Assembly (NCBI GenBank): GCA_044892525.1
Contig: CM097887.1
Coordinates: 27,900,001-27,964,000 of the forward strand
Origin: Schmidtea polychroa
Taxonomy: Eukaryota
Direction: 5' to 3'
Length of the DNA stretch: 64,000 bases
Shown: positions 1 through 64,000 of the stretch, one piece after another
Layout of the letters: the number at the start of each line of letters is the position of its first letter
Position numbering within the stretch: position 1 is the first letter of the stretch
Position numbers and translations under genes: made by a program
The notes under the pieces: generated by a model
Told to the model about the DNA's origin: nothing
Databases searched by the model: none
What the model saw: the letters and a program-made list of their open reading frames with translations, nothing else

Positions 1-177
1 TCACCGCTGGCTCAATTAATAATAATTTATTGATGAGTCATCGGATGACTCATGTGACCTTGAATGAGTCATCGGGTGAGTCGTTCAAGGTCGAGTGAGT
101 CATGCCTTTGTTTACAATTTTACCTTAAAAATAATTTTTTACCGGGGGGGGGGGGGGGGTATGTGAGCCAGCGGTGA
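1..177. mobile_element. Small MITE-like element with a terminal inverted repeat (may be cut by the window start), internal hairpins and clustered TGAGTCA sites
   Basis: TCACCGCTGGCTCA (1-14) is the exact reverse complement of TGAGCCAGCGGTGA (164-177). TGAGTCA/TGACTCA at 34, 46, 65 and 96. Poly-G run at about 143-159. Confidence 0.55.
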
Positions 178-439
178 CCTTACCATCTACTATCGAGCAA
201 GATTGGATTATTTTAAAACCGGATTGAAAGAATACGAATCTTAAAAACAACCAATAAACATCAAGTGGGACCATAATGACAATATTGATAATCACCTGAC
301 AAAAACTGAAAACTTGTTTGAACAAGTGAAAGCTGTCGTAAAATAATTTTTTTTATCTCAAGCCTTCCAAATATGATCTGAAGGGAATTAATAAAGAATA
401 GTTCTAGATCAGTAAATGATGAATCAAGATAAAATCAGC

Positions 440-1160
440 GTATTGATAGATAGAGATAAATCGAAGTAGGGAATGTTTAATTTGTCGAGGTACATCCCAT
501 TTTAGTAAAAACTGTCCCCATCGAGACCAGATAACGTGTGTCAAGTACTGTAAAAGGGACATTTCAAAATTTTAGAGGCCCATAAGAGAACGGGCTTTGA
601 AAAATGTCGAGTCATTCAAGTTCTCAATGAACAGTCAACATTAATACTCTTACAGATCAATGGTGTGGTGAAATGATTCATTGACATTGGATGCACTACA
701 ACAATCATTCGTGCTAACCATAGAGGTCGTTTAGTAGAGGTATCCAGTATCAACGGAGAAAAAATTATTGTTAATGAAAGTATCGCAACTTTTTTAATTA
801 TTGATAAATGTTGAAAACTATTGTTTCTAAACTTCCAAGATGGTGTGGTAATTGGAATTAATACTAAATCAATGATCGGTGGCGTCACAGTGACAGATTA
901 GACTATATTTCAGTCAGAGGAAACTGTATGTGGTAGCTCAGATTTGATCATGATTGAAAAGGATAATTTCTTTGCAACGTTTGATGAGCTTTGGATAGTT
1001 AAATGGATCTGGAGCGATTCACCCACTCTAAATCTTCGAAAATGTCAATATAAAATGATCGAAGATGGTGAAGTATGGGATACAATCCAAGATTGGATAG
1101 ATAAAGGATGATTAGTTCCGTACGATGTCGATAGAATTGGCGAATCCTATGGAGCACTTC
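440..1160 (+). pseudogene. Degenerate Ty3/Gypsy gag-pro remnant
   Basis: CCHC knuckle ECLICRGTSHFSKNCPHR near 470-525 and a decayed protease motif (FIDIGCTTTII) near 676-710. Many stops. Confidence 0.55.
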
Positions 1161-1499
1161 ATAATTAAACTAATTGCTTCATGTCTATATGAATGTGGGT
1201 AGTGTTATGTGTATGAACCTTTGATGAATCAATTTTCGTGTTTCATAATTATGATTACATAACAGTCTCTAATATCTTAAATATTAATACTTGTGATTGT
1301 TATAATGTAATAGAACTTAATTATAATCTTACATAACAATTATATTGATATTATATATTTAAGAGTATTAATGTTAAGAATTGTAATAAATAAAATGTGT
1401 TTATGTTCGAATAAAAATAAAGAAAATGTTAAAAATAAAGAGGAGCATTAAAGATAAAAAATTTAAACTAAGAATGATAAGCTTATGCATTTTGATAAA

Positions 1500-2900
1500 A
1501 GGAAAAAAATGTGAAATCAGAAAAAGGTAGCATTTATAATATATTTATGAGAATAAAAAACGAGACATGCGAAGTATTGTTTAGGACAAAATTGGGAGTT
1601 TACCAAGTTTACAGATGAAAATTAATAGTATTTTGAACAAAGAATTGATGTGATTGACCATGTTGTATGTAAATAGAAAGGGAAAATATCAACAGATAAA
1701 ATTTCCTGTACAAATGAAAGTAAATTAAAAACTAAAGATAGTTTTATTTGAAGTAGAAGTAAATGGGGTTGGAGCAGACATTGAATGTCTAATAGCAATA
1801 TGGTTATTGCTTAATATCATTGAAAGGAATTTAACTGTTAAATTAATTTAAAATTTAGTTGACTAAAAAAGAAAATGTTACTTTTGTAGTCATGGAAAAT
1901 GTTGAAAATAAAAATTGTATATTTGTATGTACTATTGTAGTTATATTTGGAGAAACTATAATATAAGACTAATAGAGCATTAAATATTTTAGATATAGAA
2001 GAAAATAGTGAATTGTTTAAAATAATTGAAAGAACCAAGTGCATATTCATGAAAAATAAATGACATATTGGTGAAACAAATTTGGTTAAACAATTCAATA
2101 GACACGACTGGTATACCTATTCTAGTCAATTTGCGAGGACAACCAATGCATTTAGAAAAAAAATAATTAAAGTAATAAGAAATTTAGATAAAAAAGAGTA
2201 TACTAAAGAAATGTGATTTGCAATGGAATTCTCTTCTAGTATGCGTTTGAAAGAAAAAAACTTAGATGCCTGAATAAAATTACTGGAAGAAACGCATCCA
2301 AATTGAATAAAAAACTTGATTAGTTTTCTCGGAATGTAATTATTATAAAAAATTTACTAAAATTATGGGAATTTCTATTAAAACATCAGTAATTCCTAAG
2401 TTTCATTCTTGATACTAATGCAAGTTTTGTTGCGATAGGTACAGTGTTATCACAAAAGGACAAACATGAAATGATTCGAACACTACGAACAAACATGAAA
2501 TAGAATATTGAATTACTAGAAAAGAATTATTAGCGATATATTATTTTATTCAACATTTCAGTCATTATGTTTATAGAGAAAATTTATTAAAAAAAATTAC
2601 AATGAACATAACAATTCATTAAAAAAAAGTTAAGCATAGGTGATTTTTGAAGTCAAACTAACAAAAGAATAATCCAAATGTCTTTAGAGATAATATTAGA
2701 TAATCACAAGAAAAAAAAATAAGAATTCCAAAAACGAGAATCGATTACAATTTCCAAGTTGGTGAAAAAGTTCTAAGATTGGCACTCGATTAAAAGAAGA
2801 TCGATAGACCATTTGAAATTGTCGAAAAAATAATTGAAAGAAACTATAGGTTAGAAAATATGAAGGATAAGATTTTAAACTAAAATATGAAATTGTTGAA
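1500..2900 (+). pseudogene. Highly decayed Gypsy pol debris
   Basis: RNase H-like fragment FILDTNASFVAIGTVLSQKDK near 2401-2462; frameshifted throughout. Confidence 0.45.
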
Positions 2901-4450
2901 AACTTTTAATGTTAGTCACTACTGGTGTACCTATTCTAGTCAATTTGCGAAGACAGCCAATGCATTTAGATGAAAAAAATTATTATTGTAATTAATATTA
3001 AATTTATCAGTATTATATTTTATTTATAAAATATTTACGTGAGATATTATTGGTATTATTAGAATATTTAGATTAATTATCAGTCAATATTATATACTTT
3101 GTTATTATTGACTATTTATTTCTATGACATAATTTTGAAATTTAAAATAAATATTTCTAATACAATTATTTTGTATTTAATAATTCAAAAATGGAAGTTA
3201 TCCGAGGAAAACCTCAATAGATAAATACAAAAATTAGGGTGGATTTGGTGGAGTAGAAAAACTAACAGAAAAGAGTGGCTAATTTTAAGAAAATTAAAAA
3301 AAAAGAAATTATCAAAGGAATAAATCATCACTTGATCTTTTTTCAATACACGTAAAGATTTTATTGTAATTAAGGAGATCGATTGAAAATATATTTCATG
3401 TGAATGTAAATATTAAAAACCGAATTTATTAATAAATAAAGTTGTTTGAATATCCTGAGATAAAACGATTTTTTAAATTTCTAAAACTTGTGCTGTATTA
3501 AAGAATTATAATTAATAGATGTTCGGTGGATGGCAACCAATAGTACTTTTTTTAATCAATTCCTGAAGCTAACATAAATCTGTAAAATCGAAGATGACAT
3601 AAATGAATTTGTCTAAGAATTTGAAAGGTTCTTTGAACTTACAATGTCATCCTGCGATTTACACCAAGCTTTGGTAAAAATATTTTTATCTAATGATCCA
3701 TAGGGTCTGAGCGAAAACATGGTGATCAGAAACCTTATAATGGGATGAGTAGAATACCTATGGTTCTTTAACTAAGCAACTTTAACTTATAAATTATATT
3801 GATTTTCTAAGGGTATCATTGAACCTATTTATAATCAAAGTAATCCCAAATACGAGTTTTAGAGGGCCGTCTCATTAGTAACTCAATAAGTACTATAGAG
3901 ACTTTTGAGATATCTGATGTCGTGTGATCTAAATACAAAATTAGTCGAAATCTCGGTCTTTTTCATTTAACTTCATACGAAAATAAAAGTAAAATAGACA
4001 CCATTCATATCAAAATACCAGTGACTAGGAAAATGCAGAATGATGAAACTGTTATAAAATATCAAACCGATAATCTGGACGATGAAACTCCAACAGCTAA
4101 CATTGAATTCTGATAACATTGCGCAGCAATCAGAAAACCAAATTCATGTCTTTCAAATTACATCAGATCCTGTTACTTGGAAACATTTACTAGAATTTAC
4201 TAGTTTCCTGAGGTTAGTTCCATAAAGTATAGATGTCGTTTTTTTTTGTTTTATTCATAATTTCTGTTTAGGAAATTTGATTTGTTACGTTTTATTACAA
4301 TGAAAAAAGTTAAAAATTTTCTTATAAATAAAGGTGACTTTTCTATAAATTTATTAATGAAATTTTTTATTTTTAATTTATAATCTTTTAGACCATAAAC
4401 ATGAATGGGAACATTTGCAGGTAAAATTACCAAAAAGCAAAAAAACCATA

Positions 4451-5400
4451 ATTTTAAAAAATGAAATTTAACATTCTGCGACGATTCGAGAAATCAGAGA
4501 AGGCTGCTGAGATATCAAAAGCTCTAGACCTGATTTCGACAACTGTCAGAACTATACTTAATTGAGATGGAGCTAAAATTAGAGAATCTGATAAATCTAT
4601 TACATCTTTAGATGTTAAAACAGTGACTAGTACAAGAAGTGCGATTATAAACCAAATGGAGTCTGCTTTCCATGTGGATTCAAAACCTGGTGGCATTAGA
4701 AATGCCTTTAACCAAAATTTCAATTTTAAGGAAGGCCAAAAACTTATTCGAAGATATTATAATGAAATTACAATGAAAGTGATAGTGATGCTGAAATAGA
4801 TGAAAATTTTGAAGCTAGCAGCGGCTGGTTTGAGAAATTTAAAGTTCGTGGAAATCTAAAAAATTGCTTTTACTGGGGAAGCTAATAGCGCCGATTGCGT
4901 TGCTACTGCGATTTATCCAACAGAATTGAAAGCCATAATTAATAAAGGAAGCTATTCTACGAAACAAATCTTTGATGATATAGGAATGGTTTGTTCTGGA
5001 AACTTTTACCTTTTAGAACGTTTATATCAAAAGTTGAAAATCTGCTTCGGCATTATCTATTCTTCTAAGGAAAAGTTTCATATATCTCGATATTTCAAAT
5101 TTCTCTAGAGTTCAATTTTGAAGAGATGGAGGAATTGCTAGGATCACATGATGATGAAATTAATAATGATTAATGATTAAATTAAAGCACCTAAATTTGG
5201 AATATGACTACTAAGAAAACAGCTCACGAGAAATTATTAATCAATTCAACTTGTCATAAAAACAGCTTTCCAAAGCAATGAGTTTGATTGATGATGTATT
5301 CGAGATGTTTTTTTTTGATAAATGATCATGACATTGATCGAAGCTCTGAAGTAGCTAGAGTGATAGATAACGGAATTAATTGCTATAAGGAAAAGCCACA
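4451..5400 (+). pseudogene. Degenerate Tigger/pogo (TIGD-like) transposase with internal deletion
   Basis: N-terminal HTH (KFNILRRFEKSEKAAEISKALDLISTTVRTIL), CENP-B-type FEASSGWFEKFK...GEANSAD...YPTELKAII near 4808-4950, and C-terminal DHDIDRSSEVARVIDNGINCYKE near 5325-5395. Confidence 0.8.
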
Positions 5401-5707
5401 GGAACCAACATCTACAGTATTGTTATGCAAATGGTGTGTCGTAAGATATTTTTCGTTAGCCGTGAAGCATTTGTCAAATATTTAACTTGCTAACATTTTT
5501 TGTAATGTAATAAAAATTTGTTGAAATTTTAAAATCAGTAAATATTGAATTTTAACGGACAATATTAGAATTGTATTCCATGAAAGACTAAATCGTAAGT
5601 AATTTGAAAGATATACGCATTGAATATATTTATTTTAACCCCTTCTCGTCATGGAAGTGTATTCCCATGTGGTGCGTTTCTATATAATCGCAGCGAAGGG
5701 GTGTAAA

Positions 5708-6000
5708 TAATGGACAAGTACGTGAATCGATCACAGGATAGCAAGTAAAAGAAAACCGATGACAATAAAAGCAAGTAAACAAAACAAAAAAGCTCATTGA
5801 AACGCAAATATAATCATTCCTACCTCAAATTTGATTTTGTTACATCCGAAAACGGAAACTCGATTCCAATTTACTTATTATGCTCTGCAACTCTCTTCAA
5901 TGAGGCAATGGTACCAAGTAAACTTTTTAGACATTTAATAACAAGGCATCCAGAACATAAAAACAAAACAAGAGATCTACAGAATCATTGGTATCTAAAT
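5708..6000 (+). pseudogene. N-terminal fragment of a hAT Buster/Charlie (ZBED5/SCAND3-like) transposase
   Basis: KRKYNHSYLKF...NEAMVPSKLFRHLITRHPEHKNK matches the BED-finger region of this family; the cysteines are decayed. Confidence 0.75.
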
Positions 6001-6249
6001 CTACACATATAATTGAATCAGGCGAATAAAGAATTTTTTACTTTTTTGTTATTTTGTGTTTAATTGAATTTTCGTAAATTTTCTGTTTTTAATGAATTAA
6101 TAAAGTTTCTTAAATTATTAATTTTATTATATCTGTTCTTGCGGAATTTTTTTGGGAGCCTATCTTTAATATTCACATGGTTTTTCATACAATATGTTAA
6201 TTCAATTTGCTTTTCAGACTGCGTCGCAAAATTTTGGAACGTATCTACG

Positions 6250-6430
6250 ACGCAAAGTGGGATCTAGGTGTATATACAAACTTGAATAAAAGTTCTATCT
6301 TGGATACTAATGCCAGTTTTGATAGAATTGGCGCAGTGTTGTCACAAATAGATGAAAATAGGAAAGAAATAGTAATCGCATATGGGTCAAAAGCACTGAA
6401 TAAACACTAATTAGGATATTGTATTACAAG
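6250..6430 (+). pseudogene. Gypsy RNase H fragment
   Basis: ILDTNASFDRIGAVLSQIDENRKEIVIAYGSKALNKH. Confidence 0.7.
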
Positions 6431-6432
6431 AT

Positions 6433-9400
6433 GTCTCACTTTCCTGTATTATATTATATTAACCCGTATAATTAATGCATATATTTATATTGTCCACCTT
6501 TTTCAAGTAATGTTGTTAAATCTTATTACATGACGACGACGCTTTCAACTCAAGAATTACTACAAATCCTTCCACAGCTGAAGTCTTATTTAATTGGAGA
6601 TGATCTAGAATGTTTCCAACGTATTATTTGATATATTTAGAAATAAAAACCAAATAATATTTCAAATAAAAAATATGCAGCTCCCTGGTTCTACCGTGGC
6701 TTGACACATTGAAGATATTACAATATCACATTACCACATTATAGAAGATATATACAGAATTGTGCCTTCTTCCTCCTTATATTGTTTGCATCAACATATC
6801 TTTGTGAATCATCGTATTCCAAAATGAAATATGCAAAAAAACGTATACATGAATCGACTTACCTTCTCATTCTCCTTCTCATTATATACTCATTCTCACC
6901 TTGATAACGTATTGAGGGTATCATGCAGCAATTATAAACCCGAATTGTCTAAAATTGTTGAAAATCTATCTCTATATCGAAAATCACACTAATTTTGAAA
7001 TAAACCCTTGCCCACGTAACTCTTTACTAATATATTTGTGGCCCAAAAGAAAATTAACGAAAAAGAATCGAAATATGACGTAGAATCAGAACAGAAACGT
7101 CCAATGCCAAATAAATATATTAAAAAATTGCAGAAAATGGATAAAGATAAATCAAAGATACAAGTTATTGTAAATAACTCTTATGCTTCAGTTTTAAAGA
7201 ATGCCCGATACAACACAACAAAAATGGAAAAGGATACTTTTGGAAATAAAAATCAGATTGACTGAAAAATGAATTTTTAAAACAACGAGATCAGTTTCAA
7301 GAAGGAAGAAATTTCAGTCAAGATTTCAGCAATCGACAACCAATTCCGCCGAGTTTTCAAAATAGAAATCCATAACGTTAAAATCTTCTATGTTAGGCAT
7401 ATCGTGAAATTGGTCACGTGCGTCATTAATGCCAAAATATTCGATGTTCGTGCTGTGTTAAGCCAAGTTTTAGGTATTTTCAAAAATAGAATTACTATGA
7501 AAGGTGATCCGAAAGAAATTCCAACCAGGAAAATGAACAAAACGACAGAAACGACAGGAGCGATTAATCAGATGTAAGCAATGATAAATTTTGAGGATCT
7601 TAAATATTGAATGTTTGACAGATAACATTACAAATATTGATTTTTCCCCAATCAACAATTTGATATTTATTTATTTTTATAATAATTTTAATAACATTGT
7701 AGGATAACTGCAAATAATACCTATTTGAAATAATGGTGCATGTTGAATTTTTATGTATGGTTATTATGTAATGTATGTCTGAATGTCAAAGGTTACTGTA
7801 TTATTGTATTACTGATGCATGTGTGTATCTTACTCAAGATACTAACAATATAATTACTTCCTCCGGGTGGATAATCAATTTTTTATATTAATAAATCTTA
7901 TGTTTCCAAAATCGTCTAAAAAATAAATTTGAATCTATATTTTTATGTAATAACGATAATAATAGATAGATAAATTTAATGATAATTCTCGTAATGTTAT
8001 AAAAAATGTATGAGTATTGTAATATTGATGGTAAACCTTTTAAGAATATTAAATTAATTTAAAATTTTATTCGATGTTTCAAAAATAAGTGTTCTCGAAA
8101 TTTATTAAAATTTGACAAGTGCATCATTACTTTGCCGTTCGGACTTTAATAAAACGTTAACATTGGATACAGATGATAGTTTCGACTGTATTGGTGCTTT
8201 TTTATCCCAAAGAGGCAACAATAATGAAGATAATATATGAATCAAAAAGTATGAACAAACATGAGATTATGTATTGTATTACGATAACAAAATTATTATT
8301 TGTTTTCTATTTTTCTCAACATTTTAAATTTCAAAATTGAATAAATTTCTTAAGTGGTCTTGATATTATTTTAGAATACTGCATAGGTGAGAAATATAAT
8401 AATGCTGATGCATTATCAAGACGGAATATTACAGTGTCAAATGAATCACATAGATGCTAATGCAGAGAAAATTAAAACGAAAATATTAGCAATGTCAGCA
8501 GAAGATCAAAAATTCAAGTGACAAAGTAATTCAAAAGAAATTACAAAAAAATATTGATAAAGGGAACACGAAATATTTTTATATAGATAATGGTATAACT
8601 AACAAAAAAATTACATTCCATCGAACGTGAAAAACGAATTCCTATTAGATATTCATAAAGAATTGTGTAAAGCTGGAATTAACAAAATTACTAAAATATT
8701 ACTAAAAATATTTTACTTCATTACAAGTTTAAAATGGTAAAGGTTTACGAATGTACTCGTAAACAGTTTCTGTGTATAGACGGTGTCTCCAGAGGCGAAT
8801 ATGATTTTTCATACGCCATGTTTACAAGTTTGCAGATATTTTTTGTGATTTAGCTAATTTGCAAGTGATGTGATTTCCAGTGTAACAGGGAAAGTATGCA
8901 ATAGAGTTGAATCAGCAATATTGTATACTTACCTGGCGCAAAGAGAAATCTTCGCGTCTCCTGTATAGTACTGATAGAGCCAAAAGCTCGAAACTAGTCT
9001 ACTATTGGGATTTGCACTGGGTATCATAAAGCTTGTAATGTTTATAAAATTACTAACTATTTATATAATAAAAAAACTATTATTTTAAGCCAATGGATAA
9101 AATTATTAACAATATTGTAACAACGTGTGAAATTTGCCAGAAATCCAAAGCTTTCATTGGTAAAACATAGAAATTTATTGAAAAGTTGAATGCTACCGAA
9201 CTATTTGCAAATATTTTCATTAATTATTGTGGTACATTTAAAACCACACTATCAGGATAATATATACTCGCTATTACCGACAATTTTAGTAAATACATAG
9301 TGTAAAAAGCAGTAAGAATACCAGGCGAAAAAACATAAGTCGACTATTTGTTAAGTTCATAGATTTTGAAATTTGATCCACTAAAGGAAATTCTCATTGA

Positions 9401-10050
9401 ATACTGCATTAAAATATCATATGAAGATAGTTTATTCAAGTTCTTATCATCATCTATCGAATGTGCAATTTGAAAAACACTTCCTAATACTGCGACTTGA
9501 TTTTTTGTTGTTTAGAAGAGAAAAAATATATGACATAGGAAGAAACATAGAGTTTGAAATGAATTCAACGATCTAACCAAATATAAATCAATCCAGCCGA
9601 ATTAGTTTATAGGAGGAAATTGTGCAAAGAGCGTCTTACTGTTGATCAAAAAACTAACGGAAAAGAATCAAAATACTAGATAATATCAAATCAGTTAGTG
9701 GTACAAATAAATATATACATAGATCATTCAGTGTTGATGACTAAGTACTCATCAAGGAAAATGTTAGAAATAAACAAGTCACTATATATTGTGGTGATTC
9801 TGAAATACTGGAAAAGTTCATAAAATAGTTATTTGTTAACAATTCTTGATGGTAAATTTATGAAAAATGTAGAATGGCTAAAGCCATTTAAAACAAGGGA
9901 ATGTGATGTAATTGTATTTGAATATTTGATTTCTCTTTCCCCTTATATTATATTAACCATTATAATTAAGGCGTGTTAATGCCTGCATGTTTAACTAATT
10001 ATCTTGATTGTCTGGGTCATTAGATTAATAAATGATCAATAAATTAACAA
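6433..10050 (+). mobile_element. Degenerate short-LTR Ty3/Gypsy element (LTR-gag-pol-PPT-LTR)
   Basis: Gag start MTTTLSTQELLQILPQ at 6530 is homologous to the ORF at 21887. RNase H TLDTDDSFDCIGAFLSQ near 8160, NADALSR near 8400, integrase CEICQKSK and YILAITDNFSKY near 9125-9300. PPT AAAACAAGGGAA then TGTGATGTAAT at 9902. Confidence 0.7.
8760..9045 (+). repeat. Dispersed hAT-derived fragment, inverted copy of about 48720-48930
   Basis: About 220 nt (gtttgcagatatttttt...gggtatcataaagcttgtaatgt) closely match the reverse complement of 48735-48930. Confidence 0.7.
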
Positions 10051-11596
10051 TGTTTGCAAGAGTAAGCATTGAAATTGACGTCAACGATGCTGTGAACTTT
10101 GAAAAAATACTGAAGAATAAATTCAAGAAATTCTCAAAGATGTAGATGATGTTTTGGAAAATGTGGAAGAAGTACCAGATAAAAGGCCTCTATCGGACGA
10201 TTCAAATTTGGAAAACGAGTATCTAGTCAAGTTTGCAGGCTTTGACAAGAAACATAGAAAATCAGTTATTATGTCCAGATGTTCGATATTCAGTAGGTGG
10301 TGATTGCAACGATCTTCTATGCTCTTTTGAAAACTTTCAAAAAATATTTATGAAAATAGCATCAATTTCAAAAAATAAAAACAAAAAAATGTGCAGTTGA
10401 CATTTTGTTTCTAAATAAATATTCTTAAAAGCGTAAATCTGTCTTTTTTGTTTTTCCTTATCTATTTTCCATTTTAAAAAATAATTTTGCTCGGGTTTTG
10501 TTTAATTTTTTGCATAATAAATATTGATCTAAGTTTTTTTATATTTTTTTATGCGTATTGACCATAAAGCTCTAACGTTTATGAAAAACAATTAGATGAG
10601 CCATCTCCTTATATACTTAATTTGAATACAGAAAACGCTTATTTCATAAACGTAGATTCGTTATCGAGAAGTAATTGTGTAACGTGTACTCTGTCAAACG
10701 ATTCATCCAGAATTAAAGATTGGGAAACTGAAGGCTAAACAGGGGGCTGAGGGTAAATATTAAAATTCTCATAATAAAGTTTGAATATCATCAGATAAAA
10801 CGATTTTTTAAATTTCTAAAACTTATTATAGAATTATATTCAATGGATGTTCCTACACGTTCTAATAATGTGCATTAATGTGATACTTGGATAGATTTTT
10901 TGCCAAAAAATTTTCTTAGTTATAATCGTTTGTCCTATAAAAGATCAAATTGATTGAGACCTGAAAATATTACAAACAAATTCAACACAAGGCTAGAAAC
11001 AAGGGTTGATAATCCCGTTGGAATAAGTAAAATCAACGCTTCTCTATTCATCAAAGTGTTTATAGTAATTGAGGCGATGAAGTATTTCAATTTTTATTAG
11101 AAATTTCTATGTTCAAAGTTGTTGACGAAAAATTATAGTTTTTATACAGAAACCAAAGTTTTCTATTCAAAAACACTTAGACCATATTGTCTGTAGAAAA
11201 TATAAAATTTCATTCGATTATAAGTCTTGAGATCATAAATTCTTTGCACTAAACCATCAAACAAATTTCCTATTCAAATATTTGGAGACTAAAATCTCCC
11301 ATAAAAAGATGTGCTCCAATTTATTCATCTGCAACAGTTCATTTTAATCTATCAATAAAAAGGGCGTGGAAAAATCACGGGCTGTAACACCTTCTTTGCC
11401 TATCATAGGATGTTACAGGGAGACATTATATACATACTTCATTGCTCATCTATACTTTGTGCTATCATTAAATTCGAAAGAGATAAAATCCTGTGTTGAT
11501 TGAATGTTACCTGTAGTCATAATGGGTGTATTTTATTATCAAAATATATACGACTGGATTTGATTTAAATCAAGAAATAATAAACTAATACGTCAC

Positions 11597-11981
11597 CTGT
11601 GAAGAATCCAAACAATAGTAGTGCAAACATCCTTGAAAATACATTCTGATCCGTCGGAGTTGTAAACATGAGATAAAGGATGCATGCCAAAGATCCTAGA
11701 AGGGCTAGCCATCCAAACTAATCATAAAATGATAAATTAATTACAAAATTAACGTCATTACTTGATAATATCCATAAACCACAACAAGAGCACCAAGAGC
11801 AGTAGATAACCAGCCAAGGGCCAAAGTTGCGTATACCTTTTGTAGATGTTCCTGTGTAGATTTATCACTATTTATCATTAAGATATATAAGATAAACTTA
11901 TAAAATGCAATTCAAAATCATTTACATGTGATCAAAATTGAACAAAGTTTGATAATCATTGCTGAGAACTGCAGTAGACAT
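11597..11981 (-). CDS. TMBIM6: Bax inhibitor-1 (TMBIM6-like), exons 1-3 only; 3' half not found
   Basis: Exons 11981-11926, 11867-11762 and 11717-11597 with GT-AG introns of 58 and 44 nt give MSTAVLSNDYQTLFNFDHIDKSTQEHLQKVYATLALGWLSTALGALV...LLGSLACILYLMFTTP...RMFALLLFGFFTG, which aligns to the BI-1 N-terminal half (STQQHLKKVY, LGSL, FAFLTG). Confidence 0.85.
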
Positions 11982-12880
11982 GGCACTAATGTTTTATTGG
12001 ATTTCTTTATTATTTTATAATTAATAACACAGTAAAACAAACTAACTATTTATAATGCAATAATAACTAATATTATCTAATTTTTATCCATGAATTTTGT
12101 GAGGAATTATGTTAAAATACGATTAAAATTTTATTACGTAAATTTCAAGAATTTTTTTAAGAAATATAAACTGAATGGTAAATTTGAAGTAAAAATTTTT
12201 TAAATGTTGGAACGTGACAAAACGTGACGTCGGTGGGTGGATGAGTTGAACTGAATGTGACGTCACACTAGTTGTATTTTTTGAACCACAGGAATTATTA
12301 TTGCAACAAATCTTCCTCTGCTACTATGCTACAGTGGTGCTGATACTCTGACTAGACAACGATGACTAACAATTATTGCCACTACAGGAAGCTCCCAAGC
12401 AGTCTAGAGGACTGTATGGTACCACTAGGGTACCCTCATTTCGTGAATAATAAAATGAAGTCACTATTGTGGGGAGGGTGGATCAACAGAAATGTGACAA
12501 AGTGTCAGGGTGGGTCAAAAATGGTCATTTATGCAATAACCCTTATTGATTTATGTCAGAATTAATTTTAAAATATCCAAAGAAAAATTGCTTAACATGT
12601 GCATTACCTGATTTGAACTTTAAATGTTACCAGAATGAGTTATTTTATATTATCGTTTGTTTATTTTACATCCTTTTTTGTTTATATTATGCGATTATAA
12701 AAATATATAATTCCGGCCACGTATTCAAAGGGCTAACCCTATATGTGCTGTATCATTTTTTTTTTCATAAAATTTTCCCTAATTGAATATCTAGTAATAC
12801 ATTGATGTATATTGAAATTATTAAAAGATAATACATAATTATTACGGTTAAATAAGATAAATTATTAATTCAATGATAGT

Positions 12881-13501
12881 TTAATAGTCGCCAGTAATTA
12901 ATGCCGATGGTGAAGCGAGTTCTTCGTCATTTTCTTGGTCATCAATATTTGAAGAGATTTGAATACCTATTCCCTCTCCTTCATTGTCTATGTCTCCACT
13001 GGTCACGTAACCTAAGTCATTATAATTTGCATCTAAAATGGTTTTCACTTTTTCGTTTGTGAATAATTTCAGGAAAATTTTTATTCGAGAAAAATTTTCA
13101 ATTCTTACACTGTCATAATTTTGAGCCATAATTCGATACCTCCTTCGTTTTAAATGGAGGTCTCTTCCGTCACAGTCAACCCATTTTATTACTGCCTCGA
13201 ATAGATTTTGTTTTAATGCCTCAATTTCTTTGAGGCTGACTTTAAGTTCTACATTTTTCAAACAATTCTCATTTGTTAATTCTGGCGCTATGCGTTTAAG
13301 ATCCTCCGCCAATGATACTGCTAATTTTCTAACCTGATCACCGGTTTTACTGGGGCGCAATACCAATTTATCTTTAAATGGGAATAATTTATTCCACCAG
13401 TAAATGCTGACTTGATTCAAAAATATTAGAAATGTATTTATCTTTCTGCGGTAGGACTCAATTTCAGTGCGAATAGAGAGAATGTTGTTTGAAACAAGCA
13501 T
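12881..13501 (-). CDS. Intronless orphan protein, 206 aa, with acidic C-terminus
   Basis: ATG-to-TAA ORF of 621 nt in very AT-rich DNA with protein-like composition. No confident family. Confidence 0.6.
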   Translation of the reverse strand: MLVSNNILSIRTEIESYRRKINTFLIFLNQVSIYWWNKLFPFKDKLVLRPSKTGDQVRKLAVSLAEDLKRIAPELTNENCLKNVELKVSLKEIEALKQNLFEAVIKWVDCDGRDLHLKRRRYRIMAQNYDSVRIENFSRIKIFLKLFTNEKVKTILDANYNDLGYVTSGDIDNEGEGIGIQISSNIDDQENDEELASPSALITGDY

Positions 13502-16149
13502 TTTTTAAAATAGACGAATTTGATAAATATAATTAATAATCGATAAATAATATATTATTTACATTGCAAAATTAATAATAAATATTCGTAATAGTATCTG
13601 GGTTTTCATATTTGGTAATATATAGAGTCGTCTAAAGGTTATATAAAGGGTTTAATAAGTCTGAGTTTATAAAGCTTTATAGAACTTTACTAAAAAATGT
13701 AGGCCTTTAATTGAAATCAAATCATAGAGAATATACCACGAAATAAAAATAATTTTGTATGTGTAATTTTTTTACGTAACAACCTTAAACCATTTATGTG
13801 GTAATAAAGACCAAGCGCCGCTGGTGAATATTAAAATTACCGGATTCTTTCGAAAATAAGACCAAGATCTTATTGTTGGGGTCACCTGTGAAATATGAAG
13901 TTACCAATAACTGATCTGATTACAAAGCGTGCCTTGGTTAGCCAGAATAACGAGCTCCAGACAAAATAAACTTTTATTGATTAACACAATCGATTACAGA
14001 TTTACAACGACGCCAATAATTCGATATTACAACAAGGACTTGAGTGCTTTCAATTCGCTACAGGAGGAATATCACATTTGCAATGCAATTCAGAATTCAC
14101 AACGACTTGACTGCTGTTTCTGATTTCGATGATGTGTAGATTCAATCTAGTTGCTTTCTTAGCTTTAATTTTAATTTACTCCAAAATTTTAATATTTTTT
14201 AAATCGTTTTTCCGACAACATCTTGGGTTTCGTTTAAATTCTGTTTTCTTCTTATCTTTACAACTTCTTTTTTTGATTCTGGTTGTGTTTCTTTTAATAG
14301 CCTTCAATCTAATGACACTTGCAGATATTAACTTTTGTTTATTTTCGTTTCTCCAGTACATTTCCTTCGGTCATCTCCAGCTCCGTTATTGTCTCTGAAA
14401 GCTATCGAGATATATAAATTTTAGAAGATGCCATCTGTCCGCTTCTTTAGTGATTCTTTTCCTTTATCTCCTACATGCTATCAAGATATGCAAATTTAAT
14501 TTCGAATTTGTTTTTGTTTTTTTTTATTTTTTTAATTAAGAATGACCTTGTCGTATTTCATTGTTTAATTTTTTTACTCTGTTATTTTTGTTTTATTTTC
14601 TATTTCTTTTTCTCACTGTTTCTTAAATTTCTGGAACAACCCATCATCAATTTCATATATTTCCCCCTGATCATTTTGTTGGGCTAGAACTGATTTCTAG
14701 ACCCAAACTTCTAATTGTGACTGAAATGCGTAGGTACACACATGTAAAAAGCAAAAAGTATAGTTAAATATTGAAAAGCTACACCAAATAAACAATAATA
14801 ATTAGAAGAAAACAACAAAAAAAAATGTAAACACAGAAATTAAATAAAATTATACAAAAGCAAGAAGTTATGCAAAATCTAACTCAAAATAGCCAAATAA
14901 ATGAATGTTCTGGAACCGTTCCAAATCCATCATGGAGGAAAAATTAGCAAAAAATATTTAGGAAATAAAATTTTAAAAATAAAAATAAAAATAATGACGC
15001 AAAAATCGCCATTAAAAATATCAAAATTACAAAATAGAAAGTTCTGGAATAAAAAGAATTCGAGTTTGTTTTAATGCATCAATACATACACGTGTACAAA
15101 ATAGGTATATATATCGACGCATTTTCGTCACAATTCAGATATTTTTGTATGCCAAAAATTTTTATCGAAGCTTTGAACAACACTGAAAGTAAGGATTGTT
15201 GATTAATTTCATTTTTATTTGTGTTTCATTATTATTATGTTTATTATATTTTTTAACCTGTTGACTTTTTAATTCTACTATTACAGAACAAGAGTGACCA
15301 GCGTCGTCGTGAGCGGATTACATCCACGACGCTGATCAACCTTGTTTCCAATAACTACTTCACATGCACGATACGGGTCTACGACCCCACATGCACTAAA
15401 TTTCAATTTTTTTTAACCGGAAGGTCGCCACGAACAAATGGTTTCTAACCAGGAGTAGGGCGGTAAATCCATCCAGGTAGTTGGCATAGTCGCAGGGACT
15501 ATGCGGACGAAATAAAATGCGGGCAAGTAATCGCGGGAAACATATTACAATAAGGCCTATCGTACCGTATTCAGTTGAATCGGGAAAGTAGGAAAATTTT
15601 AATTAATTCGACCTTCCGGTAAAAGACATATCTAAAATACACACTCAAATATTCTATAGGAAATACATCATTAGGAACATCTAAACGGGAAAGATCCCAG
15701 ACTCAAATTATCACAAAAGTTATCAAGTAGTCGGCTAATTGCACAAACTATTATTCAATATGCTCAATATTAACTATTGTTATTAGATTTTATTGATATT
15801 ATTCATAATTATGTTCGATTTTAAAGATAATCTAATCACGTTCAATGATATATTGATTCAAGTCTTTATCCTTACCTTATGGGTATTGGAATTCTATTTT
15901 GACTTAATAGTAATATCACCCCCAGAATTATTATCATCATCCTCACCACCCTTTTCTCGTTATCTCCATAGAGAGTGTGTCATTATCATCAGTACGAAAT
16001 TGCATAAATCAGCAGATTAAATTTAAAAGGCAATCTTTCTTACCAATGTCGTAAAGTCGTCGAATCACCAGTTCATGGTTATAACCCAACTGGAATATGT
16101 ACAACTTACCTGGTTTCATAAATGGTTCTTTGAATTATATATTTATTGT

Positions 16150-16560
16150 CCGATTCATAAATATCCTAACTGGTTCTGGTATAGATATTTATCTTATGAA
16201 ACATTAAAATGATAGTTGGTAAATTTTTATTCATAAATACCCTATTCATCCTGATGTATATATTTATCCTATAAAATATTAAAATGATAGTAAATTTTCA
16301 TTCATAAGTATCCTAACTTATTCTGAGGTATATATTTATCTTATACAATGTTAAAATGATAGCTTGTAAAATTTCATGCATAAATATCCTACCTTATGTT
16401 GATATCTATATTTACTTATAAAATGTAAAAATGATAGTTTATGAATTCTCATAAAACGATCCTCTGAATTATATACTTACCGTCCAGTACCTAAAAATCC
16501 TAATTTATTTTGATATATAATTAACTTACAAAATGTCAAAATGATAAATCTACGTAATTA
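16150..16560. repeat. Degenerate tandem repeat, about 70-nt unit, about 5-6 copies
   Basis: Recurring ttcataaatatcct...tatatttatc.tat...aaaatgatag at roughly 70-nt spacing. Confidence 0.7.
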
Positions 16561-16869
16561 GCCTCTATGTTATATATTTACCTAATTGTCCTAGATTCAC
16601 TTATTTTTATATATATTTAGCTTATATAATATGGAACTACTAATTTATAAATATTCATAAACATCCCCCCCTGAATCCTACCTTCATTATCTATTGTACT
16701 AATATCTGAAAGTAACCTATTCAATATATACTTAGTCGGTAAAATGGTAAACTAATAATTTCATGAACACCCCCCCTGAATTATACATTTATTACCCACT
16801 GCATAAAACTTACACTTCTTATCAGGATTAACCTTATCGTTATTGCCATTATTAGCATTGCTATTGTAT

Positions 16870-17110
16870 TATCTTTAATGTTACGATTATGATTATCGTT
16901 ATTATTATTATTATTAGTATTATCATTATTATTATTGGTAGTGTATCACTATTATTACTATTTCTATTATTATAATCATTACCATTATTATTATCATTAC
17001 TAATACTATTAATTCATTATTATTATTATTTTTATTATTATTATTATTACCCTTAATATTATTATTATTATTGTTATTATTATTATTAGTAACATGATTA
17101 TCAATAGCAC
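16870..17110. repeat. Imperfect (TTA)n/(ATT)n microsatellite
   Basis: Long run of att/tta triplets. Confidence 0.8.
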
Positions 17111-18632
17111 GTTACTATTAATAGGAAAATTCGAAACCGACAGTATCGATTTTTTTTCCCCTCATAACAAAGTTAGACCAATAATACCGCTTCTATTATT
17201 AGTAACAACCCTGCAAACCAAGGGTTACCCCCTACTAACTACTCCTAACTGACCGGATAGGTGGCACCTACTCTCCCCTACACGAGCCAATCGCCATCGA
17301 CCATGTCAGTCGAAACTCTAATCTTTCGATGAAACCTATCTCACCCATGCGAATTTACCCCTTGTTACCCCAGAAGTAGATCGCGTGTAAGCCACGGAGC
17401 CTAGTCCCCGAAAGTGACGGTCTGAATCGGAATACCCACTCAATAGGACCAAAAGTAAGGAATAATAACCAGTCGCGATTCTAACTATATAGGTTCTCAT
17501 GAGAAGTTAACAAAATTACTCGATAAGTATTAATTTACGTCAAACAAAATTACTTAAATAGGAATCAACAAAAGCGAAAATGTATTTAATAAAATCAAAA
17601 ATTTTGTTTACAAAACTATTCTAATCACAAAGGAATCTTACTGGTAATATTAAGGAGTGTCTAGAAGGGGACAACTCAGAAAAACTCGAGTCCCAATTTT
17701 CACTTTAAATTCATGTAGCATAGATCAATAAAATCATGAAACAACTATGAAATTCCAAAAATCTTTCCCTAAATGGCCACGAATTGGGAGTATAGCCATG
17801 CTTTAGATTCCATTAAACAGTAATAGCTCCAATACAGTGGATGATTGAAATACAAAACACCGAGGGATTAGAGACCCATTCCTGAAATTATACAACTACG
17901 ACAGATAAAAACTTCAACTTACTATCGAACACCAGCTGAGGAAAGAGCCGCTTACAACCACTATGGTCAGGGATTCACAAAGAGCTGAATACAAATTCAT
18001 ACAATTCGCGATATCCACTTCCCATAGTGGGTTAGAGCAGCCAAATTCTAATAACTCCGTAAATAACGGATTTCCTTCTGAAAGTTAACTCATCAAATTA
18101 ACAAATAAAATATTTTTGTTTAATTAACTTAAACAACAGATAAGTTTAATATTGAATTTATAAAATATAAATTAAATTGTTTTATATTAATTATTCAATC
18201 TGTAGTAGCGACGTTTGATTTATTTTATTAATACTTAATTTTTGGATTTAATTCATAAATTACCCTTTTATGGTATTGACTATTAAATTGACGAGAGTGA
18301 CTTTACAGTTATTTCGTAAAAATTTCGTTAAGGTTAAGTCATCCATTTGGACTATCGACCCAGTGAAAACTAGGATGATAAAACTCGGATTTCTAGTACG
18401 CGAACCTAAAGCAAGGTGGTAGAGTCGACTAAAGCTAGTAGAAGGGGGTATAAAAGCGATTACGAAAAGTGGCTCATAATTTAAACCAAACCGCATGCAA
18501 AGGCTATAGTCGATTGGGCGAAATGCACATCAGATTAGAATGTAACTTTGAAGGTATATTCAGACGGATTGAAATAACCCCGTAGTGGAAGAGTCAGGAG
18601 TCGTTCTAAATGCCTCTTTTATCATTGCAGAT

Positions 18633-19097
18633 ATGTCCAACAACATGGTATGGAACGCACAGGCCGGACCCTCATCCTCCGATTCAAGCCGCGAACTAAC
18701 TCGCGAGGAGACAGACGAAGCCGTACGATTACGGGAGGACGCAGAGGTTGCTCGCCTAAGGTCCCGGTGGATATGGTACAAAATCCACGATTGGACCTAC
18801 CAGAATGTGGTTCCAGTGACCCCGAAGATCGAACCGTATATTAACTATACGTCACTGGCTCTGAGCGACGCCTTCGACAATGTGAAGGAGGCCGTGGACC
18901 GACTGGACCGGCTCGAAACATCAGTCCTGGCCGGCGAGTTGGAAGACATCGACGGCTACGCCCGAGCCCAGTGCCACCCAAAGCGGACCGCAGCTCTTCG
19001 CCGGGGACTGGAGTGCCTAAGAACTTCTCGACGGGGACCGGAACCGGCGAGAAAACGCGGGCGTCCGCGGAAAACCCGCCCAATTCAACCAAGATAA
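18633..19097 (+). CDS. Element-borne accessory protein (about 154 aa) with C-terminal AT-hook/NLS-like RKRGRPRK
   Basis: GC-rich ORF; splice acceptor tttatcattgcag ends at 18630, just before ATG 18633; helical composition. Confidence 0.55.
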   Translation: MSNNMVWNAQAGPSSSDSSRELTREETDEAVRLREDAEVARLRSRWIWYKIHDWTYQNVVPVTPKIEPYINYTSLALSDAFDNVKEAVDRLDRLETSVLAGELEDIDGYARAQCHPKRTAALRRGLECLRTSRRGPEPARKRGRPRKTRPIQPR

Positions 19098-19551
19098 TCG
19101 CCGGGCCAAATATCCGCACCTTGTGATACGACTTCGAGTGGACTCGCTTTCCGATACAATTGATAATAATGATCTTACTCACTATAATGATTAGCATGTC
19201 TCGACTTCGTTATCATCGCAGTGTAAAGTGTGGTTGTCATGCAATTCTGTATTTGATTTTCTTTTAACCTATGTGCAAAGTGTTGTTCTTTTATGTTTTG
19301 TTTATTAATATTAAGCTAATTGTTTGGATTCCTTTATTGTATACGTGTATACTGATATTCCTCTAAATGTTGACTATTATTACCAACCTCATAACCTCTT
19401 AGTGAAACTCATAGGACTGGATTTGGGGTTTTAGGTGCGCACTGATGCGGGCTGCGACGGGGAGATTATAGCTTATGCCACAATGGTGTTAGCGATATAA
19501 CGTGGATACTTGACGAAAGTGCGAAAAGATACTAATTTTTACTTATTTTCA

Positions 19552-20013
19552 GTGTTAAAACTCCTGGAAGAAATGAGAGCAGACAGAGAGATGGCGCAAC
19601 AACAGGTAGAAGAATACCGGGCCAAGTTAATGCGACTTAAGGCCCATTGCCGAAATTTCGAGAGCACCTGGTTTCCGCCCACAGAGATGAAAAAGCGAAT
19701 GAAACTCATCACTCAATTGCAACTCCAGAGCGCCCAAGATCAAGTTGAGATGCGGGCCCTCCGCCTGAGAGTGAGAGAGCTGGAGGTCCAGTCGCACCAA
19801 CAAAACCTTGATCGAGAGGTCATCTCCAGGATCCGCCCTATGAATGAGCTGCTCCACCAACGAAAGGAATGCGCAGCGTCGAAGATCTCGAAGAAGAAGA
19901 TCCGGCCGGGTAAAGCGGCGCGGGCGAGAATCCGCCAAGCCTGTCAGGCCCAAGTGACGCTCAAGGCTACTTCGTCAGAGTCTGCACCGAAAGAACCGAC
20001 TATAACCCTATGA
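19552..20013 (+). CDS. Element-borne coiled-coil accessory protein/exon with FESTWFPPTEMK motif
   Basis: Branch point ctaat, pyrimidine tract and cag acceptor at 19552; first ATG 19573; motif shared with the ORF at 60036. Confidence 0.6.
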   Translation: MLKLLEEMRADREMAQQQVEEYRAKLMRLKAHCRNFESTWFPPTEMKKRMKLITQLQLQSAQDQVEMRALRLRVRELEVQSHQQNLDREVISRIRPMNELLHQRKECAASKISKKKIRPGKAARARIRQACQAQVTLKATSSESAPKEPTITL

Positions 20014-20548
20014 GTTTTGATTTTGTGTTGTGAATAAATATTACGGGTGTATTCATATCTGGGCATTTCGAATTTGCCATAATGTTGATTTTCGGAATGG
20101 GGACTAAAGAAAAACAGACATAGGCCTTCTATCGGCAGTCCGTGAACCCTAGTGGGTACTCGACAATTATAGTATGCTAGGCATGCTCACTTTTTGCTAG
20201 TGCCCAAACCCTTGATACAGTACCAACGTTGATTGCTCAACGGGTATCAAGTGGTCAGCTATAAATTGTATTCTGGGTTACGCTGGAAACAGCATGAGGG
20301 GGTAAAGATTTTTCAGTACCTGTAACCCACCAATTTTATTCGTTTAATAATTATTCAATTTCATTATTTAGGTATTCTCAACAAAAATTGACATAACCTT
20401 ATTGTTATAGAATTAATGTAAGAATAAGGCAATTGTAAGTCTTTTGGGTGTTTGTTACCAAGGTAAATGTAGACGAACGATTGTTACTGTTATATATTAT
20501 ATACACGAATAGTAAGTTATTATGAGTTTGAAGCTGTTGACACAACAC

Positions 20549-21364
20549 TGTTTGGGTTCAACAAGGAGGTATAAAAATGGGGTTAAAAATCAAAAAAAAA
20601 ACCAAATTCACAATAATAATCTAAAGTACAAAATATTAATTAAAAATCAAAAAAATTAAAAATGAATATTTTTCGAGGGAAACTGGTATGGGTGGATGTC
20701 GAATAATGAGACGAGTTCAAATATAATATAATAAAATCAGTGTGGGGTCTCTAGAAGAAATTAATTGTAAAAAACTAAAATTAATTAAAAAATAATGAAC
20801 TAATGGAGAACCAGAGCTAATGGGAAACCCAAGCGATGTGAGAGAATCTGAATTATCAGAGACAATTAAATTAGCCGGCTCAAAATCAAATTGGGGCAAG
20901 CTCTCAAAAGAGACGGGCAAATTTCTCAAAGCGACATTAGGAACCCCGAGGGAAAATCGGATCCACACTAATTTAACAGTGAAATCAAATTTCGAGATGG
21001 GTATAAAAGCGACCGGCAAGAAAACAGAATTGCCAGTTGGTCGAAGAAAAGTAAACGAGAAATTTAGCGAGAGTAACAAAGAAAACTTTGAACTTAGTGT
21101 CAACTGAATATTTTAAAATCGAGCGTGCCAGAAAGGGACATCTCCTGCTAGAAGATTTATCCCTACATAAGATTTACCGTGATATTGAAAAATGCAGAGC
21201 AAAAAAGGGTTGTATCAAGTGCGGTTGAATCAATAAATAGTGAAACCAAAGTGTAATTGTATTAGTCTTAAGTAAAGATTTTTGTGTTGGACTGTTAACC
21301 TAATTTTAAAAGAACCCAAAGGAGTCAGGCAGTGATACCGATTTTTCCCAAAAAACCTACAACA
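20549..21364 (+). repeat. Solo-LTR-like repeat (family B); left boundary approximate
   Basis: Similar to the reverse complement of 46734-47340 (gggtataaaag...cagaattgccagttg TATA/initiator block); ends ...cctacaaca; a partial third copy lies at 22420-22530. Confidence 0.6.
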
Positions 21365-21518
21365 CCTAGACATTTTCCCTGGTGATATTGTAAACCTTTT
21401 CGAGAAATATTTATTTTCACAAAAGAAGTTGCACGACTATATTTAATTACGATTTTAGTAAACTACAAGTTTTGACAACAATCACTATAATTTAAAAATT
21501 TGGAACCTCAGTTGATAG

Positions 21519-21648
21519 TGTTGGGCTAGAACTGATTTCTAAACCTAAAGTTAGGAAGGGGATGAAATGTGTCAGTACACAACACGCACACCTAGCATTA
21601 CGTTTACTTAAATAAAATATATAAAAACACCAAATAAACAATGATAAT
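21519..21648 (+). repeat. Truncated TGTTGGGC-family terminus
   Basis: tgttgggctagaactgatttcta is identical to 14677; similarity continues for about 130 nt until a Gypsy LTR interrupts it. Confidence 0.65.
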
Positions 21649-22320
21649 TGTGATGTAATTATAATGAGATATTTGATTTCCCTAACCTTTACCCTATATT
21701 ATGTAATGCCTGCATTTTTTTTATTTATTATTTCTGATAGCCTGGGTCCTCAAATTATGTCACTGATTATTATTTCCCAAAAATCTATTGCTGATAGTGT
21801 TGGTATCGACACACCGGGTACTATAAATAGTACCACAATTTCTTAAATGAAGTTTTTGGAATTTATCAATTATTCTTATTCTTTACATGGCAACCACGCT
21901 TTCAACCCAGGAATTATTACTGATTCTCCCACAACCAAAAATCTATTCAATTGAAGATGATTTGGAAGAATTTATTGAGAATATTGAATCATACTTTTCA
22001 ATTATTCAGCTAGACAATAGTCAAAGAAAAGTAATTGTTCGAGCTTATTTGGATGAAAATTGCCGTAACAAATATGACAAAATTTCAGATGAAGAACATT
22101 ATGTGAAAAGGCTTAGATTAGCCTTCGAAGACAATTTGGATTTAGCTAAGGATTTGGAAAAGCTACTTAATTATCGAAAATAAGAAGATGATGCAGAAAC
22201 TTACATTAGTAAGATTGAGAAAGGTGTTCAGAAAATCTTGAAGCACATGCTAACCGTGTCAAATTTGACAACGTTCTTCTTAAAACATTGCCTTGATAAT
22301 GAAGAAGAAAAATGTGAAAT
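21649..22320 (+). mobile_element. Short LTR (21649-21887) plus truncated gag of the Gypsy family at 6433-10050
   Basis: LTR TGTGATGTAAT...TTACA similar to 9902 onward; gag MATTLSTQELLLILPQPKIYSIEDDLEEFIE with an in-frame TAA at 22181. An inverted PPT/pol end of the same family follows at 22340-22410. Confidence 0.7.
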
Positions 22321-23548
22321 AAAAAGATAATAAAAAAGACATCACATCCCCCTAGTTTTAAATGGCTTTAGCCATTCCACATTTCTAGTAATACATTTAT
22401 TATCAGAAGTTGGATCTAGACTAATTCGACCAAGTAAAATCAATTACAAAATGAGTATAAAAGCGACTGGCAAGAAAACAAAATTGCCAGTTGGCCGAAG
22501 AAAAAGAAAACAAGAAGTTTAGTGAGAGCGACAAAGAATTATTATTATTATTATCATCGATATTATTATGATTAAGTAGCAACTACTTAAAACATTTTAA
22601 ATCTAAATAGTAAATTTTAGAATGGGTTTCACTAGTGTAGATGGGCATACAAACGAATCAGTACAACTAATATTATGCTCATCATCATTTTAAGAAGTTC
22701 TGGTGTTATCAGGGTCACTAGTACTGAAATTATTACGATTACGAATATAGAAAGCATTATTATTATTCATATTAGCTTTGGCCGTATTATTATTATTATT
22801 GCCATCATCATGTCTCTGGTCGGCACTGCTGTTATCGTTATAATTCGACAAATTAGCATCCAAAACCAAGCTCAATCGTTTGTTTAGGTCTAAACCGAGG
22901 CAGAATCGCAATTGCAAATCCCAAATTTCCCGTTAGCGAAGCTGACAGATGTCATCCCGACCCATTATCTAAGTGGAAAAAAAACATTCTTCCACAAGAG
23001 CCAGTCATCGAACACCATTCCTTCAAGCGTCCACCCCATCTACAGCAGAACTTGTTTAGTAGGTTGTCACGGAATATTACGGAACAGTAGTAAAGTAAAT
23101 TATTCAAGACTGCTTATTATGAAATTATAAGTTACATTTAGTAGTTTCGGCTAAAAATTTAAAAATATGAATGAGTCTTGGGGTCATCCTGGCAAATTTA
23201 GAATTTGCAAGGACGAACTTTATTGGACCTTATCAAGCAGTGTTTCCCACGGTGTAGTGTTATTTTTGCATACTGCCAATACTGATTATAGAAGTTTGAC
23301 AGCTACTTCAATGAGGCCGGTAGGGCATGGCATAAAGGTAGGGAGTTATAGAGTAACTATGTTACCTAGCAACGGTTGCAAAGCAATGTAGGACATAGAC
23401 CAATACAAAACAGACACAGCAAACCACCAACAGTAGAATGTACTCTAATAATTAATATTATAAAATTTGATCTGATATCGATCATAAATGATCCTAAATT
23501 TTAATGATCAAAATAATTAATTAAAATAAAAAGCAAGAATATTAAATT

Positions 23549-24276
23549 TTATTTAGAATTTATTAAATCTGGCATTTTCTCTGCTTGTACAGCGTGGCCC
23601 TTGATGGTTAAAAGAGGAACTCCGGGAATTTTTCGCAGTCTTCCCTTCAATTCTTTGTCACAGGTCGCCACAATGAGGCATCGATTTTCTGTTACGCGTT
23701 TCACGATACAATCATCAGCGTAAATGCCTCTATGTTGGCAAATAAGTCTTTTAATTCTTGGATCTCGTGCAATTCTAAATCACGGTAAATAATAATGAAG
23801 AAGTAACGATCTTACTGAATTGCTACACGATATTTTTCACCCATTTTTTCCAACTCACCCATAATACAGTCTGTAATATACAAATGACCTAAAGAAAAAT
23901 TGATTAATATTCCAAAATTATCTTCTACTAACAGATGCCATCTAAACACTGGATAATAGATTCATGTAAATCCAAATGGTTTTTCAAAGAAAAATTAATG
24001 TAATTTGTGTCGATTAATATATGGAATGGTGGACCAATTGCTGAATTGTAACTAAGAAACATGCCACTTGTAACTTGATCTTTAATTTTAACAACAAGGT
24101 CATTAGAACTTTTGTTGTGTTTCTTTTTAGCTTTAAGACCCCCAGATTTACTAAATTCATATTATCAATATAACTTAATTTTAAAAAAGAATGATAACAT
24201 ACATACTACTGTCTGTTAATGAAAGTAGCTTTTTTTTAGCAACAGCAAATTTTCTTGTTAACTTTCGCTTTGTCAT
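23549..24276 (-). CDS. FCF1: rRNA-processing PIN-domain nuclease FCF1/UTP24, 4 exons
   Basis: Exons 24276-24203, 24150-23933, 23888-23816 and 23774-23549 (introns 52, 44, 41 nt) give MTKRKLTRKFAVAKK...GPPFHILIDTNYINFS...ITDCIMGELEKMG...HRGIYADDCIV...IVATCDKELKGRLRKIPGVP. Confidence 0.95.
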
Positions 24277-24991
24277 TATAAAAAAATTAATTTTGAATAT
24301 TTAAACAAACAATTTCTAATTTAACATGATCTGTATTTAATTTAAAATTTCATTAATCATTTGTCATTAATGATATATAAATATTAGATTGTATTTTAAT
24401 TATTTTTTTAAAGTATCAATTGTACGCAATAATTAATTTTTAAAAAATTTAAAAGGTCATTAATAGGTCATTAAGTTTAATTTAAAAAATTAAATATATA
24501 TTTTAATTTTAATAAAAACATAAATTGCAATTATTTTAACCAAAATTAAATGTAAAATTTTGTGTAGATAAAAGTAAAATATAAGATAACATTATGTATT
24601 TTAAAGAGTTATGAAGAAATTTGTTCGTAAAATTAAATCAAAATTAAAAATCATTTATTGCCTTTTTGAATTTGTAAATACAACGCAAAGAGAAATACTA
24701 TATGACTGAAACTTAGAGAAAACTAAATGGCACTAGTCTTTGTACTTATGGGGTAAAATAACACACGACTGAAGATACTTAAATAGTTCAAGAATTCAAT
24801 AAAATTTAATTTTAAATTAAAAAATCCGTTAACAAATCTTTACGGAAAATTTTTAAGAAGAAAATGCGAATTATAATAAATAATTAAAAATTCTAAAAAA
24901 ATTAAAATCGCTACGGATTAAAATTATTAAACAATGGCATTTTAATTTTTTTGCGTGGGAAATTTAAACCGGTCAGAGGGTTAGTGTAGTT

Positions 24992-25204
24992 CAGTGTTTC
25001 TCAAACTATGGGTCGCGACCCATTTTTGGGTCGCGAAAGAATTTTTGGTGGGTCGCGATGACTTATGGAAAGATCTACAAATATAAATTTTGGAAGTTTA
25101 AGCCTTTTAAATTTATTTAATCTTTGTCATGTGGGTCGCAATAAAATTTTTGGCATGAAATGTCAAAAATTTGGGTCGTGATCAAAAAAGTTTGAGAACC
25201 ACTG
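24992..25204. mobile_element. hAT (Charlie-type) MITE, 213 bp
   Basis: TIRs CAGTGTTTCTCAAACT / AGTTTGAGAACCACTG; perfect 8-bp TSD GTGTAGTT; internal GGGTCGCG repeats. Confidence 0.92.
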
Positions 25205-25329
25205 GTGTAGTTTATATCGGAACTATCTACATCAAATAATATTATTGACCAGTATTTGAATATCGAAATAAAATATTTTTGTAATAAAACTAGTGAAATT
25301 TCTTTCTATCTAAAATAGAGAATCCACCC

Positions 25330-27407
25330 AAAATAATTTGAGAAACCGAATAATATGTATAATGAATAATAATATTAATCATCATGATAATAGATGTATT
25401 AAAGATTTACCTGTTTGTTGGTTACTTAGGGGTGTGTCATTTCATATTTTAAATACGTCAGGGGTAATTTAGATATTCACTCGACTCTTTCCTAAGCACC
25501 TCCATGACTATAGCACCTTAAACCATTTGTGTACCCATGGCGACGACCATGTTGGTAATGTACACAAAGGCGAAAAAACAATGAGCAGGTGAGCTCTATT
25601 GCTTAAACTACTCCCCATTGTATTTTCTCTTCGGGTTCTAGACGGCCGATAGAAGGTCTTACGTCATTAATCATTTTCTATTTCTGCTTTCTACTTTTCT
25701 ATTTTATTCAGCTATGGTCGTCATTTTTGGATGTTTTCTATTGTTTCTTTTCAAATTTTTTTGCAGGGATGCGCCCTTAATTTTCTGTCGTAAATCATTA
25801 TGTGTTTTCTATAATATTTGTCGATAAATGTCGTTCCATATTTTCGGCAGATCTTGTGGAAAATGTGACTTAATTCTTCAAAAAATTGAGTAGGGGTCTG
25901 CCCTTATTCCCAAGTTGATAAACCTGTTTCCACACTCCCCATAAAAATTTGAGCAGGGATCTGCCTGTATTTCTTATTCTGGACTATAGGATATCTTAAC
26001 TATTCGTGGTTTCTATAAAATTACCTAAACCTACTTCATCTACCGACAACTGGTCCTAACTATCCTAGTATTTCTCCTAACTCAGTGATATCTCTGAAAT
26101 TAAAAGTGACTGAGCCGTTCTATACTATCTAACTCTAAATAAGGCCCTAAACTATCGCAAATTGATTTTACCCTCTCCAACCGTTCATATCCCTATCTAT
26201 ATCCCCTACCCCGATGGACTTAACTGGCGAAACATCTGTCGACTAACAGCACGTAGTGCCGCCCGTCCACAAACCTTCCCCAGCCCAGAGCATCGATACA
26301 TAATTTCATAGAAAACCCAACCTATTTTATATCATTATCCAAAAAGGACAAAAATAGCATAGACAAAACTCAAGGATCAATTAAAAACAAATCCAATTAA
26401 AAATTTTATTCAATCCTACAAATTACATTTTATATCATATAAATTTATCATTAATAAAATCATACTCATCTTACTCCTATTAAAATATTATTCCAAGTTA
26501 AAATTAAAATGAACAGACACAAAATTAGCCAAACAAATTCAATTACTAAATCCTAAAAATTACATATTATTTCATATAAATTTATCATTAACATAAAATT
26601 AACAAAAATCAAATTTACCTCACCACGCATGCATAAAACTGACAATCGAGAGCTACGGGATTTGAATTGTCTACTGCAGCGATTTTCAGTTAACCAGTTG
26701 TGTGAAAAATGAAATTTCACTCAGTATTTATACTGATTGAATTATACGCTTACGCATTCTCTGCTACTATATCCAATTAGAATGCGAGGCAATTCTGATT
26801 AATTTTTGTATGCATGCATGAATGTGTGTAATTGTTTATTTTTTAATTTAATTAATTTGATTAATCAAAATTCTAAATTTTATTAATTTTTAAGATTTAT
26901 TTTTATAAATTCTATAATTTAAATAGTTTTTGCTAATTTTAATTTAATTTTACAAGTTTTATAATGAAATAAGTTCAGTTAATTTTACTTTAGTTTCATT
27001 GATTTAAACAATTTGTTTTTATAAATTTTATAATTTATCTAATTTTACTACTTTTATTCTACTTTTTATCCTTTTACCAGTTTACTAGATAATTTATTTT
27101 AAATTTTAAATTTATATATTTAGAAATTTTTCATATTATTAATTAATTTATTACCCATTATTTTATTTATTATTACTTTATTTCTTAGTTGTTAGCTATT
27201 CCGAATGTGATGTTTCTCCTAATTGTGTTAGTGATTGTGACCTTTATTTTCGTCCCTTTATTTTATTACCCAGGTCTTATTTATCATCAATGTGTTATGT
27301 ACTTTAATTTGTATTGATTGGTGTTTTAATTTAACTTAGTGCGATTTTTATGTTATATATTTTTGATTCATTAAAACAAGCTCTCGATTCTCGGTTCTAG
27401 CCCAACA
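25330..27407 (-). mobile_element. TGTTGGGC-family element (copy 2, no recognisable ORF); left boundary approximate
   Basis: Minus-strand TGTTGGGCTAGAAC at 27407, CCAAT at 26773, TATAAATA at 26732-26725, donor GAG/GTAAAT at 26618, shared motif at 25656-25585. Confidence 0.5.
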
Positions 27408-28370
27408 TGTTGATTATTACCTCAACATATCAAATACTGTTGCTTCATTAAAAAAGCTTTCACTTTCAAGTGACAAAGTTAAGTTAAATTGAAACCACAA
27501 AAATAAAGCACTTGCTATGAAAGGCCACTTTATTTTCTTTTTACAAAATATTTAATTAAAATTGTGGCTATTAATATCTAAACCACAATAATGATTTCGT
27601 AATTGAAACACTTCAGTTGTAAAGGAGAATAAATTAGGTCAACAGCTACAACCACGCAATACTTCATCTGAAAGTTTTTGTAAAATACATACTCCTAATA
27701 AATATTATTCTGTTTGTTAACGTGAAATGTCTAATAGGTTATATTTTAAATTTACCGCTAAGCTTACACTTGAAAAATATAATAAACTAAAGTTTGAGAT
27801 CAAAGCTTTTAAATATGACTACAAGGATAATGTCAGAAGAATTCCAATCAAAACCTTCATACAAACAAATTACTACAGAACCGGCCTCAATAAATATATA
27901 ATTAATATCTATGTAAAAATCTGATAGGATAGTGTGGGACACGTCATCAATTATCAATATATTTTTTAAAATAATATCACGACAAAATATAACAACGTTC
28001 ATACAACCAATTTCATCGACCGTCATTTTTGCATACAAGAAATACTAATTATCAAAGTTTGACAGCTACTTCAAATCTGTCGGTGTGGCATATGACTTTT
28101 GAAAATACTACATTGAGGCATGGTATAAAGAAAGTCGGAAACACTGCAATATGGTAATTTCAATTCTTAATAAATCCATCCATATTCCATATGATTTCAA
28201 AGATTATGAATTAACATTTAATTATATATCTGATTAAATAATGTTTTTATTTTTTATCTTTATATGTGAAAGACAACTGTATAAATTCTTTCATTTTTTA
28301 AAATATTTATTTTTTATCTTTTATTAAAAACAGTTGTATCCACTCTTTGATTTTTTATATTATATTCTTA

Positions 28371-29459
28371 TGTTAGGGATAGGCCTGGAGCCTTGTTGAC
28401 AAAATAAATAAAAATTACTAAAATTAGAAATAGTATAAATAAAAATAATAAAGTATTACCAAAAATAAAAGATGGGTTTTATTAATTACTATTAATAGAA
28501 TTAAGTTGTATATAGGAATATTTGATAATACTATTACTATATATAGTAATTATAAAATTGCTATTGATATAATAAATAATTAAAATATGATATAAATACT
28601 GGTTCAAAACGAGAACCAAGGACGAGAAAATTGACGGAAAAATTGACGATAAAAGTAACGATAAAACATTGAGACAATAATTTGGGGCGAGAAACATTAA
28701 GAAGATTTTGGACGATAGAATTAACAAGAAAAGAAAACGTATTTCGGAGAGAGACGATAAATTAGTTGATTGATTTAAAGAAACGTGATCAAAGAATCAC
28801 GGTGTTTATTTTAATTAAATTCAACACAAGTCTGAGTTGTTGAAATTGGATCGCACACGAAGAAATTCCGGCTATAATTTCCAACCAATATCAATTCTAC
28901 TATAAATTGATCAGCAAATTAGTTCAGAGGGAGAAGAAATAAGAAATAAGCTAAGAGCCAAGAATATTATCGTCACAGAATTGTAAAAAGGATTGGTCTA
29001 CAACAGTGTTTGGCAATTCAGGTAGATTATATTGTCAAGGGATAAACTAGTATCCTGTTGAATAGATAAAATTAAAGCGAATACAAAGTATAGATCTTTT
29101 ACTTTAGTGTTCCCTGGGAGCCTCAAAATCATTCCCTCTTGCTTGCCCAACTCTTTAGTCATATTGCGATCGTTGTGCTACACAGGAGCCATCGATTTCT
29201 TGCAGGCTGTGGTAAACAGTAAGGATTAATAAATCCGTTTTCTTGTATTCTTTGCACATATATTATAAATATCTGTTGTAAATTATTAAATACATTTTTA
29301 TAAAAGAGAAAGGCGTTTGTTGTTAATTCAGTGATTTAAAACTCATATACGCAACCACATTAAATAACTTATTTATATTTATTTTTATTTATTTATCTTA
29401 ATTAAGTTATTGGAGTCATTTGTGTTAAGATCTGTAGTCCCCGTTTTTCGATCTTAACA
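28371..29459 (+). repeat. 5' LTR
   Basis: TGTTAGGGAT...GATCTTAACA, with TGTTA/TAACA inverted ends; no difference from the 3' LTR seen by eye. Confidence 0.97.
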
Positions 29460-29462
29460 TTT

Positions 29463-29480
29463 TGGTGAGCCCGACGTGAT
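29463..29480 (+). promoter_or_regulatory. Primer-binding site for tRNA-Trp
   Basis: TGGTGAGCCCGACGTGAT lies 3 nt after the LTR. Its reverse complement ATCACGTCGGGCTCACCA matches the vertebrate tRNA-Trp 3' end as I recall it (ATCACGTCGGGGTCACCA) at 17 of 18 positions. Confidence 0.85.
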
Positions 29481-29596
29481 ACAATTTACGGGGGAATAAG
29501 AATTTTATTTATAAAAGGCAAACATCTTTTTGAATCATTGAGTTAAGAAATAGAAGGGTAATAAATTTAAGACCAGGTAATAGAAACCAGCAAATA

Positions 29597-32398
29597 ATGG
29601 CAGAGATAAATAATTTACAAAATTTAAACGAGAATAATTTACAAAATAATAATGTGCCAATAGCTCAACCACCAGTGGTAGATTTTATGAGATACCCAAC
29701 AATTCCGATTAAACCATTTAGTGGAAACCCAGAGGAGTTTCCAGAATTTATGTCCGAATATTTTCAGTTAGCCAGAGCATTAGGATTCCCGGAACCGGTA
29801 ATGATTTTGAGATTACCTTTATATTTAAAAGGGATGGCGCGGGAAATATATAACGATGTTATAATAGCCGAGCATCCAGTTGAATGGAATGTATTACGAT
29901 TAGCGTTACAAAACAGAATATTACCGGGGGATGCAACTAGAGTGCTGAGACAACAGTTTTATAATAGGCGACAAAATTCGGGTGAGCATGTTGGGGAATT
30001 TTCATATCAAATAATGATGTTGGCAGAGAGAGCATTTGGTAATAGGGCAGCCTGGAATGATGCAACTAGAGCATTAGTAAAAGATCAGTTTTGGTCAGGG
30101 TTATCGTCAGCAATGAGAAATGCACTCAGTTTACACATAGGAGATAATTTAGAGGAATTAACTCGCAAAGCGTGTTTAATTGAAAGTAGCATTGAGAAAT
30201 CAAATAATTTTGCTATTAGTAGCAACAAGTCAGACATTGAGTGTTTTAATTGTCATAAAAAGGGACATATGTCAAAAGATTGTAAAAGTAGGAATAATTC
30301 TCCAGGGGACAAATTATGTACCAAGTGTGGGAGAAATAATCATGTGGCATCAAACTGTAGAATTTCGGACCTAAATTGTGAGAAATGCAAGCGCAAGGGA
30401 CATGTAGCGTCAGTTTGTAAAGCTAGTTTTGGGGGGAATAATTCAAATAATAATAATAGTAGAAATAGAAGCCCCGATAGGAATTTTCGTGGTAATAATA
30501 ATAATAATTTTAATAATAATATTAAAAGGGATGAAGTAAATTCGGGGGGTAAAATTAAATGTCATAAGTGTGGAAAATTTGGTCATATTATGCGTTCTTG
30601 TCCACAAAATGAGTTATCTAATAACAATGGTAGTAGTAACAATGGAAATAATCGATCGAAGCAGACAACGTTTGCAGTGAATTCAGATCACAAATTAACG
30701 TATTTGCAGCAGCTTGAATTAGAAATTCAAGAAGAGAGAAACAGGTTAGCGAGGCTAACAACAAATGAAACTGATGGGTACGATGAAAATGAAGGTGTTT
30801 ATATGACGTCAGCCAAAAGGAGGCGAAATAAAAATAATTATGTAGAACTTGAAGTGTTGATGCTTCAAGAAAGTCCACAGGAGGACAACGAGGAAAAGAC
30901 TATGGTCATAGAACCAGAAGTCTGTGAGGGTTTACAGGTTTCACCCAGGAAAAATCTAGTGGCTGTGGCCATGGAGCCAGAAGCCAACAGAGAAATAGAA
31001 GGTTTACCGGTTTCACCAGTTAAAAATCGTAAGGCTTTGGACATGGATCCAGTAGCTAATGAAATTGTTCCAACAGGAGTTTTGGAAAAAAGATGGGCTT
31101 CGGTCAGTGAACCGGAAGTTCTTATAGCCACATCATCCATGCGAGGTGAGTGTGGTAGTGAACCAATAAAGGTTCGAGAAGCATCGAAAGAGGAAAGAAA
31201 TCCCATCGATGACTGTAGAAAAATATTATTACGCAAGAGCGTATGGCAAAGAGAAATGAGACAGAAATTAGAAAACATTCGTTTAAACCCCGTTAATGAG
31301 AATGAGGTTGACAAAGTAATGGATATCATATCAGAGTTAAATAGAGATAAGGAATATTATCCAGAATTGAGAGAAATTCTGAGAAATATTGGCCTAAATT
31401 GGAAACAAAGAGAGAATCTGGAAGATTCTACAATTTTTGTATCTTTCCCAAAGGGTTGTTTTCGTAGATATACAATTAATCCAAGCGAAAAGGTAGAAGC
31501 ATTGGCAAAGAGAGTTTCTGTGGTAAAACCTCAATTGAGATGCAAATTATATTTATTGGGAGAAAAATTATTAGAGGGAGAAACCCTGTTAGATTGTGGT
31601 ATACTACCAGGGAAAAATATGGTTATAAAAGCAAAGTTTCACAAGGAAACTGTTACTGTAGTGGACTTGGATAATGTCCTTACTATAAGCGAGATTGAAA
31701 TTGATCAATTAAATCAAATATCAGCCGTACCACATAGGTTGGGAATCGAGCTGATGAAAAACCCAAGAGATGGGGAAGCCATTAAGATGATAATGGATTG
31801 GATACTGGAGTTGCGAATCCCAGTAGATACTCTTAGAGAGATAATGCCATTGATGGTGCCTTTAGTAAAAGAGACATCACAATTTCAGACACAAGCAAAG
31901 ATGCTGTTGATTAAAAATGGACATGCTATCAGACATTTGGAAGGTAGACAAGGTCCAGTGATGTTAGATATCAGGATACCCAGGAGAGGACACCTGATAC
32001 AACAATTTTCGTGTTATCATAGGGTAAAGAAACTGAGAAAAAGGATATCAGAAATATTAAAAGAGTCATTCCTAATAATGATACATGGTTGTCAGGTGGA
32101 TGACGACGAATTTCTAGTAGATGTTGGATGTTTTCCCAATGAGGAAACAGTTGTATTAATATTACTGGTAGAGTTTCCAGAGGATCAATGGGCAACTTTG
32201 AGATTGCCAGATAATGCTGAAATGGAGGATGAAACAGTACATCCTGAGCAAAATCAAGTAGACGGGAATACTCATCAGGAACCCGTAACTACAGTAGACT
32301 TAGATGAAGAGATAGATAAGTATCTCAAGGAGCTTGATAACACTGAAGACGAGTTAATCGAAATATTTCCTACAGGGAAGATAATGAAGTACAATTAA
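29597..32398 (+). CDS. gag: Extended Gag, 933 aa: capsid-like region, four CCHC zinc knuckles, C-terminal extension with two ubiquitin-like domains
   Basis: Capsid-like KPFSG-PEEF...LPLYLKG-A; knuckles CFNCHKKGHMSKDC, CTKCGRNNHVASNC, CEKCKRKGHVASVC and CHKCGKFGHIMRSC; Ubl-like segments near 31430-31640 and 31955-32175. Confidence 0.9.
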   Translation: MAEINNLQNLNENNLQNNNVPIAQPPVVDFMRYPTIPIKPFSGNPEEFPEFMSEYFQLARALGFPEPVMILRLPLYLKGMAREIYNDVIIAEHPVEWNVLRLALQNRILPGDATRVLRQQFYNRRQNSGEHVGEFSYQIMMLAERAFGNRAAWNDATRALVKDQFWSGLSSAMRNALSLHIGDNLEELTRKACLIESSIEKSNNFAISSNKSDIECFNCHKKGHMSKDCKSRNNSPGDKLCTKCGRNNHVASNCRISDLNCEKCKRKGHVASVCKASFGGNNSNNNNSRNRSPDRNFRGNNNNNFNNNIKRDEVNSGGKIKCHKCGKFGHIMRSCPQNELSNNNGSSNNGNNRSKQTTFAVNSDHKLTYLQQLELEIQEERNRLARLTTNETDGYDENEGVYMTSAKRRRNKNNYVELEVLMLQESPQEDNEEKTMVIEPEVCEGLQVSPRKNLVAVAMEPEANREIEGLPVSPVKNRKALDMDPVANEIVPTGVLEKRWASVSEPEVLIATSSMRGECGSEPIKVREASKEERNPIDDCRKILLRKSVWQREMRQKLENIRLNPVNENEVDKVMDIISELNRDKEYYPELREILRNIGLNWKQRENLEDSTIFVSFPKGCFRRYTINPSEKVEALAKRVSVVKPQLRCKLYLLGEKLLEGETLLDCGILPGKNMVIKAKFHKETVTVVDLDNVLTISEIEIDQLNQISAVPHRLGIELMKNPRDGEAIKMIMDWILELRIPVDTLREIMPLMVPLVKETSQFQTQAKMLLIKNGHAIRHLEGRQGPVMLDIRIPRRGHLIQQFSCYHRVKKLRKRISEILKESFLIMIHGCQVDDDEFLVDVGCFPNEETVVLILLVEFPEDQWATLRLPDNAEMEDETVHPEQNQVDGNTHQEPVTTVDLDEEIDKYLKELDNTEDELIEIFPTGKIMKYN

Positions 32399-32460
32399 AT
32401 CAAGATGAAACAAACATCGGAGCTAGTACATCGCGACAAGTCGAGCCACCAAGAGAAAGA

Positions 32461-35145
32461 GTGAGCCCGAAGTTAGTCGAGAATAAAAAGAAAAGAGAGA
32501 GAAGGGGTAGACCGAGGAAAAGTCAAATGAACCCACCCCCAAGAGAACTTTTAAAACCAGTTACAATTCAAAATGTAACTAAGCAGGCTTTAGCAGGGAT
32601 AGCTAGCCAAATTGATAAAAGCGTTGGAGACGCTAGTGATAAAACGGAAACATGGAAAATACTAAGTCAAATCTTACGATTGATCAAGCCTGATTGGCAA
32701 ATTAAGAAAGATAAAAGTGTTAATGTTGACAAAATTGCAGAAAAAGTCAAGAAAGCTATGGAAAAGATTCCAGGAAGCACCACGGAACAGGAGATGTTCG
32801 AAATAGCAGGGCAATTCATAGATGAAGGCCTGACGAAAGGGAAAATGATAACGATTCTAGCCTTAATGTTTAAAAATGCATTGAGCATAATTAAAGATGA
32901 TTCGTCGAAAATTCCAGCAGCCATAGACAAGCTGACTGATATCATCGAAGTGAATTTCAGAACATGGATGACTGAACATAAGTTTTGGGATATAAAAGAA
33001 ACGAAAGGAAAATATGAATTAAATGAAGAATTGTTGACAGAAAATATTTCAAGTAGTCCACGGGGAACAGGTGGATTTACTAGTTGGATGATGATGTTGT
33101 TGGTAATGATGGGAATATTGCGACAGACAAATTCCCTAACGGCATATGATTGCAGTGAACCAATATTATCGCGAATCTACTCATTAGTAGACACAGTGGA
33201 ATGCAAGGAAGCATATCCAGATAAAGTTGCAAAAAGGGAAGACGTGGAATATCATGTTTATCAGCAAACAGAGTTTTACAGAACCAGAGTGAGGGAATGT
33301 CGAATACAGAGAGCGACGTTCGAATATTACTGTGGATCGAATAGTTATTCAGCATTTTTAGGAGCTAAACTCATTCCGATACCGTTAATCATCCCACCAG
33401 AGGATTGTGTAAATGCTTTTCGGTCAAAAACAGTTAAAATAGATCATGAGGTGACAATTACCGCAGAAGAAGGGAAAAAGTTGGGTATAACTATTACCCG
33501 GGGAGGACCGATAGCAGATGATGGTTCTTGTCATGGTAGAAAGAAAGTTAGAGGTTCTAATGTAGTAAACTATGTGGTAACAGTTGAGGACTACACAGTA
33601 GAGCTGATAGAGTACGAAGGAACTTTCGAAGTATCCACGGGAAAAATGATGTCTCATCCAGAATGCAACGTGAAATATGGTTATTGTAAAACCAGTTTAG
33701 CAGTATTAACGTACCAATCAATGAGAGATTTTTGTGATTTAGGATACCTGAAAAAGGTAGTATTTTCAAGGCTAGATGGGAAAAGCTTTACGTCTCAGGA
33801 TTCACAACAAAGTGGTTGGGGAGACAAGATAGCTCACAAAACGAAAAAGGAAGTGGTACCAGAGAAAAGCACAGCAGTAGTATTAGTCTCAAAGGATTCC
33901 ACAGATGCAATTCGTTTAGTCAGAAAGAAACAGACAACAAAATGTGGTGTACCAATATTTGAAACCAACTACAAGGGAATATACTTAGCATACAAGTATG
34001 TTCCAGCAGCAGAATCATTGCATCTATCAGATATTAAAATAGCCAAGTATATCAATAATAATATTGATTTCTTGTATCATGATCTGCAGAAACAATTATT
34101 AGATGTGTATCAGGAAGTGATCCTGAACGACTGTCGTTTGAATCGGGAAATAATACGAAATAGATTAGCAATATCTATAGCTAATCCGGATTTAATAATG
34201 CCAATGTTGACAGAGGAAGGAACATTTGGTAGAATTTTGCGTGAAGCAATTTATAGTTACCAATGTAAAGCAATAGAGGTAGAAATCACCAAATATGATC
34301 GATGTACATTGGAGCTACCTGTGAAATATAAAGGAAAATTGAGATTCCTGATGCCAGTATCACACCAGTTATTAAAGGAGGATACCTCACCTTTAACTGC
34401 AATTTGCAATCCAGCAATGTCACCATTATACAAAATAAACAATATTTGGATTTCATTGCCAGACAGAAAGCCGCCTTCAAAACCAGTTGAAGTGCTTCAA
34501 GCTACAAAGTTAGAAACTAAAATGGAGTTTCAACCATTAAACGAAATGTCAAAAGGCGGAGTATATACTCCGGAAGATATAGAAGAAGCTCGGAGAGCAA
34601 TTGTGTTTCCCCAAATCAGAGATCGGGGAGTGACAGAGATAATAACAAGAATCTATCAATCATATGATGGAAAACCGGACTATAATCTATTATTTGGACC
34701 AGAACATTACAAAGAAGCTGCATCAAATGTAATACGGAAAATCTGGGGTAGATTTACAAGCTTTGGCATTTTTGTAGCAGGATGTTCAGGTATATATGCA
34801 ATAGTGATGATATTGAAAATAATTATATCGCAATTATTTTCCACCTATAGTATCTTCAAGATCGGGGGATGGTCTTGGAAGTTGCTGTTAGGAATGTGTC
34901 CAGTTTGTGCAGATTTTGCAGTATTTCATCATCATAATAAAGAGATTAAGAGAATGAAGAGGCAAACTATAAAGAAACATGAGTTAATAATGTATGAACC
35001 TAGTCATCGAGACGATGACAATTCTGACGAGGGAGGTAACCTAGAGGGCTATGAGACCTCAGACAACACCTCAATAAAACCAGACAACAAAAAACCGAAA
35101 TTTCAAAATTTTGAAAATAGTACTTTACAAACAGTACCCTGTTAA
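32461..35145 (+). CDS. env: Envelope polyprotein: N-terminal Bcl-2-like domain, internal signal peptide, chuvirus/gB-like fusion glycoprotein, TM anchor (frame open from 32347; first ATG 32527)
   Basis: Hydrophobic WMMMLLVMMGILRQTNS then LTAYDC; cysteine pattern YYCG-S, GSC-G, C-G-C, CG-PI-ETN, YQC-I-V, C-LELPV-Y, GGVYTPE, WG-FT-FG; TM near 34760-34840. Confidence 0.85.
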   Translation: MSPKLVENKKKRERRGRPRKSQMNPPPRELLKPVTIQNVTKQALAGIASQIDKSVGDASDKTETWKILSQILRLIKPDWQIKKDKSVNVDKIAEKVKKAMEKIPGSTTEQEMFEIAGQFIDEGLTKGKMITILALMFKNALSIIKDDSSKIPAAIDKLTDIIEVNFRTWMTEHKFWDIKETKGKYELNEELLTENISSSPRGTGGFTSWMMMLLVMMGILRQTNSLTAYDCSEPILSRIYSLVDTVECKEAYPDKVAKREDVEYHVYQQTEFYRTRVRECRIQRATFEYYCGSNSYSAFLGAKLIPIPLIIPPEDCVNAFRSKTVKIDHEVTITAEEGKKLGITITRGGPIADDGSCHGRKKVRGSNVVNYVVTVEDYTVELIEYEGTFEVSTGKMMSHPECNVKYGYCKTSLAVLTYQSMRDFCDLGYLKKVVFSRLDGKSFTSQDSQQSGWGDKIAHKTKKEVVPEKSTAVVLVSKDSTDAIRLVRKKQTTKCGVPIFETNYKGIYLAYKYVPAAESLHLSDIKIAKYINNNIDFLYHDLQKQLLDVYQEVILNDCRLNREIIRNRLAISIANPDLIMPMLTEEGTFGRILREAIYSYQCKAIEVEITKYDRCTLELPVKYKGKLRFLMPVSHQLLKEDTSPLTAICNPAMSPLYKINNIWISLPDRKPPSKPVEVLQATKLETKMEFQPLNEMSKGGVYTPEDIEEARRAIVFPQIRDRGVTEIITRIYQSYDGKPDYNLLFGPEHYKEAASNVIRKIWGRFTSFGIFVAGCSGIYAIVMILKIIISQLFSTYSIFKIGGWSWKLLLGMCPVCADFAVFHHHNKEIKRMKRQTIKKHELIMYEPSHRDDDNSDEGGNLEGYETSDNTSIKPDNKKPKFQNFENSTLQTVPC

Positions 35146-36268
35146 AGCAAAAAGGAGGAAAAGGCAGGAGTGGCCTGTAAATTATTTGTCACCATACGAG
35201 GGTAGAAAAAAGATAATACCAGAACGAGTCGAAGAGGAAATGTTAAAGAGGTTCGAGTTCAGAACAAATACAGATATATTACCATCTACCTCATACCCAA
35301 CGTATAAAATGAAGTTCGAGACAATGCCACCCTTGGGTACATCAGTATTAGAGATGGTACCAAAATATCCATTCAGCACGTTGGAACGGCTAAAGGAAGA
35401 GTATAAAGATGAAATAAAATCAGAAAATGACAAGGATAGTGATGATCAACAAAAGTTCAGAGACAATATTCGAGGAATCTCAACAATATTAATGGTCAAT
35501 ATGGGTAAAAAGACTCATAAACCTACGATTAAATTAAAAGTTAACAGGCATACGGTACATGCCATTATTGATTCAGGATCAGATTTGACTTTGATTGAAG
35601 CAAATTTATTAAACGAAAAAGAATTACAAGCAATAGTGCCGACATTAACTGTTGCATCAGGAGCAAATGGACAACCTATCAATGTTATCGGAACATTAGA
35701 TTGTGAATTAAGGTTGTGTGATCAAAAATTTAGACACGATATCAAAGTCACTAGACAATGTATGGCAGAACGTATCGTGGGAATAGATATATTGAAAAAG
35801 TTAAAAGATATTGTATTCGATTGTGCAACAGGCGAATTAGTAAAAATGACGGGTAGAAAACGGGAAACCTACAGTGTGGATGTAGTGTTTTTGGGTAGAA
35901 CGGTGAAAATACCACCGAGGACCGAAACAGTTTGTTTTGTAGCAACACACCAAGAGGTGGAAGGAGATGTTATTTTCAAACCAAGTGAGCAGTTCGTAAA
36001 TAGGTATAAAACACCTATGGTGCAAAACTTGGCAACAGTACGGGGAGGAAGAATCCCGATTAGATTAACGAATCTAGCAAGCAAATCATTGAGATTATAC
36101 CCAGAGACTAGAGTGGGTAAAGTGATACAACTATCTAACATGCAGAAAGAGTCTGAATCGATATTATCAGTAGAAGAGGATGAACGAGATCCTGATATCG
36201 AATATTACGACGCACCGAGCTGCGATAGTAAAACCTTATCTAGAAAGGAAAACATCAGAGTTAACTAA
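35111..36268 (+). CDS. pro: Aspartic protease region of Pol (frame open from 35078; first ATG 35240), ending in an in-frame TAA
   Basis: VHAIIDSGSDLTLI active site and IVGIDIL motif; same frame as the RT ORF, separated by a single TAA (36266-68). Confidence 0.9.
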   Translation: MKIVLYKQYPVKAKRRKRQEWPVNYLSPYEGRKKIIPERVEEEMLKRFEFRTNTDILPSTSYPTYKMKFETMPPLGTSVLEMVPKYPFSTLERLKEEYKDEIKSENDKDSDDQQKFRDNIRGISTILMVNMGKKTHKPTIKLKVNRHTVHAIIDSGSDLTLIEANLLNEKELQAIVPTLTVASGANGQPINVIGTLDCELRLCDQKFRHDIKVTRQCMAERIVGIDILKKLKDIVFDCATGELVKMTGRKRETYSVDVVFLGRTVKIPPRTETVCFVATHQEVEGDVIFKPSEQFVNRYKTPMVQNLATVRGGRIPIRLTNLASKSLRLYPETRVGKVIQLSNMQKESESILSVEEDERDPDIEYYDAPSCDSKTLSRKENIRVN

Positions 36269-39200
36269 TTGTTACGTAAATATGACCAAATTTTCGCAAA
36301 ACACGAGTATGACTTAGGGCAAGTTAATATTTTAGAGCATGAAATTAAATTAACAGAAAATAAACCGATAAAAATACGCCCGTACAGAATACCTCAAAGT
36401 ATACAAGGGTCCGTTGATAAACAAATTAAATTAATGCAAAAATACAATATAATCAGACCCAGTAAATCTCCATATTCCTCACCTTTGGTGGTTGTAGCTA
36501 AAAGAGACGGCTCAGTTAGATTATGCAATGACTATAGGAAATTAAATGAACAAACAGTTAGTGATAATCACCCGCTACCTTTGCTAGATTACATTTATGA
36601 TAAAATGAAAAATTCAAAGTTGTTTACTGTGATGGATGCACAGAAAGGCTTTTACCAAATAAAGATGAGCGAAGACTCAATTCCTATGACAGGATTTTCT
36701 ACAAGTAGTGATCATTTCGAATATTTAGTAATGCCGTTTGGATTAAAAGGAGCCCCTCCAACTTTCCAGAGGGCAATGAATATCATGTTGATGGATGCAC
36801 ATCACGCAATGGTATATATAGACAACATTATCATCTTCTCGGAAGACTTAGATAAACATTTGGATCATCTGGAGGACATTTTCAAAAGAATAATTATGGC
36901 AAACCTGAAAGTAAAGCCAAGCAAATGCAAATGGGCAGAATCGGAAGTGATTTACGTAGGGCATGTAATATCACACGATTGCGTAAGACCAGATCCGGCT
37001 AACACGGATAAAGTAAAGAATTTCCCACAACCAGTGAATGTGAAACAAATCAAAGGATTTTTAGGGTTAACGGGATATTACCGGAAATTTATACGAAACT
37101 TTTCAGCAATTGCTTTTCCTCTAACTACCTTAGAAAAGAAAGGTATAAAATTTTTATGGGGAGAGGATCAGCAACAGGCATTTGACAAGTTAAAAGATGC
37201 ACTATGCAAACCACCAATTTTACGATTTCCAGATTTTAGAAGACAATTCATGGTGATGACCGATGCATGTACAAGAGGTATAGGTGCAGTTTTGGGGCAG
37301 AAAGATGAAATTGGTGATGAGTACGCAGTAGCATATGCAAGTCGTGGATTGAAGCCACACGAGAAAAGTTATGCTGTAATAGAATTGGAAGCATTAGCAT
37401 TAGTATTTGCAGTGGAAAAATTTAGTCATTACCTATGGGGCAGAAAGGTAATTTTCTATACAGATCATAGACCCTTGCAATGGCTGTTAAAACATAGAGA
37501 CGAAGCATCAAAATTAGTAAGATGGGCATTGAGATTACAGCCATATAATATCGAAATTGTATATCGTAAAGGTAAAGCTAATGGTAATGCAGATGCATTA
37601 TCACGAATGGAGCAAGAGCCTGAGTTAGAAGATATAAAGGAAGGAAGATTAGAAGGAACTATCTTCATGCTAACAAGAGAGGCTAACACTTTGAGCGATT
37701 TAGTAGAAGCACAGAAAAATGATGACGAAATCAATATGATCAGACAAGCCATAGAAGCAAAGGCCATACCAAATGAATTTCAGAAATATTGGGAGAAACA
37801 TAAAGATAAATTCATATTGGAAGAAGGTCTAATCAAATATGTGGAATCAAGAGATAATGTAATTTTAGTGCCAAAGAAATACAGAGAATCACTATTATTA
37901 CAATACCACGATGGAGCACTGGGAGGACATCTCTCAGCTAGACATACATTGTCAAGATTGAAAATGAAATACTTTTGGCCGAATATGAAAGATGATGTTA
38001 AAAAGTGGTGTCAATCGTGTAAGATATGTATAACCAGAAGGAACACAGGTAGGAAACCACATGTTCCATTAAAACCAATGCCAGTACCGTCCTCGCCATT
38101 GGAGATGACCGCTATGGATGTACTAGGGCCGTTTAAAGAATCAAAGATGGGAAATAAATTTATCATAGTATTTTGTGACTACTTAACGAAGTGGCCCGAA
38201 GCATTTCCAATTCCGAATCATAAGGCAGACACAATTGCCAGAATTTTTGTAGAACAAATTGTATTTAGATATGGTGTTCCGACAAAATTGCTTACAGACA
38301 GAGGAAAGGATTGCATGAGTAATTTGTTAAAAAGTATTAATGATTATTTTGGTATTTTAAAATTAAATACCTCACCATACCACTCACAGACGGATGGATT
38401 GGTAGAGAGGTTCAATGGAACCTTGGCAAACATGTTATCATCATACGTAAACTCAGGTCAGACGGACTGGGATGTACACATACCATCATGTTTGTTTGCG
38501 TATAGAAATGCTGTTCATTCAGTAACAGGAGAAACACCTTTCTATCTGATGTATTTAAGGCATAGCAAGATGCCAGCGGATCTTATATTTTATCCAAAAG
38601 CATCACAGAACTGTGATGAGGGAAACTACTTATTCGAGATGAGAGAAAGAATGCAAGAAGCCTGGAAGAAAGCAGGTTTGAACATTCGTTATAACCAAGA
38701 AACAATGAAGGAATATCATGATCGTAAAGCGAAAGATCATGGGTTTTTGGTAGGAGATTATGTCATGTTAGAAGGACATTACAACAAAAAAGGTTTATCT
38801 CCTAAATTAATGAGAAATTACAAAGGGCCGTTTCAAATTTTGAAAGTCACAGAAACCAATTTAGTCTTACAGTTAGTGGCAAACAGAAAAGCAGAACCGA
38901 TAATGGTTCATGCAAACAGATGTAAAAAGATAGCCCCACCAGAAAAGGAGAAACCAAAATCAGAAATTGATGAATTCGAAATAGATAAGAAATCGAAAAA
39001 GAAAACGTTAGAATCATATAAAAGTATCCTAAAGGGACAACCAGAACGATACCCTTTACGATCTCGGCAAATCCCGAAAACAGTTACATTTTTAGCAGTG
39101 ATTAGCTGTGTTATGATGATGGGACAGGCATTCGAGGTATTCACACCTAAAGCCAGTCAACATCCAGATATCGAATATCAACGAACAGATAGAGCATTCA

Positions 39201-40057
39201 GATTTCATTTAACGAATATACAATGGCATAGATATGATCTATATTTGGTAGCTGCTGAAAGAGGGATATCTTTTCACTTGAATACATGGGATCGAGTGAA
39301 AGTAATAGAGGGACTTATGCCGAATACAAGTTATCTATTAGAAATCAAGACATTCTTTGCAGACCCAAACGTTTTTGCAGATGGAGGAGATTGTGTAGAT
39401 AAAGCAGCATGGATTTTGAAGACTGCAAAATTTACCAAAAAAGTAGAGATTTCATATCTCGGGCAGATAGTTAGATTTACTCATCCACGGTGGAACAGAA
39501 ATGATACATCTTCCACTCACGATTGGAGGACGAATAATAAAATTGCGTTAATTGTCATATTAGAAGACGACCAGCGAGTCGAGAGATTAGTGCTCAACCA
39601 TGCGTATCTAAGTAGAAGATGGAAAATCAAACCAGATACCGTGACAAAGGCGAACATTTCGTATTTGGAATTTACGGAGAGAACCGGTTGGTATACAATA
39701 TATCAAGAAATAATAAATCTAATACCTCCCACAAGAGGAGAACTAACTAGCAAAGAAGGAAAGGCTAGATTAGTGAATATTCCTGGTTGTAAAGGAATAA
39801 ATGCTTTAGATTGGTTTAGTATTAGAAAGGTAGCGAGTGTAAAACAGCCCCGCATAACTAAAAAAATTAATAATTGTAGTTGTCAAAATACGTTAAAGGG
39901 GGCAGCGAGGGTGAAAACGCCAACATGGCTAATGTTAATTATGATAGGGGGAGTAATTTGCATGATTTTAATTTTGCTCTTAACCACCCTATGGATGTTT
40001 AGATTAAATATACGAGATATGCGTTATTGGGAAAATATTTACGAAACCGAGGTATAG
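36269..40057 (+). CDS. pol: RT - RNase H - integrase, with C-terminal signal-like/FN3-like/TM extension; RT active site reads YIDN
   Basis: LCNDYRKLN, MPFGLKGAP, YIDN; TDACTRGIGAVL, ELEALA, YTDHRPL, NADALSR; HHCC finger, MDVLGP, LTDRG, VERFN; TM WLMLIMIGGVICMILILLLTTLWMF. Confidence 0.95.
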   Translation: MLRKYDQIFAKHEYDLGQVNILEHEIKLTENKPIKIRPYRIPQSIQGSVDKQIKLMQKYNIIRPSKSPYSSPLVVVAKRDGSVRLCNDYRKLNEQTVSDNHPLPLLDYIYDKMKNSKLFTVMDAQKGFYQIKMSEDSIPMTGFSTSSDHFEYLVMPFGLKGAPPTFQRAMNIMLMDAHHAMVYIDNIIIFSEDLDKHLDHLEDIFKRIIMANLKVKPSKCKWAESEVIYVGHVISHDCVRPDPANTDKVKNFPQPVNVKQIKGFLGLTGYYRKFIRNFSAIAFPLTTLEKKGIKFLWGEDQQQAFDKLKDALCKPPILRFPDFRRQFMVMTDACTRGIGAVLGQKDEIGDEYAVAYASRGLKPHEKSYAVIELEALALVFAVEKFSHYLWGRKVIFYTDHRPLQWLLKHRDEASKLVRWALRLQPYNIEIVYRKGKANGNADALSRMEQEPELEDIKEGRLEGTIFMLTREANTLSDLVEAQKNDDEINMIRQAIEAKAIPNEFQKYWEKHKDKFILEEGLIKYVESRDNVILVPKKYRESLLLQYHDGALGGHLSARHTLSRLKMKYFWPNMKDDVKKWCQSCKICITRRNTGRKPHVPLKPMPVPSSPLEMTAMDVLGPFKESKMGNKFIIVFCDYLTKWPEAFPIPNHKADTIARIFVEQIVFRYGVPTKLLTDRGKDCMSNLLKSINDYFGILKLNTSPYHSQTDGLVERFNGTLANMLSSYVNSGQTDWDVHIPSCLFAYRNAVHSVTGETPFYLMYLRHSKMPADLIFYPKASQNCDEGNYLFEMRERMQEAWKKAGLNIRYNQETMKEYHDRKAKDHGFLVGDYVMLEGHYNKKGLSPKLMRNYKGPFQILKVTETNLVLQLVANRKAEPIMVHANRCKKIAPPEKEKPKSEIDEFEIDKKSKKKTLESYKSILKGQPERYPLRSRQIPKTVTFLAVISCVMMMGQAFEVFTPKASQHPDIEYQRTDRAFRFHLTNIQWHRYDLYLVAAERGISFHLNTWDRVKVIEGLMPNTSYLLEIKTFFADPNVFADGGDCVDKAAWILKTAKFTKKVEISYLGQIVRFTHPRWNRNDTSSTHDWRTNNKIALIVILEDDQRVERLVLNHAYLSRRWKIKPDTVTKANISYLEFTERTGWYTIYQEIINLIPPTRGELTSKEGKARLVNIPGCKGINALDWFSIRKVASVKQPRITKKINNCSCQNTLKGAARVKTPTWLMLIMIGGVICMILILLLTTLWMFRLNIRDMRYWENIYETEV

Positions 40058-40263
40058 GGGGAAAGTCTCACCATATACTAGGAAGTGTAAATATATATAG
40101 TTATTTATTTTATATATATATGTTATTTATATTAGTATGTAGACTAATGTGGGCTCAAATGAGCATTGGTAAAATCAGACATCAGCGTATGTCGACTTTG
40201 GTTACCCTGCGAGGGTCTATCACGAAAGTGATAAAAGCTGTTAATTATTTTATTTTTAGAAAA

Positions 40264-41055
40264 ATGAATTATAACAGAGAATCAAAGCCGCCAGTCAAAG
40301 CAAATCGACGACACCCATTGGCAACGTACAATTCCCAAACTCGAGTTGAAACTGAAGTGTATAGCACCTATAAAGAAGAGTATGTATATCGGTTCATCGG
40401 AACCACGGTCGCAGCAAAAATGAATCACCTCACCTCAAACTATTGGTATTATCCCAGGAGAGTGGATATTCCAAACGACTTCAAATTTCCAGGAGGGCCT
40501 CGAAGGCAAATGATGGTAACGGTTATAAATAACCAAGGTAGATTAAAATTGGCGGAACTATGTAGAGAGTATGGTTCATGTCCGAAAATAGAAAACTTGT
40601 GGATTCATGCGATCAATAGGCCATTCACGGTGTTTATGGCGGGATTAGAGTTACCTGTTGAATTAGAAAAACAGTGTACTCTGGAGATATACCACGCTGA
40701 TGGACGAGAACGGAATATTATGATCCAGGCAGCGGCGGTGGACACCATAATCGCAATAGAAATCTTAGACTTCAGGAAGCCATACTCTATAGTTAGCAAA
40801 AACGAGCCAACTTGGATTTATAATGTAAATGAAGACGATATACGGCAGTGTAAATCATTTGTGAGGAAGAAGTTATCCAAAGCCGAGGAGAACGAGGCTA
40901 CAATTTTCATATCGGCAGGTTTTGCCAAATCCCGAATCGAATTGAAGGAGACAATTATCCAAATCGCAATTATGGATATGAGAGGAAATAATTTATTGAG
41001 TGCGGTAGTGACTCCCAGAGATCCAGTAAAACATTACCAAAACGCACCAATATAA
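40264..41055 (+). CDS. 3' accessory ORF (263 aa from ATG 40264); C-terminus resembles the start of a DEDDh exonuclease fold
   Basis: Splice acceptor ttattttatttttag ends at 40259, 5 nt before the ATG; IIQIAIMDMRGNNLLSAVVTPRDPVKHY. Confidence 0.6.
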   Translation: MNYNRESKPPVKANRRHPLATYNSQTRVETEVYSTYKEEYVYRFIGTTVAAKMNHLTSNYWYYPRRVDIPNDFKFPGGPRRQMMVTVINNQGRLKLAELCREYGSCPKIENLWIHAINRPFTVFMAGLELPVELEKQCTLEIYHADGRERNIMIQAAAVDTIIAIEILDFRKPYSIVSKNEPTWIYNVNEDDIRQCKSFVRKKLSKAEENEATIFISAGFAKSRIELKETIIQIAIMDMRGNNLLSAVVTPRDPVKHYQNAPI

Positions 41056-41060
41056 GTTAA

Positions 41061-42272
41061 AAGAACCCGACATTAGAGGAAATTTTGCTTAAGGATCTGA
41101 TCTCGGTAGCCAATCTACCAGTGCAGCGAATATTGGGTATTCGTGACCTTTCGGCAAATAAACTATTGGAAACCAGAGGAGTCCCAAAGATTCATGGTCA
41201 TTACAGATTGGGATTCCTGACAAAAACTTTCCTGCGTACGTTTCCCGGAGAACCAAGAAATTTAGTGGTCACCAATGAGGCACTGGCAATACGTGCTGTT
41301 TATTTACATATCAGGAACGAATGGTTAGACCATATCACGATTCCCCAGGAGGAATTCATTTCAGCAACTACAGCAGCGATAGTTGAACAGGAAATGACGC
41401 AGAAGAGGAGATTACCTGAGCAACCATCTACATCTGAGCAACCCCAACCTAAGAGGAAATCACCTGTGGATCTACCACCGCCTCCAGCTATATCTATTGG
41501 AGAAGAAGATGAATATGAAACATGTGCTAGTGAGATAGAGACAGCAAAATCACCTAAACAATCATCGGGAGCTGCCTATCAGCCAAAGAATAAATCGGAT
41601 AATGCGGTCAGAAAAGAAAATCCAGAAGGGGGCAAGGTGAAAAAGATGTTAAAGAAAATGTTACCCATAAAAAGAGACAAGTCGAAGTTAAAGTTGAAGA
41701 AAGTTGTTAAACCGTCGGAAGGAACGACAAAAGAGACACCCAGCAGTTCGGAAGATAGGACTATTAAACCTCAAAAGATATTCAGCGAACCAGATGATGA
41801 CATTATGGAAGTTGCCTTTCAACCTCCGGTTAAGGAGATGCAGGAAGCAATAAAGGTTAAATCTGAACCTGTGGTAAGGCAGAAATTGTTAAAGATTGCC
41901 AAGGAGAATATCATCAAGAAACCAGTTTCGGTTGATGTGGACGGTTTCGAACCAATGTGGTACAAACGTCCGGATAGTAAATGGAAACCCAGAGCGAAGG
42001 AGTATGACTGCCAACCAGTCACGAGAATGGCAGTCAATAATAATCAAAAATATGATGTTTATGACGTAGACGGGATCCCTTACGTGGTGTCTACAGTCAT
42101 ATTAACGAGTGCTCTGGATGGTAAGCCTTTGGCAGTGAGTTTTGAGCCAGAAGTCTTACAGAAGAGGAAAAAGAAGTTGCTGCAGCAATACGTCGTTGCC
42201 AATAGCTACAGCACGAAGGAGTTGCACCTTTACAAAGTTCCCGACCCAGATCCCGATGATCTGGATATCTAA
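41061..42272 (+). CDS. 3' accessory ORF (about 400 aa): exonuclease-like N-terminus, charged disordered middle, unknown C-terminal domain; probably once continuous with the preceding ORF
   Basis: Frame open from 41061 (KNPTLEEI...ILGIRDLS...RLGFLTKTFL...TNEALAIRAVY); 1.2-kb ORF inside the element. Confidence 0.6.
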   Translation, partial: KNPTLEEILLKDLISVANLPVQRILGIRDLSANKLLETRGVPKIHGHYRLGFLTKTFLRTFPGEPRNLVVTNEALAIRAVYLHIRNEWLDHITIPQEEFISATTAAIVEQEMTQKRRLPEQPSTSEQPQPKRKSPVDLPPPPAISIGEEDEYETCASEIETAKSPKQSSGAAYQPKNKSDNAVRKENPEGGKVKKMLKKMLPIKRDKSKLKLKKVVKPSEGTTKETPSSSEDRTIKPQKIFSEPDDDIMEVAFQPPVKEMQEAIKVKSEPVVRQKLLKIAKENIIKKPVSVDVDGFEPMWYKRPDSKWKPRAKEYDCQPVTRMAVNNNQKYDVYDVDGIPYVVSTVILTSALDGKPLAVSFEPEVLQKRKKKLLQQYVVANSYSTKELHLYKVPDPDPDDLDI

Positions 42273-42500
42273 TCCAAGAGCGTTGCCACCCAACATGTGT
42301 CGTCGAATTCAGAATGTGTATAAAAGGACTTAACTATTATTTGATTTGTGCTATCCAGTGTTTTGACATTCATTATTTGTGATCTAAAACATTAATTTTG
42401 TGTTTTTTCTTATTTGATTAATTTTTATGTTTTTATTGTAATACTGTTTACCAAAAGCCTTCTTTAGTCTTGCTTTTATCTTGTTTTCGAGACGAAAATC

Positions 42501-42517
42501 TTTTAGGGGGTAAGACT
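42501..42517 (+). promoter_or_regulatory. Polypurine tract
   Basis: ttttAGGGGGTAAGAct immediately before the 3' LTR TG. Confidence 0.8.
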
Positions 42518-43606
42518 TGTTAGGGATAGGCCTGGAGCCTTGTTGACAAAATAAATAAAAATTACTAAAATTAGAAATAGTATAAATAAAAATAATAAAG
42601 TATTACCAAAAATAAAAGATGGGTTTTATTAATTACTATTAATAGAATTAAGTTGTATATAGGAATATTTGATAATACTATTACTATATATAGTAATTAT
42701 AAAATTGCTATTGATATAATAAATAATTAAAATATGATATAAATACTGGTTCAAAACGAGAACCAAGGACGAGAAAATTGACGGAAAAATTGACGATAAA
42801 AGTAACGATAAAACATTGAGACAATAATTTGGGGCGAGAAACATTAAGAAGATTTTGGACGATAGAATTAACAAGAAAAGAAAACGTATTTCGGAGAGAG
42901 ACGATAAATTAGTTGATTGATTTAAAGAAACGTGATCAAAGAATCACGGTGTTTATTTTAATTAAATTCAACACAAGTCTGAGTTGTTGAAATTGGATCG
43001 CACACGAAGAAATTCCGGCTATAATTTCCAACCAATATCAATTCTACTATAAATTGATCAGCAAATTAGTTCAGAGGGAGAAGAAATAAGAAATAAGCTA
43101 AGAGCCAAGAATATTATCGTCACAGAATTGTAAAAAGGATTGGTCTACAACAGTGTTTGGCAATTCAGGTAGATTATATTGTCAAGGGATAAACTAGTAT
43201 CCTGTTGAATAGATAAAATTAAAGCGAATACAAAGTATAGATCTTTTACTTTAGTGTTCCCTGGGAGCCTCAAAATCATTCCCTCTTGCTTGCCCAACTC
43301 TTTAGTCATATTGCGATCGTTGTGCTACACAGGAGCCATCGATTTCTTGCAGGCTGTGGTAAACAGTAAGGATTAATAAATCCGTTTTCTTGTATTCTTT
43401 GCACATATATTATAAATATCTGTTGTAAATTATTAAATACATTTTTATAAAAGAGAAAGGCGTTTGTTGTTAATTCAGTGATTTAAAACTCATATACGCA
43501 ACCACATTAAATAACTTATTTATATTTATTTTTATTTATTTATCTTAATTAAGTTATTGGAGTCATTTGTGTTAAGATCTGTAGTCCCCGTTTTTCGATC
43601 TTAACA
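42518..43606 (+). repeat. 3' LTR
   Basis: Same length and apparently the same sequence as 28371-29459; followed by the TSD CTTA. Confidence 0.97.
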
Positions 43607-44004
43607 CTTATATAAATAATTTTATCGTCATACATTAAAACTATTAAAACACATTGGCGAATAATTTAATAAATTTTATTTTCTTTCTCTCAACCACCTT
43701 ATCGGTGCATTGGGAGACAATTCTTCTCGAAAATGAAAATATTGCCTCTATTCAACATGTGTATAAAAATTTTGCAAAAACTGCAATGTTAAATGAAGGT
43801 TAAACATGAAATTTTTGAGGTCCACAGAATCTCAAACCGATGATTTTTTATATATAACTAAGTCGACACTGGTTAATAAATTTTATTGATATTACAAATA
43901 CAAAATGGTTACCTGATAAAAATATTAAAGTTTCTTTTGTTTATTTTCGTATAATATTGTTGGGTATTTTGTACAAGCCGGTATCACTGTCTGACTCTTT
44001 GGTG

Positions 44005-46725
44005 CGGGGCGAAGCCAGGAATTCATGAGGAGGGCTGCCCAAAAATCTTTTTGAATCATAAAATTTTAACATTTATTTCAAAAATTTTAACTTTTACATA
44101 ATTCATACATTTATTTTGATTCTACGAGCAGATTTTGACATTTCAATCAAAACTTCTTCGATCTCAATTGACTCATCTCTATAAATATTTAATAAAACTA
44201 ATCCATTTAAGCGATCCTCAGTCATAGTAGCACGGTCAAAAGTTTTGATTAAATGAAATTTACTAAAGCTTCTTTCAAGCGTACAATTTGTAACCGGAAG
44301 GGCTACTAGTATTGAAAGCAACTTTAAAACGTTCGGAAAAAATGTACTATTACAAGACTTAATATGATCGATTATTGAATTTGATAATCTCAAATTCCAC
44401 ATTTTAATTTCTTACCTTAATTGAGTTGCTGAAGCTTGCAATTAGTCACCAAAGTCCAAAATATCATCAATAGCTTTCGCAATTTCTTCTTCAGCAATAA
44501 TGTTATGGTTAGTAATGATTCGAAATCCTGTCAAAATTTCTTTATGCTTTTGAAATCTTTCCTCAGGTTCGCTGCAGAAATTACTAATAAGCGGTTTGAA
44601 TAAAATATTATGATAATATTCTTTTGTGCTTAAAATAAAAATACGTGGTCTTCCACAAAATCTCGGTTTTCGAATATCAATTTCATATTTTTCAGCAATT
44701 TTTGTTGCATCCGAATATATCGCATCAAACTTGTTTGATAAATCTCCCTCAATTTCCTTGAATGTGTAAATAATATACGATGATGCTCCTATAGCTTGTG
44801 TTATGCCGATTGAAACTGGTTGTAAATATCTGTTAAGTCATACAGTAATGTTCAGCGTATAGTCAAGCCACAATAAAGACATTATAAATTCAAATGTAAG
44901 AATCGTATTCAAGAATCCAATTGCTAAATGTGAAGCATCATCATTCCATTCAACAATGCTCTGTAAGTCACACAACTCCATCGAAAAGTTCAGTGAAAGT
45001 TGCAGTAGTTTGATGGCGTCCTATAAATCGTTTAGGACATATATTTTTAACTTCTTTTTTGTGCTTTCTGGAGATTTTTCTGCATTGCTTTCTAAATGAA
45101 CTTGCTGACGCTTTGATGTATTAAAAAAGTTGAAAATTTGCTTAATTGTCTCAGTACAGCTTTTAAGATAGGCAATATTACACGAATCTCTCAATGCCAA
45201 ATTAAGACAGTGACTCAAGCAATGAATGTAGATAGCACTTGGAAAACTATCTCTAATTCGTCTTGCAACGCCTGATTTCTCTCCTGCCCTAAGAGTCGCT
45301 TCATCATATACCTGATCGACACAGAAGCTCTAATCTACATTAAGTTCTTGAAAAGTTCTCATTATCTCTGATGATATTCCATCGGCGGTTTTATAGATTA
45401 TTGGAACAAATTTTGAAAAGTCTTAAAAAAGCTTAAAAGCTTAATCGAAATCGAAGTAACGCACTCCAATAGCCAATTGTTCTTTGTTAGTTCTATCCGA
45501 AGTTTATCAGCGTAAACTGAGAAAAATGAAGACTTTTTTAATTTAGCTATTCGACTTTTTTGATAATAACTTTTTCAATTATTGAGATAATTTCGTTTTG
45601 AATCGTAGGACTCAGATAAAATGCATTTTTTGGACCATTTTGTGCTAGTTCGTTAAATTCCTTATCCAAATGTGCTCGCCATCGAAGGAGGACTCGTAAA
45701 TTTCCATCATTTACACTGTTATCTGTTGAAATTAATGAGCCTGAATCGTATTTTCAACGAAACGAAATGTTATGACGACCACATAAAATAATAGATTCTA
45801 TGATTGGATATAACAATAAGTGATTCTTCTGCTTTTCCAAATTCAATTCTTTTTTATTTATCATATTAATTGGCTGAGTTTTTCCTTCCGACATAGACCT
45901 TAGAGATGTTACAATAGCTACAGTTTTCATATGAGAAGCAGTGCTTTGATGATGTGTAAAATTTTCCGAACTTTTATGCCAATTTTTGAAACCCACCGAA
46001 ACCACATTTCGATATTCCTCGCGTTCAAAAATGTAGCAAAATTTACAAAAAGCACTATCTGTAGACTTTGAATAAGCCAACCATGGAAAAGTTTTAAACC
46101 TAATCCACTGAAATTTTCGATCCTTCCGTGTATAGTTGTCTGTGGATAGTTGTATGAATAATCCGGGTTTTCGATCATATTGATTGCATTGATTTTTTCA
46201 TCATCGCTCAGTGATGTATCATTTTGATAAAATCTAATGTCACCAGATAGTACATTACTTGATCGATTCGATGTCTCCCTAGTTGCTGATAGACTTTGAG
46301 TTGTATCTCTAGTGACTGGTAGACTTTGAGTTGTATCTCCAGTTTCTGCTTGAATAGGTGTTTCTGATTTTGCCTCATTCGCGACGTAACTATTGTCATT
46401 ATTATTGTACTCATCAATTCCATCCGTTGTCTTTTTTATTTTCGTAAAATAGTTAAGAATAGATATATCTTTATTTCTCTTCATTTTATTTCTAGAATAT
46501 ATTAAGTTATTCTTTACATGAACGTTTAAAAATGATTTGATTCGATTTACTTACCTTTAATTAATGATCAATTCAATTAAATCAATTTTATTGGTTGAAT
46601 TTATTTTTTAAAAAATTTATAAACAATATGTTTAATTCAAAAAAATTAAAACCGTTAAAACTTGTATTAAATACCAATCAAGAGGGGGGTGCCCGAGCAT
46701 GTAAGACCCCCTGGCTACGCCCTTG
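44005..46725 (-). mobile_element. hAT DNA transposon (ZMYM1/THAP12-like transposase, decayed), 2.7 kb
   Basis: Imperfect TIRs CGGGGCGAAGCCAGG / CCTGGCTACGCCCTTG; 8-bp TSD CTTTGGTG / CCTTGGTG; TTF-finger YSKSTDSAFCKFC, HCLSHCLNLAL, LPVTNCTLERSFSK...MTEDRLNGLVLLNI. Confidence 0.9.
44103..46484 (-). pseudogene. hAT transposase pseudogene (several stops and frameshifts)
   Basis: ORF pieces 45927-46484, 45754-46080, 45021-45218 and 44103-44402 are colinear parts of one transposase. Confidence 0.88.
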
Positions 46726-47678
46726 CCTTGGTGACTTTTTATTAAGCAAATAGAACAACACAACACAATAATATTTGAAATTATCACAATTATACTTTTC
46801 TTTTATTACACACTTTAATGAAACAATCTGAGTTTGCACAACTTTAAATAACTCTTTTTACTCTACAAACTTTTCAATATCAACCTGAATCTTGCACAGG
46901 AATTCATCTTCCAACGAGAGATGTTTTTTTCTGGTATGCTAGATTCAAAACGATTTGGTTAGCACTAAGTTAAATCGACTTTTACTCCCATTCACTGTAA
47001 TATCACTGTTCTTTCTTTGAACAACTGGCAATTCTGTCTACTTACCAGTGTCTTTTATACCCGTCTCGTAATTTTATTATCTTCTTATCAAATTACTTTT
47101 GATATTTTTCCCCGGGCTTTCTCTTTTGACTAAATTGGTTTAGGAAATTTATTCATATTTTGAGTCTACCCCAATTTAATAATTCGTCGACTAATTCGAT
47201 TGCCTCAACCTAATTTGATTGACCACTTGGTTCCTCTCACACTGTTAGGGTTTCCCATTAGTTAGGGTTTTCTATTAGCTAATTAAATTTTTAATTAAAT
47301 TTTAGTTTTTTGTAATTATTTCCTTCTAGTAACCAAAGTAACTGTTTAAGGAAAAGTAAATTGCTTTTTCTTGTGAAAACTTGCGGATTCACAGGCGATC
47401 GACTTTAAATCATCATGCTATCGACCTTATGGGTACCATTGGTGTATAAACTTTAATTTTATGTCTATCTTGTCAATAATACTCAGAATTTTGCTATATG
47501 CTAATTTAATTTATATTATTGAAACTCTAAATTAATGTCATTCAGGCTCTTATGAATTGCAATTACTGCAATTTATTTATTTTTACCAATCTCTATTATT
47601 CACTGATAGGAAGTATATAATAATTTTAAATAATCAACTAATATAGATAACTATTAATAAGTTTATAAATAATTATCA

Positions 47679-48374
47679 ATGAATTCTTTAACCGAACTTC
47701 ACGATTCCACGAGAATTGATGCTGAAACTAATCTAATAGAACAATTCCCATTGAAAATAATCAAACTTCACAAAATTTTGTCATCCGACAATTATAATCT
47801 CAAAAGGATATTGCAAAATGATTCAGATGGATTATTATCCAGAATCAACAGTGAAAACTGTGGAGATGATGAGGAAATGAAAATCCGAAAACTATCGATT
47901 AAAACAACTGAAGAATCCCAAGATCATTTTAAATTAAACAAAATTATCACAAACTTCGCAGACGAAATCAAACCAATTATTCTCGAATGCATAGACGATG
48001 TACAAATGCTCCAGATGTGGATCCAATTGAATGTTCCGAAAATCGAAGATGGCAATAATTTCGGGGTTTCAATTCAGGAGAAGGTGCTCGAGAAATTGAG
48101 TGAGGTGGAATCCGAGCTGTTGGTACGTTTGGACTTTTTTAGTGAATACCATTATTATAGGGCTAAATTGCTGGCAAAGTTCTATAAATATCCCAACGTA
48201 GAGGACTTCAAAGTGAGTGCTATAGAATACGATCAAAGCATAATAATACAAATTCGGGGAATTGTTGAAGATGTAAGAAATTACTATGCAATTTTGCATG
48301 ACATTTTCTTGAAAAATTTAGTGAAATTAAAAAAGCCTCGCAATGACAATGGCGTTTCATATGCAATTTCTTAA
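47679..48374 (+). CDS. PSME3: Proteasome activator PA28/REG (PSME3-like), intronless, 231 aa
   Basis: WIQLNVPKIEDGNNFGVSIQEK activation-loop signature; KFYKYPNVEDF; RNYYAILHDIFLKNLVKLKKPR. Confidence 0.92.
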   Translation: MNSLTELHDSTRIDAETNLIEQFPLKIIKLHKILSSDNYNLKRILQNDSDGLLSRINSENCGDDEEMKIRKLSIKTTEESQDHFKLNKIITNFADEIKPIILECIDDVQMLQMWIQLNVPKIEDGNNFGVSIQEKVLEKLSEVESELLVRLDFFSEYHYYRAKLLAKFYKYPNVEDFKVSAIEYDQSIIIQIRGIVEDVRNYYAILHDIFLKNLVKLKKPRNDNGVSYAIS

Positions 48375-48719
48375 TAACCATAACAATGTTTCGATTGCTT
48401 TAGAAATCTGATTTATTTTTATTTCATTTTGAATATATTTATTTTATTTATTTATTATTTTAATTTTAATCCTCTAACCACGCGTGCCATTTTTTTACTA
48501 CGAAAAAGCGCATGCAGTATTTTTTACTGCAATTTCTGACCTGTTCCACGCGGGGATTAGTATATTTCACAGTTCTTATTTTAAAAGTTACTATCACTGG
48601 ACACTTGCAGCTGGTAGATACTAGCATTTATCTCATTTTCACAATATTGATATTATTTATAACTTTTAATTATTTTTTATTAAGATAATTAAATTAATTA
48701 ACAATTAAATAATAATTAA

Positions 48720-49509
48720 AAATAATAAGATAAACATTACAAGCTTTGTGATACCCAGTGCAAATCCCAATAGTAGACTAGTTTCGAGCTTTTGGGTCTC
48801 ATCACTTCTATGCAGGAGACGCGAAGATTTCTCTTGCTGATTCAACTCTTTTGCATACTTTCCCTGGTACACTGGAAATCATAACACTTACAAATTAGCT
48901 AAATCACAGAAAAAAATATCTGCAAACTTGTTATTTATCACGAAGTTGCACAGGTCCTTACAAAAATTTCTAAAAGTTGTTTATTTATCGATTCAGGCCA
49001 TGTTCCTGGATCTGCCAGCACTAAAGACGAACTTACTGATTCTGTTTCATAAGAAAACTCTTCTTCGGATTTTTCTGACTCTGATGTTGAAGACGATGAG
49101 TCATGTTGAGGCTGTTCTGGCTTCTTTGTAGGACTTAAAGACGAATCTAGCTCATCCAGAAATGTATCATGCTCTTCTGACTTATTTGCCGCAAATGATT
49201 TTTTTTGAGGATTCCAAAAACTGTGTTAAAGATCCAATTAGTTTTTCTATTTCTTTTAATTTTATTTCCTTGTTTTTTCGATAATAAGCACCAGATTTCC
49301 TTTTTGTTTTTCTTTCTGTAATCTAAGGTGTAATATTTTCTTATTCATAATAAAATTTCTAAATAGTAAAACTTACTTTTTTTATTTATTTGTTAGATTA
49401 TCTAAAATCAATTTTTTTAAAATATAATAATAGCAGGTCGGCGGCCGCCCTTCAACTTGGCCTCTCACGTGTGGGGGCACCTTCTGTACCCTTGCCAGAA
49501 ACGGGCTTG
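48720..49509 (-). mobile_element. 5' end of another hAT (ZMYM-like) element, truncated
   Basis: TIR-like CAAGCCCGTTTCTGGCAA at 49509(-); KSGAYYRKNKE...SLTQFL and LADPGTWPESI N-terminal motifs. Confidence 0.6.
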
Positions 49510-50491
49510 CGATTGTGTATTACTTCTTTCATCTAATTATATTATAAGAATAATATTTAAAATAATTAAATATATTTATAATTTAATTAATATGGAATTA
49601 ATTAATCAATATATTAAATACTATATTACAACTAATATATATAAATATCGTAATATAAATATTATATACGGCATATATAGTTGTCATTATTATTTTATAA
49701 ACCACTATATTAAAAATGGATGTTTTTAAATAAAGTCAAAATAAGACACTTTAATAAACATTTCTAAGAAGTCTTGTTAATTTATGATTAATATGATTCT
49801 AAAAGTTTTATGACGGGGGATTCATTAGTGAATGTAAAATTTATTTTCAATAATGAAGCTTGTTACAAGAGACGCAAATTATTGTTATAAAATCTCTGAT
49901 TTCAAAAAATTTTAACAAATCTATGATGCAGTGGACCTGAAAATACATGAATTTTGAAAATCGAAAAAGAAAATCAATAAAAAAAGCTCCTTGATAGATT
50001 ATTTGTTAAATTTAATCAATTATGAAAAAGAAAATGATATTACACAGATAAATTTTTTAAAAATTCGAAAAGATGATTGACCAGTTATTGACACAGATGG
50101 AGTAAAGATGAGATAGTATCACACCTTTTAATTGAAAGACAAAAACAAAGATCAGATCACATTATAAATATATAATGTTCCGAAGACAACGAAACCGAAC
50201 AATAATTGAAGAGTAAAGTTGGCAGTCACAAAACTGCTATTAAGTAGAGTATCATACATTGGAATCCTCCTTTTTGACATCTTGATTTTGGATCAGTGAT
50301 AATTTTACACTGGCAGTTAATATTATTAAGGATTACAGAAATACTCACTATGTTGTCAGGAATCCCATGAATAGGAAGAGTAGTAACCATAACAAATATA
50401 ACAGAATTTGCAGATATTCGAAGACTATCTACTCATTTAGTACTGTATAAATTTCCTAAATTATAATTCATTAAAAATTTAAGTTCCCACC

Positions 50492-51477
50492 TGTGAAAAC
50501 CAATTATTATTTGATATTTCGAGAATGATATAGTTGAAGATACCTAAATAAGAAATAGCATAATAAATAAGTAAATTACCTGAGGGAAGATCGTCATGAC
50601 AAATGGGAAGATCTATGGAAACTCTGAAAAGAAGACGGAAGTAAAAAGAAATGAGAAAGAGGAATGAAACAAAAGAAATCAAACAGGAAAACAAAAACAA
50701 AAGTCAGTACTAATAATTTAGTACAAAGAAGAAAAGGAATTTCAAATTCCAGAAATATACAAAATATGGGAAAAAGCCGTATCTTGACAGCTTCTCAAAG
50801 ATAGTGGAATTGCCGGGAGAAGGCGGCTTAACAAAAAAGGAAAAGGGAAAAATATCTCGACAGCTGTCAGAGATAAACTGGGAACAGTCGGGAAATGCAG
50901 GAGAAAGAAAGGTGGGAAACCTTTGATTATCTCTAGTGCCACAAATAAAACAAGCTATATAAAGAGAAACTGGTGGACACAAATTCTGACAGAAACCTAG
51001 TCGAAAAGTGAGAGACAGAAATTTAGACCACAAATTAGAGTCGGACCTAACGTTATTGGAAAAACGATTTGTGAAGAATAATTGTAAAGAAAATAATTGT
51101 GAAGAATAAATGTTGGAGAAGGTTTGAAAAAAAGAATTAGTTAAAAAATTAAACGAAAAGAAGTTATTTGAGTATTTGAATAAAGTTGTGAAGAAGGTCA
51201 AAGAAAACAACCCGCTCAAAGTCCCAGTTGATAAACCAATCGGTAGTTAGTGATCTTTCAATCCGGTGCTATACACAAGTGCTATTCCTCACTGAGTGTT
51301 GTGATAAGCATTGTATAGTCATCGAGCAGAGTGCTGAATTGATTGTCAATGTAAAGTGAAAATTATTTGTGATTATCAATAAAGATTTCTGTTGTCAAGT
51401 GTTATTTGTGGATCAGGCAAAGACACGCTTGGACTCAGAGAGAATTTTAATTTTATCACCAACCCAATAACCCAACA
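50492..51477 (+). repeat. Probable solo LTR (about 1 kb)
   Basis: TG...CA ends (TGTGAA...ACCCAACA), purine-rich first half, AATAAA near 51378 followed by a GT-rich tract. No TSD found. Confidence 0.4.
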
Positions 51478-52071
51478 GTATGTTCTCCCTCGGAGGACGA
51501 TTTATTGTAGAACTTGTCGGATGTAGATCTCGGATATAAAAATAATATTTCTGTTAAATATGTAAATGATCTCTCACATATTATCTTAAATAATATTATA
51601 ATTAGAAATTTTCTCATTTAATTTAATACATATTTTACAGCAATGGCTTTTCCTATCATTTACTTGTTTAACATTTAATTTTTGTTGCTACCAATAAATC
51701 ATTATCTGATAATATTTTTGCACATAATGATCTTTAATAATCAATTTATGCTTAATTACTTATGTTTTCTACTAGCATTACTTTTATTTAAATTTAAGTT
51801 GGCGTTTTCATTTGCCCTTGAATCGAATTATTTTTTCGGGTGGTTTTTACATTCTGTTTTTGCCTAATGCCTTGAAAATATTTGAAATGTTTTGTAAATA
51901 TTTTTAGAAGACAATTTTAAATCGGATTTATAATTGTTTGTTAAATTTTAATTGGTTTCATTTAATTTAACATCACTAATCTATTAACATTTTAAAGGAA
52001 ATATCTCTTATCAATCAATATTTTTATTTGTTTTAATAATATTTTTAGAAGAAAAATTTTCGACTGCATCA

Positions 52072-53392
52072 ATGGGGTTTTTTTTAAATATTTTTAGAGT
52101 AATAAATTTTATTTCGTATTTAATTAAAATGATATATTTCATTATTTAAATCTAATTATAATATAATGAAAATTTAGAAAAAATCCAAATCTACTGAAGA
52201 GCAATTGGAATTCATTAAGAAAGTTGATATTTAATTATTAGTTATAATTTTGAGCTTGTATTAGTCAATCTTAGAAATTGAAGAAAAACGGAGGCTGAAT
52301 TTAAGCAATGAAAAGCATTTAATTGGTAGTTTGATGCTTTACTCGTTTATGCTATATTTCACATGTACTGCATTCATTTTTATTTATGTTAAACCTTCCA
52401 AAACTAATTACTGGCCTCTGTACTTTGCCCCATTAGTAGCATTTCCATTTCTGTTAGTCTACAATTGACAAATTTTATAATTTAATTTTGTCAGGATTTT
52501 CTACATTAAAAAGATTATTCAATGGTTTTATATTCGACGATTGAACTATGTCGGTAAGTTTCAATATCTTAATTCCTTTAACGTTATTTAATTTAAAAAT
52601 TTGATTTTTAGATAAAAAATTATTGGATTTAAAAAAGAATCTTAAAGATTTGGTAAAATATTATAGAAATTAAAGAAATCTAAATCAACTAATTGAAATA
52701 GCTAACAAACGTCATTGAAAAAGAAACTTATAAAAAAGCAAATGAAATATTGAATAAGTTTGATCCGAATTTCGAATTTCGTAATGAATATGAGAATTTC
52801 CCCGATAAGAAATTACGCAGCTGCTCTGATCACAATTCTGATAGCGAATTGGACAGGAAAAATCTCAATAATAAAACTAAATCGATTTCTGAACCGAATA
52901 AAACCGTTTCCGTCAACGACCTACGTAAACATGAATTCACAAAGAAGCCAAGTTGATTATTATCATTCTAATACCGATTGATTGACCTCGATTCCAGTAT
53001 CGATCATCAGCTCGGATATCAAATTGATTCGGCCTTTACTCAATCAGAATCGGTCGAGTTTCGATAAGATTATCGATTTCATCGTTGGGGACGGATTCGA
53101 CCGTCGGTTCGCGCTCATTTGCAAGCATTGCTCTAGTCACAACGGAATGGCAATGGCTGATGAATTCCCGTTCATTGGTGGACATTGATTATTGCCCTGC
53201 TTTGATATTATACCCTGTTACTATATAGGTTACAAGTGCGCCTATTGTGCCGGGTTCAACGCGCCTAGGAAAACCAAGCCAGACCCACCGACAATTTACG
53301 ACACTGATCAAGAGGCTGAAAGAAATTTGACAGGGAACTATTTCAAATTGCCCAATCAAATTATTAAATCAGGTGAAATTTTCATTTGCTAA
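52072..53392 (+). CDS. LNPK: ER junction protein Lunapark, about 8 exons; last exon uncertain
   Basis: Exons 52072-98, 52178-222, 52265-452, 52495-553, 52612-652, 52702-951, 52998-53177 and 53229-392 (GT-AG introns 42-79 nt): N-terminal MG, two TM segments, EKETYKKANEILNKFDP, IVGDGFDRRFALICKHCSSHNGMA...YKCAYCAGFNAPRK zinc ribbon. Confidence 0.9.
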
Positions 53393-53397
53393 TTTTG

Positions 53398-54830
53398 GTA
53401 ATTAATTATTTTTATAATTATTAATATTTTATAATTAATTATTTTTATAATTAGTAATATTTTATATTATTTTATAATTGTTAATATTTTATATTATTTT
53501 ATAATTATTAATATTTTATATTATTATATAATTATTAATATTTTATATTATTGTATAATTATTAATATTTTATATTATTTTATAATTATTAATATTTTAT
53601 AATTAATTATTTTTATAATTATTAATATTTTATATTATTTTATAATTATTAATATTTTATAATTAATTATTTTTATAATTATTAATATTTTATATTATTT
53701 TTATAATTGTTAATATTTTATAATTAATTATTTTTATAATTATTAATATTTTATATTATTTTATAATTGTTAATATTTTATATTATTTTATAATTATTAA
53801 TATTTTATATTATTATATAATTATTAATATTTTATATTATTTTATAATTATTAATATTTTATAATTAATTATTTTTATAATTATTAATATTTTATATTAT
53901 TTTATAATTGTTAATATTTTATATTATTTTATAATTATTAATATTTTATATTATTATATAATTATTAATATTTTATATTATTGTATAATTATTAATATTT
54001 TATATTATTTTATAATTATTAATATTTTATAATTAATTATTTTTATAATTATTAATATTTTATATTATTTTATAATTGTTAATATTTTATATTATTTTAT
54101 AATTATTAATATTTTATATTATTTTATAATTATTAATATTTTATATTATTATATAATTATTAATATTTTATATTATTTTATAATTGTTAATATTTTATAT
54201 TATTTTATAATTAATTATTTTTATAATTATTAATATTTTATAATTAATTATTTTTATAATTAGTAATATTTTATATTATTTTATAATTATTAATATTTTA
54301 TAATTAATTATTTTTATAATTAGTAATATTTTATATTATTGTATAATTATTAATATTTTATATTATTTTATAATTATTAATATTTTATATTATTGTATAA
54401 TTATTAATATTTTATAATTAATTATTTTTATAATTATTAATATTTTATATTATTTTATAATTGTTAATATTTTATATTATTTTATAATTATTAATATTTT
54501 ATAATTAATTATTTTTATAATTAGTAATATTTTATATTATTGTATAATTATTAATATTTTATATTATTTTATAATTATTAATATTTTATATTATTTTATA
54601 ATTATTAATATTTTATATTATTTTATAATTGTTAATATTTTATATTATTTTTATAATTATTAATATTTTATATTATTTTATAATTGTTAATATTTTATAT
54701 TATTTTATAATTGTTAATATTTTATATTATTTTATAATTATTAATATTTTATATTATTTTATAATTGTTAATATTTTATATTATTTTATAATTGTTAATA
54801 TTTTATAATTAATAATATTCTATAATTGAT
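53398..54830. repeat. AT-only minisatellite, unit about 27-35 nt (TTATAATTATTAATATTTTATATTATT and variants)
   Basis: About 1.4 kb of near-perfect tandem units with only sporadic G and no C. Confidence 0.95.
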
Positions 54831-57299
54831 AAAATTTATGATATTTTAAAATATTTATAAATAAAATTTTTTATAATATTTTATAGTTAATGGCAAAACA
54901 AAATAAAAACAACATGAAAATTTAATTTATTATATTTATTATTTTAAAGTTATTTTATTTTTTATTGTAATTTTTTGTTATAAAAAATAATAATAATTCA
55001 ATTATCTGTATATAATCAGAAATTTATGCAATATACACTTGTTATTATTCCCCAGTATCATATGAGATTGGTTCGCTGTCTGTCTACTTTCATTACTTCT
55101 ATTTAACTACTATTTATAATTAAAATTATTAATTATATTCTTTAATTGATAATATTTTATAATTATTAATATTTATGATATTTTAAAATATTTATAATTA
55201 AAATTATTTATAATATTTATATTTACAATTAATAATATTTATAATTAATTAATTATTTTATTTTTTAATTAATTATTTTCAAATTTCATTTGTAATTTTA
55301 GCATTAATGCAGATATCGACCACAAATATTTTTAATTGATTTTATAATACAAATTTATTTTAATTGATTGATTAATAAAATTATAATAAAATAATAAATT
55401 TGTATGAATATCGATTGGTCCATTTGATATTTGCCTTCCTCTCCGGTTTATTATTGACGAGAAATTTGTATAATGTCACAAATAATAATGTGACATTTGT
55501 GTCATAAATTATTCTTAATTTTTCAAATTTACATTACTTGATAACCTGGTGCCAGCCAAGCTTCAATTGTGACAAGTGTTTCAATAAAGTTTATTTTAAA
55601 ATTTGTCAAAATGTCACTTGTTCAATTAATGATTCATTTATCTTTATTTTTCAGATAAAGTTTTGAATTTTATTTTTTCAAATATCTTTTATAATTTTTT
55701 TTTCATTTCTTTTTTTTTCTATTTACTTACATTTACATAAAGTAAAAATGGAAAAGAAAATATTAAAAAATTATTATAAAATCAATTTTTAATTATAAAA
55801 AAGAATAAATTAAATACAAAAATTATCTAAAAATTAAATTTAAAAAATAATTAAAAATTAAAATATTGACTAATTATAAATTTTATAAATTTAATATTTT
55901 GAATTTAAAATTTTTTAAAATATTTTATTTATATTTTCTTTTTTTCTATTTTTTAAAAATTTATAAACTTATAAAGAACTTTAATAATTAAAAATTAAAA
56001 TATTGATTGAAAATAAATTAAATATTAAAATAATAAAAAATTAAGATATTGATTTTTAAAATTTTATTTTATGAAAACACAAATTTTTTAAAATATATAA
56101 ATTTGATATAAAAATAATTAAAAATTAAAATATTGACTAATTATAAATTTTATAAATTTAATGTTTTGAATTTTAATTTTTTAAAATATTTTATTCATAT
56201 TTTCTTTTTTTCTATTTTTTAAAAATATAAATTAATAATTAAATTATAAATTAAATACAAGAATAAAATCAACTTATAAAAATATATTCGAAGAGAAATG
56301 AAAAAAACATAAAAATAAATATCAATAATATTATAAAAAAATATTGATCGAATATCTATATAACGAAATGAAATATTGAAAGAAAATATAACTATTTATT
56401 GAATAAAATATTTCATTTATTTCCAGTTTGACAATTTCAGAATTTAATTACACGTAAAATTAAAATATATGATATATTAATAAAGAAATATTAATAAAAA
56501 TCAAAATATATATTGACAAAAAATATTGTTATAGAAAAAGAAGACTTAGAAATTTAATTTAAAAATTATATATAAAAAATTAAAATATTACTTAATTGTT
56601 TATATAATTAAATACAAGAAATTTTTAAAATTTATAAATAAAATTTTAAAATAATAAAATATTGAAAAATTAAATAATTAAGAAATTCGTAAAAATTATA
56701 AATAAAATTTAAAAATAATTAAAAATTAAAATATTGATTTTTTTGTTTAATTATTAAATAAATAAAAACAAAAAATTTTTAAAAATTATAAATTTAATAT
56801 AAAAATAATTAAAAATTAAAATATTGAATTTTGGTTTGGAGAAAATAAAATGTTCCCCAAGAATTCCTAAAAACTTTATCAACAACACGGTGAATATATT
56901 TTGCCCTTGAATTGCAGCAGAATTGCGAATCGAACTGATTAATTGCTGTGTAATTCCAGAGACAGGTAGGAATGGCGAGCTGCCGGCAGATTCGACAGCT
57001 GTGCACAGATCAAGATGCGTAGATCAAGACTCTGTGAAATCCTCCAATTGATACCATCATTGACATGCTGCCATTTGTCCGTGGAATATATATCTCTTCT
57101 GATAATCGATTTCTATCATCCGATTGGTCTATTTTTTATATTGGAAAATAAACATTATTGATATCAAATTTGAAGTCGTTTTGTATTTTGGTTGTGCTAT
57201 TTTCGATTTTATTGGATTCGGTTGTGTGTGTTGTGAATAATAATAATAATAAATCGATAAGAATTAATTGAATTTGACTTTTGAACCAATTTTATTAAT

Positions 57300-57900
57300 T
57301 TAATTTATTGATGTGACAATTTTTCCAATATATTCGATAAATTTCATTGATCCGCATTTTGATTTGATTGGGCAGCTTTGATTTATGCGATCGATTGGTT
57401 CACGTTTTGTGATCTGATATTGATTTATAATATATTGATTTGGCAACAGGTGGAATCAATGATTCTGGCATTTGATTATTTTTGTGGGCCTTCTGGAATC
57501 ATTAAATCGATAAATTCAGTCAAATTTTAAAAAGCTAAATTTTATTAGGCTTTTTCATTGACATAAATTGACAATGATTATTCAATAAATTTCATTGATC
57601 CGCATTTAAATTTGATTGGATAGTTTTGATATTTATCAATACGATTGATTAGTTCACGTTTTGTGATATAATATTGATTTATAATATATTGATTAAGTAA
57701 CATTGAATCTGCCAATAAAATTAATAAAATCCAATCAAAATGAGATTTTAAAATGTTAAAATTTTATTAGGCTTTTTTAGTGGCATAATAAATTATTCAA
57801 TAAATTTCATTGATCCGCATTCAAATTCGATTGGAAAGTTTTGAAATATATCAATGCGATCAATTTGTTCACGTTTTGTGATTAATAATGATTTGATTAC
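57300..57900. repeat. Degenerate tandem triplication, unit about 215-250 nt
   Basis: ATAAATTTCATTGATCCGCATT at about 57337, 57585 and 57800, each followed by ...gttcacgttttgtgat. Confidence 0.75.
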
Positions 57901-58413
57901 TGGGGATCCCATTTCATTGTTTTATTTTTAATCCTGAAATGAATAAATCAATACAAAATTGAATCATGTAAAATATTTGAACCCTGAAGTTTTTTAAAAA
58001 TATATAATTTTTTAATAATATAATAATAAAAATATTTATTTATAATTATTCTCAACATTTTCTTTTTTTTTCAAATTTCACCACTGATTTCTTTTCCATT
58101 TATTTATTAAAATGCTTGAAGACTATTTCAGTATTCCATACAAAAAATAGCTTGACTAAGAATTTTTTTCTTCTCAAAAAAGCTATCAAATTGGAAGCGT
58201 TTCCATTTATCATCGGATTGAATATTCTTCTAAAAATAAAATTTATATAAAAAATCATACAATGAAATAATACATTACAAAATAATAAATTAAAATCATC
58301 AATATATATTTTGTTGATTCTGTTATAAATAATTTAATATCATAAAAAATATTATTACATATTTCTATAATCCAATCAAAATGAGATTATGAAAGTGAAT
58401 TTACTCCCTAATT

Positions 58414-58890
58414 CAGTGTTGTCCAAACTGTGTGCCGTGAAATTTCTTTTAAAAAAAGTCAAAAAAACCCTGTTTTTCCAAACAACTTAATAAAAGGAAA
58501 TTGAATTGTGGATATTTTAACAGTTATTTCAAATTTAAATGTTAATCAGTCAATTAAATCAAAGAAGCGGGAACGTATGGTTAACATTGATCAAGAATTA
58601 AGAGTTTGTTTGTCAAAAATTCCACCACGAATGGAACTTATTTGTTCGGAACATCAAGCACATAAATCTCATTAACTATGTTTTATGAATTTTTCATTCA
58701 CTAGTTTTTCTAAATTTAAAATTTTTTACATTAAATTTATTTCAAGTAAATAAGTTTTTCATTTCTTATTAAAAGATTAGTAAAAGTGCAATAAAAAATT
58801 GCAAATAAAGCAAAAAAAAATTTAGGTGTACGACGAAAATTTTTAATTCAGCCAAGTGTGCCGTGGCTCAAAAAAGTTTGGTCTACACTG
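58414..58890 (+). mobile_element. Non-autonomous hAT Buster/Charlie element, 477 bp, retaining the transposase C-terminus
   Basis: TIRs CAGTGTTGTCCAAACT / AGTTTGGTCTACACTG; perfect TSD CCCTAATT; IKSKKRERMVNIDQELRVCLSKIPPRMELICSEHQAHKSH*. Confidence 0.9.
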
Positions 58891-59235
58891 CCCTAATTAA
58901 TCATATTGGATGAGAGACCATTGGAACAAAAACCGAATAATTTATAAATAAAGGTATGCAACCCGATATGTTCATTAGATCAGGGTTCTTAATCTTATAT
59001 ACTTCATATCTAATCTAAAAGTTAATTTATTGCTATCATCTCACACCTATACTCAAAAAAAAAGAACGAATATAAAATAAATATCAACATTCTAAGAGAA
59101 AGACTAATCTAAAATTCATTTACTGAAACCCGGAATCAAACCATAAAATAGGGATTTTTGTAGGCTTACGGATATAGAATTACAATGGAATATTTCATTG
59201 TAAAACTTAAAACGGGCGAAATTATTTGTTTTCAT

Positions 59236-61400
59236 TGTTGGGCCAGGCTTCGAGAGTGCTGGAAATCAGGTTAAGGACGAATAAAAAGTATAAAATAAAT
59301 TTCACTAAAAACGCGGAAAATATAAGAATAACTAAAGTAGATAACACTAAAAGAAATAAGAATACAAAGAGAATAAAAATAATTAATAAAATAATAAAAT
59401 GTATAAGACGAAAGACAAAACGAAAAAAGAAGATTATCCAACCCCTATGATAGCAGAAAGGAACAAAATAATAAATTTAAGGAAAATAAACAAGATATTA
59501 AGAGATAAAATAGAAATAAAACCATTTTTAAATAAATGTATAGGCCAATTAAAACAAAAAATTATATTATAACCAAATAACAATAAATACGCCGGAAAAA
59601 CAGGAGAAAAAGAATAAAAAATAGGAAAATAAATAAATAATAATAAAAAGAAGGAAAAAGTCGTTAAAATCTAACACATTACATTATAAAACATAAAAAT
59701 AATAATAAATAATAATATTACACACAAGGCACGTCCTGATTGGACGAGAAATAGTATATAAGGAGCGCGAAAAATTAATAGAGTAACACTTTTAACAAAA
59801 CTATTACAGGTAAAGTCGACAAACTTTTAAACACTTTTAACAAAACTATTACAGGGACGACATCCATTCAATTTACGAACAGAAACCACTTTTACGAATA
59901 TTCCACAGCATCATTCACAGACTATTTTAACGCGAACGACATTCAGGAAGCACTTCATTTACAACGATCAAGTTTAGTTAGGGAATCAAAGATACACCGA
60001 ACGGGACTAATATTTGAAGACCTTAGAACAACATTTTGATTTATCAGCACTCTCGGAGCAAGTTTTTGATGACTACACCGTCGAACAATGTTAAGGAACT
60101 TCGCCCGTGTTTCTCTTGCGCTGACAAGAACGCAGATATTGCTCAGCTGCACTTGTATATCGGGGCTCTTAAAAAGAGAATAGATCTCTATGAAGGCACG
60201 TGGTTCTCCCCGCCACAAATGAAGGAGGAGCGTAGCAAGATCCTGCGGCTGGAACATTGTCGCGATAGCCTCCTGGAGGAGAGTCGCAATCAATGATTGA
60301 CAATAAAAGCCCAGTCTGAAGCCCTCCACAAGGTCTGCACGGAGGCGGAGCTAGCAAAACGGGTACGGGAATTCCCCGTTCTGGATAACACAAATGTCTT
60401 CCCTCTACACCACTTATCGTCTGCAGTCTCTACTTCCAGCTGTCAAGGGCACGGTACACATCTACCACCCGTTCCCGCTCCAGTCTTGTCGGGCTATCAG
60501 CCGATGGCAGGCGGTTCGCCTGATCCTATTTTGGCTCCAATTCTTGTAGCCCCGGGTAATGCCCTGGTAGTAGAAGACAGTCAACCCTCCAGGAAGAGAA
60601 AACGACCAACTCGAGCGGCCAAGGATCAAAAGCGAAGAGAAGCAATAGCCGCCTTAGAAGCATCCTTGTCGGCTGCGAATTCGACAATTCGGGAAATCTC
60701 CTCCACGCATTCCGTTCCCTCCAAAGAAGTTTTTCGGTGGTGCCAGCCGAAGGCATTAAATTCGTTTCGGACCACCGACTACCGGTGGACATCAACGAAA
60801 TGCTAGCAGAAGGAGACGGTTTCGCGTAATGTAACCTGAATCGGCCCGATTCCCGTTATTGAACTAAAAACTATTTGAGCTTCTGGACTGCTGATTGAAT
60901 ATTAGTACATTCGTGCGTGATTTAAGTTCTGATAATGTATAATTATAGTATGTCGTTTTGTGTTAGTTTTTAATACATTTTTCTGGGTTTTCGAATGTTA
61001 AAGTTGCGTTAAGTATGACTGGGTAATTGAACAAGGTAGATATGAGACTGAGTATAGCTCAGAATCACTGACGGTCGTTCCTTTGGACCAGGATCGGACT
61101 AGGTTAGATATGTGAATGTGGGTAAGTCCTTCTAAGGCACCGAGGAACCCGAACCGCGAGGGGATTAATAGTAGTCCTAAGGCAGGGGCTCACCTATTGA
61201 TCAACTCCGACCCGTGTGGGCAGTACCAACGTGAAAATATCGTCACGGGTTCATACGTGGGAATATCTGCATGATCATCTGGAGTATGTAAGGGAGCGTC
61301 AGAGTAGAATGGTGAGGCTTCGTAGGTATTTTTTTCTTTTCCCCACATACGCCAACATCATCATGATAAACAAGAGCCAACAAAAAAACTGCGGATTCAG
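59236..61400 (+). mobile_element. TGTTGGGC-family element (copy 3); right boundary approximate
   Basis: TGTTGGGCC terminus, A-rich tract, ATTGG at 59739, TATATAAG at 59755, donor CAG/GTAAAG at 59810, TWF-motif ORF, shared non-coding motif at 61128. Confidence 0.5.
60036..60806 (+). pseudogene. Accessory ORF (YEGTWFSPPQMK motif, Pro-rich linker, basic NLS-like and coiled-coil tail) interrupted by one in-frame TGA
   Basis: ORFs 60036-60296 and 60297-60806 are in the same frame with TGA at 60294-96; the motif is homologous to 19657-19692. Confidence 0.6.
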
Positions 61401-61730
61401 AAATCAAAGTTCTTGATTAGTTTGCATTCTCTCCCGTCATCAATATAATGGAAGATATTTGCAAGATTATATAAGATACAATAATAAATAGTTAAAGTAA
61501 AAACATTCCTTACGAGAATGAATGAAAACCACCATTTTGAAATTCAATAGAAAAAGCTTAATTGTGCAAAATTTGTACATGACAGAAAATAACATTTTTG
61601 AAAACAAAAGTCAAAGAGAAACTTTTGATGTTTGATAAGTAGGTAGATATGGGCTTACGGAAGCAATTTGGTACCCCACTATTACTATATAATTAATCAA
61701 AATTTAATAAATATTTTCATTAATTATTTC

Positions 61731-61942
61731 NNNNNNNNNNNNNNNNNNNNNNNNNNNNNNNNNNNNNNNNNNNNNNNNNNNNNNNNNNNNNNNNNNNNNN
61801 NNNNNNNNNNNNNNNNNNNNNNNNNNNNNNNNNNNNNNNNNNNNNNNNNNNNNNNNNNNNNNNNNNNNNNNNNNNNNNNNNNNNNNNNNNNNNNNNNNNN
61901 NNNNNNNNNNNNNNNNNNNNNNNNNNNNNNNNNNNNNNNNNN
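61731..61942. other. Assembly gap (212 N)
   Basis: Run of N. Confidence 1.
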
Positions 61943-62114
61943 GACATCATAAAACCTAAATAATCTGGTAACAAGTATCAAATAACTATTTGTAAAATAA
62001 AATAAACAAATTCATCAAATAAAAACCTTATAAAAACATTTTAAAGAACAGTGCACATTTTATATGTGATAGAAATAGTAATGAAAACAAATAATAATAA
62101 AATAAATAATTATA

Positions 62115-62729
62115 TTATAAATTGGTAGAATTCATCATTGAGAGGTCATACCAGAAATCTGAATGAAAACTGTCAGTTGTTATTGTTTCTCCGTAAAATC
62201 CCTCCCGCTTACAACTGTGTTCTGCTGCAAATCCGTGCTTGCTATTCTCAAATAATACGTAGCAACATTGGGAAAATATAATTATATCTTCAATTGGCCC
62301 GTATTTGCTAACATGATTGTGAACCATTTCTTTTGTGACTTTGTTTTGGTTTTCTACAAACGGACCCATCCATAATAAATATCTGTCTATTTCACACATA
62401 TTTGCAATCTCTTCTCGATCATCAAGGTCTTCGATGGTCAAAACTGCATCGAGTACAGTTTGAAATGTTAACGTTTCCTCCTCATTTGATAATTCAATTG
62501 TCAGGATATTTTCTTGGATATTTTCGTTTTCTTCACAACAGAATCTATTTGAAAATATTTTAATTTTCTTCATATTGGTTTTATCAAGCGGGCATTTCAT
62601 TTGGGTTCTCAGAGATTCGAGGCCACAAAGTATACAGCAGATGTGATTGCAGTTTCCCATAGATAATAGCAATTTGTTGTCCATTTGAAAACATAATAAG
62701 CATTCATCATTACAATTATTCAATGTCAT
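62115..62729 (-). CDS. Small intronless RING-finger + RRM protein (about 204 aa from ATG 62729)
   Basis: C-x2-C...CNHICCILC...CPLD RING pattern; RRM-like LWMGPF...VTKEMVHNHVSKYGPIEDIII...CYVLFE. Confidence 0.75.
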   Translation of the reverse strand: MTLNNCNDECLLCFQMDNKLLLSMGNCNHICCILCGLESLRTQMKCPLDKTNMKKIKIFSNRFCCEENENIQENILTIELSNEEETLTFQTVLDAVLTIEDLDDREEIANMCEIDRYLLWMGPFVENQNKVTKEMVHNHVSKYGPIEDIIIFSQCCYVLFENSKHGFAAEHSCKREGFYGETITTDSFHSDFWYDLSMMNSTNL

Positions 62730-63059
62730 TTTCAAGATTTTAATATTTAATAAAATTGATTTGTAAATTGAAAATTATTAAAATAAATAAAAATTATCTC
62801 AAATTTGATTGGTTTAGAAATAAATATTAAATAAATAAATACAAAGAAATGAGTTTTAAATGTTATTGGTTAATTAAGGTAATATTATCACAAAACAAAT
62901 ATAATTACATGTATATTTTATATTTTATTACTGAAAGGGTAAAATCCACGTTTAAGTTAAAACGGAACATTGCTAATAAACATTTAAATTGTATTTATCA
63001 GTTTACAAAAATGTTTATATAAATATTTAAATTAATAAATTAAACTGCTGGAACGAGTA

Positions 63060-64000
63060 TTGCAGAAAATCGCAGAAACTAAACTAAGAATTAATCCAGG
63101 AAAATGTCAAATACTGAAAAGCGAAGTGAAATTCTTAGGCCATATTATAAATAGAGACGGCATCCAAATGGACCAGAGCAAAATTGAAGCTATTCAATCA
63201 TTTCAAAGGCCGAAATGTGTTAAAAATTTAAGGAGTTTCTTGGGTATTTGCAACTATTATTGTAAATTTATTGAAGAATAAACAAAGAAGGCAAGAGCTT
63301 TAGAAAGTATATGTGGAATGAAAATTGTTAGCAGGCTTTTGAGAATATGAAGTTGGCATTAATAACCGCACTGATTTTGGTATTTCCGGATTTTAAGAAA
63401 GAATTCATACTGGATACAGACTCAAGTTTCGATACAATCGGTTCAGTCTTATCACAGAAGTATGACATGGGATATGAGCAAGTTATGGCTCACATGCGAT
63501 GAATGACCACGAAAGAGAAAAGAACCATGAGCAAGAAAAGAACTCCTGGCTATATATTATTTTTGTCGGCATTTCAATCACTATTTATATGGAAAAAGAT
63601 TTACACTACGTACTGATCATAAAGCAATAACATTTATGCTAACCACGAAAAAGCCAATTACAGCTCAATTCCAGATCTGGACAAACTATTTAAGTAGTCT
63701 TGATATAAAAATGGAATTTAGAAAGGGTACACTACATACTAACGCAGACATGTTATCGAGGAAAACGTGTGGCACATGTGTACAATGCCTTATGGAGAAC
63801 GATAAACCATAAAATGGGAAGAATGAAAACCAGATTGTTAAATATAATGACAGAAGACAAAGGAGAGGAATGGCAAATGAATAGTGATGAAATAGATGAG
63901 ATTAAAAATAAAATAAGAACGCAAACGAGTGGAAGGTTTATAATAGAGTATAACATTATTTATACCAAAGATAAAAGAATATGGATACCAGAGAGCAAAA
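63060..64000 (+). pseudogene. Degenerate Gypsy pol fragment (RT C-terminus, RNase H), running off the window end
   Basis: KCQILKSEVKFLGHII...LRSFLGICNYY; FILDTDSSFDTIGSVLSQ; TLRTDHKAI; HTNADMLSR. Confidence 0.85.

Follow-up and report, generated by a model that had tools for sequence, protein, structure and literature searches.

A recent, broken copy of a probably Burro-like, two-gene Ty3/Gypsy GAG-ENV-POL element in Schmidtea polychroa

The 15,236-nt element at 28371..43606 of the window (the whole 64,000-nt stretch of Schmidtea polychroa contig CM097887.1 that was analysed) is probably a recent, four-times-broken copy of a two-gene, Burro-like Ty3/Gypsy element of the GAG-ENV-POL type, whose 3516-residue polyprotein is likely threaded through the ER membrane four times and likely cut. 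Its core layout is known, and it opens no new class. Its features, in window coordinates, are as follows.

28367..28370, strand., left target-site duplication CTTA (boundary comparison)
28371..29459, + strand, 5' LTR, 1089 nt, TG...CA (0 differences from the 3' LTR)
29463..29480, + strand, primer-binding-like site, 18 nt, starting TGG (sequence resemblance)
29597..30601, + strand, Gag, capsid-like part and four CCHC knuckles at the start of the long ORF1 (Retrotrans_gag weak, E = 0.047)
31412..31651, + strand, ubiquitin-like (Ubl) domain 1 (family profile)
31955..32191, + strand, ubiquitin-like domain 2 (family profile)
32347..32398, + strand, break 1, frame change in the window copy (ORF list, copy comparison)
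32584..33000, + strand, Bcl-2-like domain with degenerate BH1/BH2 motifs (Pfam Bcl-2, E = 0.0045 in the window)
33085..33141, + strand, predicted internal envelope signal peptide (hydrophobic stretch; putative cleavage)
33142..34824, + strand, class III-type fusion glycoprotein, Monjiviricetes/chuvirus-like, gB-type (PF24664, E = 8.7e-80)
35078..35145, + strand, break 2, frame change in the window copy (ORF list, copy comparison)
35516..35806, + strand, aspartic protease (RVP, E = 6.5e-8)
36266..36268, + strand, break 3, in-frame stop in the window copy (sequence, copy comparison)
36497..38857, + strand, reverse transcriptase, RNase H and integrase with zinc finger, core and weak SH3-like end (Pfam)
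39083..39139, + strand, second predicted internal signal peptide (hydropathy, families compared)
39149..39730, + strand, predicted ectodomain, unit 1 seven-strand beta and likely FN3-like, then a second unit (fold model, profiles)
39929..40057, + strand, transmembrane helix, short tail ending ETEV (class I PDZ-binding-type) and ORF1 stop (sequence, families compared)
40003..42272, + strand, ORF2: N-terminal domain, exonuclease domain, low-complexity C-terminal part (family profile)
about 40850-41330, + strand, ISG20/REX4-like exonuclease domain without catalytic residues (family profile)
about 41055-41082, + strand, break 4, in ORF2 of the window copy (copy comparison)
42505..42515, + strand, short polypurine tract (purine run seen in the sequence)
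42518..43606, + strand, 3' LTR, 1089 nt (0 differences from the 5' LTR)
43607..43610, strand., right target-site duplication CTTA (matches the left side)

The two LTRs are identical across all 1089 nt, which bounds their divergence at about 0.3% and agrees with the young age given to the element in an earlier, sequence-only reading. Both LTRs are flanked by CTTA as a 4-bp target-site duplication. That reading had also called the LTR-PBS-PPT-TSD structure complete; the LTRs, the duplication and the short polypurine tract bear this out, and a primer-binding-like stretch, which we take to resemble the 3' end of tRNA-Trp, is present, but the cognate primer tRNA was not found (the exact pattern has 2 matches in the genome, and ARAGORN calls a tRNA at neither). 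The TG...CA LTRs with a target duplication in the 4-6 bp range, the PR-RT-RH-IN order and the Gypsy-type RT_RNaseH and Integrase_H2C2 domains in Pfam place the element in Ty3/Gypsy (Metaviridae). A BEL/Pao origin was rejected because of these Ty3/Gypsy-type domains in the window's pol.

Six plus-strand frames, of 954, 932, 396, 1262, 350 and 403 aa, span 29534-42272 in the window copy. They had been taken as the ORFs of the element, yet they reflect decay: the family has two ORFs, a 3516-aa ORF1 and a 775-aa ORF2, frames that hold in 10 of 124 and 11 of 145 genome matches, respectively. Among the other copies compared, the frame is open at break 1 in 9 of 10, at break 2 in 10 of 10, at the stop ending at 36268 in 9 of 10 (the remaining copy was not displayed), and at break 4 in all 8 that extend that far. 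Because breaks 1 to 3 lie close to domain borders and the LTRs are identical, the six frames might be regarded as functional, with programmed frameshifts and readthrough setting the Gag/Env/Pol ratio. Such a layout is extremely improbable and was rejected, since none of the breaks is shared with the 10 compared copies at readable sites, 10 copies have the single 3516-aa frame, and break 4 runs through the exonuclease domain and interrupts it. It is also very unlikely that the four breaks are assembly errors in an intact locus. Identical LTRs next to four lesions do create a mild tension, but 7 of the 10 compared copies carry breaks of their own, many unbroken copies exist elsewhere in the same assembly, and the identical LTRs can be explained if a defective RNA was copied in trans. 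The window copy is defective, unable alone to make the enzymes or the envelope; it would have been copied in trans or have decayed soon after inserting.

The apparent domain order of the element was borne out by Pfam and profile searches, and the four CCHC knuckles of Gag are present. The assignment of two Ubl domains is upheld by a family profile that matches single-domain chains of ISG15, NEDD8 and ubiquitin (E = 7e-6 to 7e-5), and that of a Bcl-2-like domain by Pfam Bcl-2, matched in 10 of 10 aligned members, and by a family profile that matches Bcl-xL (E = 5.4e-5). The proposed fusogen with a signal peptide and a membrane anchor is likewise supported by the strong PF24664 match, by a hydrophobic signal-peptide-like stretch immediately ahead of a conserved AYDC in all 14 frames inspected, and by an anchor at 34768-34824. 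A search with the envelope matched 1 of 8,000 candidates. This gB-type class III envelope sits between gag and pol, as in the GAG-ENV-POL HSV/gB-type errantiviruses of Platyhelminthes (PMC13524379).

A hydropathy scan points to four passes of the polyprotein through the ER membrane. The Gag-Ubl-Ubl-Bcl-2 portion would remain cytosolic, and the envelope signal peptide, retained at its C terminus, is predicted to serve also as a tail anchor for the Bcl-2-like domain, comparable to that of tail-anchored Bcl-2 proteins. The gB-type glycoprotein would enter the lumen and fuse particles with neighbouring cells, PR-RT-RH-IN would return to the cytosol, and the second signal peptide would release a type I membrane protein with an FN3-like ectodomain and a PDZ-binding tail. 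Signal peptidase and the element's own protease would cut the chain into coat, cargo, envelope, enzymes and second surface protein, and ORF2 is probably translated from its own mRNA.

The protein encoded after the integrase, described from the sequence as SP-FN3-like-TM, retains its predicted signal peptide and transmembrane helix, whereas its FN3 likeness is moderately supported and, judged by sequence, not significant (best PDB match at E = 0.13). Unit 1 is likely FN3-like. Its model, built from an alignment chosen around one motif, has seven strands (pLDDT 73, pTM 0.65); FN3 domains are recognized by a seven-strand sandwich with a Leu-x-Pro-x-x-x-Tyr motif at E-F. This motif aligned with that of FN3, and 0 of 100 column shuffles reached the score (hhalign probability 27%); against a host FN3 profile, 7 of 200 shuffles reached the window's score. 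Single-sequence Pfam and PDB searches returned no match for the post-integrase part of the window's family (family A), and a single-sequence fold of this segment gave no usable model (pLDDT 38). The family A ectodomain did not align with those of families B to D (profile probability 0.5%).

ORF1 ends in S/T-x-V/L in all seven families of this genome, a count that omits the degraded copies L152, L153, L154 and L162, in which the frame ends early or is one codon longer. By composition, such an end is expected at a frequency of 0.022, and it occurs in 8 of 86 control glycoproteins. A class I motif is absent from the end of all 12 library polyproteins, of which 3 continue beyond the integrase with hydrophobic segments; contig ends may cut some. 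PDZ-binding tails occur in HTLV-1 Tax, papillomavirus E6 and rabies G. Our literature search found no PDZ-type tail on a gypsy retrotransposon envelope. The tail would tether particles, or the sites where they bud, to junction scaffolds of the host, and the second surface protein is possibly the attachment partner of the fusogen.

In ORF2, the exonuclease-like block proposed earlier stands as a fold but not as an active RNA-defence nuclease. The ORF2 family profile matches the ISG20/ISG20L2 DEDDh exonucleases (PDB 1wlj, E = 3.8e-13; 7yw5, E = 6.8e-17), as does the profile of family C alone (E = 5e-7 and 2.2e-9, respectively), and single-sequence Pfam and PDB searches gave no match for ORF2 of the window's family. 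Unlike ISG20 and ISG20L2, the domain is borne by a retroelement, and the window's family has substitutions at the first two acidic positions and in the histidine motif of Exo I-III, so an active nuclease was rejected for this family. The catalytic residues (four acidic plus histidine) are kept in families C, D and E and partly lost in F. The exonuclease is thus predicted from these residues to be active in C, D and E, and dead yet conserved in the window's family and F; conservation of a dead domain suggests that family A ORF2 would bind RNA or a host partner instead of cutting. The ORF2 N-part matched 0 of 2,020 candidates among longer proteins in a word-index search, which is weak evidence.

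Every cargo segment is under purifying selection, with dN/dS of 0.03-0.25 between the window copy and one sister-subfamily copy. The values are 0.25 for Ubl, 0.14 for Bcl-2, 0.12 for the FN3-like unit, 0.20 for the second ectodomain unit, 0.18 for the transmembrane helix and tail, 0.05 for the ORF2 N-part and 0.03 for the second half of the exonuclease, with dS saturated in two ORF2 segments. Six other families in the genome repeat this domain order; one of them is a giant of the 30-kb type that carries ankyrin and has a BIR gene downstream. The window element and this giant are 33% identical in env and 44% in pol, and they form an unresolved fork in an RT tree whose rows include no named Metaviridae references and whose outgroups are poor.

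The sequence-only reading knew of no description of this combination of domains, and a described family with the same order removes that claim to novelty. According to the Burro section of PMC6431247, the planarian Burro encodes Gag-CCHC, Ubi2/SUMO-like, BCL2-like, an in-frame mononegavirus-like env and PR-RT-RH-IN in a single polyprotein, and proviruses that meddle with apoptosis and ubiquitination were already proposed there. The single frame of the window's family shares this series. Burro/GYPSM1 exceeds 30 kb, with an ORF1 of 4873-5140 aa and MATH/TRAF, BIR and ankyrin cargo (PMC6431247, citing Jurka 2007 and Grohme et al. 2018), whereas the window's family measures 15 kb and 3516 aa, and its six frames contain no Pfam matches to MATH, BIR or ankyrin; strict-sense membership in Burro was rejected on these grounds. 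Nor is the dUTPase-like PR-RT linker of Burro supported here: 50 of 300 shuffles reach the score of the linker profile against a host dUTPase frame, and Pfam dUTPase found 0 element copies in the genome. Compact GAG-ENV-POL elements of Schmidtea are listed at 14.5-18 kb in PMC13524379. Among the Platyhelminthes GAG-ENV-POL HSV/gB-type errantiviruses listed there, the close counterpart is the Ty3/gypsy Smed_errantivirus_4 of Schmidtea mediterranea (14.9 kb, 8 copies, no assigned primer tRNA); its envelope is collinear with the window's over the 252-residue segment compared, with about 164 of 252 residues identical (65%, counted by hand), and the remaining five Smed elements show visibly greater divergence. 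The words Bcl, ubiquitin, fibronectin, PDZ, exonuclease and Burro are absent from the main text of that paper. The Burro section of PMC6431247 likewise lacks the post-integrase membrane protein, the PDZ-type tail and the exonuclease. We found no description of the second membrane protein, the tail or the active-versus-dead exonuclease in these parts of the two papers; figures in Grohme et al. 2018 may label an exonuclease or membrane protein. A glycoprotein of the same broad family was captured by Anakin and other BEL/Pao elements with a chuvirus-derived glycoprotein (PMC7642597, PMC10084718; also named in PMC12440569), but these belong to another superfamily.

What the cargo and the two membrane proteins do admits several readings. 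The Ubl and Bcl-2-like domains could be spacers or anchors that steer Gag processing and membrane targeting, not modulators of apoptosis and ubiquitin. We consider this doubtful: the BH1/BH2 motifs are degenerate in ways that differ from family to family, the Ubl domains are internal to the chain and have little identity with ubiquitin, and family F has one Ubl where other families have two, but the Bcl-2 fold is retained in six families, and the BIR gene of the giant relative and the MATH/TRAF of Burro (PMC6431247, Burro section) form a recurring apoptosis theme. The whole element might also be an intracellular retrotransposon whose envelope and second membrane protein serve membrane assembly or passage through junctions rather than a free virion. 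A single frame yields Gag, Env and Pol 1:1, which retroviruses do not; the PDZ-type tail points to junction scaffolds; and very high copy numbers fit transposition in germline or stem cells. This appears unlikely given a full-length fusogen ectodomain under strong purifying selection (dN/dS = 0.05) and related to RNA-virus glycoproteins. More speculative still is that planarian GAG-ENV-POL elements are two-glycoprotein retroviruses with a flavivirus-like polyprotein, in which a gB-type fusogen in the middle would be joined by a terminal, fast-diverging FN3-like attachment protein, with a PDZ tail docking at junctions and an ISG20-like nuclease or pseudo-nuclease as an RNA-defence decoy. We know of no split between attachment and fusion in reverse-transcribing elements.

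As a half-size version of Burro that retains the conserved core, the two-gene element reveals the ancestral cargo: seven families of one genome have in common Ubl, a Bcl-2-like domain, a fusogen and a second membrane protein, whereas the giants carry MATH, BIR and ankyrin in addition. If the two-glycoprotein reading were true, attachment and fusion would be split, and the elements would have a route between pluripotent stem cells. The post-integrase membrane protein with its PDZ-type tail and the exonucleases predicted to be active or dead lend themselves to short, cheap biochemical tests, which bear on a question left open by the 2019 review, namely, whether elements this abundant are viruses able to exploit host junctions and escape RNA defence.

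The element at window positions 28371 to 43606 is a complete LTR element, as the sequence-only reading had proposed, with the following layout.

28371-29459: 5' LTR, 1089 nt
Shortly after the 5' LTR, + strand: primer-binding-like stretch of 18 nt, starting with TGG
29534-42272, + strand: six frames covering the coding region
Just before the 3' LTR, + strand: short purine tract
42518-43606: 3' LTR, 1089 nt

Sequence comparison within the window shows that the two LTRs are identical, starting with TG and ending with CA, and that the element is flanked on either side by a CTTA target-site duplication. Because the LTRs are identical, their divergence has an upper bound of about 0.3%, which sets a tight age limit on this copy. 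No primer tRNA for the 18-nt stretch was found among exact-pattern matches in the genome checked with ARAGORN. Pfam searches of the window frames recovered CCHC knuckles, a Monjiviricetes-type fusion glycoprotein (E = 8.7e-80), protease, reverse transcriptase (RT), RNase H, and integrase.

The central portion of the LTR (28631-29040 and its counterpart in the 3' LTR) does not align to most other copies, which share only the LTR ends, at 82 to 90% identity; the whole LTR is matched at 98 to 99% in 2 of 10 copies. We read these as LTR subtypes that sit on a common internal region. To the right of the element, the minus strand at 44103-44837 holds broken frames that presumably resemble the C terminus of a hAT-type transposase, and 53350-54700 is an almost pure A+T minisatellite with units of 10, 17, and 27 nt.

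The division into six ORFs, which had been taken as a property of the element, does not extend to its relatives. Envelope DNA compared with its own genome matched at 88 to 100% identity in all 40 scored places (from 268 candidates). When open frames were mapped in 10 further copies, fetched as separate halves, the frame was open at the four breaks of the window copy in 9 of 10, 10 of 10, 9 of 10 (one copy not being shown), and 8 of 8 copies (those reaching the site), respectively, and 3 of the 10 were unbroken throughout. In genome searches, a 3516-amino-acid (aa) frame held 10 of 124 matches and a 775-aa frame held 11 of 145. Family A, to which the element belongs, therefore has one long polyprotein gene (ORF1) and one accessory gene (ORF2), and the window copy is defective. 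That a copy this young carries four lesions would be explained if a defective RNA had been copied by helper copies, or by assembly error.

Half of the matches in the search that gave the 3516-aa frame (62 of 124) are units of tandem arrays in the source genome (G000:C3:106.49-106.52 Mb and 107.05-107.23 Mb; loci L089-L091). Each unit is a family A piece of 2.87 to 2.88 kb that starts midway through the post-integrase protein, includes the tail of that protein, and covers two thirds of ORF2 from its beginning. The arrays are a satellite derived from the 3' part of the element. At G000:C2:100.87-100.91 Mb (L092-L094), three family A copies lie head-to-tail at a spacing of 14,218 bases and probably share LTRs. 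A second, far more decayed family A copy lies outside the window, about 37 kb past the end of the element (G000:C3:27980000-27990000, L095).

Six further families, B to G, emerged when the same genome was searched for the domain families PF24664, RNase_T, Bcl-2, and BIR and, in one case, with a protein; they supplied depth for the profile tests. ORF1 frames are 3300 to 3450 aa in families B to E, where complete, and about 3050 aa in F. Family G, the giant element, has a frame of about 4790 aa in which integrase is followed by ankyrin repeats, and a BIR gene of 392 aa lies downstream; these features would fit the published description of Burro. In all six, the envelope lies in frame between gag and protease, and identity to the window is 28 to 39% for envelope and 44 to 58% for pol. 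A family D derivative (L109:3646-7644) has lost envelope and pol but retains ORF2; its open frame passes from Gag-Ubl-Bcl2 through the first signal peptide directly to the post-integrase ectodomain, which makes it a possible non-autonomous form. The giant element also encodes a third predicted membrane protein, in an extra accessory frame of 341 aa (L167:2435-3457 and L171:2512-3534) that opens with a signal-like stretch and contains a transmembrane helix.

Both types of cargo proposed between Gag and the envelope were recovered. There are two ubiquitin-like (Ubl) domains per element in families A to E and one in F, and their profile matches ISG15, NEDD8, and ubiquitin. Pfam Bcl-2 matches 10 of 10 members at E values up to 0.1 (best, 1.9e-6), the window's own match being below the curated cut-off; the Bcl-2-like profile matches Bcl-xL (E = 5.4e-5), and its BH1 and BH2 motifs are degenerate. 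Dozens of short Bcl-2-like matches at many places in the genome, each with one in-frame TAG and frames of about 170 to 180 aa, are possibly cargo of another element.

Between the window copy and one sister-subfamily copy, dN/dS is 0.02 to 0.25 in all 12 computable segments, cargo included, with two ORF2 segments saturated. The increase in dS from 0.09 in Gag to more than 1 in the 3' half points to recombination between the subfamilies.

The exonuclease-like fold is supported by profile searches. The family C ORF2 matches ISG20L2 and ISG20 and aligns with that of family A (E = 6e-15), and the joint ORF2 profile matches ISG20L2 (E = 6.8e-17). Catalytic motifs are retained in C, D, and E, partly lost in F, and lost in family A; three fetched copies of family B gave no ORF2 match.

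The part of ORF1 after integrase opens with a hydrophobic, signal-like segment; an ectodomain follows, then a strong transmembrane helix that leads into a short tail. The fibronectin type III (FN3) assignment of the ectodomain is weak by sequence. Pfam found no FN3 match in this part, 7 of 200 shuffles score as well as the window sequence against the host FN3 profile, and the best PDB matches, ELFN2 and CD45 (E = 0.13 to 0.56), are interspersed with unrelated chains. The hhalign probability is 27%, yet higher than in 100 of 100 column shuffles, and AlphaFold2 models a seven-strand domain from a 13-row alignment (pLDDT 73). An FN3-like unit is a fairly likely reading.

ORF1 ends in ETEV (both A subfamilies), ETRL (B), ETWV (C), ETWV or ETFV (D), ETFV (E), STLV or SSLV (F), and ATLV (G), a class I PDZ-binding pattern. 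This type of ending occurs in 7 of 7 families, although a single motif is all that BLAST or profile comparison finds in common among the ectodomains of A, B to E, and F. By composition, a protein would end this way with a probability of 0.022, and 8 of 86 control glycoproteins do so, but the families are related and hence are not seven independent trials. None of 12 library polyproteins, 3 of which extend past integrase with more hydrophobic segments, has the ending, which speaks against its generality.

An envelope ectodomain scan of 1.84 billion representatives gave 1161 matches at E values up to 0.001. The best are long polyproteins with envelope and then protease, joined by RT and integrase in 4 of 9 scanned, and some bear a Ubl or Bcl-2-like profile; weaker matches are glycoproteins of 600 to 800 aa, one cluster being named from a beetle. 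Three library proteins (P0013, P0014, and P0022) have at least two protease-like domains in series after the envelope.

The domain combination, which the sequence-only reading did not know to have been described, has a precedent in Burro: the Burro section of PMC6431247 describes Gag with CCHC, Ubi2/SUMO-like, and BCL2 domains and an in-frame mononegavirus-fusion-protein-like envelope, followed by PR-RT-RH-IN, and proposes proviruses that meddle with apoptosis and ubiquitination. PIWI knockdown raises BURRO1 RNA, according to PMC8532177. PMC13524379 reports six GAG-ENV-POL elements of 14.5 to 18 kb in Schmidtea mediterranea; counted by hand, number 4 shares about 164 of 252 envelope positions with the window element. 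The main text of that paper makes no mention of Bcl, ubiquitin, fibronectin, PDZ, or exonuclease. Judged by these relatives, the host is presumably a planarian. The window element works like Burro, but its size and cargo rule out strict membership. As far as the literature searches reach, the second membrane protein with its conserved PDZ-type tail and the contrast between predicted active and dead exonucleases are unpublished; Grohme et al. 2018, outside the search, may label further domains.

The element in the window is real. It is a young but defective copy belonging to a compact, Burro-like Gypsy element of the GAG-ENV-POL kind, whose domain content is under selection. ORF1 would be a single polyprotein of alternating membrane topology. 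Signal peptidase and the protease of the element would release from it Gag-Ubl-Bcl2 in anchored form, the class III fusogen, the enzymes, which would be cytosolic, and the second membrane protein, of type I; the pseudo-nuclease would be made separately from ORF2. Such products may form particles, bind PDZ domains, and affect apoptosis or RNA defense.

Follow-up and report, generated by a model that had tools for sequence, protein, structure and literature searches.

The closest described relatives of the locus analyzed here are the giant gypsy-like planarian elements Burro and GYPSM1, in which one polyprotein carries Gag with CCHC knuckles, a Ubi2/SUMO-like motif, a BCL2-like domain and an in-frame Env, followed by Pol, as laid out in the description of Burro by Arkhipova and Yushenova (2019; PMC6431247). 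Since this layout is already published, the bare observation of a ubiquitin-like (Ubl) domain, a Bcl-2-like domain and Env in succession is not new. The Platyhelminthes HSV/gB-type errantiviruses with GAG-ENV-POL order, as presented in PMC13524379, are similar in their gene order, gB-type Env and length of about 15 kb. Amongst host proteins, TNDs are described as binding partners of the disordered acidic motifs found in elongation factors, and as tethers of lentiviral integrase (PMC9987994).

The element studied here lies in a 64,000-nucleotide stretch of Schmidtea polychroa DNA (the window), and in its family the Ubl, BCL2 and Env regions likewise stand in frame between Gag and Pol. Each Ubl forms the second half of a duplicated helix+Ubl unit within a Gag-Env-Pol polyprotein.

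The element and its reading frame

The element belongs to Ty3/gypsy, its env lies between gag and pol, and it has the LTRs, primer-binding site, gag and gB-type env ahead of protease, reverse transcriptase, RNase H and integrase that characterize gB-type GAG-ENV-POL errantiviruses. It is young and retrovirus-like; its 5' and 3' LTRs, of 1,089 bp each, agree at 1088 of 1089 compared positions, the sole mismatch being a flanking base at the start of the slice. The 18-mer of the primer-binding site, which we take to be tRNA-Trp-like, occurred 941 times in the genome (G000) and its control 0 times. Gag contained four stretches matching zf-CCHC (Pfam, E 3e-13), while its capsid label was taken from homologue P0013 (Retrotrans_gag, E 0.008).

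Features of the element, with positions in the window
Feature	Position	Strand	Basis or remark
Whole LTR element	28371-43606	+	15,236 bp
5' LTR (TG...CA)	28371..29459	+	4-bp target-site duplication just before LTR
Primer-binding site	29463..29480	+	18-mer
Gag, with capsid-like region and four zinc knuckles (CCHC)	29597..30601	+	Pfam; capsid label from homologue P0013
Helical domain 1, divergent duplicate of helical domain 2	31190..31411	+	four modelled helices; unit-2 profile
Ubiquitin-like domain 1 (Ubl1)	31421..31645	+	profile and fold matches
Helical domain 2, TND/LEDGF-IBD-like (candidate)	31685..31945	+	fold search
Ubiquitin-like domain 2 (Ubl2)	31952..32170	+	profile and fold matches
Acidic low-complexity linker	32171..32398	+	22 of 67 residues are acidic; reading frame interrupted near 32,380 in window copy
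AT-hook-like motif within basic stretch	32500..32520	+	motif core; homologue Pfam match
Bcl-2-like domain	32560..33018	+	Pfam and profile
Internal hydrophobic segment, predicted Env signal/membrane anchor	33076..33135	+	hydropathy
gB/Monjiviricetes-type envelope glycoprotein with transmembrane segment	33136..35010	+	PF24664, E 9e-80
Protease, reverse transcriptase, RNase H, integrase (gypsy order)	35516..38857	+	Pfam; break near 35,130, stop 36,266-36,268
Tail after integrase, with second signal-like segment, ectodomain and transmembrane segment	39050..40057	+	predicted segments
3' accessory frame	40003..42272	+	interrupted near 41,055 in window copy
3' LTR	42518..43606	+	4-bp target-site duplication directly after

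A search of the genome returned at least 120 matches, a lower bound given that 119 of 1,471 candidates were scored. An open frame of 3,516 codons was found in 10 of the best 30 matches, and the stretch from Ubl2 to the Bcl-2-like domain was open in 19 of these 30 loci, the remainder having stops (6), frameshifts (2) or not being scorable (3). Translation of one of these open copies as it stands gave Gag, a coiled coil, the helix+Ubl unit twice, the acidic linker, the AT-hook, the Bcl-2-like domain, the hydrophobic segment, Env, protease and reverse transcriptase in a single chain. The window copy is one of the two frameshifted loci and, its identical LTRs notwithstanding, is broken near 32,380, 35,130, 36,267 and 41,055, either by mutation or by assembly error. 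The original prediction had assigned the Ubl region to a C-terminal extension of Gag; that apparent C-terminus is peculiar to the window copy, and the sister copies encode a single Gag-Env-Pol polyprotein.

Past integrase the polyprotein runs on into a tail that matched no significant Pfam family. Its ectodomain is beta-rich and, by eye, fibronectin-III-like, and the tail is fast-evolving (loci L032, L144, L145 and L146). The 3' accessory frame is uninterrupted over 775 codons in another copy (L038:2594-4918) and has relatives in three other families; one region of it resembles, by eye, a degenerate DEDD exonuclease, with no Pfam match. Additionally, the window contains an AT-rich tandem array at 53352-55000, with units of 10, 17, 27 and 33 bases.

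Ubiquitin-like domains and their surfaces

The two ubiquitin-like folds proposed originally were borne out, as profile matches, a structure model and a fold search all predict genuine beta-grasp domains of the ubiquitin-like superfamily. A Ubl profile matched NEDD8 (2e-4) and ISG15 (1e-4) amongst ubiquitin-family proteins, with further matches including the Ubl domains of Rad23 and ubiquilin. PF00240 was matched by 4 of 13 members (best 6e-6), and the Pfam ubiquitin family by homologues P0012 (E 0.005) and P0016 (E 0.003). Fold matches included midnolin, Nub1 and Dsk2, at Z scores tied with SUMO or ISG15. CIDE-N and PB1 folds were absent among the best 50 VIA fold matches, which by itself does not discount them.

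Twenty-two non-redundant Ubl copies, out of 38 distinct matches, were aligned to host ubiquitin. The Leu8-Ile44-His68-Val70 patch that a functional mimic would present was retained at Leu8 in 1, at Ile44 in 4, at His68 in 2 and at Val70 in 1 of the 22, and the window Ubls have Tyr and Met at ubiquitin position 44. Lys48, Lys63 and Gly75 were found in 0/22 and Gly76 in 1/22, so that the C-terminal Gly-Gly of a conjugatable (type I) modifier was not found across these copies; a basic C-terminal tail was absent as well. Without Gly-Gly, neither conjugation, as the original prediction rightly anticipated, nor cleavage by host deubiquitinases is expected. New charged positions recur instead: Lys/Arg at ubiquitin position 22 and Arg/Lys27 (18/22 each), and an acidic/aromatic run of Asp52 (15/22), Asp53 (15/22), Glu54 (21/22) and Tyr/Phe55 (19/22). 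The alignment shows that ubiquitin's recognition surfaces were lost and that a family-specific basic and acidic surface was gained. Receptors of the ESCRT, proteasome and deubiquitinase systems recognise ubiquitin chiefly by its Ile44 patch or its C-terminal tail. In ubiquitin's fold the two charged patches sit close together, and they may simply stabilise the domain.

In contrast to these gypsy-element Ubls, a near-true di-ubiquitin that keeps its Gly-Gly is fused ahead of Gag in an unrelated multi-copy BEL/Pao family of the same genome (L113:1045-3033, many loci), where a proteasome-subunit fragment is also fused ahead of Gag.

The duplicated unit, its helical half and its neighbours

Helical segments flanking the Ubls had been foreseen and are present, helical domain 1 having four helices in the structure model; what had been missed is that helix and Ubl form one duplicated unit. 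When a profile was made from slices of unit 2 alone, it retrieved unit 1 of the window at E 2e-5. With this profile the unit was found twice in families 1-4, P0008 and P0016 and once in families 5-6, and family 3, which was left out of the profile, scored 1e-13 and 1e-24. The unit was carried by 8/8 loci fetched through Env matches and by 9/11 fetched through Bcl-2 matches, the other two being Polinton-like, and it stands upstream of the Bcl-2-like domain in 6/6 families. In a Burro-type giant element it follows right after the MATH domain (E 3e-5), with weaker traces upstream, which is the place where the Burro account in PMC6431247 reports its Ubi2/SUMO-like motif. In the Burro-type giants (L121-L128), MATH forms part of the polyprotein, TRAF-like and BIR domains have frames of their own, and there are an ankyrin-like tail and possibly three Ubl traces.

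Word-indexed protein searches, with the polyprotein region and with an alignment and longer proteins, gave no matches. An exhaustive protein search returned 12 proteins, all singletons, comprising 2 polyubiquitin-like and 10 element-like proteins, and the latter share the helix+Ubl unit outside this genome. No BFVD viral protein had a match extending past the Ubls (query TM at most 0.27). In the ESM Atlas the best feature scores were 0.77-0.80 and serve as leads only. Purifying selection was evident from a window pN of 0.012 vs a pS of 0.102 against 27 of 29 sister loci (two were dropped for indels, and the comparisons are not independent). Between families 5 and 6, dN/dS was about 0.13 for the helix and about 0.09 for the Ubl, other family pairs being near saturation. 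Sequence divergence is much more rapid in the helical domain than in integrase (identity 19-72% vs 85-95%). The outcome is a defined, foldable 160-residue unit, common to compact and giant planarian elements and under selection.

The resemblance of helical domain 2 to a TND was noted from sequence ahead of the fold search, and a TND/LEDGF-IBD-like fold is a candidate identity, not an established one. Foldseek ranks 1-4 were all LEDGF IBD/TND, at a probability of 0.80-0.94 and a query TM of 0.53-0.63 that are not significant. Eleven of the best 50 of 48,161 VIA chains were TNDs, namely those of LEDGF, Elongin A, MED26, IWS1/Spn1, HRP2, PNUTS and LW domains. The PF08711/PF11467 signature gave no Pfam or PDB match for the helical domain, and hhalign against TNDs scored near the control. 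A weak register match was obtained to 3/7 host TND exons, the best-scoring being a LEDGF-like exon whose score was reached by 1/300 shuffles. A CARD/death-domain identity was set aside, no such family being among the fold matches listed, as was a MIT domain, for its poor geometry (TM 0.33-0.40, rmsd 11-12 Å). The host genome also holds more than 10 near-identical copies of an IWS1-like TND gene (L133-L143, G000:C2, about 164-172 Mb).

Downstream of the unit, the AT-hook core was present in 4/6 families, and homologue P0016 matched Pfam AT_hook at E 0.03. The Bcl-2-like domain matched Pfam Bcl-2 at E 0.004 in the window and in 6/7 family members (best 9e-7), and its profile matched Bcl-2/Bcl-xL at E 1e-5. 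In 6/6 families the predicted Env signal segment lies directly 3' of this domain (32560-33135 in the window), which would thereby be tail-anchored like cellular Bcl-2; the hydropathy peak of the segment is above threshold in families 3-6 and below it in the window's family and family 2. Genes for Bcl-2 (E 1e-7) and a TBP-like protein (E 2e-14) also occur in multi-copy Polinton-like elements (L073 and L074, with A32 ATPase and integrase), a second Bcl-2-carrying mobile-element lineage in this genome. SUMO-interacting-like motifs of the window's family were dismissed as not conserved (2/6 families). A junction-like motif, drawn by eye, occupied corresponding sites in families 1 and 2 only, one of these sites being after the last zinc knuckle.

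Possible roles and relation to known systems

In view of the TND-like helices and the AT-hook, which suggest chromatin or elongation factors as partners, we tentatively favor reading the unit as a non-conjugated protein-binding adaptor that the protease would free and that would contact chromatin or transcription-elongation proteins of the host through these two parts. The segment before Env would thread the polyprotein into the ER, and the protease of the element, cutting after the nucleocapsid, is predicted to free the helix+Ubl cassette. The freed cassette would then bind host proteins, presumably in the nucleus, where the TND-like domain and the nearby AT-hook might engage chromatin or elongation proteins, with the possible benefit that the element is kept transcribed or its integration steered.

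A scaffold for death signalling is suggested by the Bcl-2-like domain next to the unit. It is possible, although not probable, that the unit, in the cytosol or tethered to the ER, serves as a scaffold that helps this domain to dampen host cell-death or immune signalling, perhaps self-associating through its basic and acidic Ubl surfaces, as CIDE-N/PB1 domains do through complementary ones. The constant position of the unit upstream of the Bcl-2-like domain, the conservation of both Ubl patches and the absence of a shared cleavage-like motif between Ubl2 and Bcl-2 are consistent with this role, as are the MATH, TRAF and BIR domains added in a Burro-type element and the interference with apoptosis and ubiquitination suggested in PMC6431247. 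However, a scaffold leaves the TND-like matches and the AT-hook unexplained, and the patches, being close together, may serve stability alone. That the element encodes its own LEDGF-like tether, with the helical domain binding its integrase and the AT-hook binding DNA without any host cofactor, is quite improbable: LEDGF IBD is the top Foldseek match, the LEDGF-like exon is the best host TND, and AT-hook and integrase share the polyprotein, but the fold match is not significant, LEDGF binding is lentivirus-specific according to the title of a reference in PMC9987994, and the helical domain has diverged far more than the integrase it would bind.

The remaining readings concern the Ubls, and for these the lost ubiquitin surfaces, together with the absence of PT/SAP and PPxY motifs upstream of Env in 6/6 families, weigh against a budding signal, conjugation and an ISG15-type decoy. 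An integral handle or decoy for proteasome, p97 or deubiquitinase, controlling polyprotein turnover or acting as a host-factor sponge, is unlikely. The Rad23, ubiquilin, midnolin, Nub1 and Dsk2 matches would suit it, yet they are no better than those to SUMO or ISG15, the patch (Ile44 4/22, Leu8 and Val70 1/22) and the basic tail are gone, and the Ubls are separated, in the model, by about 100 residues with four helices rather than adjacent with a Gly-Gly tail as in ISG15; the decoy originally proposed thus found no support. The built-in ESCRT budding signal, proposed in the same place, fares no better and is very unlikely, even though the unit sits after the nucleocapsid like retroviral p6 and the missing late motifs would call for a substitute. 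Fusion of ubiquitin to Gag does restore release in retroviral assays, as the original prediction had stated, but the experiments in PMC3751857 use true ubiquitin, unlike the element Ubls. The Ile44 patch is not conserved, YPxL-like matches occur in only 2/6 families at unrelated places, the MIT-domain fold matches are poor, and the Env signal is predicted to anchor the precursor in the ER. Altogether, the original observation is confirmed in part and its interpretation partly supported, the region having been wrongly placed and probably misinterpreted; the Ubls are probably an adaptor that binds host proteins, not a budding signal.

A bolder form of the adaptor, which we regard as doubtful, is a captured TND/IBD joined to a remodelled Ubl, duplicated and accompanied by an AT-hook, that links the integrase or transcription unit to the TND-TIM elongation network of the host as an element-encoded LEDGF-like chromatin adaptor. 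If true, this would be the first mobile element to encode for itself a tether for which lentiviruses depend on their host. Should the helical half be a TND, a retroelement would have captured the domain that HIV integrase hijacks, giving these abundant elements a direct way to select sites or to keep up their transcription in planarian cells.

LEDGF has AT-hooks, and the likeness of the unit to the IBDs of LEDGF/p75 and HRP2 (TND family) lies in the best Foldseek matches and the nearby AT-hook motif. It differs from both in that the match is not significant, identity is 10-19%, the domain is fused to a Ubl and encoded by an element, and no PWWP domain was seen. Like ISG15, FAT10 and OASL it has two beta-grasp domains per chain, and like the ubiquitin insertions of pestivirus BVDV it places a Ubl within a viral polyprotein; unlike all of these, it has a helical domain between the Ubls, 10-20% identity to host ubiquitin and no Gly-Gly. 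The window Env is near the Smed_errantivirus_4 row of PMC13524379, by eye only, and the main text of that paper has 0 occurrences of "ubiquitin" or "bcl" and does not discuss cargo between Gag and Env. A search largely of literature outside subscription journals found no paper on a TND-like domain or a duplicated helix+Ubl unit in a retroelement. Whereas Burro exceeds 30 kb and carries MATH, BIR and ankyrin cargo, the window element spans 15.2 kb with zero Pfam matches to these three in its frames, and the Burro account in PMC6431247 names one Ubl motif, with neither helical partner nor duplication. The duplicated helix+Ubl unit, with its TND-like candidate fold, is a new variant of the Burro-type layout.

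Follow-up and report, generated by a model that had tools for sequence, protein, structure and literature searches.

The closest described relatives of the element studied here are Burro/GYPSM1, giant Ty3/gypsy elements of planarians in which a BCL2-like motif was noted by Arkhipova and Yushenova (2019; PMC6431247). According to the available part of that paper, which asks for experiments and refers to Jurka 2007 and Grohme et al. 2018, Burro is ordered Gag, Ubi2/SUMO-like, BCL-2, in-frame mononegavirus-like env, protease, and RT. Further sources, each available in part, report that BURRO1 is expressed upon piwi loss (PMC8532177) and, citing a Dev Cell 2026 study, that the Burro1 IAP domain protects stem cells from apoptosis (PMC13465017). 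GAG-ENV-POL errantiviruses with an HSV gB-type env have been described from Platyhelminthes, Nematoda, and Bryozoa (PMC13524379); the words "bcl", "planarian", and "Burro" have 0 occurrences in the accessible main text of that paper. In the literature searched, which consisted largely of papers outside subscription, we found no functional test of the BCL2 region.

The window analyzed here is a stretch of 64,000 nt of the Schmidtea polychroa genome (GCA_044892525.1, contig CM097887.1, 27,900,001 to 27,964,000), and all features given below lie on its forward strand. It contains a Ty3/gypsy element with the GAG-ENV-POL order, spanning 28371-43606 (15,236 nt), with LTRs, a target duplication, Gag CCHC motifs, the order PR-RT-RH-IN, and a fusion glycoprotein between gag and pol. 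The retroelement context given in an earlier note on this DNA was thereby supported. The 5′ LTR (28371..29459; TG...CA) has the 4-nt target duplication CTTA in front and the 3′ LTR (42518..43606) has CTTA behind; because the two LTRs, 1,089 nt each, are identical, the insertion is recent. A candidate primer-binding site that begins with TGG (29463..29479), recognized from the sequence, follows right behind the 5′ LTR. The Gag part of the polyprotein (29597..32398) carries 4 CCHC knuckles and includes a likely ubiquitin-like domain (31430..31645), which occupies the position of the Ubi2/SUMO-like domain of Burro and for which 9 of 10 weak PDB matches (best E 0.1) were ubiquitin variants or RAD23. 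Behind it come the Bcl-2-like domain (32563..32994), an internal signal-like hydrophobic segment (33064..33135), and a Monjiviricetes/chuvirus-type fusion glycoprotein (33136..35145; PF24664, E 6.8e-80) with a transmembrane region placed by hydropathy (34753-34857, residues 743-777) and a cytosolic tail; in the window copy the glycoprotein sits in a frame of 872 residues. The aspartyl protease part (35078..36268) is followed by RT, RNase H, and integrase with an in-frame tail (36269..40057), assigned by Pfam and hydropathy. This tail (about 39080-40015) holds, in the same frame, a second signal-like segment, an ectodomain, and a transmembrane helix, and a PDB search with it gave no match. Two accessory frames of 350 and 403 codons (40003..42272), without a match in a Pfam search, precede the 3′ LTR.

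The earlier note had placed the Bcl-2-like domain on the cytosolic N-terminus of an envelope ORF, a position that other copies of the element contradict. A genome search gave 151 matches, falling into identity groups of about 90-100%, 80%, and 35-40%, and frames of at least 3,000 codons hold 19 of the 150 matches listed. Among the 30 closest loci, 18 have a frame 5′ of the ATG at 32527 that is open for 500 codons, up to the edge of the locus, and in 16 of 20 further, hand-picked loci it is likewise open to the locus edge, compared with only 60 open codons in the window copy. Two breaks interrupt this copy: the stop-to-stop frames of its Gag and Bcl-2/Env parts overlap at 32347..32398, where the Gag frame stops, and a second break, at 35078-35145, separates the Env part from the protease part, which ends at a stop. 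At the Env-protease-RT junction, each of four fetched stretches (4/4) was one stop-free frame matching all three window frames; an additional stretch joined Gag and Env in a single frame. Other copies thus run in one frame through Gag, the ubiquitin-like domain, the Bcl-2-like domain, the signal-like segment, a class III-type glycoprotein, protease, RT, and integrase; P0002, an independent protein, contains the whole layout within 3,181 residues, including a UBX match. Because these sequences run through in one frame, the "envelope ORF" represents one part of a broken-up copy, and we have hardly any doubt that the Bcl-2-like domain is internal to a single Gag-Env-Pol polyprotein. The Met at 32527 is kept in 16/16 aligned copies of the window element's family (family A), and therefore a second, Env-only product from this candidate start is possible; in three runs of contigs, none of the joints listed ends near it, which speaks neither for nor against such a product.

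The sequence motifs quoted in the earlier note were found where it had placed them (residue numbers are counted from the ATG at 32527), in a domain of six predicted helices covering residues 13-156. In the BH2-like region (32941..32994, residues 139-156), both tryptophans of W-x6-W are present (W147 and W154), and the distance from the BH1 glycine to the first BH2 tryptophan is 42 residues (G105 to W147), as had been reported. The same distance is 43, 43, 43, 38, 43, and 37 residues in host Bcl-2 exons, taken from the 6 of 7 exons in which our script detected BH1. Across family A, W147 is found in 16/16 sequences and W154 in 13/16, with K-F in place of the GG pair. The BH1-like region with its hydrophobic core helix (32797..32871, residues 91-115) is more eroded: T-K-G-K replaces NWGR, and in family A the motif reads T-[KR]-G-K, with the glycine in 15/16 sequences, a basic next residue in 16/16, and the tryptophan in 0/16. 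This tryptophan is substituted in all 17 element sequences; in the two other families described below, D or N stands at the position of the BH1 glycine in 7/7 sequences.

We first consider the probability that such a likeness is due to chance, i.e. that an amphipathic helical stretch merely resembles Bcl-2. The weakness of single-sequence scores favors this explanation. A PF00452 search, one of the checks suggested in the earlier note, did match the window domain, but at 16.8 bits (E 0.0099), under the Pfam cut-off of 31.4 bits; of the 16 family-A members, no more than 4 matched PF00452 at E up to 1. Bcl-2 proteins made up 5 of 13 weak matches in a single-sequence PDB search, with BOK, FPV039, Mcl-1, and CNP058 at E 0.05-1.7; the top match of that search, a spike heptad-repeat construct, was rejected as a sum of repeated low scores. 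In the PDB, a family-A-only profile reached BOK at E 0.26 only and a single family-B sequence gave no Bcl-2 match; Pfam returned no PF00452 match for the Burro-like domain by itself. When residues 1-185 were used as the query against the protein collection, 0 of 755 candidates scored. The sole match of a profile search among 1.84 billion representatives, P0001, is bacterial, repetitive, and adhesin-like, was matched in 9 stretches, and was discarded as spurious.

Shuffle controls and an element-only profile argue against chance. Using a host profile built from 7 Bcl-2 exons of the same genome, the window domain scored 20.4 bits, a value reached by 0/500 global and 0/500 local shuffles (maxima 7.3 and 9.1 bits, respectively), and its frame ranked first among the 337 frames of the window. 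The same profile scored 16/16 family-A and 8/8 family-B sequences, and four tested representatives, the window domain included, each exceeded 1,000 shuffles. A profile made from 17 element sequences and no cellular Bcl-2 matched Bcl-xL at E 8.5e-4, with an alignment from helix 4 to BH2, and the best 60 of its 123 matches all belong to the Bcl-2 family; the family-B members of this profile came from the PF00452 search and were included also by their position before a homologous glycoprotein. Comparison by hhalign gave E 0.0014 for Bcl-2 homology, though with a probability of just 17.5, and families A and B aligned weakly to each other (E 0.003, probability 10). In the ESM Atlas, the 10 best family-assigned neighbors (10/10) share the family or clan, and the named neighbors shown were Bcl-2, adenovirus E1B 19K, and poxvirus Bcl-2-like proteins (0.89-0.90), at a weak recognition of 1842, below the mark of 2300. 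A clear sister family with the domain at the same position and the published Burro annotation also stand against chance, which we consider very improbable. We are highly confident that the domain is homologous to Bcl-2; the likeness described in the earlier note thus holds, beyond chance, from helix 4 to BH2, and probably does not extend to its BH3 assignment.

The segment taken for BH3 was LAGIASQID (32590..32616, residues 22-30), of which LAGIA is conserved in 16/16 family-A sequences. It is probably misplaced. From L22 to G105 there are 83 residues, compared with 49 in the host Bcl-2 L054 (hand count), and in alignments of low-confidence models the LAGIASQID helix falls on helix 1 (model residue 14 to Bcl-xL residue 10), a placement that agrees with the 83-residue distance to BH1. 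On these models, a helix at the helix-1 (BH4) place is more likely than BH3, and it is helix 67-80 that falls on the BH3 helix (model residue 65 to Bcl-xL residue 83). The two AlphaFold models have six main helices and poor pLDDT values (48.5 and 51.7), and the fold searches performed with them were indecisive, a result on the side of chance likeness. In VIA-align the top rows for these low-confidence models were unrelated helical proteins (Z 6.0 and 6.6), and Bcl-2 proteins occupied 11 of 50 rows for one (Z 4.5-5.4) and 8 of 50 for the other (Z 4.9-5.5, rmsd 3.4-5.3). With Foldseek, which also uses sequence, 46 of 46 rows listed for a low-confidence model were Bcl-2 family members, at E of 0.06 or more and TM 0.28-0.43, and nothing was found at E <= 0.001.

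A PF00452 search of the genome retrieved host genes and a second element family (B), with frames of about 3,050 codons, at 29-32 bits. The family-B domain matched PF00452 at 28.6 and 31.2 bits (E 2.2e-6 and 3.3e-7), and its BH2 is near-canonical. Immediately behind this domain come a signal-like segment, a glycoprotein sharing 34-35% identity with that of the window element, and then protease. In Burro-like elements, which bear BIR and contain MATH, the corresponding place is taken by a homologous domain, and the glycoprotein is 30-31% identical to the window element's. The domains of the three families align colinearly at 16-19% identity. As a separate observation, Bcl-2-like genes also occur on other mobile elements of the genome, Maverick-like elements among them. 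Searching the protein collection with the glycoprotein region gave 0 of 6,900 at near lengths and 2 of 2,811 at longer lengths. The domain of P0002 is recognized by the element profile (E 3.6e-18), and neither BH2 tryptophan remains in it; P0003 retains the Gag-Env-protease layout with the Bcl-2-like domain not detected. In an RT tree, the 8 env/Bcl-bearing rows split from 2 other gypsy RTs, the only two outside rows, at 100/100. The window element belongs to a Burro-related clade, as indicated by its single polyprotein, ubiquitin-like and BCL2-like domains, in-frame env, and shared RT ancestry; it falls outside a strict definition of Burro, with 15,236 nt as against more than 30 kb and a polyprotein of about 4,900 residues, and without Pfam matches to MATH, BIR, or ankyrin.

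Selection on the domain was estimated as Nei-Gojobori dN/dS over residues 10-160 for 8 pairs, three of which repeat one subfamily contrast. From alignment A1 of the element copies, L043 was removed because of a stop codon, and L031, L037, L041, and L044 were left out. The ratio was 0.10-0.33 in 7 of 8 pairs, the remaining pair being saturated. The BH1-BH2 core (0.21-0.36) is no tighter than the rest of the domain, the glycoprotein (0.05-0.17) is tighter than this core, and the acidic linker upstream (0.08-0.34) is similar to the domain. The domain is kept as a protein by purifying selection, yet no more tightly than its neighbors.

These values bear on two alternatives to a death-regulating role. 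The domain could be what remains of a host Bcl-2 gene captured long ago, now a mere folded spacer held in frame for polyprotein read-through. Its low identity between families (17-19%), the progressive loss of motifs, with none detected in P0003, and a dN/dS resembling that of the acidic linker all fit a spacer, but the ratio is well below 1 in 7/7 estimable pairs, and length, helix pattern, and BH2 spacing are conserved over three lineages whose RT cores are 42-44% identical, and we regard this explanation as quite improbable. Alternatively, the Bcl-2 fold may have been kept but reused, either as a membrane-held linker between Gag and envelope, like a matrix or leader peptide, or as a binder of host immune or ubiquitin proteins. 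Several poxvirus Bcl-2-fold proteins bind host immune or ubiquitin proteins, and a likely ubiquitin-like domain lies upstream here. Reuse would also account for the location of the domain, which in P0002 and all three families follows Gag and precedes the Env signal, for groove motif residues that differ freely among families, and for the conservation of helix 22-30 and of the linker plus signal, which are among the best-kept parts (dN/dS of linker plus signal 0.01-0.05 in the four closest subfamily contrasts). In other pairs, however, the linker plus signal is less constrained (0.10-0.43), the sister family has a near-canonical BH2, and P0003 has the same Gag-Env-protease layout without a detected domain, so that the layout does not require it. 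Reuse appears somewhat unlikely to us. Both alternatives keep weight because neither of the other families retains the BH1 glycine and no such domain was detected in P0003.

For the death-regulating role, hydropathy suggests a topology in which the Gag, ubiquitin-like, and Bcl-2-like domains would be cytosolic, the glycoprotein would lie in the ER lumen, and the protease and RT, behind the transmembrane region, would be cytosolic again. Signal peptidase is predicted to cut before the glycoprotein, near the end of the signal-like segment (residues 180-203), which would be left as the C-terminal anchor of the Bcl-2-like domain, and a predicted second cut by the element's own protease would separate the domain from Gag. 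The anchored domain might then bind the BH3 helices of host Bax/Bak-type proteins, delaying the death of cells that express the element. In line with the earlier note, a signal-like segment lies directly behind the domain and could stay on it as a C-terminal anchor, but release would also require the protease cut, which was not part of that proposal. The segment, with an uncharged run of 19 residues (180-198) and a best 19-residue Kyte-Doolittle mean of 1.46, is more signal-like than anchor-like, being short and mild for a lasting anchor. Release as a membrane-anchored cytosolic protein seems likely. We tentatively favor an anti-death function, for which we put the chance a little under even. 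It is preferred because the clade has an IAP with a reported function (known from a secondary citation), because family A retains the BH1 glycine and the basic residue following it, and because viral Bcl-2 proteins tolerate eroded motifs. Against an anti-death function stand the eroded BH1, the lack of BH2 tryptophans in P0002, the lack of a detectable domain in P0003, and the mildness of the segment as an anchor.

Relative to published work, we add the occurrence of the domain in two or more smaller families, evidence that purifying selection acts on it, a groove motif that varies by family, and one relative in which it is undetected; with its motif variation and a relative without the domain, this series of families is a natural set for a functional test. 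On the broadest reading, an entire clade of enveloped planarian retroelements, from compact 15-kb elements to giant Burro, has retained a Bcl-2 captured long ago whose tail anchor is supplied by the Env signal, so that each envelope protein made would yield one survival factor. We consider this unlikely as a whole. If it were true, then together with the Burro IAP and the Maverick-like Bcl-2 genes, a large share of the planarian Bcl-2 repertoire would reside on mobile elements, which would help to set the death threshold of planarian cells. Viral Bcl-2 mimics are known mainly from large DNA viruses, and a retroelement polyprotein Bcl-2 anchored by the Env signal would, if real, reach the same end by a new and economical route, with a bearing on the effects of transposons on stem-cell survival and regeneration in planarians.

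In comparison with known viral and cellular Bcl-2 proteins (FPV039, CNP058, E1B 19K, BOK, Bcl-xL, and Mcl-1), the window domain is similar in its sequence from helix 4 to BH2 and in having a C-terminal hydrophobic segment, whereas it differs in lying within a polyprotein, from which two cuts would be needed, in its eroded NWGR, and in an anchor that would be a signal peptide. Burro1 B-IAP, of the same clade, is likewise an element-borne, host-derived death-pathway domain, but it is a BIR/RING protein with a reported function, as cited in the accessible text of PMC13465017. The errantiviruses of PMC13524379, as far as that paper was available, share gene order and envelope class with the window element. 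Burro shares with it one polyprotein with Gag-CCHC, Ubi/SUMO-like, and BCL2-like parts and an in-frame fusion glycoprotein before protease/RT. In contrast to Burro, which exceeds 30 kb and has a polyprotein of 4,873 residues, the window element measures 15.2 kb, encodes a polyprotein of about 3,500 residues, has no MATH, BIR, or ankyrin Pfam matches in its 6 other frames, carries a second membrane protein behind integrase, and is merely 42-43% identical to Burro-like copies in its RT core. We conclude that the window element is a new compact (15 kb) member of the published Burro-type layout, in a family that may already carry a name elsewhere.

Behind the integrase of the 15,236-nt Ty3/gypsy element, and in frame with it, the window encodes a second signal-like segment, then roughly 260 residues of ectodomain and finally a transmembrane helix (39080-40015). 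We found no match to this region in the PDB and none of use in Pfam; it may encode another envelope protein or one that binds a receptor. A relative, P0003, is a Gag-Env-protease polyprotein from another source. Two stretches of it resemble proteases, and the expected place of the Bcl-2-like domain is taken by a disordered linker.

The other features of the window include a proteasome activator PA28 gene with an unbroken frame (47673-48374; PF02252, E 6e-47), a broken piece of a hAT transposase adjoining the 3' LTR (44103-44837, minus strand), a DUF5738 frame (12881-13504, minus strand; E 5e-27) and a weak RING plus RRM frame (62115-62774, minus strand). The stretch at 53000-57000 is strongly AT-rich, with a GC fraction of about 0.09-0.14.

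Elsewhere in the same genome, the Bcl-2 signal is clearest in a second element family (loci L081-L092), which has frames of about 3,050 codons, and for a binding assay on the isolated domain this family is the first choice. On contig 4, seven nearly identical Bcl-2 exons of host type (L051-L057) cluster within about 0.9 Mb. We also obtained at least 150 BIR matches, mostly in frames of 392-393 codons; at two of the three places checked, the match follows a Burro-like polyprotein that carries Gag, the Bcl-2-like domain and env.

The genome search with PF00452 further retrieved dozens of small, scattered Bcl-2-like genes (L066-L071, L073-L080 and L115-L119), carried by repeats of at least 6-8 kb that are 98-99% alike across chromosomes. 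One type is a 152-codon frame scoring 32.5 bits, above the curated cut-off, and the other seems to contain a short intron. Because the adjoining genes encode a rve-chromo integrase, a Pox_A32-like ATPase and a TBP-like protein, these repeats are likely to be Maverick/Polinton elements, judging from gene content. Among the publications listed by a literature search, none dealt with Bcl-2-like genes in elements of this type. If the assignment is correct, Maverick/Polinton elements would constitute a second class of mobile element bearing Bcl-2.

Follow-up and report, generated by a model that had tools for sequence, protein, structure and literature searches.

A probable membrane-fusion envelope module between Gag and protease in the polyprotein of a compact Burro-like Gypsy retroelement

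The G region, an open reading frame described at 33085-35145 of the window (the whole stretch of 64,000 nucleotides analysed here), is very probably the env module that sits between Gag and protease in the polyprotein of a Burro-like Gypsy element, and likely a membrane-fusion protein. It belongs to a complete LTR element spanning positions 28371-43606 (15,236 bp, ~15.2 kb; Table 1), a compact, young and multi-copy Burro-like Gypsy retroelement. Searching its six ORFs against Pfam revealed, in this order, four zinc knuckles, a Monjiviricetes_fusion domain, aspartyl protease, RT, RNase H and integrase. The Ty3/Gypsy assignment follows from the TG...CA LTRs, the target-site duplication, the primer-binding site (matched to a tRNA-Trp gene in this genome), the purine tract and the PR-RT-RH-IN order; the RT tree covers 11 related elements.

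Table 1. Features of the element and of its flanks, in window coordinates
Feature	Position	Strand	Evidence or remark
Target-site duplication, 4 bp, left copy	28367..28370	.	Right copy 43607-43610; flanks read
5' LTR, 1,089 bp, TG...CA	28371..29459	+	0 mismatches vs 3' LTR
Primer-binding site, tRNA-Trp	29463..29480	+	18/18 complementary to tRNA-Trp gene 3' end (plus CCA)
Gag: capsid-like part and four CCHC zinc knuckles	29597..30607	+	zf-CCHC E 3.7e-13, 4 stretches
Putative ubiquitin-like module(s), likely two	31430..32173	+	Pfam ubiquitin E 0.068 (first module), below cut-off
Private frameshift, gag side	32375..32376	+	Common to 0/29 other copies
Putative Bcl-2-like domain	32746..32988	+	Pfam Bcl-2 E 0.0053, weak, below cut-off
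G, internal signal peptide	33088..33141	+	Hydrophobic segment from ATG at 33088
G, ectodomain, chuvirus/gB-type, 14 cysteines	33142..34749	+	Profile and alignment evidence
G, transmembrane helix	about 34762..34845	+	Hydropathy
Second private frameshift and resulting stop	35128..35145	+	Common to 0/29 other copies
Aspartyl protease, DSG at 35570	35516..35806	+	Pfam RVP E 6.5e-8
Domain at Burro's dUTPase-like place	35840..36172	+	32-34% identity to Burro-like copies there
Private in-frame stop	36266..36268	+	Absent in 28/29 other copies, 1 unreadable
RT, RNase H, integrase, Ty3/Gypsy order	36497..38383	+	Pfam RVT_1, RT_RNaseH, Integrase_H2C2, rve
Second type I membrane protein, in frame after integrase	39071..40057	+	Hydropathy, predicted fold
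Second membrane protein, signal-like segment	39071-39130	+	Hydropathy
Second membrane protein, two predicted FN3 domains	about 39161-39730	+	AlphaFold, Foldseek, VIA
Second membrane protein, TM	39923-40003	+	Hydropathy
Accessory ORF2	40003..42272	+	775 aa stop-to-stop in sister copies
3' LTR	42518..43606	+	Short purine tract just upstream

The identity of G is carried by its homology to viral fusion proteins. Pfam family PF24664 (Monjiviricetes_fusion) matches it with an E value of 8.7e-80 (269 bits; the cut-off is 27), and alignment with the glycoprotein of Tacheng tick virus 4 gives 25% identity over 625 columns (E 2e-47). At the sequence level, this resemblance to the chuvirus-type fusion family far exceeds chance, as an earlier sequence-only reading of this locus had proposed. 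The features on which that reading relied, namely a signal peptide, an AYDC start (33142-33153), a cysteine series and a C-terminal TM, were also recovered. A hydrophobic stretch precedes AYDC, AFDC or GYDC in all 13 relatives displayed, and each of the 14 ectodomain cysteines is retained in 58-59 of the 59 stand-alone homologues and in 16-18 of the 18 polyprotein-type rows. Downstream of the TM helix, hydropathy marks a weaker hydrophobic stretch (34879-34923), which, if membrane-crossing, would leave Pol on the wrong side.

The homology to chuvirus/gB-type fusion proteins that this reading proposed is supported, with weak sequence matches to gB itself. Searching the PDB with the single G sequence gave 0 matches, and with a profile built from 95 homologues (matches to E 10), 33 of 35 matches were herpesvirus gB, all of them weak and falling in one 75-residue stretch (best E 0.015, range 0.015-0.49). 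These profile matches fit a class III protein, but weakly. The single-sequence AlphaFold model of G reached a pLDDT of 33, too low to be of use; supplement 2 of PMC13524379 marks an AlphaFold model for the related Smed_errantivirus_3. A word-index homology search with G, which covers only proteins of near length and is uninformative on absence, gave no matches.

In sister copies, G is an internal module of one 3,516-aa Gag-G-Pol frame. A genome search yielded 65 scored G matches from 3,047 candidates. Ten of the 65, with G 98-99% identical, sit in open frames of 3,516 aa and one in a frame of 3,513 aa; these sister copies read through from Gag to the end of Pol in a single frame. Long frames also occur in family B (G 64% identical; 3,366 or 3,368 aa in 2/11 rows) and in family C (G about 41% identical; 3,334 aa in 8/68 rows of the longer profile stretch). 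The protease shares the frame of G in 27 of 29 copies of the window family (family A) and in 27 of 30 family-C copies, and it follows G in the same chain in 11 of the 15 database relatives scanned. The placement of G after gag, with its four zinc knuckles, and upstream of the DSG protease was therefore read correctly from the one copy, and the order is a trait of the family. The intact ORF of about 670 aa that had been reported is in part an appearance: 686 codons are indeed open (33085-35142), but the open frame holding them starts at 32347, with the Bcl-2-like domain inside it ahead of the signal, and the end at 35145 is the product of a private frameshift near 35,128. Because the frameshifts are private to the window copy, the stand-alone look of its G ORF is an accident of that one copy. 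A homopolymer assembly error behind these breaks is not favoured, since runs at these sites reach only 3-4 letters.

The frameshifts that sever G from gag and pol might suggest that the G ORF entered as a nested insertion of its own, the outcome that the sequence-only reading had itself named as fatal to its proposal, or that it is a passenger in decay. They are confined to the window copy, and their absence from the 29 other copies excludes a nested insertion. In addition, three families, as well as relatives from other datasets, keep G in frame, and its ectodomain has a dN/dS of 0.04 between A and A2 (0.08 between A and B, where dS is near saturation), so that a passenger origin is scarcely credible and G is under purifying selection. 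An endogenous viral element of Chuviridae was likewise rejected: G falls in the retroelement clade, and its neighbours are gag and pol.

The same reading had taken the gag-env-pol order to indicate an independent capture from a Jingchuvirales-like virus. A recent capture of this kind by the window family would be in keeping with the full-length similarity of G to a named chuvirus G (25%) and with its membership of the Monjiviricetes fusion family, and the non-monophyly by POL of GAG-ENV-POL elements described in PMC13524379 leaves room for several old origins. It is nevertheless very improbable, and we consider it largely refuted. Among the matches listed from a representative-protein search (1,231 homologues), the nearest G sequences are those of long retroelement polyproteins, at 26-40% identity, against about 21-28% for stand-alone G. 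We built a G tree of 77 rows, of which 5 come from this genome and 72 were drawn from the 150 listed matches (13 polyprotein-type and 59 stand-alone; fragments and the remaining listed matches were excluded). The 18 polyprotein-type rows all fall into a single deep clade (SH-like support 0.993) that includes the Burro-like element of this genome, and both named chuvirus G proteins fall outside it; being midpoint-rooted, the tree is silent on the donor and on the direction of transfer (virus to element or the reverse). Comparing G and RT trees, a check that had been suggested for this locus, revealed that, for the 11 elements having both parts, the G tree reproduces 5 of 5 well-supported RT branches, the family C row in the RT tree being partial.

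Burro-like elements of this genome, which we located by walking upstream from 2 of 150 BIR matches, carry G at the identical position: their coding order (Gag, MATH, G at 33% identity, protease, RT, integrase) follows that of the window element. In one of them, G is 33%, RT 43% and integrase 45% identical to the window element; this element, which has a MATH domain and an ankyrin-like region (by eye), was found upstream of a BIR ORF. Because G groups with polyprotein-embedded G and matches the RT tree, its presence points to inheritance within an old lineage, and the trees suggest that the ancestor of that lineage, rather than the window family, likely acquired G in a single ancient event.

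The layout has a published counterpart. Section 7 of PMC6431247 (Arkhipova & Yushenova 2019) describes the planarian element Burro, a single ORF of which joins ubiquitin-like, BCL2-like, env, protease and dUTPase-like domains, presents it as the first case of an env placed in frame between gag and pol, reports matches to mononegavirus fusion proteins, and cites Grohme 2018 and Jurka 2007 for Burro / GYPSM1 elements. The window element shares with it the CCHC Gag, putative ubiquitin-like and Bcl-2-like parts, an env in frame before the protease, a domain at the dUTPase-like place, RT-RH-IN and a giant ORF. It differs in size, with 15.2 kb and 3,516 aa for the window family versus over 30 kb and 4,873 aa for Burro, and its six ORFs gave no Pfam matches to MATH, BIR or ankyrin; with 15,236 bp and without these three domains, it is a compact relative of Burro and not Burro proper. 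Whereas PMC6431247 ties the Burro env to gypsy Env, the present tests place G with chuvirus/gB-type proteins. A C-terminal membrane protein, which section 7 of that paper does not mention for Burro, is present in the window element.

Some of these parts are faint in the window copy itself. The ubiquitin-like and Bcl-2-like matches ahead of env stand in the place and order expected from Burro and recur in relatives, all below Pfam cut-offs. For the ubiquitin-like stretch, PDB polyubiquitin is matched at E 0.53, and family C reaches E 2.4e-4 in 2 stretches, still weak and below cut-off; the Bcl-2-like stretch, which recurs in family C and in P0005, has PDB matches to BOK and FPV039 (E 0.04-0.05). 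Engineered spike heptad repeats, the top PDB matches of this stretch, were dropped, as their scores summed repeats whose single stretches are non-significant. The Retrotrans_gag match is weak in the window copy (E 0.051), against E 6.4e-9 in the related family C. At 35840..36172 there is no Pfam match to dUTPase, and the name is borrowed from PMC6431247. Two other readings, TFIIS-like for the helices beside the ubiquitin-like modules and a dUTPase motif for residues upstream of the G signal, found no database support.

A broader group of such elements was described by Chary & Hayashi (eLife 2026; PMC13524379), who report GAG-ENV-POL elements with gB-type env in Nematoda, Bryozoa and Platyhelminthes, list six from Schmidtea mediterranea and argue for an ancient env-pol association. 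The S. mediterranea errantiviruses, found as regions of 14.5-18 kb and in several cases multi-copy, have the order and the gB-type env of the window element, which likewise has env between gag and pol and near-identical open copies, although the window copy itself is broken. Counted by eye, window G agrees with the displayed Smed_errantivirus_4 domain at 85 of 120 residues (about 71%), and family C is, also by eye, nearly identical to the displayed Smed_errantivirus_2 domain. As judged from these displayed domains, the window family is a sister of Smed_errantivirus_4, its nearest listed element, and is none of the six. The closeness of both matches suggests that the host is probably S. mediterranea or a near relative of it. 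No tRNA is given in the table for those six elements, whereas the window element has a full tRNA-Trp site. The family is thus a further member of the published group, with a layout that is genuine but not new; since the gag-env-pol order has been in print since 2019 (PMC6431247, and again in PMC13524379 in 2026), it adds little here, and the earlier view of it as an undescribed anomaly is not supported.

Relative to viral G proteins, the module is both recognizable and distinct. The Chuviridae G proteins of Tacheng tick virus 4 and Wufeng shrew chuvirus 2 have in common with window G the PF24664 match, 14 cysteines and a signal-ectodomain-TM layout, but they are separate viral genes rather than an internal module, are about 25% identical to it (one aligned, full-length), and lie outside the retroelement clade; window G also has fewer sequons. 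BEL/Pao and insect Gypsy elements with such an env normally carry it after pol. The env family is common to the window element, to mosquito BEL/Pao elements with chuvirus-like G (Dezordi 2020, via section 14 of PMC13524379) and to insect Gypsy elements with gB-type env, while the window element is Ty3/Gypsy and has its env in frame before pol.

The interest that remains lies largely at the other end of the polyprotein, where a second, rapidly diverging membrane protein is predicted to have two FN3 domains and ends in a PDZ-type tail. Sequence searches of Pfam and the PDB gave this protein no name (best PDB E 0.38), and the fold alone did; a word-index homology search, again restricted to near-length proteins and uninformative on absence, had no matches. 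Its AlphaFold model, from a 12-row alignment (pLDDT 75.8, pTM 0.66), has an all-beta ectodomain whose top PDB matches in Foldseek are tandem FN3 (best E 1.2e-6, with a TM-score by query of only 0.35). VIA comparison with tandem FN3 gave Z 9.3 (rmsd 4.2, 168 residues), and with a single domain Z 8.7 (rmsd 2.7, 81 residues), scores just above the range reached by common folds. The tail ends in a putative class I PDZ-type motif, present in 7 of 11 rows. A signal-plus-TM unit occurs at the frame end in 10 of the 11 rows examined, including a Burro-like element; BLAST links only the five compact families, so that homology of the unit is supported among those. Between subfamilies, the second membrane protein is 61% identical, versus 93% for G and 95% for integrase, and its dN/dS is 0.21 versus 0.04 for G. 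We therefore predict, from the modelled fold, a fast-evolving FN3 surface protein, and such fast change is as expected for a host-facing attachment protein.

A second, fibronectin-like membrane protein at the end of the polyprotein may be undescribed. A literature search for a retroelement second membrane protein of FN3 type found no description, and none is given in section 7 of PMC6431247 or in the main text of PMC13524379; the terms FN3, fibronectin, Bcl, ubiquitin, in-frame and polyprotein have 0 occurrences in the latter. Supplements, RepBase and paywalled papers may hold one.

Established signal-peptide and polyprotein biology suggests how such a chain could be laid out and cut. The polyprotein would thread the ER membrane in the manner of its flavivirus and alphavirus counterparts, with the Gag, ubiquitin-like and Bcl-2-like parts remaining in the cytosol. 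The internal signal would direct G into the lumen, where signal peptidase would free its N-terminus near AYDC, and the G TM helix would bring protease-RT-RNase H-integrase back to the cytosol as the tail of G; a second signal would then export the FN3 protein, followed by its TM helix and a short tail. Release of Gag and Pol would fall to the element's own protease. The three products, Gag, G and Pol, would arise 1:1:1, and Pol would enter budding particles via the tail of G instead of through a Gag-Pol frameshift. As a 1:1 Gag:Pol ratio is atypical, splicing or selective decay may exist. A class III G trimer would fuse particle and target membranes, and the element could move from cell to cell, for example into stem or germ cells.

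An alternative use of the same protein is that G is kept for work in the producing cell or at cell contacts, as a membrane anchor for Gag and Pol or as a cell-cell fusogen, and not for entry by free particles. The polyprotein does tether Gag and Pol to the membrane of G, N-glycan sequons are few or none, and the PDZ-type tail of the second membrane protein (7/11 rows) would suit cell junctions. However, the 14 of 14 viral-family cysteines and the strong constraint over the whole ectodomain exceed what an anchor needs, and fusion at contacts would still require G as the fusogen. We regard this alternative as unlikely, and retain G as a probable fusion protein of the env type.

More tentatively, and as a possibility on which we would not rely, the polyprotein could yield a two-protein entry machine, in which a conserved gB-like fusogen, encoded before Pol, is joined by a fast-evolving FN3 protein, encoded after it, for adhesion or receptor binding. 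The PDZ-type tail would direct assembly to cell junctions, and Pol would enter particles as the tail of the fusogen. By analogy, herpesviruses pair gB with gD and gH/gL, and G plus the FN3 protein would be the counterpart. The discussion of PMC13524379 points out that herpes gB requires gD, gH and gL and that entry of gB-only elements is unexplained, which is what makes the second membrane protein a novel case. If true, the element would be the first retroelement to assign attachment and fusion to different proteins, in a herpes-like division of labour, and the model would answer the question raised there of how gB-only elements enter cells. Being young and multi-copy in what is probably a laboratory flatworm, the window family offers a tractable case for asking whether non-insect gB-type envelopes drive membrane fusion and carry elements from cell to cell, and how a polyprotein with four membrane crossings is cut and packaged.

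Two further observations concern the glycans of G and the accessory ORF. The ectodomain of window G contains 0 N-glycosylation sequons, where about 2.2 are expected from composition, and 'glycoprotein' is for this reason a name by homology; the mean is 1.8 sequons in the 18 polyprotein-type rows versus 3.6 in the 59 stand-alone rows. Their absence in family A, and their low number in the clade, are unusual for a secreted viral protein and count against the main reading. ORF2, for which a Pfam search found no matching family, is broken in the window copy near 41,040-41,080, and its central part weakly resembles the ISG20L2 exonuclease (profile match 7yw5, E 0.17).

Synonymous divergence between two subfamilies of the element, represented by loci L031/L032 and L035/L036, was 0.13-0.24 in gag and RT and 0.7-1.5 in the Bcl-2-like, G, protease and integrase regions and in the FN3 protein encoded in frame after integrase. 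This divergence is patchy along the element, a pattern that suggests recombination among subfamilies.

Three copies of the element were spaced 14,218 nt apart at 100.87-100.91 Mb of contig G000:C2 (L006-L008), and are likely to form a tandem array with LTRs in common. Of the 123 matches to the FN3 protein, 61 consist of its C-terminal half and recur within 106.49-107.23 Mb of contig G000:C3, at a spacing of about 2,880 nt; these repeats are a satellite built from a piece of the element. On contig G000:C4, tRNA-Trp genes lie in a 284-nt tandem array, starting at 55.02 Mb (L090; six genes called there, 821 tRNA-Trp pattern matches genome-wide), and tRNA-Trp is the likely primer of the element.

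Several aspartyl-protease-like domains were found in the related polyproteins P0151, P0002, P0003 and P0011, with a maximum of up to seven such stretches in P0151 (4,844 aa). A G-Pol polyprotein of the element's lineage, P0006 (HBK71150.1), is assigned in the database to a Flavobacteriaceae MAG, and is likely animal DNA placed in a bacterial bin. The Burro-like element of the same genome, a relative whose G is 33% identical, carries downstream a TRAF-like ORF with zf-TRAF and MATH domains (L080:7353-8789). As for the accessory ORF2 of the window's element (window 40003-42272), its middle matched only the ISG20L2 exonuclease, a putative similarity at a weak E of 0.17.

Other features of the window
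Feature	Position	Strand	Details
DUF5738-matching 207-aa frame	12881-13504	-	E 4.6e-27
Proteasome activator PA28 gene, unbroken 233-aa frame	47673-48374	+	PF02252, E 6.4e-47
Very AT-rich tandem repeat region	about 53350-56800		periods 10/17/27/33 nt
219-aa frame, weak RING-finger match	62115-62774	-	E about 0.005

The 219-aa frame adjoins a stretch of N at 61731-61942, and within the tandem repeat region the GC content falls to 3% at 54001-55000.

Follow-up and report, generated by a model that had tools for sequence, protein, structure and literature searches.

In a stretch of 64,000 nucleotides from Schmidtea polychroa (the window), positions 39083-40057 are the in-frame Pol end of a young gag-env-pol Ty3/gypsy element. 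This end, which we call X, is predicted from its sequence and from a structure model to be a type I membrane protein with an internal signal, two FN3 domains, a stalk, a transmembrane (TM) helix and a cytoplasmic tail of 19 amino acids. X is encoded as the last unit of one Gag-Env-Pol-X polyprotein and may act as an adhesion and membrane-targeting helper that gathers particles where cells touch, with Env doing the fusing; we give this reading an even chance. The layout of the element has already been published, and X itself was not found in literature searches.

The LTRs, the target-site duplication and the order PR-RT-RH-IN are those of Ty3/gypsy. Both LTRs are identical over their full 1,089 bp, and the element measures 15.2 kb with the LTRs included. 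The features are listed in Table 1, where the stretch just inside the 5' LTR is a putative tRNA-Trp-like primer-binding site. Behind the Env TM there is a second, weaker hydrophobic stretch, the status of which matters for the predicted topology. At the position of the second ORF, the relatives L079 and L074 have an ORF matching PF00929 RNase_T (E 1.4e-05 and 0.0033, respectively), and the pieces in the window copy gave no Pfam match.

Table 1. Features of the element carrying X in the window.
Feature	Position	Strand	Basis
5' LTR, 1,089 bp, TG...CA; 4-bp target-site duplication CTTA before it	28371..29459	+	identical to 3' LTR
Primer-binding-site-like stretch, begins TGG, just inside 5' LTR	29463..29480	+	sequence
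Gag with CCHC zinc knuckles and accessory spacer; frame stops here in window copy	29534..32398	+	PF00098 E 3.7e-13
Env-containing frame	32347..35145	+	PF24664 E 8.7e-80, hydropathy
Weak Bcl-2-like segment in env frame	about 32629-33006	+	Bcl-2 family matches only at E 0.04-1
Predicted internal signal ahead of Env ectodomain	about 33082-33135	+	hydropathy
Class III-type fusogen ectodomain	33136-34695	+	PF24664
Predicted Env TM	about 34771-34827	+	hydropathy
Aspartic protease frame; closes at in-frame stop in window copy	35078..36268	+	PF00077 E 6.5e-08
RT, RNase H, integrase; basic RYPLRSR motif (39047-39067) near end	36269..39082	+	sequence, Pfam
X predicted internal signal peptide; hydrophobic core of 13 residues, cleavage predicted after GQA	39083..39130	+	hydropathy, conservation
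X predicted FN3 domain 1, membrane-distal, most conserved ectodomain part	39131..39421	+	structure matches, dN/dS 0.12
X predicted FN3-like domain 2	39422..39727	+	structure matches, dN/dS 0.26
X basic stalk, three cysteines, fastest-changing part	39728..39919	+	45% identity, dN/dS 0.58
X predicted transmembrane helix	39920..39997	+	hydropathy
X predicted 19-aa cytoplasmic tail, ETEV-COOH end overlapped by ENIYE tyrosine motif, then stop	39998..40057	+	motif definitions as given in PMC4810129, PMC3593179
Second ORF, exonuclease-like; two split frames in window copy	40003..42272	+	by relatives' ORF in same position
3' LTR; target-site duplication CTTA after it	42518..43606	+	identical to 5' LTR

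A single uninterrupted frame of 3,513-3,516 amino acids was found in 11 of the 124 genome matches, and four additional families have single frames of 3,334-3,437 amino acids. The uninterrupted ORF of gB-type errantiviruses is accordingly present in the family and not in the broken window copy, where upstream breaks separate the X-bearing frame from gag and env, so that this copy is unlikely to produce X via the polyprotein. Contigs of run X1, a run whose kind was guessed, cover the region with no supported splice joint into X; contigs of this sort cannot show transcription or splicing.

X is part of a frame of 1,262 amino acids (36269-40057). The earlier note had described a hydrophobic stretch, an FN3-like motif, a TM and a short tail in frame behind the basic integrase tail, and all were confirmed in this frame, the hydrophobic stretch starting with VTFLAV at 39083 and the FN3-like motif at 39302. 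Topology was judged from hydropathy, flanking charge, the (-3,-1) pattern (by eye) and conservation. Within the whole frame, hydrophobicity is highest in two segments, the TM (Kyte-Doolittle 2.96 for a 19-mer) and the signal-like stretch (2.48 for a 13-mer, 1.77 for a 19-mer), the core of the latter being short. All 22 relatives with a complete X have a hydrophobic segment matching the signal, and positive charge follows the TM in 14 of 15 rows. Hydropathy, charge and conservation in this way agree with a predicted type I surface protein, a putative FN3 protein of 308 amino acids.

That X does not resemble a fusogen, as the note had also held, agrees with its predicted FN3 fold in place of a fusion-protein fold; it has no furin-type R-x-K/R-R site. 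A reading as RGD-integrin ligand was rejected, as the RGD motif is missing from 21 of the 22 X ectodomains. The ectodomains are basic (pI 8.6 or more in 17 of 22), which is only a hint of heparan-sulfate binding, the lysine bias of AT-rich DNA being uncontrolled.

The fold was read from an AlphaFold model built with 14 natural sequences (pLDDT 79.4, pTM 0.65), which has two beta-sandwiches. A first model from 8 close sequences, a shallow alignment, was set aside at pLDDT 41; its Foldseek matches were already FN3, with E 0.006 or weaker. Against the PDB, Foldseek returned 279 matches at E<=0.001 for the better model, led by FN3 pairs of fibronectin 12-14, Tie2, NCAM and neogenin, and the best E against FN3 structures was about 1e-06. 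With VIA, the best match was fibronectin 9-10 (Z 9.7, rmsd 4.2 over 169 residues). Domain 1 matched single FN3 domains (Z 8.3-8.9, rmsd about 3 A) and domain 2 (model residues 103-199) matched CD45 d3-d4 (Z 8.1); Z values below 10 are middling. On the predicted model, X fits the seven-stranded beta-sandwich of solved FN3 domains. The FN3 fold anticipated for AlphaFold and Foldseek is in this sense supported (pLDDT 79, tandem FN3 among the top matches), and the beta-rich region remains FN3-like, but as two FN3 domains instead of a single one.

Cytokine receptors and poxvirus proteins are also among the structure matches. Sequence identity between X and animal FN3 structures is mostly 5-20% in the structural alignments, and the window's group is connected to the three-domain group used in the better model by a weak link (hhalign E 5e-4, probability 32%). 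A predicted fold in common with adhesion proteins is no proof of adhesion by X.

By sequence, X belongs to no Pfam family: the window's X had no match to PF00041 (FN3) over the curated cut-off, and its relatives reached FN3 models only at E 0.21-0.69. With X alone as query, a word-based search through 5.8 billion proteins gave no match among 917 candidates (lengths 178-567 only). A profile search of 1.84 billion representatives gave two matches, one, in domain 1, to a 5xFN3 repeat protein (E 2.3e-06 over 34 positions) and one to another repeat protein, judged spurious. The PDB searched by sequence held no match for the X profile and none for Env, and the ESM Atlas gave FN3-type clusters at 0.75-0.77 for X, a lead only. 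No host parent gene was found among the 1.84 billion representatives, and the scored candidates in G000 were filled by element copies.

Conservation of X in frame in sister elements, a check that the earlier note had proposed, was borne out at a dN/dS of 0.24. Thirty close copies were fetched; X follows the integrase tail in the same register in 29 of them, and in 27 it contains no stop. For a 62%-identical subfamily the register holds in 9 of the 11 copies fetched, the other two being deleted or truncated. Against one subfamily-B copy, dN/dS was 0.03 for integrase, 0.053 for the Env ectodomain and 0.236 for X (dS of X about 1.1). X is under purifying selection, yet it changes faster than the fusogen, with 62% versus 92% identity in the same copy pair. 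The final 10 residues of X are identical despite synonymous divergence. The idea that the 62% subfamily holds a swapped cassette was rejected, synonymous divergence being alike in integrase (0.9) and X (1.1). Among relatives the ectodomain varies from 105 to 392 amino acids and in domain number, and apparently also in type, as P0012 and L078 have a short, cysteine-rich form that is not FN3-like.

In a quick tree of integrases, the X-bearing elements form one clade of 26 rows, 24 of them with X (SH-aLRT 97). Rows P0041-P0078 and loci L098-L107 were excluded from this tree, and short or stop-containing matches were dropped. The clade includes a giant Burro-type copy and metagenome elements; two members, P0006 and P0007, have no recognisable X. 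The fusogen is in the same element as X in the genome's families and in both metagenome loci that reach far enough upstream. The Burro-type copy (MATH, env, ankyrin) also ends with a signal-like stretch, a beta-rich region, a TM and a class I motif.

X ends in ETEV, by sequence a class I PDZ-binding motif (S/T-x-hydrophobic at a free C-terminus). This tail motif, absent from the earlier note, is the most conserved feature of X as judged from the aligned sequences. The class I motif [ST]-x-[VIL]-COOH occurs in 19 of the 22 relatives with a complete X, and two more fit class III; the chance of such a motif at a C-terminus is about 0.02. Since the relatives are of common ancestry, the count reflects retention and not independent origins. 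Outside the clade, one of 64 more distant Pol proteins has the motif and none of the 64 has a TM after integrase. Within the clade it is absent from X of P0011, and the ENIYE tyrosine motif is confined to subfamilies A and B. By motif, there is presumably also a resemblance to foamy viruses.

The element itself resembles the GAG-ENV-POL errantiviruses of HSV/gB type from Platyhelminthes, Nematoda and Bryozoa (Chary and Hayashi, eLife 2026, PMC13524379) in its Ty3/gypsy Pol, in a class III-type env between gag and pol, here between zinc knuckles and protease, and in being multi-copy and young. The nearest named element appears to be Smed_errantivirus_4; among the six Smed env rows of the supplement, number 4 looks closest by eye and is not identical. 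The available text of that paper names no second membrane protein after integrase for these elements and has 0 occurrences of 'fibronectin'. With Burro / GYPSM1 (Arkhipova and Yushenova 2019, PMC6431247), the element shares one giant ORF, an in-frame env between gag and pol and Bcl-2-like cargo. Burro elements are giant, exceeding 30 kb, and carry MATH, BIR and ankyrin cargo, whereas the window element is compact and Pfam found no MATH, BIR or ankyrin in it; a terminal membrane protein is not listed in the available Burro account. The window element is a Burro relative, not a Burro.

In the helper reading, the polyprotein would cross the membrane four times (Env signal, Env TM, X signal, X TM); this would leave Gag and Pol on the cytosolic side and place Env and X in the lumen of the ER. 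Signal peptidase would release X from integrase, and one X would be produced per Env. Since the Env tail continues into protease, no C-terminus of the polyprotein other than that of X would be free, which would make X the part to carry a PDZ sorting signal, by analogy the counterpart of the signal on the own tail of HTLV-1 Env. The FN3 domains may bind a surface ligand on a neighbouring cell, acting from the producer-cell surface or from the particle. According to PMC8532177, it is in differentiated tissue and not in neoblasts that planarian Gypsy elements are derepressed, so spread between cells would be favoured.

The earlier note had offered two roles, a receptor-binding partner of the fusogen and a host-receptor mimic. 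X as a particle attachment subunit, part of the two-component envelope proposed in the note, would bind a specific receptor, and contact and trigger the class III fusogen, a part played for gB of herpesviruses by gD and gH/gL. We regard this as unlikely, although X is encoded one-to-one with Env in one frame and is linked to Env wherever testable. Attachment proteins often evolve faster than fusogens, as X does. The entry mechanism of gB-type elements is moreover called unknown, since HSV requires further glycoproteins (PMC13524379). However, the ectodomain is variable in length and domain number beside a conserved Env, with the short cysteine-rich form in P0012/L078, and the stalk is the least constrained part of X; such variation is more in keeping with a loose helper than with a rigid subunit that triggers fusion. 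The class III fusogens VSV G and GP64 attach and fuse alone, without a separate attachment protein, and the PDZ tail would be left unexplained. A mimic on the infected cell, which would either capture an immune or growth ligand as a decoy or compete for PDZ/SH2 scaffolds and so alter polarity or survival, is improbable in our judgement; of this claim the fold and the tail stood, and no host parent was identified among the 1.84 billion representatives. It would be in line with the other cargo of the element (Bcl-2-like, MATH/TRAF, exonuclease), with the apoptosis and ubiquitin cargo recorded for Burro (PMC6431247), and with viral class I motifs, which often disturb DLG1/SCRIB/MAGI (PMC4810129). 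Tandem FN3 is the cytokine-receptor fold too (IFNAR1, IL-10R2, tissue factor; poxvirus CPXV202 and LS008 matches), but adhesion or matrix FN3 pairs score equal to or above cytokine receptors. ENIYE, present in the tail, serves Chlamydia Tarp as a kinase and SH2 motif (PMC3593179), but it occurs in only two subfamilies, and one-to-one synthesis with structural proteins suits assembly or spread.

It is very unlikely that X acts mainly inside the producer cell, with the FN3 domains as spacers. There it would either keep Pol at the budding membrane as a second membrane anchor and direct the sorting of the polyprotein, or block re-infection. The signal would by construction anchor the integrase end to the membrane, TM and tail are constant where the ectodomain is exchangeable, and in L079 and P0010 a further internal unit of signal, FN3-like part and TM lies between Env and protease; the constraint on domain 1, however, exceeds the needs of a spacer, and a folded, glycosylatable ectodomain is retained clade-wide. 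Non-functional read-through or chance capture is hardly credible: X has no Pfam family, no word-search relative and no solved-structure match by sequence, but this reading is already contradicted by purifying selection, intact frames, a confident fold and clade-wide architecture.

A wider form of the helper reading, possible but rather doubtful, is a two-protein entry throughout the clade, Burro included. A class III fusogen and a captured FN3 adhesion receptor, the latter at the position where env usually lies, would be cut from one polyprotein, the PDZ tail would build a virological synapse, and the fast-changing, swappable ectodomain would set which cells (stem or germ) each family enters, unlike any described retroelement. 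If the helper reading is right, attachment-plus-fusion entry and PDZ-guided cell-to-cell spread would have arisen in retroelements separately from vertebrate retroviruses, and this would account for how elements active in differentiated planarian cells get to the stem cells that transmit them. The polyprotein would also be a membrane precursor with four passes, in which both ends of Pol are tethered, closer to a flavivirus than to a retroviral polyprotein. The gB-type fusogens of herpesviruses need helper glycoproteins, and X is a concrete clade-wide candidate helper, not mentioned in the available text of PMC13524379. It offers direct tests in a tractable animal, namely of location, tail partners and ectodomain partners.

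Known proteins resemble X in part. Like X, HTLV-1 Env is a membrane protein of a retroelement that ends in a class I PDZ motif; the motif of Env binds DLG1 and promotes cell-to-cell fusion, and HTLV-1 Tax ends in the same TEV as X (PMC4810129). In HTLV-1 the motif is on the fusogen itself, whereas in the window element it is on a separate FN3 protein, and homology is not claimed. The sORF2 of the Drosophila MDG1 group is likewise an accessory transmembrane protein of an LTR retrotransposon, linked to direct cell-to-cell transfer (PMC11952523); it is a short fusogen-like replacement of Env, whereas X is additional to Env and predicted to be cut from the polyprotein. The predicted tandem FN3 fold is shared with animal proteins (fibronectin, NCAM, neogenin/DCC, Tie2, receptor phosphatases, class II cytokine receptors), from which X differs in having no Ig or enzyme domain and no identified host parent. 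Many animal adhesion and receptor proteins with FN3 domains combine a type I topology with a PDZ tail.

The membrane protein that the earlier note had described in frame behind the integrase (here called X) was confirmed in the coding frame. The integrase tail RYPLRSR is followed by 324 codons up to a stop, and the signal-like stretch and the TM are the two most hydrophobic segments of this frame. Of 30 close copies fetched, 29 keep X in register with integrase and 27 have no stop within X; the register is also kept by 9 of the 11 subfamily B copies fetched. Measured against one B copy, which is 62% identical in X and 92% in Env, dN/dS was 0.03 for integrase (400 codons), 0.053 in the ectodomain of Env and 0.236 across X. 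Inside X it was 0.12 for domain 1, 0.26 for domain 2, 0.58 for the stalk, 0.24 for the TM and 0.14 for the tail. These values indicate that X is under selection.

X is housed in an LTR element of 15.2 kb with two LTRs of 1,089 bp each and a 4-bp target-site duplication. The Pfam order is Gag zinc knuckles, PF24664, protease, RT, RNase H and integrase, where PF24664 is the Monjiviricetes-type fusion glycoprotein (E 8.7e-80). The coding region of the window copy is split into four frames: the reading frame shifts near 32.4 kb and again near 35.1 kb, and a stop interrupts it at about 36.27 kb. One uninterrupted frame of 3,513-3,516 amino acids is found in 11 of the 124 genome matches.

Features of the window and of two contigs of the source genome
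Feature	Position	Remark
5' LTR	28371-29459	identical to 3' LTR
Bcl-2-like segment	32629-33006	upstream of Env signal
R-Y-x-L-R-type motif (RYPLRSR from 39047)	39047-39067	after integrase C-terminal domain
Signal-like stretch of X	from 39083	
TM of X	~39920-39997	
Stop of X	40057	
Second ORF	40003-42272	exonuclease-like
3' LTR	42518-43606	identical to 5' LTR
Whole window copy	28371-43606	
hAT-type transposase-like fragments and AT-rich minisatellite	43900-46550 (- strand); 53350-55000	fragments just downstream of element
Copies L011-L013	G000:C2:100.87-100.91 Mb	head to tail
Tandem array	G000:C3:106.49-107.23 Mb	unit ~2.9 kb

Families C-F of the same genome were found by searching it with Env and divergent X proteins. 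Their Env is 62% (C) or 39-42% (D, E, F) identical to that of the window, and in all of them integrase is followed by a predicted signal, a beta-rich ectodomain, a TM and a short tail. The X of family C is 27% identical to the window X (E ~1e-18 in a 19-sequence database), and that of families D-F has three domains. The same type of end follows integrase in a giant Burro-type copy (MATH, env, ankyrin), located via an adjoining BIR-bearing ORF. Outside the genome, a TM extension after integrase was found in 9 of the 12 closest among 76 Pol relatives and in none of the other 64. All 7 closest of 34 metagenome loci have a post-integrase extension, and in both of those with enough upstream sequence the same fusogen shares the frame; in the next metagenome relative, L081, env is instead F-type, separate and at the classical position. 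A quick integrase tree with 67 rows groups these elements into one clade (SH-aLRT 97), in which 24 of the 26 rows have X. X is real, selected and clade-wide, and the original observation was right.

Two relatives, P0012 (a Pol protein) and L078 (a metagenome locus), have a short cysteine-rich X ectodomain, not FN3-like in look, and a class III-type C-terminus; the ectodomain has apparently been replaced. In L079 (residues ~1580-1780, frame 2-10279) and P0010 (residues 45-235), Env and protease are separated by an additional internal signal / FN3-like / TM unit, which would give both elements a third membrane protein.

No Pfam family was found for X, a protein database search gave 0 of 917 candidates and a PDB search by sequence 0 matches. 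A single FN3 repeat protein matches the X profile (E 2.3e-06, 34 positions), and ESM Atlas clusters are FN3-type at scores below the reliable range. With 8 close sequences as input, AlphaFold gave a model of low quality (pLDDT 41). A deeper alignment of 14 natural sequences (six families and two database proteins), which merges two groups with a weak mutual profile match (E 5e-4, probability 32%), gave two beta-sandwiches at pLDDT 79.4 and pTM 0.65. The FN3 likeness proposed earlier holds for this predicted fold, with 279 PDB chains matched by Foldseek at E<=0.001; the top matches are tandem FN3 fragments of fibronectin, Tie2, NCAM and neogenin, and cytokine receptors are also among the matches. 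The best VIA match is fibronectin 9-10 (Z 9.7, rmsd 4.2 A, 169 residues), and each domain against single FN3 domains scores Z ~8.

The most constant feature of X is its last four residues: ETEV in families A (the window's) and B, MSQL in C, ETRL in D, ETWV in E, ETFV in F and ATLV in the Burro-type copy. By the class definitions of PMC4810129, the class I PDZ-binding consensus fits 19 of 22 relatives with complete X, class III fits 2 and neither fits 1. The class I motif occurs in 1 of 64 distant Pol relatives used as control, and the composition expectation is ~0.02; because the 22 relatives share ancestry, the motif is read as retention under selection. In A and B it overlaps ENIYE, a kinase/SH2 motif of Chlamydia Tarp (PMC3593179) that is not clade-wide here. 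Apart from these last residues the tail differs among relatives, with ~20 to 130 residues. In the tail of family D (locus L047), PPxY, a retroviral late-domain and WW-binding motif, stands ahead of the PDZ motif; PPxY is also present in P0012.

By hydropathy the polyprotein has four strong hydrophobic segments, the signal and TM of Env and those of X. Four crossings would leave Gag and Pol cytosolic and put the ectodomains of Env and X into the ER lumen, and host signal peptidase is predicted to separate Env from the Gag part before it and to detach X from integrase. As the Env tail continues into protease, X would have the only free C-terminus, and thereby the only site where a PDZ motif could work without further cutting. 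The corresponding motif of HTLV-1 Env interacts with DLG1 and aids fusion where cells are in contact (PMC4810129). This precedent and the free C-terminus lead us to read X, with about even confidence, as a putative adhesion and sorting helper, which would concentrate assembly at cell-cell contacts and hold the neighbouring cell while Env would fuse. Accessory membrane proteins have a precedent in retrotransposon cell-to-cell spread (PMC11952523). Derepression of planarian Gypsy elements is greater in differentiated tissues than in neoblasts (PMC8532177), so that cell-to-cell spread would be useful to such elements.

X might instead be an attachment subunit of the particle that triggers Env, consistent with its one-to-one synthesis with Env and its fast change; the swappable ectodomain (105-392 amino acids) and the unconstrained stalk argue against this, and we hold it to be doubtful. 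A decoy or signalling mimic, which the cytokine receptor matches would fit, is unlikely, and an internal anchor or a block to re-infection is quite improbable. That a region with these dN/dS values has no function deserves scarcely any credence.

The in-frame env of Burro in the gag-pol interval is already published (PMC6431247), and GAG-ENV-POL elements have been surveyed in flatworms, nematodes and bryozoans by PMC13524379, which calls their entry mechanism unknown and whose supplement has Schmidtea rows that the window env resembles by eye. The available text of both papers, figures aside, has no mention of fibronectin or of a post-integrase membrane protein, and a literature search outside subscription journals and Repbase found no description of X. 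The element type is known already, and the second FN3/PDZ membrane protein, whose function we infer, appears undescribed.

The R-Y-x-L-R-type motif is shared by the families of the genome and by most of the 19 outside relatives examined for it. It seems similar to the foamy-virus Gag chromatin-binding motif and might tether integrase to nucleosomes. In six relatives (P0006, P0009, P0013, L075, L076, L078) a second aspartic-protease-like domain separates integrase from X, in P0013 together with ankyrin repeats; this domain could free integrase by cutting.

Despite identical LTRs, the window copy has several coding breaks and is 2-3% off its nearest sisters in X, either through trans mobilisation from a defective parent or through assembly errors. 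The three full-frame copies L011-L013, spaced by 14,218 bases, probably share LTRs. The tandem array is made from a piece of the window's element and holds dozens of copies of the 3' half of X. The Bcl-2-like segment is weak, with BOK and avipox Bcl-2 matches at E 0.04 that are outscored by engineered spike helical constructs. The first acidic catalytic motif of the second ORF is seen in families E and F and replaced in A and C, which suggests an inactive product in the latter two. The hAT-type fragments were recognised by eye and are accompanied by an extremely AT-rich minisatellite.
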